A stretch of 56,787 nucleotides of DNA, the filler included, from Theionarchaea archaeon (GTDB taxonomy: Archaea > Methanobacteriota_B > Thermococci > Methanofastidiosales > SZ-28-30), in assembly GCA_018992565.1 (NCBI GenBank). It is 3 parts of 3 records of this genome, joined end to end, with 100 filler letters (N's around TTAATTAATTAA, not from the genome) between each part and the next. Parts side by side here need not be neighbours in the genome. Positions count along the whole stretch, not along the records: positions 38,602 to 56,787 come from JACVGW010000056.1; 2 more parts are not named here. One strand, given 5' to 3'. Under the pieces are notes generated by a model. It saw only the letters and a program-made list of their open reading frames with translations. It made no database searches and was not told the origin of the DNA. This document shows, piece by piece, positions 1 to 56,787 of this stretch; positions within the stretch are counted from its first letter, which is position 1, and every line of letters begins with the position of its first letter. Both the position numbers and the translations under genes were made by a program.

Positions 1-1004
1 ATGCACAGGAGATCAACCACTGTATTTCTCTCTACTCCCATAAGTAGGCTTCCAGCATGGTAGACCGGTGCATCTGCAACAGGCAACGTGTCAATGTCCC
101 AGAGCACAGTTCCTGAGTCAGCGTCCAGACATGTTACCCCATTCTCCGTGGAAACAATGAGATATCCATCTCTATATTGAACATATTGATGAGAGCCATG
201 ACTCAAAGGTATTCTCCCCTTAGCAGTGTGATTCCACAGAGTTTTTCCAGTTTTGCTGTGTATGCAGGTTACTGTCCTTGAATTCGTGAAAAAGACAGAT
301 CCATCCGCCAGTATTGGGTCTCCTAGGTAGAACCCCACGTCCCTCTTCCATTTCACATGACGTGCCCCAACTCTAGCTTCTGGTGAGATTGCAGATCCAC
401 TGTGAGGGAAATAGGGGGAAAAATCCTCTTCAACATGATATTCAGGAACTATGGGAGAATAACACCCCCAGCGGGCTATCTTATCGTAATCTCGTATTCC
501 GTGATTTTTCCAGTAATCATCCAGTTCCACCAGGATCTTGAAAAGGGCAGAGGGTATCTTTCCATTGAATTGCACGAATTTCCGCCCATAGAAGTCAACG
601 TTCCAGGGTATGAAGCAGTGAAAACTTGAATGTGAACCCAGCACAATCTTCCCGGGGGTAGAAGTTATGGTGACCTCAAAATAAGGATAGAAATCGAATA
701 TAATATGGCCATCATACGAGGTTTCAAATTCTTCAACTTCATATAGGTCAGTAAGACTTGCCATCAGGTACTGGATCTGTTCTGGATTAATGTCCTCTCC
801 TGTATCAGAGTGATATTCTCCATTTTCGCGCGTTATTGTGTAGTGTTTTTCATCTGCTCCCGGGAAGTACACAACTTCATAGGATATCTCAACCTTCTCA
901 ATACAAGCAGGTTCTTCTGCGATTTTGGTTGTAGGGAAGAACAATCCCGCTTGAATCAGGATGATTACTACAACAGCTGCAGCACATACTTTGAGAATAT
1001 CCAT
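1..1004 (-). CDS. Secreted/membrane-anchored PQQ-like beta-propeller repeat protein (3'-truncated at window edge; absent from ORF track)
   Basis: Manual translation from ATG at 1004 stays open to base 1. It begins with hydrophobic MDILKVCAAAVVVIILIQAGLFF and contains the PQQ-type repeats TCIHSKTGKTLWNH and TCLDADSGTVLWD. Confidence 0.8.
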   Translation of the reverse strand, partial: MDILKVCAAAVVVIILIQAGLFFPTTKIAEEPACIEKVEISYEVVYFPGADEKHYTITRENGEYHSDTGEDINPEQIQYLMASLTDLYEVEEFETSYDGHIIFDFYPYFEVTITSTPGKIVLGSHSSFHCFIPWNVDFYGRKFVQFNGKIPSALFKILVELDDYWKNHGIRDYDKIARWGCYSPIVPEYHVEEDFSPYFPHSGSAISPEARVGARHVKWKRDVGFYLGDPILADGSVFFTNSRTVTCIHSKTGKTLWNHTAKGRIPLSHGSHQYVQYRDGYLIVSTENGVTCLDADSGTVLWDIDTLPVADAPVYHAGSLLMGVERNTVVDLLC

Positions 1005-1338
1005 ACATTAAGTATGATATCCCGATATAAAATGCCATGGATTGGGAAACAAAAATCTCTTTGTTCATTATAGCTCTATTCTCAATTATCCACCGATTTT
1101 AGAAAATTAGAAATGGAACACAGTCCCTTCAAAGTACTCGTGGTCAAGTAGTCATCAAGAATACTGGGATCTCTTGTATCGGAGACAGACTACAGCATTT
1201 GAAAATTCCAGATTTAGTCCTGTTTCGTTGTCCCATCAGTGATAACCATGCCAGGAATGGGGATTCTCCAATACTCCTCTCGGGGAATGCTGGCATAAAT
1301 GGAATGAGATCTAAAATCGCCCAGAGCATCTTCAAGAC

Positions 1339-1818
1339 TCAGAATAGGGTAAATCTATATCGGAAATTGCTGGGTTTATATCTTTTCAGAACTATGGATG
1401 TATCAGATCGGCTTATTCCTAATGGGAAGATCTTCTCCCTCATGAATCTCTCAAGCTCCTTGAGATTTCTGAAAACTCCTCTACAGGTCAGATCATGATC
1501 CCCTGTAACAAGGTACAGATTGTGTATCTCCTCATACTCTATTATCGCCTCTGCAATTTTCTCTATTTTGTCATGAGACGATGCATTGATTCCAAATTCC
1601 ACGAGGGCCTCATAGCCGATATTCTCTGGATTCACTTCTATTGTATATCGTGCTATTGTTCCTTGTTCGACCAATCTCTTCACCCTTGCTGAAATCGTGG
1701 GAGGTGACACTCCAATCAGTTCTGACAGTTCCCTTGAGGATTTTCTAGAATCTTTTGTGAGTTCTTCAAGTATCTTCCTGTCAACTTCGTCGATCTCCTG
1801 ATGTCTTGAAGCATTCAT
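1339..1818 (-). CDS. Lrp/AsnC family transcriptional regulator
   Basis: N-terminal HTH IDEVDRKILEELTKDSRKS...IGVSPPTISARVKRL; C-terminal RAM domain with VTGDHD. Confidence 0.93.
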   Translation of the reverse strand: MNASRHQEIDEVDRKILEELTKDSRKSSRELSELIGVSPPTISARVKRLVEQGTIARYTIEVNPENIGYEALVEFGINASSHDKIEKIAEAIIEYEEIHNLYLVTGDHDLTCRGVFRNLKELERFMREKIFPLGISRSDTSIVLKRYKPSNFRYRFTLF

Positions 1819-1888
1819 AAATTCTCTTCTCCATATCTCTATCTTTAAGATATCGTTTGCCTCTTATAAATCTAGCGTTTCGTTGCAG

Positions 1889-3745
1889 TCAAAAGGATTT
1901 TCCTGCCAATCCCAACCTTTGAAGAGTCTCTGCTCTTGGTACGCCATTTTCATCCCAGCCTCTGACTTCATAGTATTCCCGAAGCATAATGCCAAAATCC
2001 TCGCTGGACAGCTTCCTTCCTTTTGCAGGACCTTCAGGTAGAGGGTCAGTGTGAATTCTATCTGGCAGACTATCATCTTCCTTTCTGAGTCCCTCTCTTA
2101 TATTGTATATCCTGATGAGATTCCAGATTCTTTCTCCAGTCTTCATGAATTCCTCTCTATCATAGTCCCACCCTGTAGCTGCATTTAGCAGAGCGATATA
2201 TCTGTCCACACCTATCGTTCCTGTGGCAAAGTCACACGCTATGAGAGAGTACAAGGAGGCCGTAATGTCTTGCTGATATTTTGTAGGATATGCCTTGCCG
2301 TGAGGTGCAAACCTTTCAACGATCTTCCCGTCGGGGGTTTCAGATCCGAGATCAAAAGATATTGGCCAGGCTCTCTGATGACATCCCCCTCTATCTGCAG
2401 TAGCATATGCTAATCCCATTGAAGGTGCAGCTCTTATAGCCCATCCAGGTAATTCTAGCCCTTTCACATGCATTGCGAATTCTCTGCCGCCTATCTTTTC
2501 TGAAGCTCTTCGTGTTCCTTCTGCAAGCATATCGCCGAGTCCTTTTCGATACGCTATAGCCCTGATCATCTCAATCAAAGCTTCTTCATTGCCAAACTCT
2601 AGCTTCAGTCCATCTGTCTCTTTGTCAGTGATCAATCCTTTTTCATAGCATTCCATGGCCCATGCTATTGTACCTCCAGCAGAAAGCGTGTCCAACCCAA
2701 GTTTATCACATAGCATGTTGGCGTACGTTACTGCCTCAAGATTGTCAACACCACAATTAGCTCCCAAGAGTGCTGTTGTCTCATATTCTAATCCCTCAAC
2801 GACAGCTCCAGCGTATTTCGAATCTCCCCTGATGACTGCGAGATGTCCACAGTGTATCGGACATCCAAAGCATGCTTTTCTCTTGATCCAGATTTTTCTC
2901 TCCATTTCTTCCCCTGCCAATTTCTCTGCTCCCTCGAACGTTGATGATTGATAGTTTCGTGTTGGGTACAATGACGTATAGCTCGACCATATCACACTTC
3001 TGCCAGTTCCCCATCTCTTCATAGTATAGAGGCCTTCATCTTCTTCTATAGCTTTGTAACACTCCTTCACATATTTATCGAATGTGTCCACATCGTGTAT
3101 TTCTATGAAGCCACTTCCTTTGATCGCTATAGCTTTCAAGTTCTTTGAGCCCATGACAGCTCCCACGCCTCCTCTCGCAGCTTGCCTGTATAAATCTATG
3201 TTTACACAAGCAAACCTGACAGAATTTTCGCCTGCTGGTCCAATGGAAGCGACTCTTATTCTCCTATCGTTGTGTAAATTCTTTATGGCTTCCTCAGCGG
3301 CAAAAGAATCTTTTCCCCAGAGCGACGTTGCATCTCTTATCTGGATGTCTTCATCCTTTATATAAATGTACACAGGCGTTTCTGATTTCCCTTTGATCAT
3401 AATATAGTCATATCCTGCATGTTTCATTTCTGAAGCGAAATGCCCTCCTACGTGTGAATCATTGTATGTGTTGGTTAAAGGTGATTTTGTCACAAAACAC
3501 ATCCTTCCTGTAGCAGGGATCCTCGTCGCCGTTATAGGGCCCGTAGCAAGGATAATCACGTTTTCTGCTCCGAGAGGATCTATTCCTGGCTTCGTATTTT
3601 CCAGTAGCATCTCTGCTGCGTAGCCCTTGCCACCAATAAGAGGTCTTGCATCATCCGGACTCAGGGGAGTTATTGTTGATTTCTCATTTCCCAAATCTAT
3701 GCAGAGTTTCTTTCCAGCAAAGCCCATAATATACACCTCACTCAA
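1889..3745 (-). CDS. aor: Tungsten-containing aldehyde:ferredoxin oxidoreductase family protein
   Basis: Motifs KSPLT, RGGVGAVMGSKNLKAI, CFGCPIHC, EYET, CDKLGLD, DRGGCH and C-terminal YYEVRGWDENGVP; 618 aa. Confidence 0.93.
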   Translation of the reverse strand: MSEVYIMGFAGKKLCIDLGNEKSTITPLSPDDARPLIGGKGYAAEMLLENTKPGIDPLGAENVIILATGPITATRIPATGRMCFVTKSPLTNTYNDSHVGGHFASEMKHAGYDYIMIKGKSETPVYIYIKDEDIQIRDATSLWGKDSFAAEEAIKNLHNDRRIRVASIGPAGENSVRFACVNIDLYRQAARGGVGAVMGSKNLKAIAIKGSGFIEIHDVDTFDKYVKECYKAIEEDEGLYTMKRWGTGRSVIWSSYTSLYPTRNYQSSTFEGAEKLAGEEMERKIWIKRKACFGCPIHCGHLAVIRGDSKYAGAVVEGLEYETTALLGANCGVDNLEAVTYANMLCDKLGLDTLSAGGTIAWAMECYEKGLITDKETDGLKLEFGNEEALIEMIRAIAYRKGLGDMLAEGTRRASEKIGGREFAMHVKGLELPGWAIRAAPSMGLAYATADRGGCHQRAWPISFDLGSETPDGKIVERFAPHGKAYPTKYQQDITASLYSLIACDFATGTIGVDRYIALLNAATGWDYDREEFMKTGERIWNLIRIYNIREGLRKEDDSLPDRIHTDPLPEGPAKGRKLSSEDFGIMLREYYEVRGWDENGVPRAETLQRLGLAGKSF

Positions 3746-4217
3746 CTATTACAAGTTTCTTCTTCATGTTTTGAGCTATCTCACTAGGGTTGGCTGTGGC
3801 ATCAAATGGTGTCATTCTGTATTCCAATGCGTTCTCCGGACACCTTTTCACGCATTCTGGGTATCCGCCACACAGGTCACATTTGACTGCTTTCCCGTTC
3901 TCGGGATGGAAGAAAATTGCTCCGAGAGGGCACGCTTCCGCACAAGCTCCGCAGCCAATGCACTTCTCTGAATCTATTGAAATTGCGGCAGTTTCTTCGT
4001 CCCTGAAAAAGGCATCTGTGGGGCAAACGTCAACACAGGAAGGATTTTCGCACTGTTGGCACACTACTACAATGTCTAGCCCCGGAAAAAAGGGGAATAT
4101 TTGAATACGAGAAGCCTCTGGCCATACTTTTCCCTCTTTTATCCGAGAACAATGGATTTCGCAGATCTGACACCCATTGCACTTCATCTGATCCACAACA
4201 ATTGCTCTATGGGTCAT
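3738..4217 (-). CDS. 4Fe-4S dicluster ferredoxin-like subunit (AorA/DmsB-like)
   Basis: Four Cys clusters: CNGCQICEIHC, CQQCENPSCVDVCP, CIGCGACAEACP, KCDLC..PECVKRCP. Overlaps the aor start. Confidence 0.92.
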   Translation of the reverse strand: MTHRAIVVDQMKCNGCQICEIHCSRIKEGKVWPEASRIQIFPFFPGLDIVVVCQQCENPSCVDVCPTDAFFRDEETAAISIDSEKCIGCGACAEACPLGAIFFHPENGKAVKCDLCGGYPECVKRCPENALEYRMTPFDATANPSEIAQNMKKKLVIVE

Positions 4218-5537
4218 TCATATCCGCCCGAAGACATTATCTACAGCTTCCAGTGAAGTATCAATATCTTCTTTTGTGTGGGCTGCTGAAAGGAACCAAT
4301 TCTCCATTTCTCCCTGAGAATAGTATACTCCTTCTCTCAGAAATTCCTTCCAGGCTGTATGGTATTTCTCAGCATCATGTTTCACGGCTTCCCTGTAGTT
4401 CGTAACCTTGTTCATGTCTGTGAACCATAAGTGGAAAAATGGTCCTGGTCCTTGTGGAACAACAGAAACACCATGCTTGTCCGCGGAATCTTCTATTCCC
4501 TCCACCAATTTCTTCCCGAATGACGTCATTTGTTCATATATAGCACCATTTCCCCTTTCCAAGATATTCAGAGTTGCTGAAGCCGCAGCCATCGAGAGTG
4601 GATTTGCGTTGTATGTTCCACTGACCCATGCTCCATTTTTCAGTATTGCATCTTCCATAATGTCCTTTCTCCCTCCATATCCAGAAAGAGGAAATCCTCC
4701 TGCAACTGCCTTGGCAAAGGTAGAAAGGTCAGGTGTGATGCCAAACAGCTTTTGCGCTCCACCGAGGTTTACTCTGAACCCGGTGATGACTTCATCGAAA
4801 ATGAGTAGTACATCATTGTCCTGCGTTATTTCTCTCAGCGTTTCCAGATACCCCTCTTCAGGCATGATTGTTCCAGTATTCCCAAGGATAGGTTCTGTCA
4901 AGACTGCTGCTATTTCGTTGCCATGACTTTTTATTGTTTTCTCTACGACGCCGGGATTATTCCATGGCAGGACGATATAGTTGTCAACATAGTTCTTTGG
5001 AAGACCTGCTCCATTGGGCAGAACAGTTGGAGAATTCTCTGGTCCAGCTTCTGATAATGCGGGATGAGTGCTCACTTGGGCTTCTGTACACCCATGATAC
5101 CCTCCCTCGAACTTGATCACTTTATCTTTTCCGGTATATGCTCTAGCAATCTTGACGACGTGCGCAACGCATTCTCCGCCGCTGTTCGAGAACTTGACAG
5201 TTTCTATACAAGGAATGAGCTGTGTGATTTTTTTCGCGATTTTTGCCGACGTTTCAGATGGGGAACCAAAACAAATTCCCTTTTCAAGCTGTTTTTTTAC
5301 AGCTTCATTGACTTCCTTATTTCCATGTCCCAGGATATTTGGACCATAGGACATAAGGTAGTCTATGTATTCGTTTCCATCTGCATCATAAATTTTCGAT
5401 CCTTCGCCTCTTTCCATGAAAATCGAAAATGGCTTGAACAACCTTGCTCCACTGTGTACTCCACCTGGCGTGGTTTGTTTTGCTTTCTCGTGAAGTTCTT
5501 CTGACTTGTCGAATTTTCTTTCTTTCATTTTGGTCAC
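4218..5537 (-). CDS. Class III PLP aminotransferase, glutamate-1-semialdehyde aminomutase (HemL)-like
   Basis: Motifs SYGPNILGH, NSGGE, KFEGGYHG, FDEVITGFR, PDLSTFAKAVAGGFP (PLP Lys), SGTYNANP. SD GGAGAGGTGA before ATG. Confidence 0.9.
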   Translation of the reverse strand: MTKMKERKFDKSEELHEKAKQTTPGGVHSGARLFKPFSIFMERGEGSKIYDADGNEYIDYLMSYGPNILGHGNKEVNEAVKKQLEKGICFGSPSETSAKIAKKITQLIPCIETVKFSNSGGECVAHVVKIARAYTGKDKVIKFEGGYHGCTEAQVSTHPALSEAGPENSPTVLPNGAGLPKNYVDNYIVLPWNNPGVVEKTIKSHGNEIAAVLTEPILGNTGTIMPEEGYLETLREITQDNDVLLIFDEVITGFRVNLGGAQKLFGITPDLSTFAKAVAGGFPLSGYGGRKDIMEDAILKNGAWVSGTYNANPLSMAAASATLNILERGNGAIYEQMTSFGKKLVEGIEDSADKHGVSVVPQGPGPFFHLWFTDMNKVTNYREAVKHDAEKYHTAWKEFLREGVYYSQGEMENWFLSAAHTKEDIDTSLEAVDNVFGRI

Positions 5538-5803
5538 CTCTCCTGTCTTAATCCCATGCCTATAAAAACTTTTCTATTAGAAACATATTGCATTGATCAC
5601 TTACTCTTGAGAAAGCAATGACAACATGGTTTTAGCATTTGAAAAATCTTCCATACCCTCATAGTAGAGAACTTTCGAATTGTAAAGCTTTTTTACAGAT
5701 TTTGATAATATTGCTCTACGTCATACTTCAAGTAGCTTATCAAATGAAAAGCAAAACCGAAAAGTTTTTAAGGAGAGCAGATAATGTACTGCAGGTGTTC
5801 AGA

Positions 5804-7075
5804 ATGAAAGATGCAAAAACCTTCTATCCGGAAAGAAATTTTGGAACAAGTGGACGCATGAAAGGAATTGGATTCTATCCTCCAAGGAAGGAATTCACTG
5901 TTGCGCCATTCAATTCTTATGAGTACAAGAGAAGGATTGAAAATGCGAAGAGACTCATGGAAGAAAAAGGCATTGATGTATTGCTCATCACAGAGCCTGT
6001 TACTATAGATTATTTTACAGGATTTAGGAAACCGTTTCCATCAAAGCACAGACCACGAGGGGTTTTGATCCCGCTTGATGGGGAACCAGTGATGGTTATT
6101 GCCATGATGAGTGCGATCCTCGCTGAGAAATCAGCCCCGTGGTTGAAAGACATTCGAAAATGGGGAGGTCCACCCTACATGAACCTGCCATTCGACCCCT
6201 TAGATGTATTCATTGATATAGTACAGACAAATGGGTATTCAAAAGTCGGAATGGAATTAGGGCATCTTACGAGAATGGACATGTCCAATGTTGATTTTGA
6301 GAAAATTAAGAGCGGTATTGGCAGTGAAAAGATTGTTGATGGATCTGAAGTGATATGGGAATGTAGAAAGATCAAGTCCCGGAATGAGATAGAAAAAATG
6401 GCAAGATGTGTTCACATAATGTGTGAAGGATATCGGTTGGGATTCGAAAGCTTGGAAGTAGGAATGACAGAAAGAGATGTCGCAAGTCTGATCTGGCAAT
6501 TTTGGGTAAAACATGGTTGTTTTACGTCAGAGGTTACAGGCTCATTTCTCATTAGAGCAGGCAAATCCAGGTATTCTATGCTATCTTCGCCTCCGGTTGA
6601 CAGGAAATTTGAAAGGGGAGATGTCATCTTCTTCGACGGTGGACCGAATTATGAAGGGTATCAGGGCGATATCATAAGACTGGCTTCCATCGGAGAACCG
6701 AATGATAGACAGAAGAAAGCATTCAAGATAGCATTGGAAAAGATGGATGCCGGGCTGGAAGCAATGGTACCAGGGAATACATGGGCTGACGTTGCCTTGG
6801 CAGCTCAAGAGGCAGAGAAAAAAGCAGGTGTTGAAAGAGACTTAATTCGAAGACATGGGCATGGGATAGGCATGGATCTTCATGAACCCCCAAATATCTA
6901 TGAGAAAGATGCCACTCCCGTTGAACCCGGAAATACTGTATCATATGAACCCGCTGCATATGATTACCCAGAGTGGCAGGTTCTTGGTGGCAAAGTCGAA
7001 GAACAGATCGTGATAACCGAACATGGTCCAGAAATCCTTTCAAAAGAACTCGAAAGAGAGATGTGGATCTTGTAA
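5804..7075 (+). CDS. M24 family (Xaa-Pro peptidase/creatinase fold) metallopeptidase
   Basis: Creatinase-N domain, then metal ligands in FFDGG, YQGD, HGHGIGMDLHEPP, SYEP and VEE. Start moved to the ATG at 5804 behind GCAGGTG. Confidence 0.88.
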   Translation: MKDAKTFYPERNFGTSGRMKGIGFYPPRKEFTVAPFNSYEYKRRIENAKRLMEEKGIDVLLITEPVTIDYFTGFRKPFPSKHRPRGVLIPLDGEPVMVIAMMSAILAEKSAPWLKDIRKWGGPPYMNLPFDPLDVFIDIVQTNGYSKVGMELGHLTRMDMSNVDFEKIKSGIGSEKIVDGSEVIWECRKIKSRNEIEKMARCVHIMCEGYRLGFESLEVGMTERDVASLIWQFWVKHGCFTSEVTGSFLIRAGKSRYSMLSSPPVDRKFERGDVIFFDGGPNYEGYQGDIIRLASIGEPNDRQKKAFKIALEKMDAGLEAMVPGNTWADVALAAQEAEKKAGVERDLIRRHGHGIGMDLHEPPNIYEKDATPVEPGNTVSYEPAAYDYPEWQVLGGKVEEQIVITEHGPEILSKELEREMWIL

Positions 7076-7104
7076 ATCCCAATCACCATCGTGAGGTGTC
7101 TGTC

Positions 7105-7905
7105 ATGTTGATGCGAAAGATGACGACATATGATGTGAAAAAGGCTGTAGATGAGGGGAAATGTGTCATTGTCGGGTTTGGTTCTTTTGAGCAGCACGGA
7201 CCAGTGCTGCCATTAGACACTGATGGGTTCATAGCCGAACGCATCGCTGATGCCGTCGCTGAAGAAACTGGACAGATTGCAGCTCCGGTGATGCATATTG
7301 GCTATTCTACCGCCTGGTTCAAATATCCCGGTACAATCACATTTAAGAGTGAGACATATCTCCACGTCGTTCTGGATGTCTTGGATAGCCTGATAGAGAC
7401 GGGGTTCAGAAAAATTGTCATTATAAATTCTCATGGAACAAATCCGGAATTGATAAAGAGTGCTTTGAGAATAATCATGGACAGGTTTGAATCTCATGAG
7501 AGAAAGGTAGAATTCCTTTTCTTCAGCTATGGAACAATTTCTGACAAAGAAGCTATCAATAGAATCAGAAAATCTGAAAAAGGCGGAATGTGGCATGCAG
7601 GTGAGCTTGAGACAGCTCTGTACATGTTTCTTGATCCAGATCACGTGAAAGAGGAAGAAATTGGAGATCCGAATCTTGCGGGAGTAGACATTATGATGGA
7701 ATATCCGCCCTACACCTATGCGTCAGAATGGTTTGATCCAAAAAAGTACAAGGGATATTTTGGCGATCCATCTGCCGCAACAGCTGAAAATGGAAAGAAA
7801 TTCTTTGATATTATTGTGAAGGACATTTCAGATACTGTGAGAAAATTTTTGAATGGTGAAATCACGGTAAGGTGGGAAAGAACCTCAAAGGAGGTAGCTA
7901 AATGA
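7105..7905 (+). CDS. Creatininase family amidohydrolase
   Basis: Motifs GSFEQHGPVLPLDTD, INSHGTN, HAGELET, GYFGDPSAATAENGK. SD GAGGTG before ATG at 7105. Confidence 0.9.
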   Translation: MLMRKMTTYDVKKAVDEGKCVIVGFGSFEQHGPVLPLDTDGFIAERIADAVAEETGQIAAPVMHIGYSTAWFKYPGTITFKSETYLHVVLDVLDSLIETGFRKIVIINSHGTNPELIKSALRIIMDRFESHERKVEFLFFSYGTISDKEAINRIRKSEKGGMWHAGELETALYMFLDPDHVKEEEIGDPNLAGVDIMMEYPPYTYASEWFDPKKYKGYFGDPSAATAENGKKFFDIIVKDISDTVRKFLNGEITVRWERTSKEVAK

Positions 7906-9668
7906 AAAAGAGAAGAGAAACAACAATACAATTGCTGGCCTGCTCAGTGGCAGTCTTGATTGTCGTATCAGGATGTATTGGCCAGGAGGAAGAGAAGACT
8001 ACAGAACCCACTATAACAGCCGCACCAGAGGGTCCGGTATCGGGAGGCGCTTACATAGAAGCAATGGCAGATGATGTCCAATTTTTGGACCCGACGCGTA
8101 CAAGTACACGAGCATCCATTTATGTGACGAGGACTATCTACGACTCCCTTGTGGTGTATGGCGACGATATGTCTATTCAGCCGAGCCTGGCAGAATCATG
8201 GACCGTATCTGATGATGGATTGCAGTACGTTTTCAATTTGAGAAAAGATGCAAAGTTCCACTGTGGAGAACCATTTACTTCTGAAGCAGTCAAATACACA
8301 ATCGACAAGATTATGGACCCTGATGAGCACTCTCCTATCGCATATCTCTATCAGGAAATAGAGAATGTGGAAATCCCTGATGACTATACTGTTGTGATCA
8401 ACATGAAAGCACCGAATGCGTTGCTGCTGGAGAACATCGCTCATTATAATTTCGGTCTTATTGTATGTCCAAAATGTTCGGAGCAATACGGTGAAGACTT
8501 CGGAGTTACTGCAGCATGCGGTACAGGCCCCTTCAAGTTTGAGAGCAGGGTTCCCGGGTCCAAGCTGACAGTCGTAAGAAACGAGGAGTACACATGGGGA
8601 CCCAGTTGCCGTTCAAATACAGGTCCACCATACTTGGATTCGATAACATGGAGAATAATACCAGAAGAGGCTACACGACTTATTGAACTCGAGGCAGGAA
8701 ATATCGATCTAGCCAGAGACATTTCACCTGAAAGCTTGGCTGAGCTGGTGGAAGCAAAAGGTGTCAATCCTCTCCTCTATAAACCTCTCAACAACTGGTG
8801 GTATTGTTTCAGAATCAAGGATGGTTCAGAAAGGAGCCCATTAACTGCAGACATAAACGTCAGAAAGGCAGTAGATTACGCAATCGACAAAGAAGGCATC
8901 ATAAAATCGTTTATGCCAGGAGCGATCCTGGCGGATAGCTGGCTCCATCCAAGCGTATGGGGCTACGATGCCAAAATCAAGGACTATGTGCGCTCCTACG
9001 ATCCAGAAAAGGCCAAAGAGGTACTTGAGGAAGCAGGATGGACAGACACAAATGGAGACGGCACGAGAGACAAGGACGGAAGGGAATTGATCTTGAAATG
9101 TATGACATTGCCGACAACGACGTGGCAAAACATCTGTACAAAGACGCAGTACGACTTGAGCCAGGTTGGAATCGGAATGGATATTGAAGTCTACGATTCA
9201 GCTTCGTTCTTTTCCTTGGCTACAAAAGGAAACTGGGATATCTATCTCATGAACTATAGGTTCTCCAATGCAGATATATTGTATTACCAGTTTCACAGCT
9301 CTCAAGCACCTGCACCCAATAGGATTCCCTGGGAAGATGAAGAGACAGATCGCATACTGGCCATCACACGGAGTTCCACCGATTCTCAAGAAAGACTGGA
9401 TTCATACTTCTGGGTACAGAAAATGGCAGTTGAAAATTGCTTAACAGCAAACCTGTTCTATGAAAAGGGAATCTATGGCGTGAGCGACAACCTCCACATT
9501 CCTTCAGTTCACGATTCTGAAGAATTGGACAGCTACATTGGGATCTGGAAGGAACCGAGCACGAGCCACACAATAGTGCTATCTGCATGCCTGGCTGGCA
9601 TTTGTTTCATCTTGGGAGCAAATCTCATGGGATGTAGTGTACTCGATTTGCTTTCAAGATTCAAATAA
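7902..9668 (+). CDS. dppA: Peptide/nickel ABC transporter substrate-binding protein (family 5), lipoprotein
   Basis: Lipobox VSGC; family 5 motifs IYDSLV, PSLAESW, LRKDAKFHCG, GTGPFK, VRKAVDYAID; hydrophobic C-terminal tail. Confidence 0.92.
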   Translation: MKKRRETTIQLLACSVAVLIVVSGCIGQEEEKTTEPTITAAPEGPVSGGAYIEAMADDVQFLDPTRTSTRASIYVTRTIYDSLVVYGDDMSIQPSLAESWTVSDDGLQYVFNLRKDAKFHCGEPFTSEAVKYTIDKIMDPDEHSPIAYLYQEIENVEIPDDYTVVINMKAPNALLLENIAHYNFGLIVCPKCSEQYGEDFGVTAACGTGPFKFESRVPGSKLTVVRNEEYTWGPSCRSNTGPPYLDSITWRIIPEEATRLIELEAGNIDLARDISPESLAELVEAKGVNPLLYKPLNNWWYCFRIKDGSERSPLTADINVRKAVDYAIDKEGIIKSFMPGAILADSWLHPSVWGYDAKIKDYVRSYDPEKAKEVLEEAGWTDTNGDGTRDKDGRELILKCMTLPTTTWQNICTKTQYDLSQVGIGMDIEVYDSASFFSLATKGNWDIYLMNYRFSNADILYYQFHSSQAPAPNRIPWEDEETDRILAITRSSTDSQERLDSYFWVQKMAVENCLTANLFYEKGIYGVSDNLHIPSVHDSEELDSYIGIWKEPSTSHTIVLSACLAGICFILGANLMGCSVLDLLSRFK

Positions 9669-9708
9669 TCTTTTCTTTTTTTTGTTTTTTTAAGGAGGTG
9701 AATCAGCT

Positions 9709-10656
9709 ATGAGAATGAAAAAATACATCTTGAAGAGGTTGTTGTGGATTGTTCCGCTGATCTTTCTAGTCCAGACTTTGCTTTTTCTCCTGTTAACAGT
9801 AATTCCAGGAGATATTGCAGTTCTCATTGCAACACCGAATGCACCGCCGGAGACCATAGAAGCATTACGTGAAGAACTGGGATTAGAAAGACCTTTGATT
9901 GTACAGTATATTGATTATGTTACTTCAGTTTTCAGAGGAGACTTAGGAAAATCTTTTATTTTCAGATTACCAGTATCTGAAATACTTGTAGGGAGATTAA
10001 TCAATTCGCTTGAATTGGTGACTGTAGGTATGATGATTGCGGTAGTAGCCGGAATCCCTTTAGGTGTTATTGCTGCTATCAAGAGGGATTCTCTTTACGA
10101 TAGGTTCATTTGTACAGGTGTTCTTTTTGGTATCTCTGTGCCTCTGTTTTTCATTGAACTCATGACGATATTGATATTCGGATTGTATCTGGGATGGTTT
10201 CCAGTTTCGCAGCGTGGAGGCCCAATTTGGACTGTGGAAGGATTGCGGCATATTATTCTACCTGCATTGTGTCTGGCAAGTATCTGTCTAGCCATGATAG
10301 TACGGCTGACGAGGTCGAGTATGCTCGATGTGTTGTCAGAGGATTACATACTCACTGCTCGATCAAAAGGATTGAAGGAAAGAGTTGTCATAGTAACACA
10401 TGCTTTGAAGAACGCCTTGATCCCCGTTGTAACGGTGATTGGACTACAATATGGATTTCTCTTTGGAAATACTGTCGTGACGGAAGTGATTTTTGATTGG
10501 CCTGGAATAGGAAGGCTAACATATGAATCCATAATCATGAGAGATTTTCCATTGATTAGAGGAGCAGTGCTTTGCATTGCTTTGGTTTTCATAGTCATTA
10601 ACTTACTGGTGGATTTAATCTACTTGAGACTGGATCCCCGAATAGAGTACGATTGA
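9709..10656 (+). CDS. dppB: Peptide ABC transporter permease
   Basis: Motifs YILKRL, GDLGKS, EDYILTARSKGL (EAA loop), HALKNA, LDPRI. Confidence 0.93.
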   Translation: MRMKKYILKRLLWIVPLIFLVQTLLFLLLTVIPGDIAVLIATPNAPPETIEALREELGLERPLIVQYIDYVTSVFRGDLGKSFIFRLPVSEILVGRLINSLELVTVGMMIAVVAGIPLGVIAAIKRDSLYDRFICTGVLFGISVPLFFIELMTILIFGLYLGWFPVSQRGGPIWTVEGLRHIILPALCLASICLAMIVRLTRSSMLDVLSEDYILTARSKGLKERVVIVTHALKNALIPVVTVIGLQYGFLFGNTVVTEVIFDWPGIGRLTYESIIMRDFPLIRGAVLCIALVFIVINLLVDLIYLRLDPRIEYD

Positions 10657-10669
10657 TATGTGAGGTGAA

Positions 10670-11509
10670 ATGATGCAAAAAAGAGAAATATTGGATTTCT
10701 TCACGAAAAACAGGAGCATGAGTGTAGGGATATCTATATTGTTGATCTACCTGATTGCAGCTATCTTTGCACCTCTACTTTCGCCGCACGATCCATATGA
10801 ACAGAATCTTGATGTGAGGTTGAGCGGTCCATCAAGAGAATATCCTTTTGGAACAGATCAATTTGGAAGGTGTGTTTTTAGCAGGATTCTCTACGGTGCG
10901 AGAATTTCTATCACAATTGGAATTGCAGCAGTGCTATTTGGGCTCATCATAGGATCTGGGTTAGGTATAATAGCGGGGTACAGAGGAGGATTAACAGACC
11001 TGGTCTTGATGAGATTAATGGATGTTCTCATGTCCATCCCTGCATTAATACTTGCCCTGGCGGTTGTGGCTGCACTCGGTCGCAGCATTCCAAATATGAT
11101 ACTCGCAATAGGTATAAACGCGCTTCCGTTATTCGCTCGATTGTCGCGATCATCTGTGCTCTCGATACGAACAATGGAATATATTGAGGCATCAGAGGCC
11201 ATAGGCACAAATTCGTTTAATATCATCAGATATCATGTCTTCAAGAATTGTTTTTCACCACTTCTCATATTCTCCACACTGCATACTGCCAGTGCCATTT
11301 TGATGGCTGCTGCATTGAGTTTTCTGGGATTGGGTGTGCCTCCTCCGACAGCTGAATGGGGTCTTATGACAGCGGAAGCGAGAGTATATCTTCGACAAGC
11401 ACCGTATCTTGTGATTTTTCCCAGCATGGTAATTCTTGTACTCGTTTTGGGATTCAATCTTATTGGAGATAGACTCAGAGACATGCTAGATCCCAAATTG
11501 AGGTTCTAG
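10670..11509 (+). CDS. dppC: Peptide ABC transporter permease
   Basis: Motifs PFGTDQFGRCVFSRILYGARIS, EYIEASEAIG, LSFLGLG..PP..EWG, GDRLRDMLDP. Confidence 0.93.
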   Translation: MMQKREILDFFTKNRSMSVGISILLIYLIAAIFAPLLSPHDPYEQNLDVRLSGPSREYPFGTDQFGRCVFSRILYGARISITIGIAAVLFGLIIGSGLGIIAGYRGGLTDLVLMRLMDVLMSIPALILALAVVAALGRSIPNMILAIGINALPLFARLSRSSVLSIRTMEYIEASEAIGTNSFNIIRYHVFKNCFSPLLIFSTLHTASAILMAAALSFLGLGVPPPTAEWGLMTAEARVYLRQAPYLVIFPSMVILVLVLGFNLIGDRLRDMLDPKLRF

Positions 11510-12499
11510 GTGATAACTATGGATGAAAAACCTCTACTGGAAGTGAAAAATCTGAGCGTAAACTTCTATATAAGACACGGAGTCGTGAATGCAGTAACTG
11601 ATGCGAGCTTTAAAATCCGGAAAAACGAGATACTGGGTCTTGTTGGTGAATCCGGATGCGGAAAGTCAGTCACTGCCTTATCTATTCTGCGTTTGCTTCT
11701 GGAGCCTCCTGCAAAGATAATGGGAGGCAGAATCCTCTACAAGGGAGAAGATCTACTAGAGAAAACTGAAAAGGAGATCAGAGAAATTAGAGGCAAAGAA
11801 ATTTCAATGATCTTTCAAAATCCCCTGTCATCTCTGAATCCGGTATTGACAATAGGATTCCAGGTTTCTGAACCTATCATTCTGCATCAAAATCTAAAAA
11901 ACGATGAAGAAGTGAAAAGAAGGACTGTGGAGATACTGAGGCAAATGGGTATTCCTGAAGCCGAGAAGAGATTGAAAGAGTATCCCCATGCATTCAGTGG
12001 AGGCATGAGGCAGAGAACAATGATAGCAATGGCGCTTTCCTGCAACCCTTCTCTTCTCATAGCGGATGAGCCAACAACATCACTGGACGTGACAATTCAA
12101 TTACAGATACTGAAATTGATGAGGAACTTGAGGAGAGATGTTGGCAGTTCAATATTGCTCATAACCCACGATTTTGGGGTTGCAGCTCAGCTCTGTGATA
12201 CGATCGCAGTAATGTATGCTGGTGAGACTGTAGAATATGGAAGTGCTGTTGATGTCTTGAAGGACCCAAAACATCCTTATACGAAATGCTTATTGCGTTC
12301 CATACCTCGAATAGATGTGGATATAGAAAGACTTGAGCCAATCAAAGGATCTGTGCCAAATGCAATGAATCTTCCTGATGGATGTCGATTCCATCCACGA
12401 TGTCCCTACATGATCGAAGACACATGCGAGAAAATAAAGCCTGAAGCCAGACAACTCACCGAAGGCAGACTAGTACGATGTCATTTATATGGAAGGTGA
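11510..12499 (+). CDS. dppD: Peptide ABC transporter ATP-binding protein
   Basis: Walker A GESGCGKS, signature FSGGMRQR, Walker B IADEPT, C-terminal Cys-rich oligo_HPY domain (HPYT, CRFHPRC). Confidence 0.94.
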   Translation: MITMDEKPLLEVKNLSVNFYIRHGVVNAVTDASFKIRKNEILGLVGESGCGKSVTALSILRLLLEPPAKIMGGRILYKGEDLLEKTEKEIREIRGKEISMIFQNPLSSLNPVLTIGFQVSEPIILHQNLKNDEEVKRRTVEILRQMGIPEAEKRLKEYPHAFSGGMRQRTMIAMALSCNPSLLIADEPTTSLDVTIQLQILKLMRNLRRDVGSSILLITHDFGVAAQLCDTIAVMYAGETVEYGSAVDVLKDPKHPYTKCLLRSIPRIDVDIERLEPIKGSVPNAMNLPDGCRFHPRCPYMIEDTCEKIKPEARQLTEGRLVRCHLYGR

Positions 12500-13481
12500 T
12501 CACAATATGGACTTGATTGAAATGCGAGATGTCAAGAAACATTTTCCCATATACAGTGGAATATTGCCCAAGGTAGTGGGGCACATAAAAGCTGTGGACG
12601 GAATTTCCTTGAGTATTGAACAAAATGAAGTCCTCGGCCTCATAGGCGAATCTGGGTGTGGAAAGACCACGTTGGGCAAAGTCGCCCTGAGGTTGTTGGA
12701 CCCTTCCGAGGGAAGTATCTTTTTTGAGGGAATTGATATTGCCAAAAAAAAGCATGATGATCTTCTCAGTTTCAAAAAAAAGACGCAGATCATATTTCAA
12801 GATGCTCATTCTTCGCTTGATCCCAGAAGCTCTATCGGCCTGAGCGTGGAAGAGCCACTGAGAACTCATAAGATGTTTCAAGATAGGGCTAAAAGAAAGG
12901 AACGAGTAGTTGAGCTTCTCGAAGAAGTCGGGCTCGAATCGGAGCATTATGATAGATATCCGCATGAATTTAGCGGAGGACAAAAACAGAGGATCTGCAT
13001 AGCAAGGGCTTTGGCTTTAGACCCTAAATTTGTGGTTGCAGATGAACCAGTCTCCTCTCTGGATGTTTCTGTGAGAGCTCAGATATTGAATCTCTTGAAA
13101 GATCTTCAGGCAAAGTACCATCTCTCAATATTGTACATAAGCCATGATATTAGTGGTGTAAAATATATCAGCAACAGGGTTGCAATTATGTATCTTGGAA
13201 AGATTGTTGAACTTGCAGATCAGAATGAGATTTTTAAGAACCCGTGCCATCCATACACGAAAGTCTTGTTGTCATCTGTCCCTGTTCCTGATCCTGAAAC
13301 GAGAGAAGAGGTCAAGTTGCTGAAAGGAGAAGTACCTAGTCCGATAGATCCTCCCAAAGCATGTCGATTCCATCCCAGATGTGATTGCTGCACGCCTGAG
13401 TGTAAGGAAAGAGAACCAGAATTGAGGAGGATCAAGAAAGGCCATTTCGTGAGATGTCTTTCTTTCAAGGATCTCGGGTAG
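12489..13481 (+). CDS. dppF: Peptide ABC transporter ATP-binding protein
   Basis: Motifs GESGCGKT, YPHEFSGGQKQR, ADEPVSSLDVS, HPYT, CRFHPRC. Confidence 0.94.
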   Translation: MEGDHNMDLIEMRDVKKHFPIYSGILPKVVGHIKAVDGISLSIEQNEVLGLIGESGCGKTTLGKVALRLLDPSEGSIFFEGIDIAKKKHDDLLSFKKKTQIIFQDAHSSLDPRSSIGLSVEEPLRTHKMFQDRAKRKERVVELLEEVGLESEHYDRYPHEFSGGQKQRICIARALALDPKFVVADEPVSSLDVSVRAQILNLLKDLQAKYHLSILYISHDISGVKYISNRVAIMYLGKIVELADQNEIFKNPCHPYTKVLLSSVPVPDPETREEVKLLKGEVPSPIDPPKACRFHPRCDCCTPECKEREPELRRIKKGHFVRCLSFKDLG

Positions 13482-13485
13482 TTGC

Positions 13486-14127
13486 ATGATGAAACCAGGT
13501 AGCGTGAGAAATCATGCGTTGTTCTCATATTTCCAGCTGATAACTGGCATCTTCCTCATTTCACTGGGGATCATATTGATGCTCAAGGCAAATCTTGGCG
13601 TGGGACCATGGTCTGTCTTCTACATAGGCGTATCAACCCGTCTTCCATTGACTCTTGGAAGAGCAATCCAAGTAGGTGGGCTCTTCATGATACTTCTGGC
13701 ACTCCTTCTTAAGACGTATCCTGGTATAGGCACAATACTTCATATGTTCTTTATGGGATTTTTCATTGATCTCATAAATCCTCTTATTCCTGAGATACAT
13801 TTTCTCGCAAATCAAGTTGCAGTCTTGGCCTGTGGGACTGTCATTTTCAGCATAGGATCAGCGTTATACATAAATGCAGACCACGGAGTTGGGCCAAAAG
13901 ACAGCATGGTGTTGGGAATATGTAAGAAAACAGGAAGAAGCATTAGATTGATTTACAACGCCATGGAAATAATGGCCCTATCTGTAGGATACTTTCTCGG
14001 GGGTCCGGTGGGAATTGGTACTATCGCTGTTGCCCTTTCAGTTGGGCCGATCATACAATTCTTCTTGAAGTTTCTTCCAGAAAAAGAAGTGAGAAAGCAG
14101 AGTATACTACGATCAATATTCCACTAA
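13486..14127 (+). CDS. YczE/YyaS/YitT family membrane protein
   Basis: Duplicated motifs ANLGVGPW / ADHGVGPKD and GIGT twice; multiple transmembrane (TM) segments. Confidence 0.85.
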   Translation: MMKPGSVRNHALFSYFQLITGIFLISLGIILMLKANLGVGPWSVFYIGVSTRLPLTLGRAIQVGGLFMILLALLLKTYPGIGTILHMFFMGFFIDLINPLIPEIHFLANQVAVLACGTVIFSIGSALYINADHGVGPKDSMVLGICKKTGRSIRLIYNAMEIMALSVGYFLGGPVGIGTIAVALSVGPIIQFFLKFLPEKEVRKQSILRSIFH

Positions 14128-14292
14128 TCGTTTTCAGTCCATTTCAAATGAGTGGGGTGTGACAGCCCCAGGAGAGAATTCAAAGATGAACCCAGCGAAT
14201 TTCATCTGAATTGATCTGTAAGAGCAGAGACGGTGATCTGAGGAGCTGCCTGTATTCTTTTGCAACCTGTCGTTCAAGAGAGAAGTGATGGG

Positions 14293-14451
14293 ATGAAAGA
14301 AAAGGTACTATGTGGAATCGTGGTTGTCGCTCTGATCCTCACTGCAGGACTGCCCACTATGGTGGTGATGGCAGATGATGACGACAATTTGTGCTGGGAT
14401 TATCCTGCACGATGCGATAGCATATTCAGTATGTCGACACGAGATCTGTGA
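14293..14451 (+). CDS. Small secreted peptide (52 aa) with signal peptide
   Basis: MKEKVLCGIVVVALILTAGLPTMVVMA|DDDDNLCWDYPARCDSIFSMSTRDL; SD-like GAAGTGATGG upstream. Confidence 0.55.
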   Translation: MKEKVLCGIVVVALILTAGLPTMVVMADDDDNLCWDYPARCDSIFSMSTRDL

Positions 14452-14738
14452 CCCTCTCCCCCCAGGAGATGAAAAAAAGCATGTTACTCGTTCAGCAGAC
14501 ATGATTTCATTGACTGCAACCCATACTGCCTCCAGGAAGTGTGCAGTAGAGCATCATGATGTATATTTCCTTTCTTTTCTTTTTGATGTTTCAAGGACGT
14601 AAGCCTGCCTCCCCTTGTAGATAGAACAGAATTGGCAGCTTTCTTCATGGAAAAATCTTAGTCAATCCATTTCCCGGCACCACTTAGCAAACATAAACGT
14701 TATATATGGACAACTCTTAGCTCATATGGTGATTATCA

Positions 14739-16481
14739 ATGAAAGAGTTGCTCATGGGAAATGAAGCAATTGCCAGAGGTGCTGTTGAAGCTGGTGTGAA
14801 AGTAGTTGCAGCGTATCCTGGCACTCCTTCCTCTGAGATTCCTAATACCATCTCAAAGATAGCCAAAAAGTATGGCATCTATTTTGAATGGTCTACTAAT
14901 GAAAAAGTCGCGTATGAGGTTGCCTTTGCAGGGGCTGTCACAGGATTGCGCTCCATGGTGACCATGAAGCATGTTGGACTGAATGTAGCCTCAGATGCGT
15001 TTATGGCTTCTGCAGAAGTGGGTGTAGAAGGAGGGTATGTAGTTGTTTCTGCAGATGATCCTTCTTTACATTCTTCCCAGAACGAACAGGATAACAGGTA
15101 CTACGCCCGGTTGGCTAATATCCCCTGTATTGAGCCGGGTTCCCCTCAAGAAGCCAAAGATTACACCATCAAGGCATTTGAAATCAGCGAACAATATAAG
15201 ATGCCTGTTATGCTGAGGACCACCACAAGGGTGAACCACACTCGTGGCGATGTAGAATTGGGCGACATACTCTCACTGGAACGCACTCCAAAATTCGAGA
15301 AGAACCCTCGCCGGTACGTTACTGTCCCCACCAATGCGCGCGTATTAAGAGAGAACATCATCAAGAAGATGGACTCTTTCAAATCAGATCTGGACACTAT
15401 AGAAGGAAAAGGGTCTCTGGGAGTTATTGCTTCAGGTATTGCCTATAACTACGTGAAAGAAACCCTCCTCCTGCTTGACGTTGAAGCAGAAATCTACAAG
15501 GTTGCAGTCACTCATCCTCTCAGCAACGCTATTATCGACTTTCTCAACCGACATGATGACGTCATTGTGGTAGAGGAACTCGAACCTATAGTAGAGACGG
15601 AAGTACGTTCCATGGCTCAGAAAGAGAATATACCGGTGACCATCTATGGAAAAGACATTGTCCCCAGGGCCTTCGAGCTGAATACTACCCGGGTGGCCAA
15701 TGCCTTCAGGAAGTACAAGAACCTTCCATTAGAAGAAGTCCGTGAATTTGACATACCCGCGCGACCTCCCATTCTGTGCCCGGGGTGTCCACACCGCGCT
15801 TCCTTCTATGCCATCAGAAAAGCAGCCCCCAAAGGCATCTATCCCTCAGGCATCGGGTGCTACACACTGGGGTTTGTCCCCCCTCTCAGTGCTGTGGACA
15901 GCTGCCTTTGCATGGGTGCGTCTATTGGATTTTCTTGCGGCCTATCAGAATTTGTCTCTGACAAGATTATCTGTACCATAGGAGATTCCAGTTTCTTCCA
16001 TGCAGGTATCCCTCCCTTACTGGATGCTGTTTACAACAAGCACACCTTCGTGGTAATGATTCTGGATAATGAGACAACTGCCATGACAGGTCATCAACCT
16101 CATCCCGGAACAGGTATCACTGGTATGGGAGAGTCTGTGAGGAAGATCTATCCTGAGAAGCTCACAGAAGCCATGGGTATCAAAACAGATGTTGTGGATC
16201 CCCATGATGTCAAGAGGACTATTGAGGTGCTCAAGGAAGCTGTCAAGTCAGATGAACTCCGTGTGGTCATTGCCCGCAGAAAATGTATCTTTTTGGAAGG
16301 TGCAGAAAGGAAGAACCCATATGTGGTTACTGACGAGTGTACAGGATGCAGACTGTGCCTGAACCAGCTGGGCTGTCCCGCCATTGAGTTTGTAGAAGGA
16401 AAAGCAGTCATCAATGAATTATGCAACGGATGTGGTGTTTGTGCCCAGATATGTCCTTCCAATGCAATTACGGGTGATTAG
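14739..16481 (+). CDS. iorA: Indolepyruvate:ferredoxin oxidoreductase alpha subunit
   Basis: Motifs LMGNEAIARGA, YPGTPSSE, MKHVGLNVA, HSSQNEQD, RPPILCPGCPHR, GDSSFFH, LDNETTAMTGHQPHP; C-terminal 2x4Fe-4S domain. Confidence 0.96.
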   Translation: MKELLMGNEAIARGAVEAGVKVVAAYPGTPSSEIPNTISKIAKKYGIYFEWSTNEKVAYEVAFAGAVTGLRSMVTMKHVGLNVASDAFMASAEVGVEGGYVVVSADDPSLHSSQNEQDNRYYARLANIPCIEPGSPQEAKDYTIKAFEISEQYKMPVMLRTTTRVNHTRGDVELGDILSLERTPKFEKNPRRYVTVPTNARVLRENIIKKMDSFKSDLDTIEGKGSLGVIASGIAYNYVKETLLLLDVEAEIYKVAVTHPLSNAIIDFLNRHDDVIVVEELEPIVETEVRSMAQKENIPVTIYGKDIVPRAFELNTTRVANAFRKYKNLPLEEVREFDIPARPPILCPGCPHRASFYAIRKAAPKGIYPSGIGCYTLGFVPPLSAVDSCLCMGASIGFSCGLSEFVSDKIICTIGDSSFFHAGIPPLLDAVYNKHTFVVMILDNETTAMTGHQPHPGTGITGMGESVRKIYPEKLTEAMGIKTDVVDPHDVKRTIEVLKEAVKSDELRVVIARRKCIFLEGAERKNPYVVTDECTGCRLCLNQLGCPAIEFVEGKAVINELCNGCGVCAQICPSNAITGD

Positions 16482-17039
16482 ATGAAATATGATATTGTGT
16501 TAGGTGGCGTTGGAGGTCAGGGCATTTTACTGGCCTCACAGGTCATTGCTCAGGCAGCCATGAACCGAGGGCTGAAAGTGATGATGGCAGAAACTCACGG
16601 AATGGCCCAGAGAGGAGGATCAGTGATTTCCCACGTCAGGCTGGGCGATATATATGGCGCTTTGGTTCCAGAAGGTCATGCTGATCTGGTGGTGGGATTC
16701 GAGTATATGGAAGCATTCAGGCAGCTGAAATTCCTTGCCAAAGGGAAGAAACTTATCATAAACGCTCATAGAATAAAGCCTGTGACTCTCGAGACGTACC
16801 CTGAACTGGACTTCGATCTCGGGGACTATGACGTCCTCAGGCTTGATGCGTCCAGGATAGCGCTCAATCTGGGAAACCCCATTGTAACCAATATGGTTAT
16901 TGTGGGCGCCATGTCTCAGTTTGCCCAGCTGCCTGCTTCACAGCAGGAAATCAAAGATGCTATACGAGAAAGTGTACCTTCCCAATTTGCAGAAATTGAT
17001 TTGAAGGCTTTCGAAGAAGGTGTCAGGGCAGCGCAATGA
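16482..17039 (+). CDS. iorB: Indolepyruvate:ferredoxin oxidoreductase beta subunit
   Basis: Motifs GVGGQG and ETHGMAQRGGSVISHVR; directly follows iorA. Confidence 0.95.
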   Translation: MKYDIVLGGVGGQGILLASQVIAQAAMNRGLKVMMAETHGMAQRGGSVISHVRLGDIYGALVPEGHADLVVGFEYMEAFRQLKFLAKGKKLIINAHRIKPVTLETYPELDFDLGDYDVLRLDASRIALNLGNPIVTNMVIVGAMSQFAQLPASQQEIKDAIRESVPSQFAEIDLKAFEEGVRAAQ

Positions 17040-17634
17040 CGCTTTCCCCCGCCTTTACGCGATCCCCTTCCTGTGCTATTATTTCGAATCGTTGAGGTAG
17101 AATAATGACAACTTGAGAACCCAGCACAATCCTCCCTAACCTTTCTCCTTTTCCAAGATAATCCCCTTCTTGTACGAAGCACTGGATTCTCCTCACGAAT
17201 TTCCCTGCAATCTGGATGATGATCATCCTGGTTTTTCCTTCGCTATCGTCAATAACCACAATATTCCTCTCATTAGAAAGGGCCAGTTTACTGGCCATCT
17301 GGTAGCCCCCTTCAACATAGAGGATCTCCTTGACTGTCCCTTCCATGGGGCTTCTGTTAACATGAATGTCTGTGGGTCCCATAAAAATGGCAACAAGATA
17401 GCAGTCCTCTCTTATTAACCCCTTGAGTTCTTCCAGGTATATCTCGTGCCCATTTTTTGTCACGAGAGGGACGTTCCCCGCCTTCACCGTCTCTATGGCA
17501 ATGATCTTACCATCTGCAGGTGAGACTATTCCTTCTGCTGGAATATCTCGATCAGGGTCTCTGAAAAACTGGAATATGAAAATCAAGAAAGCTATCACCG
17601 GAATGATGACCCACTTCTTTTTCATGGTTGACAA
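17023..17634 (-). CDS. psd: Phosphatidylserine/archaetidylserine decarboxylase proenzyme
   Basis: Motifs FFRDPDR, VSPADG, IFM..DIHVNRSP, NERN, QIAG...RRI and the LGS self-cleavage motif (GRIVLGSQV). Confidence 0.9.
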   Translation of the reverse strand: MSTMKKKWVIIPVIAFLIFIFQFFRDPDRDIPAEGIVSPADGKIIAIETVKAGNVPLVTKNGHEIYLEELKGLIREDCYLVAIFMGPTDIHVNRSPMEGTVKEILYVEGGYQMASKLALSNERNIVVIDDSEGKTRMIIIQIAGKFVRRIQCFVQEGDYLGKGERLGRIVLGSQVVIILPQRFEIIAQEGDRVKAGESVIALP

Positions 17635-18068
17635 GAGAGAAAGAGGTATAAAAAGGTTGTGTAAAAGCAGTGTTCAGGATTTGCATTGTTCCAGCATGCT
17701 AACCAGTACATAGGACTTTTCCTGCTACGTGAGGTGAAAGATTGCAGGTATATGACTCTTTGTAATGTAATTTATTTCAAGTCTTGTACAAAACCAAAAA
17801 ACCGTAGTAGACTCTTGAAAAACAGCAGGCAGACCTTGCAGAAAAGCACGAGATTTCTGCGGTGAATATCTTCACAGAGAGATATTCATGCACGTGTGTT
17901 CAGCCGTTCTGTTGCACATCGTCATGTGATCTGGCAGGAAGTGCAGGATACAGGAGGTGAGCAATATATTAACAATATAGACTAACTTTATTGTTAATCA
18001 TCATTTCTGGTTTTTATTGTTTGTTAATGAGATGATAGTCTTATTAAGATGTAGGTGAACAGAGTATC

Positions 18069-19061
18069 ATGGTACCGTGGAACTCCTCTGTGAGGGAATC
18101 TCCTGTAGAGTGGCTACTTGAGGATAAAAACCCTTCTGTGCGATACTGGACACTGAGAGATATCTGTGGCAAGAGTGAGAACGATTCAGATGTGAGGATG
18201 GCAAGAGAAGACATCATGACGTCTCATCCCGTTACTGAAATACTGAGAAATCAGGAGCCTGAAGGGTTCTGGATCACACGGGAAGATCCATACCTGCCGA
18301 AGTACAGGGCAACCTATCATCAGTTATTGATTCTCTCTGAGCTGGGTGCAGCACCCTGTGAACAGGTTGAAAAGGCAGTAGACTTGTTGTTTGAGAATTA
18401 CCAGTATGATAGCGGTCATTTCAACTGGAAAATGCTGAAGACAGCCAGAGGGAGGGGAAGCAGTCTTGTTGATGGTGCATGTCTGACAGGGAATATTGTG
18501 AGAGCACTCATTCATTTTGGCTACCTTCATCACGAGAAGACGCAGAAGGCCATCCACTTTCTGGTGAGAGTACATGAAGCAGGATGGCCATGCAGGGCGT
18601 ATCCCATTGACAGGGCCAAGGTATTCCCTGAGAAGTGCTACATGGGAGGAGTGAAACCATTGATAGCTCTCTCGATGATACCTGAGGAGGAGAGGACAGC
18701 AGAAATGAGAGAGATCATTGATGAAGAAGTCGAGATCTATCTGGAGAATGAGGTTTTCATGTACCTGAGAGACGAAGGGGGAGAGAGAAAGCCCAAGCCC
18801 GGGTGGACGAGATTTGGGTTTCCTCTATTCTATCAATCTGATGCACTTGAGGTCCTGGATGTTCTAACGAAGCTCGGAGCAAAGGACGAGCGAATGCAGA
18901 AGGCTCTGGACCTGGTACTCTCCAAGCAGAGTGAACACGGAAGATGGAACTTGGAGAATACATTTAATGGGAAGATGTGGGTCGATATTGAAGAAAAGGG
19001 TCGTCCATCAAAATGGATTACTCTGAAGGCTGTGAGAGTGTTGAACCGAATGTATGGGTAG
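18069..19061 (+). CDS. Prenyltransferase/squalene-cyclase-like alpha/alpha-toroid repeat protein, function unknown
   Basis: QW-like repeats (ILRNQEPEGFW, VLSKQSEHGRW), plus WLLE..NPSVRY, FGFPLFY and PSKWIT. Confidence 0.65.
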   Translation: MVPWNSSVRESPVEWLLEDKNPSVRYWTLRDICGKSENDSDVRMAREDIMTSHPVTEILRNQEPEGFWITREDPYLPKYRATYHQLLILSELGAAPCEQVEKAVDLLFENYQYDSGHFNWKMLKTARGRGSSLVDGACLTGNIVRALIHFGYLHHEKTQKAIHFLVRVHEAGWPCRAYPIDRAKVFPEKCYMGGVKPLIALSMIPEEERTAEMREIIDEEVEIYLENEVFMYLRDEGGERKPKPGWTRFGFPLFYQSDALEVLDVLTKLGAKDERMQKALDLVLSKQSEHGRWNLENTFNGKMWVDIEEKGRPSKWITLKAVRVLNRMYG

Positions 19062-19089
19062 GGTAAGGTAGGGTAGGGACTGCAGCTAC

Positions 19090-19755
19090 CTATGGCGAAT
19101 ATGTATGCAGGTCAACAGCACCTGATTCTTTAATTGTGATATAGGTATCCTTTTTCAGGTGAGGAGTACTGGCATCGTTTGCCCACGATCCGGAATTGGC
19201 CAGTTTCTGATTCAGATCTACATAGGGACGGTGCGTGTGCCCATAGACGATAAAACAATCTCCAATCTTGTCTTCAAATTTCTCTCTCTTCTTTGCAGCT
19301 TCTTTCTGTATCCTGTCCAGAACCCTCTTTTCCAGTCTTTCTGAGGGCAAGTTGACGGCATTTCTGAATTTCCGCTTTAGTCTGCCTTTCTTGGGTGTAG
19401 TGAGATGAGGGAAGCACATTCTATACAAATTCCAGAGGCCATCAGCAGTGCGTCCCGTGTTGTCATCTCCCATGCACAGGATGTCGGCAAACTGCTGGTA
19501 GCTGTCCAGACTGTCAGGGAACTCGAATTGGTGCCCGTGCACAAAATAGTAGGTGTAATCTCCATAGGGAATGAGAGCTTCCATCCCAACGTCCAGGTTG
19601 TATTTCCTCTTAATATTCTCGCTTACCTCAATCATGTGATAATCATGGTTTCCCACTACATACTGCACGTTCTTGGATTTCTGCATGTTGCTCAGCAATT
19701 CCAGGATGTCGGTGTAGTCAATGAGCAGTTTAGCCGGGTCTCTTCTCCACATATC
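19090..19755 (-). CDS. Calcineurin-like metallophosphoesterase (LpxH-like), 5'-truncated by contig end
   Basis: Motifs VVGNHD, VHGHQF, YGHTH, NSGSW. Confidence 0.85.
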   Translation of the reverse strand, partial: DMWRRDPAKLLIDYTDILELLSNMQKSKNVQYVVGNHDYHMIEVSENIKRKYNLDVGMEALIPYGDYTYYFVHGHQFEFPDSLDSYQQFADILCMGDDNTGRTADGLWNLYRMCFPHLTTPKKGRLKRKFRNAVNLPSERLEKRVLDRIQKEAAKKREKFEDKIGDCFIVYGHTHRPYVDLNQKLANSGSWANDASTPHLKKDTYITIKESGAVDLHTYSP

Positions 19756-19855
19756 NNNNNNNNNNNNNNNNNNNNNNNNNNNNNNNNNNNNNNNNNNNNT
19801 TAATTAATTAANNNNNNNNNNNNNNNNNNNNNNNNNNNNNNNNNNNNNNNNNNNN
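19756..19855. other. Artificial contig-joining linker (N44-TTAATTAATTAA-N44)
   Basis: A six-frame-stop palindrome embedded in Ns; the genes on both sides are truncated. Confidence 0.97.
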
Positions 19856-19954
19856 ATCACCGACCCATACGGTGACTGTGACATCCTGATCATCGCAGGT
19901 GCTGACAGAGACGCCACCAGAGAAGCAGCTCAAGACCTGATTGACCAGCTGTAA
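19856..19954 (+). CDS. C-terminal fragment of an S-layer-like protein
   Basis: ITDPYGDCDILIIAGADRDATREAAQDLIDQL* matches the (V/I)AGxDRxxTxxAA end of Thermococcal/Methanococcal S-layer C domains; a T-tract follows. Confidence 0.7.
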   Translation: MTDPYGDCDILIIAGADRDATREAAQDLIDQL

Positions 19955-20270
19955 ACATATTTTTCTTTCTTTTTTGTATTTTCTTCTTCGTTAGAGAGAT
20001 TACTTTTCATACCATTTCTCGATATCAATGAGTCCTATTCTCTTTATTCAAGAGCACAAGTTGTTTGTACACATTCTCTACCTAATGAAGACTTCACCAC
20101 ACACCGATGAATCGCGTGTATCTAGGCTACTCCTCAAAAACCCAAGAGCTGACTCCAATCTCTTGGCCACTTAGAAGGAAGTTGTCAGTCACTAATCACA
20201 ATCGCCCAACACTCGGGGCCTCGCTGCGCTGGACACCACCCTACCAACATACCACAGAAATCTGTAATCA

Positions 20271-20438
20271 AAAATAAAAAGTGAAGAAAGAATCACTCAA
20301 CCTTCTCATGATATACTCCTTGTGAGAAACGGTCCAAAATCATTGTTGGCTTCGAAAATAAAAAGTGAAGAAAGAATCACTCAACCTTCTCATGATATAC
20401 TCCTTGTGAGAAACGGTCCAAAATCATTGTTGGCTTCG
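20271..20438. repeat. Perfect 84-bp tandem duplication
   Basis: 20271-20354 is identical to 20355-20438 (AAAATAAAAAGTGAAG...GTTGGCTTCG). Confidence 0.92.
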
Positions 20439-20925
20439 AAATCTCAACATGCAAAGGCAGTTCTGCCACAGTATCCCCGGTCTCTCTATCCACAACAACA
20501 ATGACCCACTCTCCTACAGGGAAGTCCAGCTTGGTTCTACCGATGAATACAAAAGCCCCATCCTCGAAGTAGAAAACACTCCATCCACCAAGATCATGAC
20601 ACCAGATATAGAACTTCACCGAAACAAGTTCTCCCAGACATCCCTCACCCTCAACAGGGACATTGGCAATACTAGTTCTATCTCCATCAGGGTACTGTAG
20701 ATAGAATTCAGGGCACAAAAAGGAGCCTTTGCACCCTTTGGATAAGATTGTCGCCTCTATCACGTCAATGGCCGGTACCTTGTACCACATTCCTTCCACC
20801 AGCAATGAAATATCATTGTATTCTGTCTCCATACTAGCGTATGAGAGCACATTATCGCGGCCTGCTTGTACCATTCCTACAAGGAATAATACACACACTG
20901 CTCCCGCAATTCCAATTTTCTTCGT
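20377..20925 (-). CDS. Hypothetical secreted protein; probable start at an ACG codon
   Basis: Signal-peptide-like (M)KKIGIAGAVCVLFLVGMVQA begins at ACG 20925, 4 nt after GGAGTTGA. Confidence 0.6.
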   Translation of the reverse strand, partial: TKKIGIAGAVCVLFLVGMVQAGRDNVLSYASMETEYNDISLLVEGMWYKVPAIDVIEATILSKGCKGSFLCPEFYLQYPDGDRTSIANVPVEGEGCLGELVSVKFYIWCHDLGGWSVFYFEDGAFVFIGRTKLDFPVGEWVIVVVDRETGDTVAELPLHVEISKPTMILDRFSQGVYHEKVE

Positions 20926-20929
20926 ATTA

Positions 20930-21415
20930 TCAACTCCTGTATAGTTCAGGCTCGACGTACCAGTCAATGAATTTCCACTCATTATTCTCCCACCGGTACT
21001 TGTGCAATATTGTAGTCTCAACCGGTTCCTGTCCTTCCTCTGAAATTCTCACCTTGATAAGAACGGTGGCGATGCTACCCTGGATTTCTATGTACTCAAT
21101 TCCTAGGTATTCTATCTGTCGACGTATGTCCACATTTTCCTGAAGCATGATCCACACCTCGGTTTGAGCTGTCTCTTCTGATCCTGTACTCTCAATGAGC
21201 CTATCCTTGCTCTGCTGACTGAGCAAATCCCAGTACATGGTCTTATACTCTGGCTGATCTACATTGTTGAAAACCTCAATAAAATGCTTTACAGTAGGTT
21301 CAACCTTGCCTTCTTTCAGAGAATATTCACTCCGGTTCTGAAATACTGACACTGCAGACAGAATTACCGTCGCAGCTACAATTGCACAGATGAAAATGAT
21401 AATCTTTCTTTGCAT
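20930..21415 (-). CDS. Hypothetical membrane-anchored protein (NTF2-like small domain)
   Basis: N-terminal anchor MQRKIIIFICAIVAATVILSAV; NTF2-like pattern YWDLLS...IEIQGSIATV...WENNEWKF. Confidence 0.7.
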   Translation of the reverse strand: MQRKIIIFICAIVAATVILSAVSVFQNRSEYSLKEGKVEPTVKHFIEVFNNVDQPEYKTMYWDLLSQQSKDRLIESTGSEETAQTEVWIMLQENVDIRRQIEYLGIEYIEIQGSIATVLIKVRISEEGQEPVETTILHKYRWENNEWKFIDWYVEPELYRS

Positions 21416-21563
21416 AATATGATCCTTCTTCTGAGACATATAAAGGTTTTCCTGCTTTGAATCAAGAATACACTGTCTTCTTAAGGGAAGATGCATGCTG
21501 GATTAGGGAACAATCAGGGGATCATCAGCAGCGCAGTAGTTCGAGGTTCTGAGTTGTCATCTG

Positions 21564-21602
21564 TCATCCACGCGCAACCTCTCATCCACGCGCAACCTCT
21601 CA
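21564..21602. repeat. 18-bp tandem repeat (TCATCCACGCGCAACCTC x2 + TCA)
   Basis: Seen directly in the divergent intergenic region. Confidence 0.85.
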
Positions 21603-21663
21603 CTTAGGGTAAAACCATCCTGCACAGCAAAACATTTTTATACGTTTCCCCGGATGGCATCTC

Positions 21664-23004
21664 ATGAGATCCGTGATGATGCTGATAATTCTCCTGATCC
21701 AGGTTGGATTTCCGCAAATGAATGAAATCGCGGAGCAATCATTTGAGGGACATGCCCACGTTCTTCTGACTGCTGATTTGGAGCACGACGGGTCGAAAGA
21801 AATCCTGGTGTATGATGAGACTGCACATGCAGTGAAGTGCTTTGACTGCTTTCTAGCCCTTTTATGGACTCTAGAAGTGGAGTATCCTGTCACTATAGCA
21901 GCTTCAAGAGATGTGGATGGTGACGGACTGCAAGAGGTCTTCTTCCTTGAGGAATTGAAGGGAGATACCTTCTATCCATACCGAATTGTCAGAGTGGAGC
22001 CTGATGGCACTCCCCACTGGAGAAAATTCATTGAGATCAATGTTCATGCAGACCTCCAGTTCCACTTCCTTGATGCGGACGGCAAGCCCGGAGATGAGAT
22101 CGTTATTGCCAACAGAATACTGGTAGAAAACGGGTTGGAACGATTGGCTTTCCAGCGGGATAGAATCATCATCAGTACCATGGTCTTTGAGGGGAGTCCT
22201 TATTTTCTGACTTACATACCAGAAGAGGTTTCATATGAACTCTACACATTTAGTACCGAACCTCTGTGGAAAGGGAAAGAGTGCCAGATAGAAGGCAGTG
22301 AGGCTACCATGGACATGGTGCTGTGCACCCTGTTCATGAATGCTCACGTCTGTTCGTGCAGAGAGGACTGGGCTCTGAAGCCTGGGGAAATTGTCATGAA
22401 GAACGTGCCTCTGTGGGCCGATGTCACAGGTGACGAAGAAGAAGAGGCCCTTCTTGTCACCGATACCACGATCCAGCTTCTAGATAGTGAGGAAGCCATT
22501 GTGTGGACCTGGGAGTGCCCTGACCCTGTGGATAGTGTTTCTGTTATGGATTTCTTGGGGGACGGTACACTGGAAATCGTAGTGACCACTCCTCTACGGG
22601 GATTTCGCGTTCCTTCTGCATATATCATTGATGGCCAGTGCAATCTCTTGGCAGTTCTTGCCATCAATTTGCCAGAGAGTCAATTCCTCTTGGAAGACTT
22701 AGATGGGGATACTGACAGAGATATATGGATGTGTGACCTGAAATCCAGAGGGAGCACTCTCCGTGTCTACTCCAATAGTGCAATCAGTGGCCCACTGGAT
22801 GCCCTGAGTCCAAGGGGCGTGCTCCGGCCCATTGATCCGGCCAGCCCTGTCACTTCTTTTTGGAAGTTCTTCGCAGAGTACCGGGAACTCGTGTTGGTGA
22901 CTCTCGTAACTGTTGTAGGTATTGTCCTTTTCGTTGTGGGAAGAAAGAGAAGAAAAGGTAAAAATCAGGTCAGAAAGGAAAATGATACAGTAGAATCTCT
23001 ATGA
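21664..23004 (+). CDS. FG-GAP/VCBS repeat cell-surface protein with C-terminal TM anchor
   Basis: Signal peptide; about 6 DxDGDG-type repeats (DLEHDG, DVDGDG, DADGKP, DVTGDE, DFLGDG, DLDGDT); TM helix followed by RKRRK. Confidence 0.8.
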   Translation: MRSVMMLIILLIQVGFPQMNEIAEQSFEGHAHVLLTADLEHDGSKEILVYDETAHAVKCFDCFLALLWTLEVEYPVTIAASRDVDGDGLQEVFFLEELKGDTFYPYRIVRVEPDGTPHWRKFIEINVHADLQFHFLDADGKPGDEIVIANRILVENGLERLAFQRDRIIISTMVFEGSPYFLTYIPEEVSYELYTFSTEPLWKGKECQIEGSEATMDMVLCTLFMNAHVCSCREDWALKPGEIVMKNVPLWADVTGDEEEEALLVTDTTIQLLDSEEAIVWTWECPDPVDSVSVMDFLGDGTLEIVVTTPLRGFRVPSAYIIDGQCNLLAVLAINLPESQFLLEDLDGDTDRDIWMCDLKSRGSTLRVYSNSAISGPLDALSPRGVLRPIDPASPVTSFWKFFAEYRELVLVTLVTVVGIVLFVVGRKRRKGKNQVRKENDTVESL

Positions 23005-23079
23005 AGCAACTCCGCACATGTCCATCATGCAATCGCTCTTTCGAGTAAAACTTATAAGAACCCTGTCCATCACGCTCTT

Positions 23080-23796
23080 ATGAATGAATGGATATTTCTG
23101 GTAGTTGGTATCATAACTGCTATTATCCCCTTGGGTATTGCCCTTTCTCTAAATCGAAAATACAAGAGCTCCTGGATCCTGTTGATTTTTGGGGCTGCCA
23201 TGTTTGTTCTGTCTCTGGTACGGATTCCATTGAATCTTGGTGCACAGAATATCTTCAATGCCTACTTTGCTGGAACTCCACTTCTGGTAGCAAGCGCTCT
23301 GTTTCCTTCAGCAACTGCAGGCATATTTGAAGAAGGATGCAGGTACTTAGGCTACCGGTACTTGTTCAATCCTGATAGAAGGACGTGGTCCAATGGATTG
23401 ATGTATGGAGTGGGGCACGGAGGAATCGAGGCAATCATATTCTTAACGCTGAATTACGTGATTCTCTTTGTGGTGCTACGGTCTGCTCCCGGATTGTTGC
23501 CGCCTGAGATAATGTCTCAGGTAGCAGACGTTTCTGCCTATATGCCTTTTGTGGCTCTTCTGGAGAGAATATTCGCCCTGTGCATCCAAGTAGGGCTTTC
23601 TGTTCTGGTGCTCCAGTGCTTTCTTCAGAAGTCCTTCAAGTACATGGGATATGCTATTGGACTCCATCTGATAGTTGACTTTCTGGCGGTAATGCTTGTT
23701 CAGGAATCCATTGCAGCGGCAGAAGGAGTAACAGGCGCTTTTGCTGTTCTGGGGCTCTACATTATCTGGAGATTCAGAGAGAACACTCGACCCTAG
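23080..23796 (+). CDS. YhfC (DUF2324) family glutamic intramembrane protease
   Basis: Motifs AGIFEEGCRY, GVGHGGIEA, LERI, AIGLH; multiple TM segments. Confidence 0.85.
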   Translation: MNEWIFLVVGIITAIIPLGIALSLNRKYKSSWILLIFGAAMFVLSLVRIPLNLGAQNIFNAYFAGTPLLVASALFPSATAGIFEEGCRYLGYRYLFNPDRRTWSNGLMYGVGHGGIEAIIFLTLNYVILFVVLRSAPGLLPPEIMSQVADVSAYMPFVALLERIFALCIQVGLSVLVLQCFLQKSFKYMGYAIGLHLIVDFLAVMLVQESIAAAEGVTGAFAVLGLYIIWRFRENTRP

Positions 23797-23854
23797 ATAC
23801 ATGGGAAATACAGATATCTTTTTAAAGGAAAAAGGCATAGAAAGTGATGGTAGC

Positions 23855-25906
23855 ATGAGCCCCCCTGAGGTCAGAATGCGTCCCGGAGATCATGTATGTT
23901 ACATGGAGTGTGGTGGAGAGTCGCTCCATTACCTTATAGATCAGGGAATTACAGATAATCAGCAGTGCCTGTTAATGGGGGGTGAAGCATTTCTGAAGCG
24001 CATGAAAAAAGAGATTTCAGAATTTCGGGACATGGTCACATTTGTCTCCTGTGACAAAGAGAACTCCAGGTTCAACCCCACAGCACTCCTGGATACAATC
24101 AAATCACACATTGAGAAAGCAAGAGCTGACAGGTCCTCATTGAGAATAATCCAGGATATGAGCTGGATTGAATCCGGGGATATCGACAGGGACGAGTACG
24201 CTGAATATGAAGCTCATCTCAACCTGCTATGTGAAGAATCCAGTGCAGTATGCATATGCCTGTATAACACTGCAGCTCCTGCTTCTCTCTTGTGCAACGC
24301 TCTGAGAACCCACCCCTTTTTGGCGATAGAAGAAACTCTCTATCCAAATTGGTATTATGTGACACCCGAAATCTTCCTGCAGCATGATGAATCAGAACTG
24401 GTGAGATCGTATCTCAAGAAGGTCACGAATTCCGACCTTGAACCTGCGCGGAGAAAATCCCCAGACAATAAGCATCTCAGGGACACCACCGAGCAACGGA
24501 GCCAGGGAGAAGCCCTGGAGTTTCTGGCTGGTGTTGTAGAAAATGTCATGGAGGCAGTCATTGTCACCGACAGCCAGGGAGTCATCACCTATGTAAACCC
24601 TTCAGTATGCGATATGTTTGGATATTCCAGAAAAGAGTTGGAGGGAAAATTGGCCAACATGCTTAACTCCAAAAACTCCCCTGTGACGTTCCAGGAAATA
24701 CTCCACCAGAAAAAGAATTGGGAAGGAGAAATACTTGCCATTCGAAAGAACGGGGAACGATTCCCCATTTGGTTGAGGCTCTCCCTCCTGCTTAATGATG
24801 AGGGTAAGACTACGGCTTTTGTGTCGGTGTGCAGGGACATTACTGAACAGAAAAAAGCAGAAGAAAAACTGCAGCGATATGCATTACTTCTGGAAATGAA
24901 GGTGAGAGAGAAGACCAGGGGGACAGAAACATTGCTCAAGACCAGCTATAATCTGAGAAGTACGTCCAACTGGCGAAAGGGGATAGAGACCATTACCAAG
25001 GGGATTGTGGAAGGGCTTGGGTTCGACCGAGCTGCAATTTTCTTTGTCAATGAACGTGAACAGACGCTGGAATGCAAGGGACAGCTCAACATGTCTGAGA
25101 AGTTGCTGAGAGTAAAGATTCCTCTAAGAGATACCAGATATGCAGTGGGCAGATGCATTGCAGAAGGGGGACCGCTCCTGGTAAAAGATGGATTATCTGA
25201 CCACAGGGTGCAGATACATCTGGAAGAAGAGGCTGGGGAATTCGTGTGGGTTCCCATCTTATTCCAGTCAGAAGTCCTGGGAGCTATTGGGGCAGACAGA
25301 GCCAGAAGTCAGGCGCCCATTGAACCTGAAGATGTGGATATGCTGGAGCTTTATGCCAACCAAATTGCAGAGTTCATTGAAAGAACCAGGCTGGTGGTAG
25401 AGCCGGAAGTGGAGAAGCAGGTTTCTACACCCCTCAAGTACGATCTAGAACCCCGTGAAGTGTATATTGTGGAGGAAGAGAGACCGGAGAAAGCATTTGA
25501 CATTTTTACAGACCTGGTCAAACATGGGTTCAAGGGATTTGGGATCTGCAGGACTCATCCCCAGAAGGTTAGGGAGAAGTATGCTCTGGAAAGGACTCCT
25601 GTCATGTGGTTATCCGAAATCGAGAGCAAGCAATTGGAGCAGGTGAGCCCGCAGGACATCCCCAAGCTGACCTACGTGGTGTCAGAGTTCATCAAGCGAG
25701 CCCAGCCGGCAGTGGTAATACTGGAAGGCGTAGAATATTTGATGGTTCAGAACGATTTTAGAACAGTATTGAAGTTGCTGCATACGCTTACTGATTATGT
25801 TGTTACTTCTCAATCCATTCTGTTGTTGCCTATAAATCCAAAGTCATTGCCTGTACACCAGCACGTTTTGTTGAAGAGAGCCTTCAGGACAGTCCCCGAA
25901 GAGTAA
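23855..25906 (+). CDS. MEDS-PAS-GAF-DUF835 multidomain sensor protein
   Basis: MEDS (GDHVC..., YEAHLN, CICLY, RTHP); PAS (EAVIVTDSQG.ITYVN...RKNGERFP...DITEQK); GAF (PILFQSEVLGAI.AD); DUF835 (GICRTHP, VMWLS, VVILEGVEYLMVQNDF). Confidence 0.82.
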   Translation: MSPPEVRMRPGDHVCYMECGGESLHYLIDQGITDNQQCLLMGGEAFLKRMKKEISEFRDMVTFVSCDKENSRFNPTALLDTIKSHIEKARADRSSLRIIQDMSWIESGDIDRDEYAEYEAHLNLLCEESSAVCICLYNTAAPASLLCNALRTHPFLAIEETLYPNWYYVTPEIFLQHDESELVRSYLKKVTNSDLEPARRKSPDNKHLRDTTEQRSQGEALEFLAGVVENVMEAVIVTDSQGVITYVNPSVCDMFGYSRKELEGKLANMLNSKNSPVTFQEILHQKKNWEGEILAIRKNGERFPIWLRLSLLLNDEGKTTAFVSVCRDITEQKKAEEKLQRYALLLEMKVREKTRGTETLLKTSYNLRSTSNWRKGIETITKGIVEGLGFDRAAIFFVNEREQTLECKGQLNMSEKLLRVKIPLRDTRYAVGRCIAEGGPLLVKDGLSDHRVQIHLEEEAGEFVWVPILFQSEVLGAIGADRARSQAPIEPEDVDMLELYANQIAEFIERTRLVVEPEVEKQVSTPLKYDLEPREVYIVEEERPEKAFDIFTDLVKHGFKGFGICRTHPQKVREKYALERTPVMWLSEIESKQLEQVSPQDIPKLTYVVSEFIKRAQPAVVILEGVEYLMVQNDFRTVLKLLHTLTDYVVTSQSILLLPINPKSLPVHQHVLLKRAFRTVPEE

Positions 25907-25936
25907 GATATGCAAACCCAGAGTCCGCATGGTGGA

Positions 25937-26008
25937 TGCGGCTGCCGGGATTTGAACCCGGGTCGTGAGCTTGGAAGGCTCAAGTGCTAGCCACTACACT
26001 ACAGCCGC
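25937..26008 (-). tRNA. tRNA-Gly (anticodon TCC), intronless, CCA not encoded
   Basis: Reverse complement reads GCGGCTG-TAGTGTAGTGGCTAGCAC-TTGAGC-CT-TCC-AA-GCTCA-CGAC-CCGGGTTCAAATCCCGG-CAGCCGC-A, a full cloverleaf. Confidence 0.96.
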
Positions 26009-26014
26009 TTGTGC

Positions 26015-27505
26015 TCAAGTTCTCTGTTCATTTATAAGGTTTTCCTCCTCATTCCTCATTCCCTGCTCCTCTTCCAGCCCTCTATCAGTGACTGCCTTCA
26101 CGTACCACAGAGTACAGCCGAGAGCTGCAGCCATTCCAAGAAACCTGAAAATGAAGAACCATATGTCCTCATCAGAGTAGCAGCCCAGCTGGTATGCTGC
26201 TTCCACAACAACCTGTGTGGCTTTTCTGAATATCTCCTGGTCGAAGTGCTCTATATCATCATATCCAGTATGAATGTACGGAATGACTTTGCCAAATCTA
26301 TCCTCATGGAAGTAGAGGGTTCGATCTCCCTTTTTCCAGACAATGCCACTCTCTAACGAAGGTTCTTCTGAAATAGCCGGATACTTGGTGGCTTCTTCGT
26401 CAATGGCGGCAACATCAGTGGTAGCTATCCCAACTCTGGAGAAGGAGACAAAATCAGAAATCCCTCCCACATCTTCCAGATGCAGCCTCTGCGAAGAATA
26501 TCCAAGGACCTTTGAGGCTAGAGAAGACACATATCGATCCACGTAATAATCCGTGCGGAATTCTGGATTCCACATATCTGCGTAGCGGGGAATCTCGCCC
26601 ACGCGGACAACATTCCCTGAAGCTATGCTGTCCACATTTATGCACACGCATTGTGGCAGAGGATATGCCTCCACAAAGGCTGCAGAACCCAGTAGCCCAA
26701 TTTCCTCTGCATCAAAGAACGCAAAGTACAAGGTGGCAGTCGTCTGCTTACTGGAGAGAATCCGGGCGCATTCCAGCAGTGCAGCCACTCCTGATCCATT
26801 GTCAATGGCACCATCAGTAAAAACAGAATCATAATGGGCGCATAGAAGGACTGTCCGTGTATTCCCCGGTCTTATGCCAATTATGTTGTATCCCTTCACA
26901 TCTCTTCGATTCGAGGAGAACTTGACATATAATACTGACTTTTCTGTTTTCCTTTGATCTAAAATGAGATAATCCTCGTAAGATATCGAAAAGAGTTTCT
27001 CTCGATTAGGGGAGAAAGCTGGCTCGTTATTTCTGTACATCAACACAATTCCTTCATCTGGAGTGCTCTCATACGCAAATGCCTCCACCATATGCAGAGG
27101 AACTACAGCATCGTATGAAGCAACTGAGGTTACGGGAGGAATGGCCCTGTCAGTGAGGTTGATCTGATCCGGAGTGGACAAATCTCCATCATAATCCACC
27201 AGCAGTTCATACTCTGTTATCTGGAAGGTGGTAATAGGAAATTCCTGTATTTCAACGATATACCCATACCTCTTGAGAGTATCTGCAATGTATGAGGATG
27301 CTGAGAGGCAGCCCCCGATGACGTCATCATCTATTGTGCCTGACCCTGCCAACCGGGGAGCATAGGCTACAAGAGCTTCTACATGCCTAAGGGCTTCTTC
27401 CATGCATACTTCTTCTGTAACATGCGGTCCATACTGGTAAGGGTACATAATAAAAAGGGCGAAAAGAGAAGCTACAGCAAGAAATACAACTTTCATCTTC
27501 TTCAT
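26015..27505 (-). CDS. M28 family aminopeptidase, membrane anchored
   Basis: Motifs CAHYDS, GAIDNGSG, DAEEIGLLGS, NVDS, ISDF, IHTGYD; N-terminal and C-terminal TM segments. Confidence 0.88.
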   Translation of the reverse strand: MKKMKVVFLAVASLFALFIMYPYQYGPHVTEEVCMEEALRHVEALVAYAPRLAGSGTIDDDVIGGCLSASSYIADTLKRYGYIVEIQEFPITTFQITEYELLVDYDGDLSTPDQINLTDRAIPPVTSVASYDAVVPLHMVEAFAYESTPDEGIVLMYRNNEPAFSPNREKLFSISYEDYLILDQRKTEKSVLYVKFSSNRRDVKGYNIIGIRPGNTRTVLLCAHYDSVFTDGAIDNGSGVAALLECARILSSKQTTATLYFAFFDAEEIGLLGSAAFVEAYPLPQCVCINVDSIASGNVVRVGEIPRYADMWNPEFRTDYYVDRYVSSLASKVLGYSSQRLHLEDVGGISDFVSFSRVGIATTDVAAIDEEATKYPAISEEPSLESGIVWKKGDRTLYFHEDRFGKVIPYIHTGYDDIEHFDQEIFRKATQVVVEAAYQLGCYSDEDIWFFIFRFLGMAAALGCTLWYVKAVTDRGLEEEQGMRNEEENLINEQRT

Positions 27506-27978
27506 GAGTATCCTATCTTCTTCAGTAATGCCTTCCTTTCCTCCCTCTGGGGTTCGTCTTCAATACACTCTGCAGATGTCCCGTCAACTACTCCTATGAC
27601 AGCTCTTCCCAGATCAGTTGTGGCCACCACAACCTGTAGTGGATTCTCAGAAGCAGCATACACCCGGCATGTGGTAGGATAGTTTTTTACTGTATTCAGT
27701 ACATTGATGGGAAATGCTTTCTGCATCATGATGACAAATACGTGCCCCGCTCCAATGGTGCAGCACGCCTTTGCTGCACACTCTTTGAGAGACTCACTGG
27801 TTCCTTCTACCCTGGTGAGCCTGGGTTTGGCTTCATTCATGGCAAGGCCAAACTCGATTCCTGGAACTGCAGTCTTCAGGGCCAGGGCCAAATCATCCAC
27901 GGTAAAGATGGAGAAATTCCCCTGACCAATTATACATTCAATGCCTTCTGGCTTCTCTACAGGGATTATATCAAGCAT
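27502..27978 (-). CDS. Adenosine-specific kinase family protein (DUF355, Ta1353-like)
   Basis: Motifs IIGQGNF, FGLAMNEA, IGAGHVFVI, FPINVLN, ASENPLQV, GRAVIGVVDG, LLKKIGY. Confidence 0.85.
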   Translation of the reverse strand: MLDIIPVEKPEGIECIIGQGNFSIFTVDDLALALKTAVPGIEFGLAMNEAKPRLTRVEGTSESLKECAAKACCTIGAGHVFVIMMQKAFPINVLNTVKNYPTTCRVYAASENPLQVVVATTDLGRAVIGVVDGTSAECIEDEPQREERKALLKKIGYS

Positions 27979-28056
27979 GTCACCACCTCATGTGTCTTTC
28001 TTGTGTTGTTCTTATAGTTATCTGCTGTATGCTCGCAGTGCCCAGATCATGAAAGG

Positions 28057-28725
28057 TTACCCCAAGAAATGCAGGAAAAGCTGCAGGACTAGGTCACCCT
28101 TCAAGAAAGCCACTAGAGATCCCAGGAGCATATAGAGAATGAGAGGAGAACCATAGGTCACCCATATCCTGTCCTGGTTGCATGTTTCTTTAAATCTCTC
28201 TACATCCATGTCAATATCTGGCATCAGGTGCAGATTTCCTGTCTCATCCTGGAGAGGCAGGAATCGGTAGTCCAGAGCTTCCCGTGAACGGGGAAATCCC
28301 GTCATATAGAGGAGGATCTTTTTCCACCATGAGATCTCACCCTGATATCTGTTCTTTGTCACTACGTTATAACTGAAGACTGCACCCACCTCCAGCACTT
28401 TGATGACTGCCAGGTTATTGAACACGGAAATCACAAAAAGAGGACTTGCAACACCTGGATAGGTAGGAACCAAGAGAGACAGTGCAACTAGTGCTTTTAT
28501 GTCAGCGCCGCCAAATAACCCAGAGATCGCCAGCACGAAAGCCAGGCCACATGCTACTGCTACCCCGAATCCCATGAGCCTCCACTCGGAGTCCCACAAC
28601 CTGAACACAATCCCTGAAGCACCCATGACCAACCACAGGCTGTCGGGAATCTCCCTGATCTTCACATCATAGTAGGAGCCGCATAGGAGGAACCCAACTG
28701 TCAGTATTGGTGTGATGGGCAACAT
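28057..28725 (-). CDS. A24 prepilin/prearchaellin peptidase (PibD/FlaK-like)
   Basis: Catalytic Asp motifs SYYDVKIREIPD and FGGADIK; C-terminal IWVTYGSP. Confidence 0.88.
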   Translation of the reverse strand: MLPITPILTVGFLLCGSYYDVKIREIPDSLWLVMGASGIVFRLWDSEWRLMGFGVAVACGLAFVLAISGLFGGADIKALVALSLLVPTYPGVASPLFVISVFNNLAVIKVLEVGAVFSYNVVTKNRYQGEISWWKKILLYMTGFPRSREALDYRFLPLQDETGNLHLMPDIDMDVERFKETCNQDRIWVTYGSPLILYMLLGSLVAFLKGDLVLQLFLHFLG

Positions 28726-28728
28726 TGG

Positions 28729-29577
28729 CTAAATCAATCCCCACTCTGCCACTGCATTGAATAAGAGGTATCCAGACGCAATCAGGATGATGGCATGCTT
28801 CAGCCCAGCAATAATCCTTTTCTCCGCCATTTTTCCTGCTGCTAGTCCGATGAACAATCCCTGTAACATGAGCATCCTGAAGAAGAGGGTCGTAAACTCT
28901 TCTGTAGAGAGACCGCTCTTGATGAATCCTGCTCCTGCTCCTCCAGACAACGGCTGAATAAAGGTCTTGTACAGAATAAGAATGACCACCAGGAATACAA
29001 AGTAGGTAATGTAACAAATCAAGATGTAGGGTTTGATCATGGTATCGGTTTCTCGCTCAATATTCTTGAGTTCTCTGGCATTTCGCGAGGCTGCCTGCAG
29101 AATCTCCCTGATGTCTCCTCCTGCCTTGTTGGCTTCAATAATCAGGTACGTTAATTTCTCAATGTAGGGGCTCTTGGTTCTCTCAGTAAACCGTTTGAAC
29201 ACATTTTCAAAAGGAATGCCCCAGGAAATCTGCATGGCCATCTTCTCTATCTGTTGATTCAAAAGCCCATATTCTCTGTCTTTAGTAACATATATTGCCT
29301 GGGGAATACTCATTCCTGAATCCACCCCTGAAGAAACATCGGCAAGGAAATTGGGAAATTCGGACTCCATCTTCCTCATACGGGAAAACTCAACATATTT
29401 TCCTGCAGCAAAAGGAGTAACTCCAATAAGGAATGAAAACAGGATGAGATCATCAAAGAACGGCTTTCCGAGATAGTTCATAAAGCTATACATGAATAAT
29501 CCCATGGCAACGATACCAGGGACAGCAATGAGAAAAATATCTTTCGGTGAGATCTGAAGTTCACTCTTGTTTGCCAT
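28729..29577 (-). CDS. Type IV pilus platform protein (TadC/T2SS-F domain)
   Basis: Motifs FPNFLADV..GVDSGMS, YGLL, WGIPF, AGGDI, GKM....AGLKH. Confidence 0.9.
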   Translation of the reverse strand: MANKSELQISPKDIFLIAVPGIVAMGLFMYSFMNYLGKPFFDDLILFSFLIGVTPFAAGKYVEFSRMRKMESEFPNFLADVSSGVDSGMSIPQAIYVTKDREYGLLNQQIEKMAMQISWGIPFENVFKRFTERTKSPYIEKLTYLIIEANKAGGDIREILQAASRNARELKNIERETDTMIKPYILICYITYFVFLVVILILYKTFIQPLSGGAGAGFIKSGLSTEEFTTLFFRMLMLQGLFIGLAAGKMAEKRIIAGLKHAIILIASGYLLFNAVAEWGLI

Positions 29578-29579
29578 GG

Positions 29580-30464
29580 TTACTCCTCCGGAATAATTGA
29601 GTCAATCATGAGCAGGAAGAGCAATGACAGGCCTGGTATCCCAAGATACACCACCAGCATCATCATGTCCTGCATAGTCAAAGGTCCGAAATTTCCTCCA
29701 CTGATCATGGTCAGCGTTGACATGACTATAACCAGGAAGATGGTGCCAAATACTGGAATGGTAATATAGCTCTCAGCAAAGAGCCCCAGGTTTTCTGCGA
29801 AGTCCTTCATCATCTGCCTGTACTCTACCATCATGTTTTCAGCCTCATTGTGCAGGTACATTTTGAGGTCTCCTCCTGAACGCACAGTCGTGGTAATGCC
29901 CATGAGCAGTTCAGAAAAACGCCGGGAGGGCGTATTCTGCGTATAATCATGAAGAACAGTGACAATGTCTTTTCCAAAGAATCTGCAGTCTCTGGTTATG
30001 TTCTTGGCTTCCTCTGCTATTTCTCCGTAGAGCTCAGATCGAGCCAGGGAATCAAATACGGCATCTGGGGGAACACCAGCCCCTGCCATGGCTGCCATGT
30101 ACGGGACAGCAAAGGGCAGCTTTGAGTCAATAGCCCTCTTCCTGGAATCACTTATGAGACTGGGATAAACATAGAAAAAAGCGAACATGAATAGAGGGGT
30201 CAAAATAGAGGTGAGGGCCATTGCCAGGGTGATGGCCAGTCCTTCTTTTCCTATGAGGGACATGAATATGGCCACTGTCAACATCATGAGAGGAGTGATA
30301 ATGGCAATAATCAATGCTGCATAGGAGAAGTATTCCCCCACCGTAATGCGGATATTTGCCCTTCGAATATTCGTCCGCAAGTTTGCCGAGCCGCCAAATA
30401 GAGGATCCATGATTGGGCCAAAGATCTTGTAGGCCAACCGGGAAAGGGCAAGAGCAATATTCAT
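29580..30464 (-). CDS. Type IV pilus platform protein (TadB/TadC, T2SS-F domain)
   Basis: Motifs IDSKLPFAVPYM.AMA.AG, YGEIAEE, TPS..F.ELL, SGGDL. Confidence 0.9.
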   Translation of the reverse strand: MNIALALSRLAYKIFGPIMDPLFGGSANLRTNIRRANIRITVGEYFSYAALIIAIITPLMMLTVAIFMSLIGKEGLAITLAMALTSILTPLFMFAFFYVYPSLISDSRKRAIDSKLPFAVPYMAAMAGAGVPPDAVFDSLARSELYGEIAEEAKNITRDCRFFGKDIVTVLHDYTQNTPSRRFSELLMGITTTVRSGGDLKMYLHNEAENMMVEYRQMMKDFAENLGLFAESYITIPVFGTIFLVIVMSTLTMISGGNFGPLTMQDMMMLVVYLGIPGLSLLFLLMIDSIIPEE

Positions 30465-32098
30465 GCTGTTGCCTCGATCTTGCTGAGAACTGATTCAGGA
30501 TCCCTGTAGTACTCAGCAATGATTTCCGCTACATCCTTATAGAACCTGATCTGGTTATTGTGCATCCAGCTGATGATCTGCTTTCTTCTTTCGATCTCCT
30601 TGAGAATCTCCTCCATGGACATCCCCTTCTCTTTTTCCAGTCGCTCCAGCAGGTAGCTTCTGCCAGTGAACCTGAAGGTGTCCTCAAAGGGGTTCCACTC
30701 ATACAAGGTATTGGTAATCACCTCTTTCGTGGAAGGGTCCAGATCCACCACTTCCACAATGTCAGTGATTCTCCGAGTGATTTTCCCTCTGAGCCTTACC
30801 CTGGCCTGGAGCAAGACAATGTCAAGGTTCTTGATGAGGATACGTGGGCAGTTGATAGGCTCTGATTCCAGACGGTGGACCACACCCTGGGGAGAATCAG
30901 CGTGAATGGTGCCCATGGCTGCGTGGCCTGTAGCTATTGCCTGGAAGAGGGTGTATGCTTCTTTGCCTCGTACCTCCCCCACCACAATATAGTCAGGACG
31001 TTGTCGCAGTGAAGCTTTCAGGAGATCAAACATATCCACTTCACCCATTCTCTTACCAGAAGCTGTAATCGGTCCAAATCCTGCTCTTGTAACTGCAGGA
31101 ATCCAGTTCTGGTGAGCCACGTTAAGCTCTGCAGTGTCCTCAATAGAAACGATCTTGGCCTCAGGTTTGATGAACAGGCAAAGGCAGTTCAGCGTGGTAG
31201 TCTTACCAGAAGCTGTTCCACCTGCTATGAGGATAGATACTCCTTTTTCCATGAAGAACCACATCAGAGCCAGCATGGAAGCAGAGAATGTACCAAATGA
31301 CATCATATCTGGAGGTGTTAGGGGGTCCTCTCTGAATTTACGGATAGTAAACGTAGATCCATGCATGGTCACCTCCTTTCCCAGAGAAAGCTGCACACGA
31401 GAACCATCAGGAAGAGATCCATCCAGCAGAGGCTCTGCAATAGACACGTGACGCTGGCAGCGCTGAGCCAGCTTAATGATGAAGGAATCCAGTTCGTCTG
31501 CGTTCTTGAAGATCACGTTGGACTGCAGATTCTCAAAGTGGCGATGGAAGATGTAGACTGGAATAGCTGGGCCATCGCAGGAGATGTCTTCAATGTTTGG
31601 ATCCCTCAGAATAGGATCAATTCTGTTATATCCAACGAATTCTCTGGTAACATAGTACGTAAGACGTTCGTAGCTTGATCTGTCCATGCGCATTCTGTAC
31701 TTCCTGATGACATTATTTACCTCTCTGCGCAGGTAATCAGTCAACCCACCTTCATCCAGTGTCTTGAAGTCAATGTTGATAGTCTCATGCAGGATGGCAT
31801 TGATCTGTTCCATCTTTAGTTCATCCTCCCTGGTTAGCCCGGGTTCTAGCACTTTGTAGTACATTTCCTTGGCATCAGTATCATAATACACATTCACATA
31901 TGCATAAGGGGGGTTGATGGGATAGGTGATATTAAGCTTGTTAAGAGGAATTTCCAGAACGTCAGCATCCAATAAGGGTGATGCGAGCTGGACTCCACCT
32001 GCATTATAAATATTGACTGGCGGCCCAAATTTGGATTCAGGTTCTTCCAATTGGAGTTGTTTCTGCTTTGATTTTCTGAGTGTGAGATTGAAAGCCAT
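30461..32098 (-). CDS. Type II/IV secretion system ATPase (TadA/FlaI/VirB11 family)
   Basis: Motifs DPNIEDISCDG, Walker A GGTASGKTT, SIEDTAE, LRQRPDYIVVGEVRG, TGH..GTIHA. Confidence 0.95.
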   Translation of the reverse strand: MAFNLTLRKSKQKQLQLEEPESKFGPPVNIYNAGGVQLASPLLDADVLEIPLNKLNITYPINPPYAYVNVYYDTDAKEMYYKVLEPGLTREDELKMEQINAILHETINIDFKTLDEGGLTDYLRREVNNVIRKYRMRMDRSSYERLTYYVTREFVGYNRIDPILRDPNIEDISCDGPAIPVYIFHRHFENLQSNVIFKNADELDSFIIKLAQRCQRHVSIAEPLLDGSLPDGSRVQLSLGKEVTMHGSTFTIRKFREDPLTPPDMMSFGTFSASMLALMWFFMEKGVSILIAGGTASGKTTTLNCLCLFIKPEAKIVSIEDTAELNVAHQNWIPAVTRAGFGPITASGKRMGEVDMFDLLKASLRQRPDYIVVGEVRGKEAYTLFQAIATGHAAMGTIHADSPQGVVHRLESEPINCPRILIKNLDIVLLQARVRLRGKITRRITDIVEVVDLDPSTKEVITNTLYEWNPFEDTFRFTGRSYLLERLEKEKGMSMEEILKEIERRKQIISWMHNNQIRFYKDVAEIIAEYYRDPESVLSKIEATA

Positions 32099-32265
32099 AG
32101 TATCACCTACTTACTATCAGAATAGTAGTCCTTCCTTATTAAAGGTTTCCATACCTGAGGAGTAACGTTCAGCATCAGATTGGAGATTGAGACTACTTCA
32201 TGCAGTAACATAGTACATTCTGTATTGACACCCTCCTTTATAAACTTTAATACCCTACCGAAAGT

Positions 32266-32964
32266 ATGTATTCCCCTGTAGAGAGGGCCCTCCACGTACA
32301 GGATATGGTTTCTTCCGGAGATAAAAGGAAGTACTACCGGTTTAGACCGGCGCCCTTTTATGGAGGCATTGCCACTGCAGACTGCGTGGGGTGCCCCCTG
32401 ACGTGTGTCTTCTGCTGGAGCGGCTTTCCCCGTGATCACCCAGAAAAAGCAGGGGACTGGTACAGCTCTCAGCAGGTCTTTGATGAGCTGGTGAGCATTG
32501 CCAAAAAGAAAAGATACTCCAGCTTGAGAGTAAGTGGAAATGAGCCCACCTTGGGCCAGGAACATCTCATTAATGTGCTGAAAAGAGTCGAGAAGACGCC
32601 ATATCAGTTCATCTTGGAAACATCCGGAATACTCATCGATGATCAGTATGCAAAAGCTCTTTCCAACTTCAAGAATGTACATGTACGGGTCTCCCTGAAG
32701 GGAGCGTGTGAAGAAGAATTCACTCACCTCACCGGATGTGATCCTGAAGGGTTCAAAATGCAGCTCTTAGCACTACAGAATTTGAAAAAGCACGGTGTAC
32801 CCTGCCATCCAGCAGTGATGGTTTCATTTTCAACGCCGGAAAAGGTAGAAGAGCTTATAGGGAGGCTGTCCTATATTTCCTCATCATTCTATGTGGAAGA
32901 AGAACATGTGATGCTCTATCCTCTGGTGAAAAGGCGATTGAGAAAGGCAGGATTTCTCCCGTAA
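32266..32964 (+). CDS. Archaeal radical SAM protein (PflA/activase-like)
   Basis: CxxxCxxC (CPLTCVFC), RVSGNEP, FILETSG, VRVSLKG. Confidence 0.88.
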   Translation: MYSPVERALHVQDMVSSGDKRKYYRFRPAPFYGGIATADCVGCPLTCVFCWSGFPRDHPEKAGDWYSSQQVFDELVSIAKKKRYSSLRVSGNEPTLGQEHLINVLKRVEKTPYQFILETSGILIDDQYAKALSNFKNVHVRVSLKGACEEEFTHLTGCDPEGFKMQLLALQNLKKHGVPCHPAVMVSFSTPEKVEELIGRLSYISSSFYVEEEHVMLYPLVKRRLRKAGFLP

Positions 32965-33147
32965 CTCCGTTAACACATCATTCTCGGCGAGGCGGATGTC
33001 ATTTGTGATGCTGGTTCTCAGCATTCCTCGAAACTCTGGCTGCTCTGTCATATATTTGAAAGGAAGTGAAATGGCTGTTACAATGAAAGAATAGAAAATA
33101 ATTTGTCACAGAAGGACAACCTTTTTAAGCCAAACGGAAAAAGAGCC

Positions 33148-34542
33148 ATGATGATAACCATTCCCGATGAGATCATGAACTTCCTTGGTAAGAAGGGAGG
33201 ACAGACACTTCTCATAAAAGGGCGCGCAGGGAGTGGAAAGACCATTCTCTCACTGTCTCTTATAAAAGCCTGCAAGAACAACGGCATCTACCTGTCCACC
33301 CGAGTGAGACCTGACGATCTGTACAGGGATTGTCCGTGGATCAAAGACCAGTTGTCCAAGAGCAATATTGTAGATGCTACCAACCCTCTCAAAGAGAGAA
33401 TCGCTGTTCAGGAGAGAGATTTCTCAGAAGTGATTAAGTACGGCTCAAAGGAAGACTTCTTAGTGGCCCTCTATGAGCGAGTGGCCCAGCTGGCCCATCC
33501 CGTGGTGGTCATAGACTCCTGGGATGCTGTCATATCCAATTTACACACTTCTGAGGAAAGGATGGAAAAGGCCATCATTGAACTGTGCAAAGAAACCCAG
33601 ACCAACCTTATCTTAGTTGGAGAGCATCCTGAGGAAACCAAGCTGGACTATCTCATGGATGGTGTCATAGCACTGGAGCGCACCCGAATTGACGACAGAC
33701 GATTGCGGGTTATCCATCTGGTAAAATTGCGGGGTGTCGAGATCCACCAGCCTCAATACGTATTCACACTTGAAGACGGCATGTTCAGGAGTTTTGGACG
33801 GTTTGAACCCAGGCACATTGATAATCCCAAGATGTGGATTCCACTTCCCGACTCGGAGAAGGCTTTTTCTACAGGATGTGAGAATCTGGACGAAATTCTG
33901 AAAGGAGGATTCAAGAGGGGAAGCCTCAACTTGTTTGAGGAAGAACTTGATGTTTCCCGGACAGCTGAAGGATACTTGTGGAGGTGCTGCCTGTTCAATT
34001 TTCTGGCGCAGGACCGAGGTGTGGTTCTGTTGGCCGGAGAAGGAGTCAGTCCACAGAAACTGAAAGAGCTGTCAGTGCCCTATGTCGGAGAAGAGGTGTG
34101 GAACAGGCTAGTGCGCATTGGGGTATATGATATTGAAGAAACAGATGAATCCTACATAATTTCAGTGAAAGGAACATCGGAAGAACGGTATGCAACCTGG
34201 AAAGCTGTTCTGAGTGAACTCAAGACAAAGACCGGACAACCTATCCAGGACTACACAGCCCTGGATACGCTTGAATTCAGAAGCGGCGTGGAGAATACCA
34301 TAAAGAAAATGGGAAGAGGAGTTCGAGAGCTGAAGAATTCCGGAGATCTGCAAATCGCCTTGCTCAAACCTGGGCTCGAAGTGTCAAAACAGATCATCAA
34401 CCTGGCTGAGACATACTTCAGGGTCCGATCCATGTATGGCACGGCATTGTTGTATGGGGTCCATCCAGAAACAGGGTTCTACGTCATCGAAGTTGATTCA
34501 TCAAAAGGAGTTCCTCAGACTAAATTGGTACCTATTGTGTGA
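33148..34542 (+). CDS. KaiC/GvpD-like RecA-superfamily ATPase with two domains, the second degenerate
   Basis: Walker A GRAGSGKT, YLSTRV, Walker B VVVIDSWD, KLRG finger. The second domain starts STGCENLDEILKGG but lacks GKT. Confidence 0.85.
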   Translation: MMITIPDEIMNFLGKKGGQTLLIKGRAGSGKTILSLSLIKACKNNGIYLSTRVRPDDLYRDCPWIKDQLSKSNIVDATNPLKERIAVQERDFSEVIKYGSKEDFLVALYERVAQLAHPVVVIDSWDAVISNLHTSEERMEKAIIELCKETQTNLILVGEHPEETKLDYLMDGVIALERTRIDDRRLRVIHLVKLRGVEIHQPQYVFTLEDGMFRSFGRFEPRHIDNPKMWIPLPDSEKAFSTGCENLDEILKGGFKRGSLNLFEEELDVSRTAEGYLWRCCLFNFLAQDRGVVLLAGEGVSPQKLKELSVPYVGEEVWNRLVRIGVYDIEETDESYIISVKGTSEERYATWKAVLSELKTKTGQPIQDYTALDTLEFRSGVENTIKKMGRGVRELKNSGDLQIALLKPGLEVSKQIINLAETYFRVRSMYGTALLYGVHPETGFYVIEVDSSKGVPQTKLVPIV

Positions 34543-35147
34543 GAATTCACGGGGATCGTGGGATTCTGTCGGGTTTTCTTCGTACAGCCTATTATAGTTG
34601 ACTGCTTTTCTCAACAGAGCAGCAGTACAGCAGTTCCACGGTCAAGAGCAGCCTCACTATCACGCCGCGAAATTGTATACCGCTCCCTGCAGCACGGTGC
34701 CATGTACAACCATCCCTGAAGCCCCTGCACCTTCTCCCGAACTTCAATCATGCACTTCCATTCAGAATGGTCCAGACCTCTACTTCCACAGCCCTCGTTC
34801 TGGAATTCCTAAGGAATCCAGATGATAGAATGCTTTTTCTCTGACTCCGGGATGAGACGAGAATCGCGGTCAGACAAAGGCAAGGCGTACAACAGTGCTT
34901 CCATCCTTTTCTACACTTTGTGAGTCGATCAAAACAAAACAGCCCCAGCAAGAAACAGCTTACTCCATGAAATCCAAAAAAGGCCTTATAGCAGTCGTTC
35001 CTGCTGATATCACTGGCTGAAGTGATTATTCCACCATAGAAACGTTTCTATATCAAGACAGGCATCACAACACATGCTGCCTGCTCTTCACTCCCAACAG
35101 GGACGAGGAACCAGTAAGGTTAAAAAGGAGAAGGCTTTAGCTGCTGT

Positions 35148-35819
35148 ATGCACCCACTCATTGAAAAGGGCATGAATGAAAAGAGGAGTCTGTTGGAGCC
35201 TGAAGCCAAGACATTGCTCAGAGAGTACAATTTGCCAGTACCTGAATTTCAGATATGTTCTACACCAGAAGAGGCTGCAGCTGCTGCTGAACGGCTGACA
35301 TACCCTATGGTGATGAAAGTCGTGTCTCCCGATATTTCACATAAAACAGATATTGGAGGTGTGAGAGTAGGGTTACAGTCCAGAGAAGATATGAAGGCAG
35401 CTTTCAAGGAAATCAAGGAGGCTGCACAATCCCATGGGACCTTTGCTGGAGTTATTGTATATCACATGCAGGATCAGGGCACAGAAATCATCATTGGGGT
35501 CACCTATGATACACAGTTTGAGCACGCTCTCATGTTTGGATTAGGGGGCATATTTGTAGAGGTGCTGAGAGATATCTCATTCAGGCTTATTCCCATTACC
35601 GAACACGACGCTTGGGAGATGGTCCATGAAATCAAAGGATACCCTGTGCTTACCGGGGTGCGGGGCCAACTTCCCAGAGACATTGAGGCAGTTGTGGATG
35701 CGTTGCTCAAGGTCTCTCTTCTGGTGGAGGAAAATCCTCAGATACATGAGCTGGATTTGAACCCTGTGTTCGTTTATGACAAAGGAATATCCATAATTGA
35801 TGCCCGGATCGTCATGTGA
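35148..35819 (+). CDS. acdB: ADP-forming acyl-CoA synthetase beta subunit (ATP-grasp)
   Basis: Motifs LLEPEAK, PMVMKVVSPDISHKTDIGGV, MFGLGGIFVEV, ELDLNPV, DAR. Confidence 0.92.
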   Translation: MHPLIEKGMNEKRSLLEPEAKTLLREYNLPVPEFQICSTPEEAAAAAERLTYPMVMKVVSPDISHKTDIGGVRVGLQSREDMKAAFKEIKEAAQSHGTFAGVIVYHMQDQGTEIIIGVTYDTQFEHALMFGLGGIFVEVLRDISFRLIPITEHDAWEMVHEIKGYPVLTGVRGQLPRDIEAVVDALLKVSLLVEENPQIHELDLNPVFVYDKGISIIDARIVM

Positions 35820-35832
35820 TACTTGTGATACT

Positions 35833-36771
35833 ATGAGAATGGTCATCGCACTGGGTGGAAATGCCATAAAGAAACCCAGAGAGAAAGGCACAGCTGCTGA
35901 ACAGCTGAGGAATGTGCAGGAAACCTGTCAACATATCTGGGAACTGGTGAGAGATAACCAGGTGGTAATAACCCACGGAAATGGACCCCAGGTGGGGAAC
36001 ATACTCATCCAACAGGAAGCCAGCGAACCCTATGTCCCTGCCATGCCACTGGATATCTGCGTTGCAGAGAGTCAGGGATTAATAGGGTACATGATTCAGC
36101 AGTCACTGAGAAATGTGCTCCAGACCCACGGCGTCCACAAGGATGTGGTGACTATCATCAGTCAGGTGGTGGTCAACAAGGAGGATCCAGCTTTCAAGAC
36201 CCCTACAAAACCCATAGGGCCCTTTTTCTCTCAGGGACGAGCAGAAGAGCTGAAAAAGGAGGGAATATCTGTTATGGAAGATGCAGGCAGGGGTTACAGA
36301 CGTGTCGTTCCTTCCCCGGATCCCCTGAGGATGGTGGAAGCGCCTGTGGTTGCATCGCTCCTGGATCTGGGCATTGTTGTCATCGCAGCAGGCGGGGGAG
36401 GGATCCCGGTAGGAGAGAAAGCTGCTCTCCGTGGAATTGAAGCAGTAATAGACAAGGACCTGGCCTCAGAGCTGGTAGCAGAAGCGATTGAGGCAGACTA
36501 TCTTATTATTCTCACCGATGTCGAGCAGGTGGCCCTGGATTACAACAAGAAGACACAGCAGAATCTCGAGATCCTCACAGATAGGGAGGCTGAGAAATAT
36601 CTGGCTCAGGGTCATTTTGCCCCGGGAAGCATGGGGCCCAAGATTCTCTCTGCCATTCGATTCTTAAGAGGTGGTGGAAGGAAAGCAATCATCACCTCCC
36701 CTGGCAAAGTACGTGATGCCCTCCAGGGAGAAGGGGGTACTCATATAATACCTCATCAGAGCAATCAGTAG
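35833..36771 (+). CDS. arcC: Carbamate kinase
   Basis: Motifs VIALGGNA, THGNGPQVG, PTKPIGP, RRVVPSP, GGGGIP, EAVIDKD, GSMGPK. Confidence 0.96.
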   Translation: MRMVIALGGNAIKKPREKGTAAEQLRNVQETCQHIWELVRDNQVVITHGNGPQVGNILIQQEASEPYVPAMPLDICVAESQGLIGYMIQQSLRNVLQTHGVHKDVVTIISQVVVNKEDPAFKTPTKPIGPFFSQGRAEELKKEGISVMEDAGRGYRRVVPSPDPLRMVEAPVVASLLDLGIVVIAAGGGGIPVGEKAALRGIEAVIDKDLASELVAEAIEADYLIILTDVEQVALDYNKKTQQNLEILTDREAEKYLAQGHFAPGSMGPKILSAIRFLRGGGRKAIITSPGKVRDALQGEGGTHIIPHQSNQ

Positions 36772-36908
36772 TGACCACACAATTGTCTGCGCCTTTTCGT
36801 CATGTTCTTCCTTTCTTATACTTCCTAAATACCACTGCAGACAAGGTGAGAAAAAGACCAGGCGAAAGATTAATAAAGGGGCCGAAAAATTGTGGAGCAG
36901 GTGATGTT

Positions 36909-37145
36909 ATGGAAATGAGCGAAGAGGAGCTAATAGAACTGGACAGAGAAAACATCAGAATGGAAATGCGAGCTGCAGGGCTCCCCATTGACGAAGAAGA
37001 AGTGGAAAAGCTCAGGATAGCCATGCTCAAGGCGATGGTGCTTCGTACTATTGCTTCCGCTGCCCTGGTTCCCGAAACAGAAGATGAGGAAAAAGCCCAT
37101 CTACTGGAGGCAATCTATACCAATGCTCTGGCTTCTTTGCTCTAA
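36909..37145 (+). CDS. Small acidic helical hypothetical protein (78 aa)
   Basis: SD GCAGGTGA before ATG 36909; coherent amphipathic helical sequence. Confidence 0.65.
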   Translation: MEMSEEELIELDRENIRMEMRAAGLPIDEEEVEKLRIAMLKAMVLRTIASAALVPETEDEEKAHLLEAIYTNALASLL

Positions 37146-38386
37146 TTTCCAGGGTTCGTAAAAAAATCTTCTTCCAACCTTTGCCTTACTTTTTCATAAA
37201 AAGTCTCATACGGGAACTCAAGAGTCTGCCGTTCTTCATCATAATATTCCATCAGGATGCTTTGGCTCTTCCACCTGCCTGGAGGATTGCTGCGCATGGG
37301 GAACAACTTCCTGTCAACCAGTTCATCATACTGGTCAAGTTCAGTCATCAGTTTTCCTCCTAGGAAAGGGTCACCCACCGCATAGATTACACCATAGGGT
37401 TCCCCTCTTTCTACAGACTGAACCATACAGACTCTGGTGAAGATCCGTGTGTCTCTACCGAAGTTGAAGATGATGCGGTTAGTGGCTTCCACAGAATCAC
37501 ATCTCAGAAAAAGCATGAATCGAGAACATTTTGGGCCTGGAAATGGCCAGATGTAATACACCTTCTCCAGAATGTTCTTGTTCATCAGCTGCTGGTAGGC
37601 CTCCCTGAATTCCCTTAGCGAGAGATCCACATTCCTCAAATCTCTCAATTCAGCTTTCAACTCCTCTCTTTTTAGCTCCAGATGCTCTTTGCGAAGCAGT
37701 TCCTTTAATTCAGCCCTTCTTCTCTTCTTGAACTTCTTTTCAATGCGTACTATCCTCCTTAGATCGCATGCACCGTGACCATTCCATACGCGCATCAAGA
37801 GAATCTGAGCCACTTTGTTGAGAGCAATGCCAGAAAAGGACCCCCAATTTAGATCAGGAATGGGAACGTCCTCCAAGAGATGTCCAAAATCAGGTTCAGA
37901 AGAAGCTTCCGTACCATCAACTAAAAACGTAGGATTTATCAGTTTCCAATTTCCATCCAATTCAAAAAGATGATAGTATTTGATTATCTGGTTGTCTTTC
38001 AACAAATCAAGAATGCGTCTTAACCTATTGAGATCTGTATTCATGAATCCTACCATATATTTCCTGAAGATGCCTTCTTCAAGAGGAAAGAAGTAAGTCC
38101 AGCAGTTGATCTCCTGGAGCATGGAAATAATATATTCATAGGGACGATCAAACATGACAAAGGCAAATACTCGGGAGACCTTGTTTCTGAAGATTTTGCC
38201 GAAGTCGGGATACATATATGGACCTCCTAAATATTCTCTTCTTTCCAATTTTCTTTGTAACGTTGTCACATATTCCGTATATTTAAATCCGATAATACTG
38301 GAAAGCTCCTGATTCGTGAGATTTGGCTCCTGCCCCATCAATTGCAGCAACAGCTTCTCTCTTCTGGACAGATCCCTTCGCACCAT
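37142..38386 (-). CDS. wHTH regulator with apparent tandem Lrp/AsnC-like architecture (paralog of 40149-41225)
   Basis: N-terminal LSRREKLLLQLMGQEPNLTNQELS wHTH; shares GP(Y/F), I(N/D)CW..FP, NPxF, RIEK, PFP, NFGxDxR and FP(Y/F) with the paralog. Confidence 0.7.
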   Translation of the reverse strand: MVRRDLSRREKLLLQLMGQEPNLTNQELSSIIGFKYTEYVTTLQRKLERREYLGGPYMYPDFGKIFRNKVSRVFAFVMFDRPYEYIISMLQEINCWTYFFPLEEGIFRKYMVGFMNTDLNRLRRILDLLKDNQIIKYYHLFELDGNWKLINPTFLVDGTEASSEPDFGHLLEDVPIPDLNWGSFSGIALNKVAQILLMRVWNGHGACDLRRIVRIEKKFKKRRRAELKELLRKEHLELKREELKAELRDLRNVDLSLREFREAYQQLMNKNILEKVYYIWPFPGPKCSRFMLFLRCDSVEATNRIIFNFGRDTRIFTRVCMVQSVERGEPYGVIYAVGDPFLGGKLMTELDQYDELVDRKLFPMRSNPPGRWKSQSILMEYYDEERQTLEFPYETFYEKVRQRLEEDFFTNPGN

Positions 38387-38449
38387 ATAACGTTCATGGA
38401 ACAGAAATATTTAAATATTATGCCGACGTCACGTACAATGGTGATACAA

Positions 38450-38501
38450 ATGAGAAGCCGAAAGATTCTTGCGGCTGTGCTGGTGGGGCTGCTACTGGTA
38501 A
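38450..38501 (+). CDS. N-terminal signal peptide of a secreted protein cut by contig end
   Basis: MRSRKILAAVLVGLLLV... follows SD GGTGA. Confidence 0.6.
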
Positions 38502-38601
38502 NNNNNNNNNNNNNNNNNNNNNNNNNNNNNNNNNNNNNNNNNNNNTTAATTAATTAANNNNNNNNNNNNNNNNNNNNNNNNNNNNNNNNNNNNNNNNNNN
38601 N
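38502..38601. other. Artificial contig-joining linker (N44-TTAATTAATTAA-N44)
   Basis: Same linker as at 19756. Confidence 0.97.
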
Positions 38602-39690
38602 CAACGGAGCCAGTCCCCCAATACCATAACTGGTAAAGAAGCTCAGCCCATAGGCCCTCCCTCTCAACTCCACCGGTATACTCTCGGCAATCAATGAGTT
38701 CTGGACTGGCTGGAATGCATACACAGAAATCCCCAGGAGGGCAATAGAACCCGCAAGCAACAGTGAACTCCCAGCAAAAAAGAACCACATCAAAGCACCT
38801 GCTGAAACCGTGTTGAACACAATGAGCAGAGTCCTCTTGCTGTACTTATCCCCGGCCCATCCTCCTGCTGCCTGTCCCAGAATACCTGTGGCTTCTTTCA
38901 ACGTAACCAACGAGGCAGCCACAATCAAAGGCAAGAACTTCACCTCATTTATTATTGTAGGCAGAAAGTACATCAACCCATTAAAATACAACCCCTGAAA
39001 CGACGTCAATACAAGTAATATTCCAATATTCCTGTTCTCAAAGGGAATCTTCCCCATATCTTTCAACATATTACCAACAGTGTCCTCACGAACAGGTTCC
39101 TCCTTGAACTTCACAAAAAAGACGATAGCTGCTGCCACAAGAACCCCCGGGATAGCCCACAACATGTACGTGGTCCTCCATCCCAGCCCCAGGCCCACCA
39201 GGGAAATCCCCAGGACAGCCACCATCTCCGGAGAAGCCAGAAATCCCGTAAGGATGGGAGTAATGGCCTGTCCCATATTTCCCACAATCCCATGGATACC
39301 CATTGCCTTGGAGCGGTGTGCCTCAAATGCCTTAGAAACCAGTGATATCCCCGAAGGGTGGTACAGTCCTGCGCCAATACCCATGACAACAAAAAACAGG
39401 GCAAGCGTGGTCTTATTCCAGGCAAGCCCCACCAGGACTGCAGCTGCAGCACACAATACCATGGACAGAGCTGCCACCTTCCTGGAGCCAATCCGGTCAG
39501 AAAGAAATCCCGCAGGAATAGCATTGAGCCCGAATAAAAACCCAAGGAGAGAAGCAATGGCCCCGATCTCCGCAAAACTCATATCAAATTCTGCCATTAT
39601 CAAGGGCATCAGTATAGAAAATACTATCACATACGAATGATCAAGTGAATGAGCTAGTGATGTGAACACCAGGACTGACTTATGGTTCAT
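38602..39690 (-). CDS. MFS transporter (3'-truncated)
   Basis: Motif A GFLSDRIGSRK, GAGLYHP, GWAGDKYSKR, RGRAYG; multiple TM segments. Confidence 0.92.
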
Positions 39691-40148
39691 ACAATCACCT
39701 TTTAACCCACCTTAAAAACCTTGTGGATAGAAGATAACCAGGAAATGACCACTCACACTCACTCGCCACCCCTCAATGTCCCCATTTTTATAACTTTCTA
39801 CTGCGAAAAGTTTATATATAACCATCAACAATGAGGACTGCAGGAAAGGTGAGATGTTTTTCCTCCTTACTCTCCTTTCCTTTTTTTTCACCACTGCATC
39901 TCCTGATATTCCGAGTACCTGGTCTCATGTGCCCAGCTCTTCCTTTCATCCAGTTTACTTCTCACGATTCCTTTGTAAGAGCCAGAACGTGGTCTCAAGC
40001 ACTCGGTCTCCATGAAAACAGCTCTATCATGTCTTCATCAGAGCCACCTTGATCGTCCACAGGAGACTGAATACCTTTATATCTTATACCTCATTATATT
40101 CTGTGGAAACGAGGTAGAAGAGGAAGGGAACCTGAAGGAGGGTCTCAT

Positions 40149-41225
40149 GTGACTTTAAATGACACTGAAAAGAAGCTTCTCACCCTGCTTGGAAAAGATT
40201 GCTCACTTTCCAGGTCAAGACTGCAGCACTACCTGCAGTACAGAAGGATGAACACCGTGAGCAGCAAGATAGCCCACCTGAGAAAGGCAGGGTACATGAG
40301 AGGACCCTTCTACCATATTAACCTGAATGCAGTGGGGAAAAATCGCGTTTACAACATACTGGCTGAAATCAGGTTCGATCCCAGAGAGTACAGTTCTGCC
40401 TTTGAACTGGTCACTGTCATTGACTGCTGGGAATGGATTTTTCCTACCATGCAGGGAGATACTCTCTTTATTGTTTTCAGGTCCAACTACTATGCGTACC
40501 TCACACGGCTCCTTTCCCTCATCAAACAGGCGGGACTCATAACGTATGAGGTGCATTCTTCCCAGAATCGATGGTTTGTCCAGAATCCTGATTTCTTTGG
40601 GGAGATAATCCCGCAGGTCTCCAGTGGGTTCAAGGATGTGACTATTGACCTGGCGTACCCGGGACCGCACTCTGATATTTCGTGGAGGTTCATTGACCTG
40701 CAGGTGATGCAGTACTTGCAGGTGAAAACGTGTACTATCAGTGAAATACAGCGGATAGAAAAAAGAGTCTATGGACGGTTCTGGAGGCGCAGCCAGATCA
40801 AGTACAGCATGGAGAAGATCTGTGGGGCTGGAATTGCAGAAAGAAAACACTATAATATCTCTCCATTCCCCTGGGTTGAGAGCCTGGGGTTCTTACTACT
40901 GGTGGAAGGTGATCCAGAGGACGTGGTCAGATTCGTGGTGAATTTTGGCCAGGACTGCAGGATGTACAAAGCATATACAGTGTGCAGGGACATGGGATTT
41001 ATCTGGTGTGTCACAAGTCCACAGGTAGGACCTGAATTGATGAATACACTTGGGAGTCTCTCTCCACGGATTAATATCCGATGTCTCCAGCTGAAATCTG
41101 TCCACGACCCCCTGAAAAGGTCATTCAATGACGAGCACTTTGACATTGAGACGCAGCGGTGGACATTTCCCTTTGCGAAGTATAAGGAGGAGATCCAGGC
41201 CCTCATTGAAAAAAAAGAAAAATGA
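40149..41225 (+). CDS. wHTH regulator with apparent tandem Lrp/AsnC-like architecture
   Basis: wHTH LNDTEKKLLTLLGKD...VSSKIAHLRKAGY; second unit IDLQVMQYL...; SD GGAGGG; homologous to 37142-38386. Confidence 0.7.
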   Translation: MTLNDTEKKLLTLLGKDCSLSRSRLQHYLQYRRMNTVSSKIAHLRKAGYMRGPFYHINLNAVGKNRVYNILAEIRFDPREYSSAFELVTVIDCWEWIFPTMQGDTLFIVFRSNYYAYLTRLLSLIKQAGLITYEVHSSQNRWFVQNPDFFGEIIPQVSSGFKDVTIDLAYPGPHSDISWRFIDLQVMQYLQVKTCTISEIQRIEKRVYGRFWRRSQIKYSMEKICGAGIAERKHYNISPFPWVESLGFLLLVEGDPEDVVRFVVNFGQDCRMYKAYTVCRDMGFIWCVTSPQVGPELMNTLGSLSPRINIRCLQLKSVHDPLKRSFNDEHFDIETQRWTFPFAKYKEEIQALIEKKEK

Positions 41226-41255
41226 AAAGAGAGTACGTTCTTTTTCATGCCTGAT

Positions 41256-41351
41256 CTAGCAGGGACTGCCAGGGTCATCTCCTGGTTTTCCCCCTGAGGG
41301 GGTCACTCCCCCGAGAACATAAGGCAATCCAAGTGCGCCCATAGTGTACAT
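41256..41351 (-). CDS. Unannotated 31-aa Gly/Pro-rich peptide MYTMGALGLPYVLGGVTPSGGKPGDDPGSPC
   Basis: Strong SD GAGGTGA 4 nt before ATG and TATA box TTTTATATAT about 30-40 nt upstream. Below the ORF-track size cutoff. Confidence 0.65.
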   Translation of the reverse strand: MYTMGALGLPYVLGGVTPSGGKPGDDPGSPC

Positions 41352-41533
41352 TTTCTCACCTCATATGTCAATTTGAATACATATATAAAATCAATTTTGA
41401 ATTTATCAAGAAATAGTTGTTTTATTGTAATTTGCTTCAATAGAAGTCCTGATTCTTAATAGTTGTCTCATTTCTTGAGATTCTACCACTAGAAATGTTG
41501 GTACAGAGGACCTGCTTCACCTTGCGAATACGA

Positions 41534-42919
41534 TCACTCTGTATTCTCAGGAGAATCGTCCAGTACCATGAGATCTTCCATCTTGAATGTGGAGAGCTCT
41601 CTGTATCTCTTCTCAATCTCCTGTGACGTCCCCGTCTGCAGTGCCCGTAGATACGCCCCTTCCAGGAAGTCTCCTTTTTTCTTTCTGTCTATCTGCCTGA
41701 TGTTGTGTTCCACTTTTTTCATATCTGCAGGTTCATGCATTTCCCTGTAGAGGGCCAGGCTTTCCTCCCACACCGTCCTGGCTCTGTCCAAATCTTCCTT
41801 TCGGGCATAGCAGAGCCCTTCATTGTAGAGGGTTGAGGCTCTCCGGGATATGTTGCTACCTGCCAGGGTGAGGGCCTCAGAGAACAAGGTCAATGCTTCA
41901 TCAACATCATCATTCATGTAGAGACAGGAACCCAGATTGTTCAGAATATCAGACAGCAGCAACGGATCCTGGAAGGTCTGGAGAATCCTCTGGCACCTCT
42001 TGTAGTACTGCTCAGCCACCGTGTATTTTTCCTTCTTGAATGATACATTTCCCAGTCCTTTTAATGCATATGCTCTTCCCCGCATGTCTTCACATTCTTC
42101 ACAGATTCCCTCCATGCAAACGTAGAGCTCTTCTGCCTTATCCAGGTTATTCTTCAGTTCGTAGATGATACCCTGGTTGTACAGCACCCAGATACGCTGG
42201 GATGTCTCAAGACCATCCGGGATGCTGTGCTCCATGGCATAGAAAAGCGAACCATCATCCTCTTTTTGCTGGTCAGCCACTCTCCTGAGCACTTCCTTGA
42301 GGCTATTGTCCCATTCCTCTGCTGTACGCAGTTTCCGAGTCGCATCAATTCGTGTCATATAAAAGATCTCCTCCCCCTTCTTTGACAGCCTATACTGGTT
42401 TTGGTCAATATGACTCCGTTTCTTGTACTGGATATACCCCTTCATTCTCAGGTGTTTTATGTTCCGGTAGATATTTGCCCTGGATGTCCCCTTTATGTCA
42501 GGTAACGCGGTACGGAAATATGCTTCAATGTCCCCTGTGGTGGCCCTTCGGCTCGTTCCCACCACGTGGATGATGTGAAACATCACTTCCCAGGGCTTTG
42601 CTTCAAGTTCGGCCATGGCACTGGTGAGGGTCTCTTTGATGTGATGTCGCGAGTCTTCTGAAACCTGCTGGAAGGGTAGTCGTTCCTCAAAAAGGTTCAA
42701 TCCCCTGGAAGTCAGTGTGTAAAAGACAGGAATATCTTTTTTTTCGATTCGTTCCAGATATTCACCAATAAGAAGTCGCTGCAGCACTGTCTGAATCCTC
42801 TCGCCTCCCACGGTCTTCACCTGGTCTTTCAGAATTTTCCTCCCATGACGCCGTGCGAAGTCCAGTATATCAACCATGAGTTCAACATCTCGTTCCTCAT
42901 GGCTGCCGGGTGGAGTCAT
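41534..42919 (-). CDS. Double winged-HTH + TPR putative transcriptional regulator
   Basis: Two wHTH wings (YTLTSRG; SRANIYRNIKHLRMKGYI...YRLSKKG), then about 4-5 TPRs (LYNQGIIY, ALKGLGNV, ILNNLGSC, TLYNEGLCY). Confidence 0.82.
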   Translation of the reverse strand: MTPPGSHEERDVELMVDILDFARRHGRKILKDQVKTVGGERIQTVLQRLLIGEYLERIEKKDIPVFYTLTSRGLNLFEERLPFQQVSEDSRHHIKETLTSAMAELEAKPWEVMFHIIHVVGTSRRATTGDIEAYFRTALPDIKGTSRANIYRNIKHLRMKGYIQYKKRSHIDQNQYRLSKKGEEIFYMTRIDATRKLRTAEEWDNSLKEVLRRVADQQKEDDGSLFYAMEHSIPDGLETSQRIWVLYNQGIIYELKNNLDKAEELYVCMEGICEECEDMRGRAYALKGLGNVSFKKEKYTVAEQYYKRCQRILQTFQDPLLLSDILNNLGSCLYMNDDVDEALTLFSEALTLAGSNISRRASTLYNEGLCYARKEDLDRARTVWEESLALYREMHEPADMKKVEHNIRQIDRKKKGDFLEGAYLRALQTGTSQEIEKRYRELSTFKMEDLMVLDDSPENTE

Positions 42920-43027
42920 AGTCTTTTCTGGGAGTATTATTTAATATGGGTTTTGTCTCTTTGCAGAATTTGAGACTTTACTATAGAAAGAGCATTTATG
43001 TGATATATGACCACTGGTGCAGCTACT

Positions 43028-43450
43028 CTATGGATTTGATTTCTGGTTCATATTCTCCATGAAAAAGTCAATAATCTCCATAGATAACTCTGTTGAAACC
43101 TCTCTCTGTACCAGGAGGTCCAGCATCTCCTGTCTGAGGTTCTGGGTACCACGGTGTTCTTTCTGGTTCACCATGGTGAAGAGAAGGTAGAATGCATGAA
43201 TAACTCCCGGGGCCACGATGACATCGTGCTTACCCACCCGTGCAGGTGGTCCCTGTAATCCCCTGACTGTTGGTCCTCTCAGGTCCCGGGCTGCAGGCCT
43301 CTTCCCCCGGGCAACTGCACCACTCTGGAGGGCCTGTGTAAAGGTTTCCCACGCAATGTCAAAGGTTTGAGCTTCATCAGGATAGTATCTTTTCATGAAC
43401 TCACACGCATACTGCTTGACATGATCCATGATGCAGGGTTCTGTGTTCAT
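43028..43450 (-). CDS. Small hypothetical protein (140 aa): two helical blocks separated by an Arg/Gly/Pro-rich linker
   Basis: SD GGAGG before ATG 43450; linker ARGKRPAARDLRGPTVRGLQGPPAR. Confidence 0.7.
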   Translation of the reverse strand: MNTEPCIMDHVKQYACEFMKRYYPDEAQTFDIAWETFTQALQSGAVARGKRPAARDLRGPTVRGLQGPPARVGKHDVIVAPGVIHAFYLLFTMVNQKEHRGTQNLRQEMLDLLVQREVSTELSMEIIDFFMENMNQKSNP

Positions 43451-43606
43451 GAGAGTCCTCCCGATACAGACAGTACTTGATGTACTAGATATCACCAATT
43501 CTTTATAAGGTTTTTTGACTGGTTCTGGAGGTTGACAAAACCTATAATAATGTGGGATTGAATAGTACTGCAGTGTCAGACGTGAGAAATAGAGCGGGAG
43601 GTATGT

Positions 43607-46155
43607 ATGATTATCCACCCAAGAATCCTCTACCTGCTTTCTGCACCCCTGGTAGCTCTGGACGGCTGCCCATTAGATGCACTTGACATGGAATCAGAGC
43701 GAGATGTCATTGTGCGGGAACTGGCTGCCTGCAAGAAAGAGGTCCTGGTTCGCATTGGTCATGCCACCACAGAGGAACTGGCCAGGAGCATTGCAGAAGA
43801 ATTCAACATTCTGTATGTGAGCAGCCATGGGCGTGAGGAATTCCTCTTATTTGAGGACGGAAAGGGGGGAAGCCATGCTGTGACAGGTGACTACCTCAAA
43901 AGACTCATCCAGATGGGGGGGCCTTTTGAACTTGCTGTGGTCACAGCCTGTTATTCTGAGAAAATAGGTGAAATGCTTGTGGAGGCTGGTATCCGGCACG
44001 TTGTTGCTATAACATGCGACACCCCCGTGCTGGACCATGCAGCTATCGTTTTTGTGGGCCAATTCTTTCGCAGCCTTCTTCAAGGAGATTCTGTAAGAAA
44101 AGCATTTGAAATGGCCAGCCTCCTGGTGGAAGGAAATCCTGAATTGAAAAAAATAAAACCCCAGCTGGAGTTTTTGGCCTCAAGAAGGGGAATGCCATTT
44201 GTACCTGAAGAGGACAAGTTTGTCCTCCTTCCTTCAGACAGTGCTGTCCATGAGAACGTACTGCTCTCTGCAGAAGTCCCGGAGGGGGATCTCGTGGTGG
44301 AGGAACCTACAGGAAGAACCTTCCTCCTCCCGGTGAGACCACACTCCTTCACAGGGAGATCTTTGGAGATGTATGATATTATCAATGAACTGGGCATGGG
44401 GCGGCTTGTCACCATCACGGGAGTGGGGGGGATTGGGAAGACCATGGTCGCCATAGAAGTGGCCCGCTGGTTCTGCACACGGGCTCAATTCCCGGATGGG
44501 GTCTTTTATGTGGACCTGCGGCAGACAGACACTGTGGAGGGTGTTATTGATGTACTTGGGAGTGCACTGGGAGTGCAGTCAGCTGAGCTGGAAGATGTGG
44601 TTGTACATCTGGGTGGACGTCACGTCCTGCTGGTACTGGACAATGCTGAAGACATACTCTGGCAGGATGAACGTTCCATGCAGCAGGTTGTGGACTACAT
44701 CCTCAGGTTCACATCACATACCACCCTGCTGGTTACAAGCCAGCGCCCCGTTGGGGGAAACCTGCATGAATCAGAACATATCTATCGTCTGTGTTCCTTA
44801 GAACAGGATGATGCTGCCCTCCTCTTCCTCTTAACTGCAAGAAGAAGGCTCTTCAGGGAAGAATGGGAATCAGGGACGTTCTTAACGTTGATGGAGCAGC
44901 TGGGAGGGCATCCACTGTCTATTGTGCTCTCAGCATGTCAGCTGGTGCCAGGCGCAGCCCTGGAAGACCTGATGAAGAGGATAGGTCGGTACAGAGCAAG
45001 AGCATTCAAAGTGAGAGACATAACAGAGAGAGATAGAGACCACGGAGAAAGCCTGGTGGCCTCTCTGTCCTCAGCGTATGACAGCCTCTCTGATGACGCA
45101 AAGACCCTCTTTGGTGTGCTTTCTCTTCTGCCTGCTGGAGCGCAGGAGGAGATGCTCACGTCTATATGGGGGGATATGGCCTGGGAGTACATCCGTGAGT
45201 TGAATGAAGCCTCACTGGTGGAAATGAGAAATCGGCGGGCCACCCTGCTGCCACCTGTCAGGCTCTTCGCCACCACTGTGACAGGTGACGAGATCAGAAC
45301 CCAGTATGGCCCCAGGATTCTGGAATTCTTGGGAACGTACGTGAAGACACTGTACAAACACCATACTGCAGGTGACGCACGGGAGTATCGGTCCTGTTTT
45401 TCTGTGGATGAACCAAATCTCCGTTCTGCCATTCATCTCCCCTGTGAACCTCCTCAAACAGAAAAGGAACGTTCAGCCATTGGATTGCTGTCACCTCGCC
45501 TCATGTACCTATATTTCTACCATGACAGGCTAAAGGAGGCCAGAGAAGTTGGCGAGAGAATGTTATCTATCCTCGAGGGACTGCATGATCACGTGGGTAG
45601 GGCAGATACATTGCTGGTCTTGGGACTGGTTTCGGTGGAGAGAGGTGACCTAGAAGAGGCCCGATTGCAGTATGAAACAGCTCTCTCAATCTATGAGGAG
45701 GTTAGAGATACTAAGTGGGAGGCAAACACGCTCTGGAAACTGGGCGGGCTCTTCATGCTGTCAGGTGATTTTGGAAAGGCTCAATCCACGTATGAAAGAG
45801 CTCTCAGGATGTATCATCAGATTGATGAGAACCTGGGGGAAGCAAATATCCTCCAGGACCTGGGTGACCTCCTCATGCTGTCAGGTGATTNNNNNNNNNN
45901 NNNNNNNNNNNNNNNNNNNNNNNNNNNNNNNNNNNNNNNNNNNNNNNNNNNNNNNNNNNNNNNNNNNNNNNNNNNNNNNNNNNNNNNNNNCACTATAGAG
46001 CAGTGCAGTGGCTCATCCTGTACGCAGTTCAGCTCAGAACTCAGAATCTTGAAGAAGGTGCCATGATGTGCCTGGAATATGCTGGAGAATTTGCAGCCAG
46101 AGCACGAAATCAGTCCCTTCAATCACAAGTTGAGCAGCACCTCGGGAAAACATAG
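43607..46155 (+). CDS. CHAT (caspase-like) protease - STAND/NB-ARC NTPase - TPR protein, interrupted by a scaffold gap
   Basis: CHAT dyad YVSSHG...LFED...VTACYS; FTGR; Walker A GVGGIGKT; Walker B LLVLDNAE; VTSQR; GHPL; 40-aa TPRs. After the gap an open frame HYRAVQW...EQHLGKT* (45991-46155) is the likely true C-terminus. Confidence 0.88.
45891..45990. other. 100-N scaffold gap within TPR repeats
   Basis: Run of N. Confidence 0.97.
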
Positions 46156-46276
46156 TACAGAATCCTCCGTACATATCCTTGTAGAATACTACGAGTTCAC
46201 TCTGCATTCTCGCTTTCGAACTGGAACGAATTTGAACGGGGAAGAAAATGAAGGAAAAAATTGCCTTTCTTTACTG

Positions 46277-47605
46277 TCATGAAGGCAGCCAGTTCTTGAT
46301 GCTGTTGGAAGCCTCATCTACCAACGTTGTAGAACACTGCAGCAATTCAGTAGCCTCTCCCAGGTACTGAGCAGCCAATGTGGCAGCCGAGTTGAGGTCT
46401 TGTCCGTTCGGTGGAGATACCTCCTTTTTGAGTGTTTCAGCTCTTTTTCTAAGATCAACTTTCATCCCGTGGTATATGTCTGCTCTTTCAATGAATTTCC
46501 TTCTAAATTCAACTGCACGTGAGCTATTCTTTCCAATCTCCTCATCATATGCCAGCAAGATATTGTAGGTAAGCCCGATCATGCCTCCTGGATGCTCTGG
46601 TTCCGTCGGCCACACCTCTTCGGTAACCGCCCTGTTTTCCAGGTTGCAGGCACTTATAACTACTGAGCAGCAGCTCTTTATAGTGTTCTCGTCATGAGAG
46701 CCTGCATCGCGTGCCTGTGTGGCGAAGCCATTGATATTGATTTCCGATCGTGAGGCCTCGCTTGGGACACCTGCTGAATCAGAGGCCATCTCCATGCAGC
46801 GGATGGTGATTTCTCCCATAGGCATTGGCCTCTTTTCATTGGGTGTAGTCCCGGGTCCGTGAAGACTGGTAAATCCTGACTCAGGAGAGCTCGGTTCCTC
46901 GTAGACACTTCTTGCCATCCCAAGAATGTTCTGCGCCAAATCCACAACAGAAACCACAAGACTGTCACTGTCTATTCCTATTTCAGAAACAGAGGCTACC
47001 ATTTCCTCTTTCACGTAGTCTCTCCCGGGACTCGCTATTGCTGCCTCTGTTCTCGGAATAATACTGAATAAAAGGTAGGAGACTGTCTGCATGGTATTTC
47101 TCAACCGTTTAAGGACTGCCTCTGCATCCAGCCTGATCTTCTTTTCTGCACCATCAATAAGCTGTCTATTGAACCTTCTAGTTTCTCTTTGAAATTCTTC
47201 TGTCACGTTCTCACCTCCTTTGCAGCGATACCAGAGTGATCCAACCCCCATCAACTTCAGTATGAAAATGATCACAGCTGCCAGGAGTAATCCCAAGAAA
47301 ACAGCAGATATATCCCAGACCACTGTCATACACGAGACGCTGAGAGCCTCTTCCTCAGCCCCACAGAACCCCTGCAATGCAGTATGAAGATCTGCCCGTA
47401 AAGCAGCACAGGAAAAAGCCATCACCAGCCCGTCATATGTAGCAGCTGCACTCCACCTGAGCACATCCGCCTTGGGACCTGAGAATCCAGTAACCCACAG
47501 GTTCAGCCTCTCATTCAGAACTATTTCTGTGAAAAAGACAGCGGAAATAAGACAAACTATGTCTGTGCCGCAGCACGTAACCTGCATAAATCCAGCACAT
47601 TCCAT
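46277..47605 (-). CDS. Hypothetical protein: hydrophobic N-terminal part plus helical C-terminal domain (possibly two fused genes)
   Basis: SD GGAGGT before ATG 47605; a second perfect SD GGAGGTGA precedes an in-frame GTG at 47206. Confidence 0.55.
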   Translation of the reverse strand: MECAGFMQVTCCGTDIVCLISAVFFTEIVLNERLNLWVTGFSGPKADVLRWSAAATYDGLVMAFSCAALRADLHTALQGFCGAEEEALSVSCMTVVWDISAVFLGLLLAAVIIFILKLMGVGSLWYRCKGGENVTEEFQRETRRFNRQLIDGAEKKIRLDAEAVLKRLRNTMQTVSYLLFSIIPRTEAAIASPGRDYVKEEMVASVSEIGIDSDSLVVSVVDLAQNILGMARSVYEEPSSPESGFTSLHGPGTTPNEKRPMPMGEITIRCMEMASDSAGVPSEASRSEININGFATQARDAGSHDENTIKSCCSVVISACNLENRAVTEEVWPTEPEHPGGMIGLTYNILLAYDEEIGKNSSRAVEFRRKFIERADIYHGMKVDLRKRAETLKKEVSPPNGQDLNSAATLAAQYLGEATELLQCSTTLVDEASNSIKNWLPS

Positions 47606-47895
47606 CCTGATACCTCCTGCTAATTGCCGCGCAATTCTCTTCATACTTCTACTGGTTATTGGAAATATTTCTATTTAAGCCTTTCTACTTTCTGAATATT
47701 CAATTACCGGACTATTGAATGAACTTTAACAGGGTTGATGTTCACACTGTGAAGAGAAATAGATAGCTCTTGCATGAGATGTTGGCAGCCTGGAGTAATC
47801 TCGAGAAAGAAAAGTGAAGGAAAGACTGAATTTCAGGTGCACAGGTGGACCATTTGTGAGAATGGCGACTTTTCGCGGAATGAAGCAGATTTCTC

Positions 47896-48072
47896 TTAAT
47901 CTAATTTCTCAACAATAAGGAGGAAATCTACACGATGCCACCACAAGAATTTTAGAGTAATATTCGGGACTATTGCCACGACCTCTCCTTTCAGGCCATT
48001 GAGGAACTGCTCCAACCTGCTCTGATCTTTTGCCATATCGATATCAAATCGGTGGACTCTGTATGAATTCAA
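47896..48072 (-). CDS. Small hypothetical protein (58 aa) missed by the ORF track
   Basis: TTG start after GGAGATGA; MNSYRVHRFDIDMAKDQSRLEQFLNGLKGEVVAIVPNITLKFLWWHRVDFLLIVEKLD has a beta-alpha-beta protein-like pattern. Confidence 0.7.
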   Translation of the reverse strand: MNSYRVHRFDIDMAKDQSRLEQFLNGLKGEVVAIVPNITLKFLWWHRVDFLLIVEKLD

Positions 48073-48237
48073 CTTTCATCATCTCCTTTCATGATCTACT
48101 CTTGAAAAGGATCTATGACTTAAAAAGATTCCCCAGTTTTTTGACAGAAATGGGGTAAATGACATGAGAAATGACTCTTTCCCACAATGCAACACAGGGT
48201 ACATTCATTTAGGTTGGGCACCCGAATGAGGCGAAAA

Positions 48238-49659
48238 TCAGGTCTTAATTCCTCTCTTTCTCCTTCGTATCTTCCTCACGTAGTACACCAGTGGATTCTT
48301 GACCCGCAGCAGTACTAGAACATCATCCTTGTGGAGGTTATGCAGTATCCTGTTCACTTCTCCCAGATTCACACCTGAGGCTTCCACGATCTTCTGGGGG
48401 TTCCTGGTCCTCTTGAGGGTTAAGAGCACCTTTTGTGCATCTCCTGTATTGCTGCTGATGAGCTGGTCCAGTCTCGTGCGATCTGCTATTGCATAAATCC
48501 CCTGGAGACACAGCTCGTCTGGCTTACAGAGAGAAGGTGCATTCTGCTTGACTTTGGCGCAACTGGGAGGGAGGTACCATTTTGATGCACCGAAATCCCC
48601 GGGAGAAGGAGATTCAGAAAGGCCAAATCCCAGGTGGTAGAAAACATTTGCCTGCTCAATGGGCTGGTCCTGAAACAAAGGGGGATCACACTTATTACCT
48701 GCTTCGATGATCAGGGGAGCTACTTCCTCCAGAATGATCTCAACCTGCTCAGGAGAGAGTTCAGGTTTCTTTTCCTGGTCAAATGCAGTCAGGGAAGGAT
48801 ACACCCTGGCATAGGATAGAAAAGCAGTCAGCAAAACGGTAATAGCATAATTTCTCAGTCCAGAGGATGTGCCCTGCAGGGCCTCCCTGACGCAGGGAGG
48901 AAATGCGCTTTCATCAAAGTCTGCAGCCCCCACAGGCGCTATTGACACAGCAGGAACTTCAGAAGAAATAAGGTTCAGTATCTTGGCGAACACAGGAGGA
49001 AGGGCAACATGCTGGGTTCTGTGTTCCTCCCGTTTCTCATCTATATATGCCTTCAGAGCTTTGGTAAGCAACTCCAGGTACACATCAATGAGCTGTGATC
49101 TGGTGAGAGGAATCCACCCTCCCACGATGTAATACTGGGTAAGGTCAGAATCAGCAACATCTACCCAGCGCACTGCATACTGCAGATGGTCTCCCTCAGG
49201 CACCAGACGGAAAACGTCTTCCCGTGGAATTGTGATTTCTGTTTCAGAAAGAGTGCAAAGAGAGGAAATACCTTTCATAGCGTCCAGGACGTCCAGCCTG
49301 ATTTTCTGGTTGTCGAGCGCATACCATAACCTCTCTCGTATGGGTTCCACTACCATTTTCACAACCAACCCTGCCTCACGAGAATGAGAACCCTTCCTGG
49401 CAACAGATACCAGGGGGAAGAGCTGGTAGAGAACCTCCTTTGAGGGATCAGTCTCAATTGTAGTACTTCTCCGGGTATCCTCAGAATCCGAGGTCATATC
49501 AGAAAGCCTTTTCTTGATTTCGGGGACAATATCCTTTTCCTCATAGTGAGTATTCTCAAGCATGGACTTATAGATGGGATCCAGTGGATTGATCAAGATT
49601 CGCTCTTCAGGGAGAAATAATTGCTTTCTGAACCACTCTGCCTCACCATACTTCACCAC
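48238..49659 (-). CDS. priL: DNA primase large subunit, Thermococcales-type
   Basis: Fe-S C-terminal domain motifs FPPCVREALQG..GLRNYAITVLLTAFLSYAR, CDPPLFQDQP, YHLGFG, WYLPPSC...LCKPDELC, KNPLVYY. Confidence 0.88.
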   Translation of the reverse strand: MVKYGEAEWFRKQLFLPEERILINPLDPIYKSMLENTHYEEKDIVPEIKKRLSDMTSDSEDTRRSTTIETDPSKEVLYQLFPLVSVARKGSHSREAGLVVKMVVEPIRERLWYALDNQKIRLDVLDAMKGISSLCTLSETEITIPREDVFRLVPEGDHLQYAVRWVDVADSDLTQYYIVGGWIPLTRSQLIDVYLELLTKALKAYIDEKREEHRTQHVALPPVFAKILNLISSEVPAVSIAPVGAADFDESAFPPCVREALQGTSSGLRNYAITVLLTAFLSYARVYPSLTAFDQEKKPELSPEQVEIILEEVAPLIIEAGNKCDPPLFQDQPIEQANVFYHLGFGLSESPSPGDFGASKWYLPPSCAKVKQNAPSLCKPDELCLQGIYAIADRTRLDQLISSNTGDAQKVLLTLKRTRNPQKIVEASGVNLGEVNRILHNLHKDDVLVLLRVKNPLVYYVRKIRRRKRGIKT

Positions 49660-50024
49660 GTGACCACCTTATGGGAAAGCCTGCTGCCATCCCGGGCATA
49701 GAACTGGATACTCTGTTCTGTATAGGGAAACCCAATTATGGCATGATACTTTCCAAAGACAGAGAAGAACCGCAGATCGCTGGGAGAAGGGGTAACATTC
49801 GCAGAAGGATGAGAATGAGCAGTTCCACTAACAGAAGAATCAATAGGGAGGTTCCAGTAGTTGACGATAGAGCCTGTCTTACCGAATATAGTCCCGGGAA
49901 CCAACAAAATCTCAGTAATCACTCCCTTTTGTTCTCTCAAGAACCCTGCAAATTCATCAGGATGTGTGCTCTTACAGGCGTGGAGCAGAAATTCCAGCGT
50001 TTCATCCTCTATCTGGACTTCCAT
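49653..50024 (-). CDS. JAMM/MPN+ (Mov34) metalloprotease
   Basis: HPDEFAG Glu and the JAMM motif HSHPS...PSPSD. Confidence 0.9.
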   Translation of the reverse strand: MEVQIEDETLEFLLHACKSTHPDEFAGFLREQKGVITEILLVPGTIFGKTGSIVNYWNLPIDSSVSGTAHSHPSANVTPSPSDLRFFSVFGKYHAIIGFPYTEQSIQFYARDGSRLSHKVVTW

Positions 50025-50239
50025 GTAGGTTCTGTACTGTCGAAAATTATAAAGGTTGCCCTGCAAAGAAATGAAAGAGCACTGGTAATCTGGTTCAAGC
50101 CAGAACAAGGGCGAGACACCAGATTCAATAGAAAAGATGGCCGTTGAAAATGGAGTATTCCAGGCAACACGTTATGGGAAATCGAAGAAGATGGTTGTCA
50201 TCAAAGCTCTGAAAGCTTCTCGGAACCCTGACTCGCCTT

Positions 50240-50521
50240 CTAGGACTCTGAAAAGTGATTTTCTTTTATGTAATTGTAATATTCTTCATATGAGTATGTG
50301 CAATCGAGATAGTCCAGAAATCGCCTGTTAGACATGTGGAGTTGCTTTGCCATTTTGGAAAGGAGTTTCTTGCTGATTTCACTATGAGAAGACCCCCTAC
50401 TCACTATGGTACTCACAGCTATTTTTCGGTCAACTTTCATGGAGTATATTTCATGATTGCTGCCCTCGCTTCTCTCGAAACCCTTATTCGTTAAAGCGGA
50501 TCTTATCTTACGGATTTTCAT
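50240..50521 (-). CDS. HicA-like toxin
   Basis: Small basic protein; LTNKGFERSEGSNHE (catalytic His) and EISKKLLSKMAKQL. Confidence 0.72.
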   Translation of the reverse strand: MKIRKIRSALTNKGFERSEGSNHEIYSMKVDRKIAVSTIVSRGSSHSEISKKLLSKMAKQLHMSNRRFLDYLDCTYSYEEYYNYIKENHFSES

Positions 50522-50540
50522 GCAAATCACGATCAAATTC

Positions 50541-51611
50541 CTAGCTGAAGATCTTGATGAGTTTTTCTTTTATCTTTAGAGTTCTTTCGGACAATTCATT
50601 GTCTGGAACTTTCCTATAGAACAAAAAATATTCATACAGGTCCTCTTCGAATACCTTTCTTGCTTTTTCAACAGTATCATCTACTCCTACTACTCCCAGC
50701 TCCTCATTGCTCACTACCCAGAAATCATCTTTGTCATCGTACTTCTCAAATGATACTTCAGCTCGTATTGGTTCCTTCAGCAGATTCTCACCGATGTGGT
50801 CAATTATGAGCTCTGCGTTTTCTTCAATTCCGTCTATCTCTATGACTTCAGCGTACTTCTTCTTTGTTCCCACTCCAAACACCTTGACGGGGACTCTCTC
50901 AGTTAAAAATCTGATGACTTTCGTCCTTCGTTCCCTGGGTAGGCTTATCTTCGAAAGCCTGTTATCAAATGTTTTTATCCAAAAGACAGGATCAGGTGAA
51001 TCATCTTTCAACCTGACAATAACACCCTCGACTTCTAATCTGTCTGTCTCAATCTCTTCCTTCAAACCATCGGAAACACGATCTTTCAAGATCTTCTTAT
51101 TCATTTCAATGGCAACAGCCTGCCCTGCGGAGTCCTGGAAGATTATACTTTCCTGGATTTTATCCCCTGGAAGCAGTTCATTCAAATAGTTGAAGACTGT
51201 GAATCTGGCTGAATGGTCAGGTATGAGGTCTCTGACTTTGGATCGGTAGTCTCTTCCTCCATCCTGCAGGGAAACCAGCAATTCCTGCAATTTGTAGAAA
51301 ACATTCTCCTGTCTTGATTTCATCTCTGGAGATTCATCACTCGGATGCAACATAAGTTGCTCATGGAAAGTGGACATCCTCAGAACTACACTCCCTTCCT
51401 CGAATGAGACTCTTAGAGAATACCTGTCTTCTATGTTCTTTGTTCTCCTGCCATACATTCGACCTTCTTGGTCATAGTATTGTCCCAAAGAATAGACCAA
51501 TCCCTGAAAATTCAATAAGATGTTTCCAATGAGCTCTGCAGGTGCTCTGTCAATGGAGATATTATCTCCTTCAATTTTGTATAACACAGTCAGAGTATCC
51601 TTCATTTTCAT
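50541..51611 (-). CDS. Large hypothetical protein with C-terminal HicB-like antitoxin domain
   Basis: C-terminal FWVVSNEELGVVGVDDTVEKARKVFEEDL resembles the HicB core; lies immediately upstream of the hicA-like gene. Confidence 0.6.
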   Translation of the reverse strand: MKMKDTLTVLYKIEGDNISIDRAPAELIGNILLNFQGLVYSLGQYYDQEGRMYGRRTKNIEDRYSLRVSFEEGSVVLRMSTFHEQLMLHPSDESPEMKSRQENVFYKLQELLVSLQDGGRDYRSKVRDLIPDHSARFTVFNYLNELLPGDKIQESIIFQDSAGQAVAIEMNKKILKDRVSDGLKEEIETDRLEVEGVIVRLKDDSPDPVFWIKTFDNRLSKISLPRERRTKVIRFLTERVPVKVFGVGTKKKYAEVIEIDGIEENAELIIDHIGENLLKEPIRAEVSFEKYDDKDDFWVVSNEELGVVGVDDTVEKARKVFEEDLYEYFLFYRKVPDNELSERTLKIKEKLIKIFS

Positions 51612-52049
51612 GCAATGGCCTTCGTTTCTTATTACAGAAAGAACATATAAATCTGTTGGTACAAACGACTAATGAAAAGGATTACTGGCAGAAGAATTAG
51701 GATTCATCAGGATAAAAATTCCTTACTCTATGACCCAAAACAGTGCCTAATTAGAGAATTCACGAGCACTATGATCACTCGAATCCTTGATCATCAGCTT
51801 CTTGAAGGGCCTGTACACCCTCATCCCTCCGCCATTCAGCAAAGGTGGATCAGAAACGTCTGGGGAATTGATGGTTGAGAATTCGAACACGAAATGTGCA
51901 ATTCTATTCTATCCAGGTTCGCGAATCTCGAGATAGAAAAGTGAGAAATTCGTGAAGAGTGTTCAACAATTCTCTACATTCAGAATTTCGAATCCATAGT
52001 CCATAGAAAACTACTTATAGATCTCTATCCTGCCTGTGCACGGTGTAAC

Positions 52050-52579
52050 ATGTATCAGCAGAACATCATCACTGCTTTGCTGCTCACCACTGCAGCAGGC
52101 CTCTCCACAGGCATAGGGAGTGCCATTGCCTACTTTATAAGAAATCCCAAGATGAAGTATCTCTCTTTTTCCCTGGGACTCTCAGCAGGCGTGATGATCT
52201 ACATATCATTCATGGAGCTCCTTCCCAGTGCAATACAGGGAATAGGTGAGCCCTGGGCTGTCCTGATTTTCTTTGGAGGGATTGCACTAATCGGAGTAAT
52301 TGACTGGCTTATACCTGAATCCAAGAATCCCCACGACTACAAAGGACCTGCAGAGATTGAAATCCCTGGAGGAGGTTCTGCATCCAGCCAGCTCATGAGG
52401 ACTGGTGTTCTGACTGCCATTGCCATTGGAATCCATAATTTTCCAGAAGGACTTGCCACCTTCGGCATGGCTCTCACCAATGTAAATCTGGGTGCAATTG
52501 TTGCAGTAGCTGTTGCCATCCACAATATTCCTGAGGGAATCTCAGTGTCTGTACCCATATTCTATGCCACCAAGAGCAG
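52050..52579 (+). CDS. zupT: ZIP family zinc transporter ZupT (truncated by gap)
   Basis: Motifs AGLSTGIG, SAGVMIYISF.ELL, AIGIHNFPEG, AIHNIPEGISVSVP. Confidence 0.93.
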
Positions 52580-52679
52580 NNNNNNNNNNNNNNNNNNNNN
52601 NNNNNNNNNNNNNNNNNNNNNNNNNNNNNNNNNNNNNNNNNNNNNNNNNNNNNNNNNNNNNNNNNNNNNNNNNNNNNNN
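52580..52679. other. 100-N scaffold gap
   Basis: Run of N. Confidence 0.97.
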
Positions 52680-52713
52680 TCACAACACCTCTCAGACCCA
52701 CTCAAAGGATAGG

Positions 52714-52753
52714 TTTAAATACTCGAATTTTAGTTTTTAGTAAAAAGTAAAAT
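52714..52753 (+). promoter_or_regulatory. TATA box (TTTAAATA) followed by a 27-bp near-perfect palindrome (probable operator)
   Basis: ATTTTAGTTTTTA-G-TAAAAAGTAAAAT at 52727-52753 has one mismatch and lies just before the regulator start. Confidence 0.65.
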
Positions 52754-52755
52754 AT

Positions 52756-53307
52756 GTGATCAAGATGATTGAAATAGACGTACGCAGGCTCCTGTCCTCT
52801 TTCGCCAAAATGTCAAAACAGTGGGGGATAGGAGAATCAGCAGGAAATGTCTGGGGTTTTTTGCTCTATGAAGCCAGACCACTGTCCCAACGACAAATCG
52901 AAGAGAATATCAAGTTCAGCAGAGGACTCATCAGCAGAAGCCTCACCAGGCTCGTTGATCTGGGGATAATTGAGAAATTCAAGAAAGGGAGGGAATCTTA
53001 CTATTCTTCAGATATCTCCTTGGTGGGTGGATTCGACAAGATTATGGAGAATTTTCTGAAAACTGAAATAGAACCTGTTATGAACTACCTGTCGAAAAAC
53101 CTGAACAGAACAGAAGATGAGACTACTCAGGAGAAGATTCGCAGGATGATAGGCGAATACGAGAAACTGGTTACCGGAATCCAGGTTTTTTCCAAAATTA
53201 TGAAAAGATATTCCTCTCCTGATGCTAGAATTCCTACCCAGGCTGAAATAGTAAAAGTGTTTGAAAATCACTTCAAGAGCCGCCAGAAAAGTACAGATGG
53301 GTGCTGA
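52756..53307 (+). CDS. GbsR/MarR-family wHTH transcriptional regulator
   Basis: WGIGESAGNVWGFL....PLSQRQI....FSRGLISRSLTRLVDLGII...RESYY. Confidence 0.82.
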   Translation: MIKMIEIDVRRLLSSFAKMSKQWGIGESAGNVWGFLLYEARPLSQRQIEENIKFSRGLISRSLTRLVDLGIIEKFKKGRESYYSSDISLVGGFDKIMENFLKTEIEPVMNYLSKNLNRTEDETTQEKIRRMIGEYEKLVTGIQVFSKIMKRYSSPDARIPTQAEIVKVFENHFKSRQKSTDGC

Positions 53308-53455
53308 AATGACTTCTGGGAATATCCCGGGAATGAATCGCAGTGATGTACAGGAAGGACGAAAGATGAATCCAGAATTCCCGAGCGATTTTCTTTCACT
53401 ACTCTCCATCAGGTTGACAGGGAGCATGCGCGGATTCTGTCTGGAAGGTGATTGA

Positions 53456-55378
53456 ATGTCATTTGACCGAATCTTACTGGTGAAACCCAGAGGAAAAAGT
53501 GGGTTAGGGTTCTCTGCTGATGTAATTCCCATAGGACTGGAGTATATTGCTTCATCCATAGAAAAAGAAGTTGAAAAAGTCTGGATAGTTGATATGGAGC
53601 TCGAAAAGCTTTCATTCGAGCAGATACTGGATCTTGTCCAGCCAGATTTGGTGGGCATAACAATGTCTGCAACAGATCACCATGAAGGCCTCTGTCTCGC
53701 TGGAACAGCCAGGAAAGCCGGCAGTACCACTGTGGTAGGCGGTTACCACCCTACTGCAATTCCAGACGAATTGCTCTCCCACTCACAGGTTGATATTATC
53801 GTCAGGGGGGAGGGTGAGTCTACCATGAAGGAGCTGGTTCGGACAGACTCTCTTGAGGATGTATCCGGTGTCTCCTACAAAAAGAATGGAAAGATCACAC
53901 ATAACCCTGACAGGCATGTCGTGGAGAATCTGGATTCTCTTCCGTTCCCCGCAAGGAACTACAGGAGGCACAAATACAGAGATCACCTGGACAATAGTGG
54001 CAGAGAATTTGACGTGATTTCAATGTCGCGTGGCTGCTGGGGGAGGTGCATTTTCTGTTGCGAACCTTATATGAGTAACAGCCACATGCGGTTCAGGTCG
54101 CCTGAAAACATCATGAAAGAACTGTCTGAAATCGTATCATTTCATCAGGGGAAGAAGCTGCGAATTCTTGTGACAGATCCTCATTTTATAGGCGACCCCG
54201 TGAGAATCAACCGGTTGTGCGATCTACTACAGGAACAGAGCCTGGATATCATGTTCTCTGTCATGACGCGTGTAGATGGCATCGTCAGGCATCCTGAACT
54301 TGTGAAGAAGATGTGTGATAGTGGTATTTTGAACTATGAAATGGGATTTGAAAGTGTGAGCCAGGAAGACCTGGACAATGTCAGGAAGGGGACAACGCTT
54401 GACATGCAAAGGGAGGCTGTAAGAATACTACGAGAACACGGGGCAAATGTATCTGGTACCTTTGTTATCGGGTTGCCAGGCCAGGGCACAGAGCTCATAA
54501 AGCAATTTCCTGTCTATGCCAAAGAAATCGGACTGATGAACTGTGCATTTGGCATAGCGACACCCTTTCCCGGGACAGGATTCTATCAGGAACTGGAAAC
54601 GAGTGGTCTCATCTTTGAACGTGATTGGACGAAATATGATGAAATGCATTCTGTGTTCAGGTCAACACCACTGACAGCGCGAGAGCTGGAGAGAATGCAG
54701 AGCTATTGTACAGCACGGTTCTGGACCCTCAACACATTCCTGGATAGAGCCAGCATCCTGAACAAGAGAGCTGACGAAAAGATGTCACTGGTGCAGTTCG
54801 TGCATGACGTAGTCTCAAAAGCAAAGTTTGCCAGAGATGTTGGCTACGACTTGAGAGCTCACGGAATGAAAGACCATATGGAAGTATTCTTGAATGCACT
54901 CACAGATGCTGAGCTGGAAGAAAATGAAAGGAATATGCGTATACACGACATTATAGAAATGTCCACATTTCTGAGGATTCTGGGACCACAGCTCATTCAG
55001 CTTTCTTTGATGTTCGATGGACAGGTGGTCAGCTATGTCGTGAGAACTACAGACCGGAGCGTGGAATATGTGAGAATAATCCGTGGAAAAGAAGACGGCT
55101 CATCTATAGGTATGAATTTTAACCTGGATGAGGTGACTACTAACTCCTTCAAGGTTAATTCACTGCTCAATCCAGCAAATTATGTCTCCACTTTCAAAAG
55201 GATAGAGGGTGAAAGGAAAGTCCTGAATGGATTCAGATTATGTCTTGCTCTGACATTGTGCCTCAGTCTTTCGCATGCAAGAGAAAAAATGCTGTCCTGG
55301 AATGATACCCTGAGAGAGAATGAGATTTTGGGTAAAATCCTCAATGGCAACATACCTGGTGGTGAACATGATGAATAG
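53456..55378 (+). CDS. Cobalamin-binding radical SAM enzyme with C-terminal extension
   Basis: B12-binding domain (PIGLEYIAS, PDLVGIT, GGYHPT, VRGEGE); SRGCWGRCIFC; RFRSPE; GFES; ATPFPGT. Confidence 0.9.
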   Translation: MSFDRILLVKPRGKSGLGFSADVIPIGLEYIASSIEKEVEKVWIVDMELEKLSFEQILDLVQPDLVGITMSATDHHEGLCLAGTARKAGSTTVVGGYHPTAIPDELLSHSQVDIIVRGEGESTMKELVRTDSLEDVSGVSYKKNGKITHNPDRHVVENLDSLPFPARNYRRHKYRDHLDNSGREFDVISMSRGCWGRCIFCCEPYMSNSHMRFRSPENIMKELSEIVSFHQGKKLRILVTDPHFIGDPVRINRLCDLLQEQSLDIMFSVMTRVDGIVRHPELVKKMCDSGILNYEMGFESVSQEDLDNVRKGTTLDMQREAVRILREHGANVSGTFVIGLPGQGTELIKQFPVYAKEIGLMNCAFGIATPFPGTGFYQELETSGLIFERDWTKYDEMHSVFRSTPLTARELERMQSYCTARFWTLNTFLDRASILNKRADEKMSLVQFVHDVVSKAKFARDVGYDLRAHGMKDHMEVFLNALTDAELEENERNMRIHDIIEMSTFLRILGPQLIQLSLMFDGQVVSYVVRTTDRSVEYVRIIRGKEDGSSIGMNFNLDEVTTNSFKVNSLLNPANYVSTFKRIEGERKVLNGFRLCLALTLCLSLSHAREKMLSWNDTLRENEILGKILNGNIPGGEHDE

Positions 55379-56390
55379 AGAAACCGGGCTCCTGGAAACA
55401 TACAGCCTCATAAGAGACCTCTCGTCCACAGGTTCCCGTGTAGACAGTGAACTGCTTGACAGAATGATGTACAGTGCAGAAACACTGCCACCACTGGGAA
55501 AAGAGTACTGGTGGTTTCTTTTCTTTGGCCAAAATAATGGAACCCCAGTGCAGTTCATGCAGTTGATATTCAGAAAATACGGGAAAAAAATGCTGTTCAA
55601 CAATGAGGAAATGACATTCAGGAGGCCAAGAAAAGATGGGTTGAAAGCAGTCACAGCTGGCTGGATATATGATGGGAATGGGCTTCAAGACCTTGGAGAC
55701 ACCAACGCTTTTGTAGAAATCCTGGAGAACGAGGTTATCACAACAATTTCAGAGAGAAAAATGACTTTTGCTGGTAAGTATCCCCAGTACAAATTGAAAA
55801 TTGAAGATATCGTAGATCTTGACATCACCCAAGGGGAGCACCTCATAACCAGAGAAGCGTACGGAGTGTTCCTGCCTCCTTTTGGGATGGGGTGGGTTAA
55901 TATCTTCCTGGATGCACGCGGAACTCTACTCGGCAACCCCTTTGAAGGGACAGCGCATCTGCAGAAAGTGGTGGGAGCCACGATTTTTGGTCCATTTCAC
56001 TGGGGAAGAGTGGTTTTCAAGAATGGTTCATCAGTGACACTCTTCTGCCTCAAGACAGGAAAGAACTCAAAGACCTATCTTCGCAAGTCTCTGACTTTTT
56101 GTGATTCAGAAAGCGGTACCATAATGAAGCTCACCAATCCAAACCTGGAGATAGTGAAGGAAGGTGACACGTGGGTTATCAATGGCCGGGATGGAGAAAA
56201 AGAACTTGAAATTGTCCTGAAAATCTATGCCACAAAGCAGTACTCCATGAAAGGAGGAGGTTCACAGCAGTATATTGAATACGTGGTTGCACCTCAGGAA
56301 TTCAGATTCCGCCTGAAAGCTGAGAACAGAGTCATCACATTATGTGATCTGGGTGGGGGCGTGGGGACATTCGAGGACGCATTTTGGTAG
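55368..56390 (+). CDS. AttH/CrtC/tocopherol-cyclase-like beta-barrel protein
   Basis: N-terminal KEYWWFLF (EWWYF-like), FHWG, QQYIEY; beta-rich; overlaps the radical SAM stop. Confidence 0.55.
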   Translation: MMNRETGLLETYSLIRDLSSTGSRVDSELLDRMMYSAETLPPLGKEYWWFLFFGQNNGTPVQFMQLIFRKYGKKMLFNNEEMTFRRPRKDGLKAVTAGWIYDGNGLQDLGDTNAFVEILENEVITTISERKMTFAGKYPQYKLKIEDIVDLDITQGEHLITREAYGVFLPPFGMGWVNIFLDARGTLLGNPFEGTAHLQKVVGATIFGPFHWGRVVFKNGSSVTLFCLKTGKNSKTYLRKSLTFCDSESGTIMKLTNPNLEIVKEGDTWVINGRDGEKELEIVLKIYATKQYSMKGGGSQQYIEYVVAPQEFRFRLKAENRVITLCDLGGGVGTFEDAFW

Positions 56391-56596
56391 CCAATGGAAC
56401 TGGCTGGACGACGTCTGACTTTCAGAAGGTAATCCCAACTCACCTCACGTTCTGATGGTGTTATTGATCAACCTGCTGGACGTGAGAGCAGCAGTACAGT
56501 AACCTGAGCTGACAGAACATTTATATACGGGCATCGAATTCAACTCATTGTCCGTTGATACAACGGTAAATCTGCTCTGAGATCCAGGAGAGTACC

Positions 56597-56787
56597 ATGA
56601 ATGTGCTGAAGAAAGACGAAGGAAGGCTCTGCGGGCTGTTCTATATCCATACAGCTCTGGACGCTACATTTGCCGTGGTGTGGATATACTGGATGGTTTA
56701 TCTCCTGGACCGGGGATTTTCATACAGTGTCATTGGGCTGGCCCTGGCAGTGAATGGAGGTCTAATGGCTGTGCTGGAAGTCCCCAC
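56597..56787 (+). CDS. MFS transporter N-terminus (truncated at window end)
   Basis: SD AGGAG; MNVLKKDEGRL...YLLDRGFSYSVIGLALAV...VLEVPT. Confidence 0.72.
   Translation, partial: MNVLKKDEGRLCGLFYIHTALDATFAVVWIYWMVYLLDRGFSYSVIGLALAVNGGLMAVLEVP

Follow-up and report, generated by a model that had tools for sequence, protein, structure and literature searches.

There is a block of six genes around a caspase-like protease gene in the window analysed here, a stretch of 56,787 nucleotides (filler included) from a Theionarchaea archaeon (GCA_018992565.1). The block encodes a helix-turn-helix (HTH) protein, a peptide, a regulator, a 140-aa protein, a CHAT-STAND protein and a membrane protein (Table 1). 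Our preferred explanation, tentative and held with somewhat less than even confidence, is that the block is a lineage-specific cassette in which an NLR-like protease may be coupled to a transcription factor and its partner, by analogy with the Csx29–Csx30–sigma factor system. A sequence-only reading had proposed four of these genes as a sensor–protease–substrate–transcription cascade, and their positions were recovered exactly, with the CHAT-STAND gene running from 43607. The three small genes, for proteins of 140, 461 and 31 aa, are real. Proteins identical or near-identical to those of the window carry the label Theionarchaea.

Table 1. Features of the block, in coordinates of the window
Feature	Position	Strand	Remarks
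358-aa protein, probable N-terminal HTH	40149..41225	+	Convergent on peptide gene; member of conserved block
31-aa peptide gene MYTMGALGLPYVLGGVTPSGGKPGDDPGSPC	41256..41351	-	Conserved in related loci
Peptide-gene ribosome-binding site GAGGTGA	41356-41362	-	Within 41356..41390
Peptide-gene promoter-like TATA TTTTATATAT	41381-41390	-	Within 41356..41390
ATCTCAAGAAATG, part of TCTCA-N-TGAGA inverted repeat	41469..41481	-	Candidate operator upstream of peptide promoter
461-aa wHTH-TPR regulator	41534..42919	-	TPR families and weak HTH_34
Regulator's own promoter-like element	42937..42976	-	Spacer alignment of type-1 loci
TATA-like CCATATTAAATAA, regulator promoter	42937-42949	-	
BRE-like ACAAAAC, regulator promoter	42950-42956	-	
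GTCTCAAATTCTG upstream of regulator gene	42964-42976	-	
140-aa helical protein	43028..43450	-	Regulator's constant partner; ATG at 43450 taken as start
Disordered loop, residues 46-76	43223..43315	-	Motif DLRGPTVR at 43262-43285 and degenerate second copy
Divergent spacer, back-to-back BRE/TATA-like elements	43451..43606	.	156 bp
AAAAAACCTTATAAAG, promoter-like, 140-aa-gene side	43501-43516	-	
AAAACCTATAATA, promoter-like, CHAT-STAND side	43537-43549	+	
CHAT/NB-ARC/TPR STAND protein gene	43607..46155	+	ORF call and Pfam; 100 N inside
CHAT ~residues 1-200; NB-ARC/NACHT ~264-442; TPR behind	Within 43607..46155	+	
Catalytic residues H74; C115	43826-43828; 43949-43951	+	
455-aa protein, convergent on CHAT-STAND	46277..47644	-	Conserved neighbour; family search blank

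The protease gene

The CHAT-STAND gene had been described as a protease with intact catalytic motifs fused to a STAND NTPase and a TPR sensor, and all of these parts are present. Its product exceeds the curated Pfam family cut-offs for CHAT (33.5 bits against 24, residues 29-172), NB-ARC (29.5 against 23.5), NACHT (28.5 against 26.7) and TPR_12 (59.1 against 30.1). The translation contains the dyad motifs SSHG (H74, G75) and TACYS (A114, C115), Walker A (GVGGIGKT) and Walker B (LLVLDNAED). Residues H74, G75, C115, G275/G277/K278/T279 and D345 are invariant in an alignment of 16 homologues that share 31-99% identity.

A run of 100 N at 45891-45990 interrupts this gene. The 955-aa protein P0004 matches the window's product at 757 of 761 residues ahead of the gap, and the comparison shows that about 142 TPR residues are concealed. 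It also agrees with the earlier observation that the frame changes after the gap, where a final 54 residues precede the stop at 46155. Judged from this near-identical protein, the full length appears to be 955 aa. A 5570-base contig of one public run spans 40616-45851 unbroken.

Spacers and promoters

The protease gene lies head-to-head with the 140-aa gene across a spacer of 156 bp, which agrees with the roughly 155 bp claimed; the same spacer is longer elsewhere (~340-480 bp in L001, L002/L004 and L005). Both of the back-to-back BRE/TATA-like elements that had been proposed are present. The minus-strand element AAAAAACCTTATAAAG is kept in 5/5 aligned related loci, whereas just the TATA-like core of the plus-strand element AAAACCTATAATA is kept across them (n=5).

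The TATA-like core of the regulator promoter is kept in all seven aligned type-1 (CHAT-linked) loci, and an upstream element, ATCTCAAAT, in six of the seven. The TATA element and GAGGTGA of the peptide gene are both kept in a 5-sequence spacer alignment. The inverted repeat ATCTCAAGAAATG is also kept across loci and has a related copy upstream of the regulator gene; patterns of the TCTCA-N-TGAGA type are not enriched window-wide (3 matches versus 2.68 expected). Each gene thus has its own promoter-like element, and therefore the cassette is not one operon.

The 140-aa protein

There are 13 representatives in all, among 1.84 billion, that match the 140-aa protein at E<=0.001, and its homologues share 37-99% identity. 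The dN/dS ratio is 0.23-0.36 between well-diverged loci; the value of 0.73 for L002 versus L004 comes from just 4 differences. Searches of Pfam, NCBIfam, PADLOC and PHROGs placed the protein in no family. Its AF2 model is a helical bundle (pLDDT 72.3), for which fold searches gave nothing convincing (best E 0.87 with Foldseek against PDB, best Z 7.2 in VIA and best E 0.43 in BFVD).

Residues 46-76 have pLDDT below 50 in this model. This predicted disordered loop corresponds to the ‘Arg-Gly linker’ of the sequence-only reading. Conservation does not extend to Arg/Gly richness but does cover a motif D-L-[KR]-x-P-x-[VI]-R, in which all 10 sequences compared share D56, L57, P60 and R63. The motif is confined to the 140-aa family among 12 sources scanned. 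Contigs from two of four runs carry an in-frame 3-base deletion within the loop, at 43245. Type-1 proteins have a loop that exceeds that of type-2 proteins by 14-15 residues, and also the second motif copy. Since the invariant motif also occurs in loci that lack CHAT, it has a CHAT-independent role.

The regulator and the peptide

The 461-aa protein had been read as carrying a doubled winged helix and TPRs. The TPRs are supported, as is one weakly detected winged helix, but the doubling is not. HTH_34 matches at E 2.1e-5 with 25.1 bits, below the cut-off of 27, and a MarR-family chain at E 0.2. In the AF2 model, residues 1-230 include long stretches with pLDDT below 50, and the TPR half (residues 240-445) reaches ~75-97. 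Identity is 48-83% across 11 further loci (10 distinct). The N-terminal 235 residues have matches of 54-100% identity in 45 clusters which, where named by source, are from Theionarchaea or Methanofastidiosia.

The peptide gene is conserved at 44-90% identity in L001-L005, L103 and L105; the six further peptide loci amount to five distinct ones, with L002 and L003 near-identical. Its dN/dS of 0.14-0.42 (6 pairwise comparisons of 4 sequences) indicates purifying selection, and its C-terminal tail is conserved as P-C/S-G-G-x-P/E-G-D-D-x-x-T/S-P-C.

RNPP regulators (PlcR, NprR and AimR) combine an XRE-type HTH and TPRs in one protein, with a short peptide gene adjacent. The regulator described here likewise joins an HTH to TPRs beside a short, separately promoted peptide gene. 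Perhaps, then, its ligand is the 31-aa peptide after processing, with CHAT or the 140-aa protein contributing to processing or to antagonism. We regard this as very improbable, however, given that the HTH is winged rather than of the XRE type, that Pfam RNPP_C does not match the regulator, that no signal sequence was evident when the peptide was read, and that the peptide gene was not found in L006 and L007, two type-2 loci with an otherwise intact regulator family.

Two further genes of the block

The 358-aa protein gave no match in Pfam, NCBIfam or PADLOC. Its feature-based Atlas look-alikes (score 0.93) are archaeal clusters of ~350-400 aa, and an HTH_24/AsnC-type HTH in some cluster members may offer a lead. 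Identity in related blocks is 55-85%. A family HMM is positive in all type-1 loci, finds two copies in L104 and has no match in L006, L007 or L099. A paralogue is located at 37142-38386.

Relatives of the 455-aa protein have a multi-pass membrane N-terminus, with at least 5 hydrophobic segments, followed by a cytoplasmic C-terminal domain that is conserved and bears the motif EHPGG-IGH-YNIL. The gene accompanies the CHAT-STAND gene of the clade wherever downstream DNA is present (window, L001, L008 and L103) and is partly deleted along with it in L002/L003 and L105. This association suggests that CHAT could act on the membrane protein, or on itself, for a membrane-directed or cell-death output similar to that of protease–gasdermin pairs. 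The regulator and its partner would then just tune the CHAT-STAND promoter, which indeed stands back to back with that of the 140-aa gene. Unfortunately for this idea, most membrane segments are missing in the window's copy and all are missing in the L103 copy as read. Moreover, Pfam, NCBIfam, PADLOC and a further search matched it to no known family or fold, gasdermin-like ones included, and we consider such an output unlikely.

Conservation and origin of the linkage

The block (40149-47644) recurs at 43-70% protein identity in five contexts with unrelated flanks (window/L105, L001, L002-L004, L005 and L103), of which L103 is a diverged second copy in one genome (G036), at 43-59% identity. 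The four-gene neighbourhood first proposed is therefore kept, with two more genes, in one clade.

The regulator and 140-aa genes are direct neighbours, in either order, at 10 of the 11 distinct loci, and the eleventh (L105) retains a 24-residue remnant of the 140-aa protein. In type-2 loci L006 and L007 their reading frames overlap by 17-23 bases; L099 and L104 have the same gene order. All four of these type-2 loci carry the pair without CHAT-STAND. The pair is the old, constant unit and exists in two forms, only one of which goes with CHAT-STAND.

CHAT-linked regulators form one clade (support 93/95), in which the paralogous L103 copy branches first. Similarly, 5/5 CHAT genes known to be in the block sit in one 29-leaf clade (support 0.934), and 7/7 genes of known context without the block lie outside it. 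These single clades indicate that CHAT and the pair became associated in one evolutionary event rather than many independent ones. With a single origin, persistence of the linkage may reflect inheritance rather than selection.

Two independent deletions removed CHAT-STAND and spared the regulator, peptide and HTH genes. One is seen in L002/L003, compared with the near-identical sister L004, which has CHAT-STAND. The other is seen in L105 compared with the window; the three spared genes are intact there at 83-90% identity, and the regulator dN/dS is 0.11. The deletion in L105 extended through most of the 140-aa gene as well.

Outside the clade, HMMs found the pair beside CHAT-STAND homologues in 0 of 79 genome loci; 11 of these combine a CHAT domain with 2.7 kb or more of upstream DNA, and all 11 lack the pair. 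Homologues without the small protein and regulator, which the sequence-only reading had named as evidence against itself, are therefore found among distant relatives but not in the orthologous clade. In L014, 2-oxoacid:ferredoxin oxidoreductase genes precede a 165-residue CHAT fragment that shares 66% identity with the window's, and the pair is missing. Genome G001 has a clade CHAT-STAND and a type-2 pair on separate contigs, and its CHAT contig begins 352 bp upstream of the gene. Among 132 species genomes of the phylum, the 140-aa protein and the CHAT N-terminus co-occur in the same 2. For six further CHAT clusters the longest contig is recorded with a length that regulator clusters report too, which suggests that they share a contig.

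The cascade as first proposed gains from the clade-wide linkage and is weakened by the single origin, by pairs that lack CHAT-STAND and by the deletions. These last observations also fit two unrelated modules that came to lie side by side once, in an ancestor, and do not signal to each other, namely a regulatory unit of housekeeping type (wHTH-TPR, 140-aa protein, HTH protein and peptide) and an NLR-like unit (CHAT-STAND and membrane protein). The joint loss or retention of CHAT-STAND and the membrane protein, the solitary homologues outside the clade and the separate promoters also favour such a division. However, the six genes stay linked despite differing surroundings, even in the diverged L103, one of the deletions reached into the 140-aa gene, and it is precisely the CHAT-linked form that has the longer loop. 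Two independent modules seem to us rather unlikely, though a serious alternative.

Relation to known systems

The cassette might have a role in defence, as had been proposed, but this gained no support. PADLOC identified no known defence system at the locus and gave the CHAT-STAND protein weak P-loop/TPR matches alone (E ~1e-4), and the flanks hold no defence or mobile genes and no defence island.

In type III-E CRISPR Craspase, the TPR-CHAT protease Csx29 cleaves Csx30, an inhibitor that binds the sigma factor CASP-sigma, within a flexible loop (PMC10028731). Both systems encode a TPR-containing CHAT protease beside a small or medium flexible-loop protein and a transcription factor. The switch here would be a fused NB-ARC/NACHT NTPase instead of RNA-guided Cas7-11, and a winged-helix TPR protein takes the place of the sigma factor as transcription factor. 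Among the window's 43 other large ORFs PADLOC matched no cas gene, the 140-aa protein resembles nothing known in sequence or fold, and its binding and cleavage are putative.

EACC1/EACC2 systems have an N-terminal caspase-superfamily domain followed by variable modules that include STAND NTPases and repeats, as here; the EACC2 type also has a neighbouring transcription factor and TPR protein, proposed there as the output. The defining element of those bacterial systems is either a constant EACC1 gene, located 5' in the same direction and encoding a single TM, or a fused EACC2 domain. In contrast, the upstream gene here points the other way and its product looks like a soluble helical bundle, CHAT starts from residue 1, TPR and HTH share one protein and the host is archaeal. 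NLR-like families share the order of effector, NOD and repeat sensor, with intact Walker motifs and a caspase-like protease effector. The protein here differs in that PADLOC gave it no defence-model match beyond the weak ones above and its neighbourhood showed no defence genes; its constant linkage to a regulator pair is also not a feature of those families as described.

Proposed function

If the NLR-like protease is indeed coupled to the regulator pair, an older two-gene unit, made up of a transcription factor (the wHTH-TPR protein) and the helical 140-aa protein that constantly accompanies it, would have been joined once in evolution by the genes for the CHAT/NB-ARC/TPR protease and the membrane protein. 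Perhaps the TPR array of the STAND protein captures a ligand, whereupon nucleotide exchange and oligomerisation would switch on the N-terminal CHAT protease. The protease may then cleave the 140-aa protein in its exposed conserved loop; that protein would be bound to the regulator and control it. The regulator would in turn alter transcription from the cassette promoters, affecting its own gene, the 31-aa peptide gene and perhaps the divergent pair.

A gene for a caspase-like sensor protease in an uncultured sediment archaeon is accompanied, throughout one branch of its relatives, by the genes for a small helical protein and a DNA-binding TPR regulator. By analogy, this layout recalls the protease-controlled transcription switches of bacterial immunity.

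Conservation of the cassette and of the regulator pair

The six-gene cassette at 40149-47644 is real and clade-wide. Within it, the regulator and the 140-aa small protein are a constant unit, which is older than the protease gene and independent of it. Twelve loci hold the regulator or a full-length relative: the window, seven loci from metagenomes (L001-L007), L099 in the related genome G001, and L103, L104 and L105 in the related genome G036. Because L002 and L003 are near-identical, these represent 11 distinct loci. An intact small-protein gene adjoins the regulator gene in 10 of the 11, and L105 keeps only its first 24 codons.

Genes of the cassette, in order along the window
Feature	Position	Strand	Basis
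358-aa protein	40149-41225	+	ORF
31-aa peptide gene	41256-41351	-	ORF
461-aa TPR protein (regulator)	41534-42919	-	ORF
140-aa protein	43028-43450	-	ORF
CHAT/NB-ARC/TPR protein (CHAT-STAND)	43607-46155	+	ORF + Pfam
455-aa protein	46277-47644	-	ORF

The pair exists in two forms. In type 1 (the window, L001, L002/L003, L004, L005, L103 and L105), the small-protein gene precedes the regulator gene, the two have separate promoter-like elements, and the small protein has a loop that exceeds the type-2 loop by 14-15 residues and includes a degenerate second copy of its motif. In type 2 (L006, L007, L099 and L104), the regulator gene comes first and the loop is short; the reading frames overlap by 17-23 bases in L006 and L007, and the genes are close together in L099 and L104. 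Adjacency thus survives a change of gene order and the frames overlap, which is the usual signature of products that work together. From this conserved adjacency and overlap we infer that the small protein may bind the regulator. In a tree of regulators, type 1 forms one clade (support 93/95) from which L103 branches first.

Two loci show local rearrangements. In L006 (10502-12960) the small-protein gene is repeated in tandem, once in full and once as a fragment, and the full second copy overlaps the start of an incomplete gene for a TPR-only protein (11728-12960). This overlap suggests a further kind of partner for the small protein, namely a TPR protein lacking a DNA-binding part. In L004 (1872-3325), the genes for the small protein and the regulator are set apart by about 1 kb of extra DNA, versus a gap of 108 bp in the window, and this DNA holds a 138-aa ORF of no known family.

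The CHAT-STAND protein

The sequence-only reading had described a CHAT protease with intact motifs fused to a STAND NTPase and a TPR sensor, and this identity is borne out by Pfam cut-offs, by the motifs themselves and by their invariance in 16 homologues. Pfam CHAT (PF12770) scores 33.5 bits against a cut-off of 24 at residues 29-172, a match that covers only profile positions 107-264 of 289. NB-ARC (29.5 bits, cut-off 23.5) and NACHT (28.5 bits, cut-off 26.7) are found at residues 264-442, and TPR families also exceed their Pfam cut-offs. The protein has the tripartite order of NLR-like proteins, with CHAT (29-172) as effector, the NOD (264-442) and TPRs as sensor from about residue 620 to the end. 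As in other STAND proteins, Walker A (GVGGIGKT) and Walker B (LLVLDNAED) motifs are present; G275, G277, K278, T279 and D345 are unchanged across 16 homologues of 31-99% identity, and an HMM of the CHAT-STAND alignment matches the NB-ARC chains of plant CNLs (E 8e-9). The SSHG and TACYS motifs are likewise present, none of the 16 homologues departs from H74 or C115, and the alignment profile matches a solved 'CHAT domain-containing protein', 8tl0_A (E 8e-12). By its domain and His-Cys dyad, the protein is a member of the CHAT/caspase superfamily and a predicted protease.

A run of 100 N at 45891-45990 breaks the TPR array of this gene. It had been proposed that the gene resumes in another frame and stops at 46155, and this is confirmed by a near-identical 955-aa protein that shares 757 of 761 residues before the gap and indicates that about 142 residues are hidden. 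A single 5570-base contig from one public run spans 40616-45851. Of 23 public runs listed for this sequence, none is an RNA run. The window contains 376 N in several runs between 19756 and 52679; the run in this gene lies inside near-identical 34-residue TPR units, and the contigs of one public run show a joint there that 'goes back 103'.

Occurrence and loss of the CHAT-STAND gene

In five of the seven distinct type-1 loci (the window, L001, L004, L005 and L103), CHAT-STAND is the divergent upstream neighbour of the small-protein gene; the frame of the L001 copy is broken near residue 520, and the L004 and L005 copies end at contig ends. It has been deleted from the other two. In L002/L003 only its first 128-144 codons survive, joined to part of the convergent gene, and their sister L004, about 1% different in the regulator, retains CHAT. 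L105 is the locus orthologous to the window (PriL, the primase large subunit, 85% and the MFS transporter 93% identical, with order unchanged). A single deletion at G036:C23 5345-6045 took out all of CHAT-STAND and truncated both of its neighbours: the small-protein gene is left with 24 codons, and the convergent gene has lost its 3' part. The regulator (83%), peptide (90%) and 358-aa (85%) genes are intact. The two deletions are separate and their ends differ. Neither deletion allele is seen as a joint in the contigs of the four public runs compared with the window. There is no CHAT-STAND near any of the four type-2 pairs, within 2.6-10 kb on each side.

The main rival explanation is that the protease and the pair are two modules that are neighbours by descent. 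A search of genome contigs with the single CHAT-STAND protein gave nothing, and a search with its alignment gave 79 loci. None of the 79 has the small protein or the regulator near the CHAT-STAND or NOD-TPR relative (HMM search of all ORFs); in 11 of these loci a CHAT domain is present and the upstream DNA extends for at least 2.7 kb. When the neighbours of CHAT-STAND homologues were compared all against all, no partner recurred outside close relatives. Upstream of the gene, L014 has genes for a 2-oxoacid:ferredoxin oxidoreductase and a redoxin. The expected conservation of the neighbourhood is therefore found in the orthologous clade, which keeps the block, and not among distant homologues.

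Other observations bear on the link between the protease and the pair. Among 132 species genomes of the phylum (the class-level and phylum-level searches cover these same genomes), the same two hold both the small protein and the CHAT N-terminus; in G001 the two are on different contigs, and the CHAT contig begins only 352 bp before the gene. In six further cases a CHAT cluster and a regulator cluster have a longest contig of the same length (32498, 17407, 7731, 8211, 22040 and 55472), which suggests that they share contigs; clusters without an equal longest contig are uninformative on linkage. A FastTree of the first 620 residues was built from 44 CHAT-STAND sequences: 13 came from loci, with L012, L015, L017-L019 and L022 left out, and the other 31 represent as many of the 69 closer protein clusters. 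The five cassette CHATs and L008, a genome locus with a CHAT-STAND relative, lie within a single 29-leaf clade (0.934), and the seven CHATs known to occur without the pair (L009, L010, L011, L013, L014, L016 and L020) lie outside it, L014 being weakly placed because only 165 residues were available. We consider descent alone a rather unlikely explanation and the strongest of the rivals.

Flanking genes and genomic setting

The 455-aa gene accompanies CHAT-STAND wherever the downstream DNA is known (the window, L001, L008 and L103). In relatives of its product the N-terminus is a multi-pass membrane region and the C-terminal domain is conserved. Perhaps this membrane protein is the target of the CHAT protease, and the constant company of the two genes is consistent with this; the 140-aa protein, with its exposed conserved loop, is the competing candidate, and we regard the membrane target as improbable. 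The window copy lacks most of the hydrophobic segments of its relatives (compared with L001 3055-4548 and L008 3408-5132). The C-terminal domain shared by the family carries the motif EHPGG-IGH-YNIL. Atlas gave no usable feature match for this protein, and its structure matches did not exceed TM 0.40.

By Atlas features, the product of the 358-aa gene is similar to HTH proteins of archaea, which provides a lead only. Its family is represented in every type-1 locus and twice, in tandem, in L104. A 414-aa paralogue (about 24% identity) is encoded at 37142-38386 (-), 1.8 kb off and beyond the MFS gene.

The surrounding window genes are ordinary chromosomal ones (PriL, a JAB protein, an MFS transporter and an amino-acid kinase), and proteins identical or nearly identical to those of the window are labelled Theionarchaea by their sources. 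No relatives of window genes outside 40149-47644 are present in L001-L005. Among all type-1 loci, flanks are shared only between the window and L105 and between L003 and L004, so the block occurs in five flanking contexts. L103 is a second, diverged copy of the whole block (43-59% identity) in the same genome as the degraded orthologue L105. Immediately next to the block in L103 is a radical SAM/SPASM gene (14081-15127, -), and the window has a gene for a B12-binding radical SAM protein 7 kb away (53456-55378). The window also encodes a KaiC/GvpD-like P-loop protein at 33103-34542 (+), with matches to GvpD_P-loop and GvpD basic region 2; no gas-vesicle genes were noted among its annotated neighbours.

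The small genes and their promoters

The small genes of the cassette, encoding the 140-aa protein and the 31-aa peptide, are real as judged from their conservation. There is no family for the 140-aa protein in Pfam, NCBIfam, PADLOC or PHROGs. A word-based search found three relatives, a scan with their alignment found seven metagenome loci, and among 1.84 billion representatives searched in full by HMM only 13 reached E<=0.001. Comparison of well-diverged related loci gives the protein a dN/dS of 0.23-0.36; that of CHAT-deleted L002 with CHAT-bearing L004 involves four substitutions and is uninformative. AlphaFold2, given a 10-sequence alignment, predicts a bundle of five helices (pLDDT 72.3) in which residues 46-76 form a disordered loop. 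This loop carries an invariant D-L-[KR]-x-P-x-[VI]-R, a motif confined to this family in the 12 sources scanned. Examples of conserved residues are the PDEAPYFDIAWE helix and the DLKxPxVR loop. Contigs of two of four public runs have an in-frame 3-base deletion at 43245 within the disordered loop, which is a length polymorphism in the natural population.

The fold of the small protein has no convincing counterpart in PDB (Foldseek, best E 0.87) or BFVD (best E 0.43). A Bcl-2-like reading was dropped, with Bcl-2-family and CED-9 rows at only E 3-6 judged to be noise. A reading as a viral mimic was also dropped, the best score to coat proteins of archaeal filamentous viruses (Z 7.2, VIA-align wide) lying below the noise level that VIA-align states for helical bundles. 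For the regulator, AlphaFold2 models the TPR half well and the N-terminal half poorly, and of the two winged helices proposed earlier only one is weakly detected.

The peptide, with a dN/dS of 0.14-0.42, is kept in six further loci (five distinct), and its gene has a TATA box of its own and GAGGTGA as ribosome-binding site. It is found in seven of seven type-1 loci and is absent from L006 and L007. A TPR regulator next to a peptide gene invites comparison with RNPP circuits, in which an RNPP-type TPR protein is accompanied by a gene for a secreted propeptide. The cassette regulator has no RNPP_C match at E<=0.01 and so does not qualify as a member, and a peptide circuit of this kind seems very improbable.

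The divergent start codons of CHAT-STAND and the 140-aa gene are 156 bp apart, and the back-to-back BRE/TATA-like elements proposed earlier are found in this spacer. Related ATCTCAA(G/A)... elements precede the promoters of the peptide (41469-41481, -) and the regulator (42964-42976, -) at a position conserved across loci, and are candidate operators. The peptide-gene element belongs to an inverted repeat, TCTCA-N-TGAGA. The operator motif ATCTCAARWWYTG has three matches in the whole window versus 2.68 expected, which is no enrichment, and the argument for it comes from its conserved position only.

Comparison with known systems

Prokaryotic STAND/NLR proteins with caspase-like heads are widely predicted, and to our knowledge their substrates and outputs are almost all undefined. 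No study of an archaeal case was among the papers found.

The cassette proteins match no system in PADLOC-DB 2.0, a library dating from 2023. There are weak generic matches for CHAT-STAND (mad8, E 1.2e-4; TPR, E 1.5e-4) and for the TPRs of the regulator (E 1.1e-10), and none for the 140-aa protein, the peptide or the two flanking genes (358-aa and 455-aa). Among 43 other large ORFs of the window, PADLOC gave only ABC-ATPase and radical-SAM cross-hits and one weak match to a CARF model (E 1.3e-6) at 1339-1818, about 38 kb from the cassette. No integrase, transposase or defence family is found in 31 flank ORFs of L001, L003, L004, L005 and L103. The defence role suggested earlier is thus unsupported, with no PADLOC system and no defence or mobile genes among the window neighbours or these flanks; what is left for a role in conflict is the architecture and the repeated loss of the CHAT-STAND gene.

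The closest worked example is Craspase. In the available part of its description, Csx30 binds and inhibits a neighbouring sigma factor (CASP-sigma) and has a flexible loop that is cut by the TPR-CHAT protease Csx29 (PMC10028731). Like Craspase as described there, the cassette pairs a CHAT protease with a neighbour that has a disordered, conserved loop, and by analogy this loop may be cleaved. Unlike Craspase, the cassette has no cas-model match in window ORFs or Pfam-annotated neighbours. The EACC1-caspase system, as far as the available part of its source describes it (PMC7159879), has a 5' co-directional gene for the single-TM protein EACC1, whereas the gene upstream of CHAT-STAND is divergent and encodes a predicted five-helix bundle.

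Possible function of the cassette

The sequence-only reading had joined four genes into a cascade of sensor, protease, substrate and transcription, and it is supported in part: these genes belong to a real, clade-wide cassette, the cascade itself is inferred, and the regulator pair proves to be older than the protease and independent of it. Our preferred reading, which we hold tentatively and at somewhat less than even confidence, is that an NLR-like protease has become coupled to a pair consisting of a transcription factor and its partner. By analogy with Csx29, Csx30 and CASP-sigma, activated CHAT-STAND would cleave the loop of the 140-aa protein, expectedly after R63 or in the second copy of the motif, and this cleavage would switch the wHTH-TPR regulator.

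A more specific version is rather unlikely as a whole. In it, an archaeal NLR-like receptor would signal by proteolysis of an anti-regulator and not by killing. Ligand-activated CHAT-STAND would cut the loop of the 140-aa protein, the member of a new fold family, and the winged-helix/TPR factor would be released or converted to drive a response that includes the 31-aa Cys-containing peptide. This would be a CRISPR-independent counterpart of Csx29-Csx30-sigma that arose by capture of a pre-existing pair.

The cassette offers candidate substrates and outputs, namely the 140-aa protein with its exposed conserved loop, the membrane protein, and a transcription factor for which three candidate promoters are mapped. 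Natural controls are available too, in the sister form of the pair that has no protease and in the two natural deletions. If the link from protease to transcription is true, the logic of type III-E CRISPR would be at work in archaea as well, there downstream of an NLR-like sensor. If the link is false, the regulator and small-protein pair would still be a new and very narrowly distributed two-component regulatory unit.

Follow-up and report, generated by a model that had tools for sequence, protein, structure and literature searches.

A conserved micro-peptide gene beside a fused double Lrp/AsnC-fold gene as a candidate for peptide-linked gene control in Theionarchaea

Results

A micro-peptide gene lies between two predicted regulator genes

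The window analysed here is a stretch of 56,787 nt from a Theionarchaea MAG (an uncultured sediment archaeon, genome 88% complete; G000 below), in which several contigs are joined by runs of N; positions below 38602 come from other contigs, and their adjacency in the genome is not implied. Reading the minus strand at 41256–41351 we found a micro-peptide gene (MYTMGALGLPYVLGGVTPSGGKPGDDPGSPC) of 31 codons followed by the stop codon TAG (41258–41256). Upstream of it on the same strand lies a gene for a 461-aa regulator with two winged helices and TPRs (41534–42919, minus; HTH-TPR below), a member of a lineage-restricted family. From the other side a gene on the plus strand (40149–41225; double-Lrp below) converges on it, coding for a fused double Lrp/AsnC-fold protein of 358 aa that consists of a winged helix and a RAM-like β-α-β-β-α-β domain, twice over; the double-Lrp and peptide genes stand tail-to-tail with their stop codons 30 nt apart. 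The micro-peptide gene carries no annotation.

A Shine-Dalgarno-like GAGGTGA (41356–41362, minus) stands 4 nt 5′ of the peptide ATG, and other leaderless peptide genes likewise have GAGGTGA or AGGTGA 4–7 nt 5′ of theirs. Further upstream are the TATA-like A/T box TTTTATATAT (41381–41390, minus) and a second A/T-rich box (~41398–41420, minus), both conserved across loci, and either is a candidate TATA element from which the peptide gene may be transcribed. An earlier sequence-only reading had placed this ORF downstream of the wHTH-wHTH-TPR gene together with GAGGTGA and the A/T box, an arrangement that we confirm; the box that it took for the TATA element is present and conserved, and the second box is a candidate as well. 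After the peptide stop, a T-rich run (41209–41230, minus) that reaches into the final codons of the convergent double-Lrp gene is a putative terminator, a call based on the oligo-T type of archaeal terminators. Metatranscriptome run X20 contained 8% of the words sampled from the 3.6-kb stretch, and its single contig covers only 40380–40678, inside the double-Lrp gene.

The C-terminal part of the peptide is under strong constraint

Three paralogous peptide modules are present in G000, each beside an HTH-TPR gene, and all three recur in the sister species G032, with peptides that are unlike between modules and fixed between species. The suggestion that the small ORF would be conserved beside HTH-TPR paralogues is thereby borne out, as each genome has three cognate-looking pairs with orthologues in the other species. 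Nei-Gojobori counting, pooled over the three G000/G032 orthologue pairs, gave 12 synonymous and 0 non-synonymous differences in the last 15 codons (sd = 12, nd = 0, pS 0.34, pN 0) and a pN/pS of 0.39 for the N-terminal part. The C-terminal half had been singled out beforehand as the possible ligand, and it is indeed where the constraint lies, as in pro-peptides; judging from these counts, the functional part of the peptide is most likely its C-terminal 15 or so residues. Across 17 loci with differing DNA, the reading frame is preserved together with its start, ribosome site and stop. The family consensus reads MYxxGxxG[LF]PD[LI][LI]Gx[IV]xPCGG[IV][PE]GDDPxTP[CG], with P18, G21, G24 and mostly D25 common to 17 aligned leaderless peptides, and the leaderless forms measure 25–33 aa. 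A population variant in the peptide gene (41302 G>A, T17I) falls at a family-variable position.

On this comparative evidence the 31-codon ORF is a real gene and represents a strongly conserved, lineage-specific micro-peptide family. A non-coding explanation, in which the ORF arose by chance in an intergenic region acting for the convergent genes as terminator, antisense RNA or some other non-coding element, could draw on the course of the peptide transcript, which would extend into the 3′ end of the double-Lrp gene; it is disfavoured, and we consider it highly improbable, in view of the purely synonymous differences in the last 15 codons and the translation signals kept in 17 loci. Nor did any Rfam family reach its threshold across 40000–44000, where the sole match was a chance one to psRNA6 (19.3 bits against a gathering score of 60). 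A role of the ORF as leader peptide or attenuator was rejected because no gene lies 3′ of it on its own strand.

On inspection, no hydrophobic stretch resembling a signal peptide is seen at the N-terminus of the 31-aa peptide, and we agree with the sequence-only reading that it lacks a classical signal peptide. Relatives of 64–69 aa, also encoded beside double-Lrp genes, do have a hydrophobic, signal-peptide-like N-terminus, followed by a variable middle and a related conserved C-terminal motif; a match to the peptide profile was obtained for one of them, and the last 11 codons of the 64–69-aa ORFs show 5 synonymous and 0 non-synonymous differences between G000 and G032.

Every peptide gene found adjoins a double-Lrp gene, and HTH-TPR is facultative

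Wherever the fetched DNA reaches far enough (L050 ends before), every peptide gene found adjoins a double-Lrp gene, almost always tail-to-tail. A peptide profile searched against all 34 genomes of the order gave nine matches at E<0.01, all nine beside a double-Lrp gene; the profile had been built from genus-g1 and metagenome peptides only, six of the nine matches are its own members, and the independent ones are the three at G004:C193, G033:C7 and G000:C147. When the 17,071 frames of every fetched locus were searched locally with hmmsearch, a search that is circular for the profile's own members, each peptide match lay at most ~110 nt from a double-Lrp frame or overlapped it, and those HTH-TPR loci that are without a double-Lrp gene gave no peptide match. 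The stop-to-stop gap is 7–36 nt in eight loci, and the tail-to-tail arrangement with this spacing is kept across two genera. At G000:C147 a signal-peptide form is divergent from the double-Lrp gene, with which it shares an intergenic region of 66 nt. A third match in the genome itself (C144:590-676, E 0.78) lies inside the MFS gene region and was taken as chance.

Of 18 distinct HTH-TPR loci that could be assessed, 11 have the peptide gene next to HTH-TPR and the other seven lack it. Conversely, at least six peptide loci have no HTH-TPR nearby (G033:C7, G033:C26, G000:C147 and, in genus g3, G004, G001 and G003), and a profile search found no HTH-TPR in any of the four g3 genomes (69–92% complete). 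The peptides of G001 and G003 were recognised by synteny and by eye, both having been missed by the g1 profile and that of G003 also by a wider one. HTH-TPR was found in one genus, and in one of its clades (100/98 support) it immediately precedes the peptide gene, with adjacency in 9/9 assessable loci, at 182–305 nt in most; on the HTH-TPR tree, adjacency requires at least two changes. These counts do not support HTH-TPR as the constant partner: similar peptides do lie beside HTH-TPR paralogues, as had been proposed, but not beside all of them, and the constant neighbour of the peptide genes found is double-Lrp. The double-Lrp neighbour was not considered in the sequence-only reading. No recognisable peptide gene is present beside most of the more distant double-Lrp paralogues (5/10 in G000; G002, G024, G025, G030), and none was seen beside the close paralogue G033:C209.

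The convergent gene encodes a protein of the Lrp/AsnC fold

Against Pfam the 358-aa protein matched no family at E≤0.1, HTH_AsnC, HTH_24 and AsnC_trans_reg included. Its AlphaFold model (pLDDT 92.8) shows the unit of winged helix and RAM-type domain twice, and Foldseek returned NirDL as the best match (4ch7, E 9e-9), followed by more than 25 Lrp/AsnC structures at E 1e-5 to 1e-3. Compared with PH1519 (2cyy, 2e1c), ST1022 (2e7w), E. coli AsnC (2cg4) and Lrp (2gqq) and M. tuberculosis LrpA (2qz8), each half has the same winged helix and β-α-β-β-α-β domain, with target-normalised TM scores of 0.6–0.71; unlike them, the protein has two units in one chain and is paired with a peptide gene. By its modelled fold it is a member of Lrp/AsnC, divergent by sequence. 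The family is lineage-restricted, with 19 representatives at E≤1e-30 among 1.84 billion, and an HMM search reached other two-unit proteins solely at E 1e-7 to 1e-3. Conservation specific to the family is seen in the linker and in the C-terminal tail, and its invariant residues include N146/P147, W142, W179, W212, R271, K274 and W338. Some sources annotate relatives of the protein as 'Lrp/AsnC family', and Atlas look-alikes (scores 0.88–0.93) are leads only.

NirDL and AhbA-AhbB (4ch7, 4czc) share with the 358-aa protein the fused double Lrp/AsnC fold and are its best structural match (TM 0.48/0.54), yet identity is 10–12% and the rmsd ~8 Å. The setting in haem d1 or alternative haem biosynthesis that marks the siroheme decarboxylases (NirDL/AhbAB) was not seen, as none of the neighbourhoods that we read contains haem-pathway genes. 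Each genome has ~10 double-Lrp paralogues, a number more in keeping with a family of regulators than with an enzyme of a pathway.

The HTH-TPR protein resembles generic TPR proteins

In the 461-aa protein Pfam identifies TPR_1/TPR_2/TPR_12 over approximately residues 240–400 (E 1e-17 to 1e-19) and, below threshold, HTH_34 at residues 144–186 (25.1 bits against a cut-off of 27). The AlphaFold model (pLDDT 87.5) has winged helices at 6–77 and 109–186, a long helix, four TPRs at 239–394 and two capping helices. Sequence relatives form a lineage-restricted family of 68 clusters, beyond which generic TPR proteins are reached; a Gemmataceae TPR protein (L028) was dropped as unrelated. N327, N366 and K287 are invariant among the 68 members. 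The Asn motifs to which attention had been drawn (YNQG, NNLG, YNEG) are present, but the Asn of YNQG, unlike N327 and N366, is not invariant, and members without a peptide gene retain the invariant Asn and Lys too. Foldseek matched the model to LGN/Pins, KLC, a STAND TPR and designed TPRs at the top, with NprR (5dbk) at rank 32 (E 1.3e-5). RRNPP receptors are no nearer to this fold than generic TPRs are. A complex prediction for the TPR part (195–461, alignment of 68 rows) with the peptide (13 rows) scored 0.02 and 0.06 against a mark of 0.32, which speaks neither for nor against binding.

Upstream of the HTH-TPR gene lies a conserved promoter element (42938–42975, minus) composed of TCTCA (42975–42971), AAWTTYTGC and the TATA-like CATATTAAATA (42948–42938). 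We saw it in 14 of 15 distinct HTH-TPR loci, among them some that have no peptide gene. The TATA-like box is ~20 nt 5′ of the ATG, a spacing that suggests a leaderless HTH-TPR mRNA.

A candidate operator precedes the peptide gene

A 15-bp palindrome (TCTCAAGAAATGAGA, 41466–41480) is situated 115 nt upstream of the peptide ATG and is a candidate operator, which might be bound by a neighbouring regulator. Scanning the genome for TCTCAAnnnTTGAGA with at most one mismatch gave 16 matches, three of which precede the three leaderless peptide genes of G000, while four others that we inspected are inside long ORFs. In L034 the two arms of the palindrome change together (TCTTAG..CTAAGA). No palindrome was seen upstream of the g3 peptides. 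The likeness between this palindrome and the HTH-TPR promoter element is weak, being seen by eye and in one 14/17 repeat in L030, found among many chance-level repeats.

The neighbours of the module are the two regulators, a small protein, an MFS transporter and a CHAT/NB-ARC/TPR protein. The small-protein gene (43028–43618, minus; true start probably internal to the frame) encodes the motif 'YPDEA..FDIAWE'; it accompanies most HTH-TPR genes, upstream or directly downstream, has no Pfam match and gave no usable lead in an Atlas search. In the orthologous and paralogous loci that we read, no modifying enzyme, exporter, protease or immunity gene is conserved in the module. A RiPP precursor was rejected as the leading reading: no radical SAM, YcaO, lanthionine synthetase or similar gene lies beside the peptide gene, and no enzyme gene is conserved near it. 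Elsewhere in G000, PF00496 (SBP_bac_5) gave eight matches above the cut-off in at least seven genes, which establishes the presence of Opp-type binding proteins and no more; a Peptidase_C39 gene was not found in this genome (88% complete).

Discussion

The peptide gene is real and constrained at its C-terminus, a double-Lrp gene lies beside it in every locus found, and the link to HTH-TPR is facultative. The explanation that we favour, at a little short of an even chance, is that the core unit consists of the peptide gene and its tail-to-tail double-Lrp gene, with HTH-TPR as a clade-specific addition. The peptide would be expressed from its own promoter behind the 15-bp palindrome, to which one of the neighbouring regulators would bind, and its active part would be the stretch of about 15 invariant residues at the C-terminus (P-x-G-G-x-[PE]-G-D-D-P-x-T-P-C/G). 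This part may feed back on a regulator as ligand or co-factor, and the prime candidate receptor would be double-Lrp, through its RAM-type ligand domains. The leaderless forms of 25–33 aa could act directly in the cytoplasm, whereas the signal-peptide-like relatives could act after export and re-uptake. DNA binding at the palindrome, binding between peptide and regulator and any export are steps that we infer. RAM domains of Lrp/AsnC proteins bind amino acids; we know of no peptide ligand for them, and the lack of such a precedent counts against the favoured explanation, as do the double-Lrp paralogues without a recognisable peptide gene (most of the more distant ones and the close G033:C209), the missing export signal of the leaderless peptides in a module where neither exporter, protease nor modifying enzyme is conserved, and the missing palindrome upstream of the g3 peptides. 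The strict 9/9 adjacency in one HTH-TPR clade also speaks against it, and HTH-TPR could be the sensor there.

In the form in which it was originally proposed, an RRNPP-like module would have HTH-TPR as its cytoplasmic receptor, the peptide or its C-terminal part binding in the Asn-lined TPR groove and switching the regulator, and double-Lrp as a bystander or downstream target. Part of that proposal stands, namely a real gene with a predicted promoter of its own and a conserved C-terminal half. The pairing itself, at 11 of 18 assessable HTH-TPR loci and at 9/9 in the one clade, is in its favour, and so are the three HTH-TPR/peptide pairs per genome with their module-specific peptides fixed between species, the invariant N327, N366 and K287, and a TPR fold that resembles the peptide-binding TPRs of LGN and KLC and has NprR among its matches; the weak likeness between the HTH-TPR promoter element and the peptide palindrome and the presence of Opp-type uptake genes also fit. 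We nevertheless judge it quite unlikely: HTH-TPR is not the constant partner, seven HTH-TPR loci keep the invariant Asn and Lys without having a peptide gene, at least six peptide loci, among them those of a genus in which no HTH-TPR was found, do without it, and adjacency needs at least two changes on the tree. Most RRNPP regulators have an XRE-type HTH, whereas HTH-TPR has two winged helices and only four TPRs with a cap, and the peptide has no signal peptide.

The peptide might instead be a regulated product only, an exported or cytoplasmic effector (metal-binding, antimicrobial, adhesive, or a precursor modified by enzymes encoded elsewhere) whose gene is controlled by double-Lrp and HTH-TPR as local transcription factors, with no feedback. 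Lrp-type regulators commonly lie beside their own target genes, and the divergent pair at G000:C147 with its shared intergenic region is a classic regulator-target layout; the palindrome before the peptide genes fits a regulated promoter, and the signal-peptide-like relatives point to a role outside the cell. Against this, a tail-to-tail arrangement with 7–36 nt between stops, maintained across two genera, is not what one usually sees for a regulator and a plain target. No gene for a modifying enzyme, exporter or immunity protein is conserved in the vicinity, and the paralogous regulators each retain a distinct peptide of their own, a pattern that resembles cognate pairing. We regard a product without feedback as unlikely.

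The module is a candidate for peptide-linked gene control in archaea that can be put to the test: a micro-gene that lacks annotation and is under very strong purifying selection, regulators that look cognate and candidate DNA sites make up a concrete test set. Should double-Lrp sense the peptide, peptides would join amino acids as ligands of the very widespread Lrp/AsnC/RAM fold. Genes of ~30 codons are also being missed in the annotation of archaeal MAGs.

Relation to known peptide-signalling systems

RRNPP(A) cassettes are known from Bacillota and phages (Rap-Phr, NprR-NprX, PlcR-PapR, Rgg-SHP, ComR-ComS and AimR-AimP). As in those cassettes, a regulator gene here stands beside a tiny ORF with a predicted promoter of its own, the C-terminal part of the peptide is constrained, several paralogous regulator-peptide pairs occur per genome, leaderless and signal-peptide-like forms are both present, and so are Opp-type uptake genes. 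Some shp genes are convergent to their own rgg gene, like the peptide/double-Lrp pair, and HTH-TPR matches the bacterial receptors in architecture only, by combining DNA-binding and TPR domains. The differences are substantial: the host is an archaeon, the constant partner has a doubled Lrp/AsnC fold (wHTH + RAM) instead of TPRs, and HTH-TPR, with its two winged helices and four TPRs, is dispensable for the peptide/double-Lrp pair. The peptides are Gly/Pro/Asp-rich with a conserved motif of ~15 residues, unlike the short variable pheromones. Our full-text search of the literature returned no report of peptide-based cell-cell signalling or of an RRNPP-like system in archaea, and a secreted small molecule of Haloferax volcanii is described in one source (PMC13286277) as the first characterised archaeal quorum-sensing system. 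It is possible, though on balance doubtful, that the module represents an archaeal class of its own, in which a micro-peptide, leaderless or Sec-exported, would be sensed by the RAM domains of a double Lrp/AsnC protein and a TPR regulator of Theionarchaea would be wired into the same promoter, a counterpart of bacterial RRNPP systems built on a different receptor fold.

A constrained micro-gene beside the HTH-TPR gene

The sequence-only reading placed a small ORF with a GAGGTGA motif and an A/T box beside the gene of the 461-aa HTH-TPR protein (41534..42919, minus strand), and each of these elements is found in the window. The ORF (41351..41256, minus strand) encodes the peptide MYTMGALGLPYVLGGVTPSGGKPGDDPGSPC, with GAGGTGA (41362-41356, minus strand) 4 bases before its ATG and TTTTATATAT (41390-41381, minus strand) upstream. 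A translated search of its own genome (G000) returned another copy on contig C17 (E 6.7e-4), where the three genes are arranged alike, and a third, on C115, was reached via the HTH-TPR paralogues of this genome. All three modules have orthologues in the sister species G032, with the peptide gene present in each, and within each pair the peptides agree in their last 15-22 residues although the DNA differs. With the three pairs pooled, 12 synonymous and 0 non-synonymous differences fall in the last 15 codons (pS 0.34, pN 0), while pN/pS is 0.39 in the N-terminal part of the gene. The 31-codon ORF is a genuine gene with a constrained C-terminus; it withstood the check on conservation, having paralogues in G000, orthologues in G032 and C-terminal codons free of non-synonymous change. 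Further members came from metagenome and genome loci retrieved with an HTH-TPR profile, and 17 aligned leaderless peptides give the consensus MYxxGxxG[LF]PD[LI][LI]Gx[IV]xPCGG[IV][PE]GDDPxTP[CG]. A population variant at window position 41302 (G>A), present in the contigs of one run and partly in another, changes Thr17 of the peptide to Ile; this residue differs among family members as well.

The double-Lrp gene is the constant partner

The peptide gene adjoins a double-Lrp gene in every case found. At HTH-TPR loci with a peptide gene, a relative of the 358-aa double-Lrp gene (40149..41225, plus strand in the window) always lies tail-to-tail with it, with a stop-to-stop gap of 7-36 nt in the 8 loci measured; at HTH-TPR loci lacking the peptide gene this relative is missing too. 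As a position-independent test, a peptide profile built only from metagenome sequences and those of the window's genus was run over the order's 34 genomes. Nine matches reached E<0.01, all adjoining a 358-aa-family gene. Six of these matches are sequences that went into the profile; the three others, which are independent of it, lie on G004:C193 (another genus), G033:C7 and G000:C147, the last in an ORF ending in DGIPGGAPGTPG. None of six weaker matches (E 0.09-0.98) adjoins such a gene.

In the other genus, g3, the peptide gene is flanked by two 358-aa-family genes and overlaps the stop codon of one. The g3 peptides are MFELFDIKIGRILPCDGVPGGDDGSL in G004 and related ones in both G001 and G003; G002 showed none. 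In G033 there are two peptide/358-aa-family pairs whose fetched flanks contain no HTH-TPR gene. One metagenome locus (L033) carries two tandem peptide genes (5554-5649 and 6224-6319), the first adjoining an apparent remnant of a double-Lrp 3′ end, which points to joint duplication of the peptide gene with the 3′ end of the regulator gene.

The 358-aa protein itself has no Pfam match. Its structural model (pLDDT 92.8) consists of two consecutive units, each a winged helix followed by a beta-alpha-beta-beta-alpha-beta domain, and the best Foldseek match is NirDL (E 9e-9, 10-12% identity), likewise a fused double Lrp fold, followed by many single Lrp/AsnC regulators. The family has about 10 paralogues in G000, occurs in 10 of the 34 genomes and, in an HMM search, is confined to its lineage, with 19 representatives at E<=1e-30 out of 1.84 billion. 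Language-model look-alikes, which we treat as leads only, are archaeal, 350-415 aa long and spread over many phyla, some with HTH_24 or HTH_AsnC.

Next to other family members are 64-69-aa ORFs whose N-terminus is basic and hydrophobic, whose middle varies and whose C-terminus is conserved (G000:C115:5746-5940, minus strand, and, in fetched loci, L027:7899-8093, L062:1124-1333 and L092:1498-1692). One set, shared by G000 and G032 and present in a varied form in G033, ends in VPGSDPEHPK; the G000:C147 ORF matched by the peptide profile is also one of these 64-69-aa ORFs. For such an ORF, comparing G000 with G032 gives 5 synonymous versus 0 non-synonymous differences in the last 11 codons, 4 and 0 in the hydrophobic core, and a highly variable middle. 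By inspection, this layout resembles that of a Sec-type pro-peptide.

The HTH-TPR gene is a clade-specific addition

The HTH-TPR protein matches Pfam TPR_1, TPR_2 and TPR_12, with a sub-threshold winged-helix match, and its AlphaFold model (68 relatives, pLDDT 87.5) comprises two winged helices, a long connecting helix, four TPRs and two capping helices. The gene occurs in 3 of the 34 genomes, all within the window's genus, and a profile search found none in the 4 genomes of g3 (69-92% complete). A 258-aa open frame at G000:C22:2796-3230 (plus strand) matches the HTH-TPR protein solely over its winged-helix N-terminus (residues 28-185, 32% identity, E 1.5e-11) and may be a TPR-less paralogue.

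The pairing of HTH-TPR and adjacent peptide gene, as originally proposed, survives in part. Among 19 distinct loci, the rows of our HTH-TPR tree, the peptide gene is present in 11, absent from 7 and not assessable in one that ends too early; conversely, the peptide genes of g3, and two in G033 as far as the fetched flanks reach, have no HTH-TPR gene nearby. Peptide-linked genes fall in two places in the tree: a well-supported clade with the peptide directly downstream in 9/9 assessable loci, and a separate 'C' type, nested among relatives without a peptide gene, in which another small gene and about 700 nt intervene. Since every peptide locus found has a double-Lrp gene and some have no HTH-TPR gene nearby, the peptide-HTH-TPR link is facultative. 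The HTH-TPR addition is clade-specific.

Regulatory DNA and surroundings

The peptide ATG is preceded, at a distance of 115 nt, by a 15-bp palindrome, TCTCAAGAAATGAGA (41466-41480). Palindromes of related sequence stand ahead of the peptide gene in all three modules, at one locus with both arms changed together, and the element is module-specific. For TCTCAAnnnTTGAGA with at most one mismatch, base composition predicts about 7.6 genome matches and 16 are seen; three of the 16 are the peptide promoters, and four others inspected sit inside long ORFs. HTH-TPR genes carry a promoter element of their own that is strongly conserved (14/15 distinct loci, peptide-less ones included) and that, by eye and from one 14/17 repeat, looks related to the palindrome.

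The module lies on contig C144 (38602-56787), which is joined to C141 and C142 by N runs with 12-base spacers (19756-19855 and 38502-38601); the double-Lrp paralogue at 37142-38386 is on another contig and therefore not a neighbour of the module. Most HTH-TPR genes are accompanied, upstream or directly downstream and sometimes 4 nt past the stop codon, by a small 'YPDEA' gene (43028-43618, minus strand; L006:1102-1473, minus strand, in a fetched locus). Its product of about 120-150 aa, longer in the window through a Pro/Arg/Gly-rich insert, has the conserved motif YPDEAPYF(D/H)IAWE, no Pfam match and no Atlas lead, and could be a general ligand or partner of the TPR. Divergent from it is an 819-aa ORF (43607-46066, plus strand, interrupted by an N run) with CHAT protease, NB-ARC/NACHT and TPR parts, which looks like a STAND-type protease module and has orthologous neighbours in loci L029 and L030-L032. 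An MFS transporter gene (38602-39690, minus strand, cut by the contig end) is divergent from the double-Lrp gene, a neighbour shared with the sister species (L024) and not with the other modules.

Proposed mechanism and comparison with known systems

We propose that one of the two regulators binds the candidate palindrome operator and that the C-terminal part of the peptide would act back on a regulator. A rival, RRNPP-like reading would make the TPR protein the receptor. The Asn residues named in the sequence-only reading are present in its TPRs, N327 and N366 being invariant across the family; the facultative link to the peptide gene speaks against this rival. The double-Lrp protein is the more likely target of peptide feedback, because it is the sole universal partner. 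A second rival, a plain regulator-target pair, would have no peptide feedback at all; the palindromes upstream of the peptide genes are consistent with such a pair. As for transport, G000 has genes for Opp-type binding proteins, and no C39-type exporter gene was found in it (88% complete).

No archaeal RRNPP-like or peptide quorum-sensing system was found in the accessible portions of the texts covered by a full-text literature search (including PMC12700828 and PMC13286277). The bolder reading, that such modules form an archaeal class of their own with a RAM-domain protein as the peptide sensor, seems rather unlikely to us. The module is like an RRNPP or Rgg/SHP cassette in its layout and departs from RRNPP in receptor homology and in strict receptor-peptide co-occurrence; we rate it as a new form of the regulator-peptide cassette, itself a known category.
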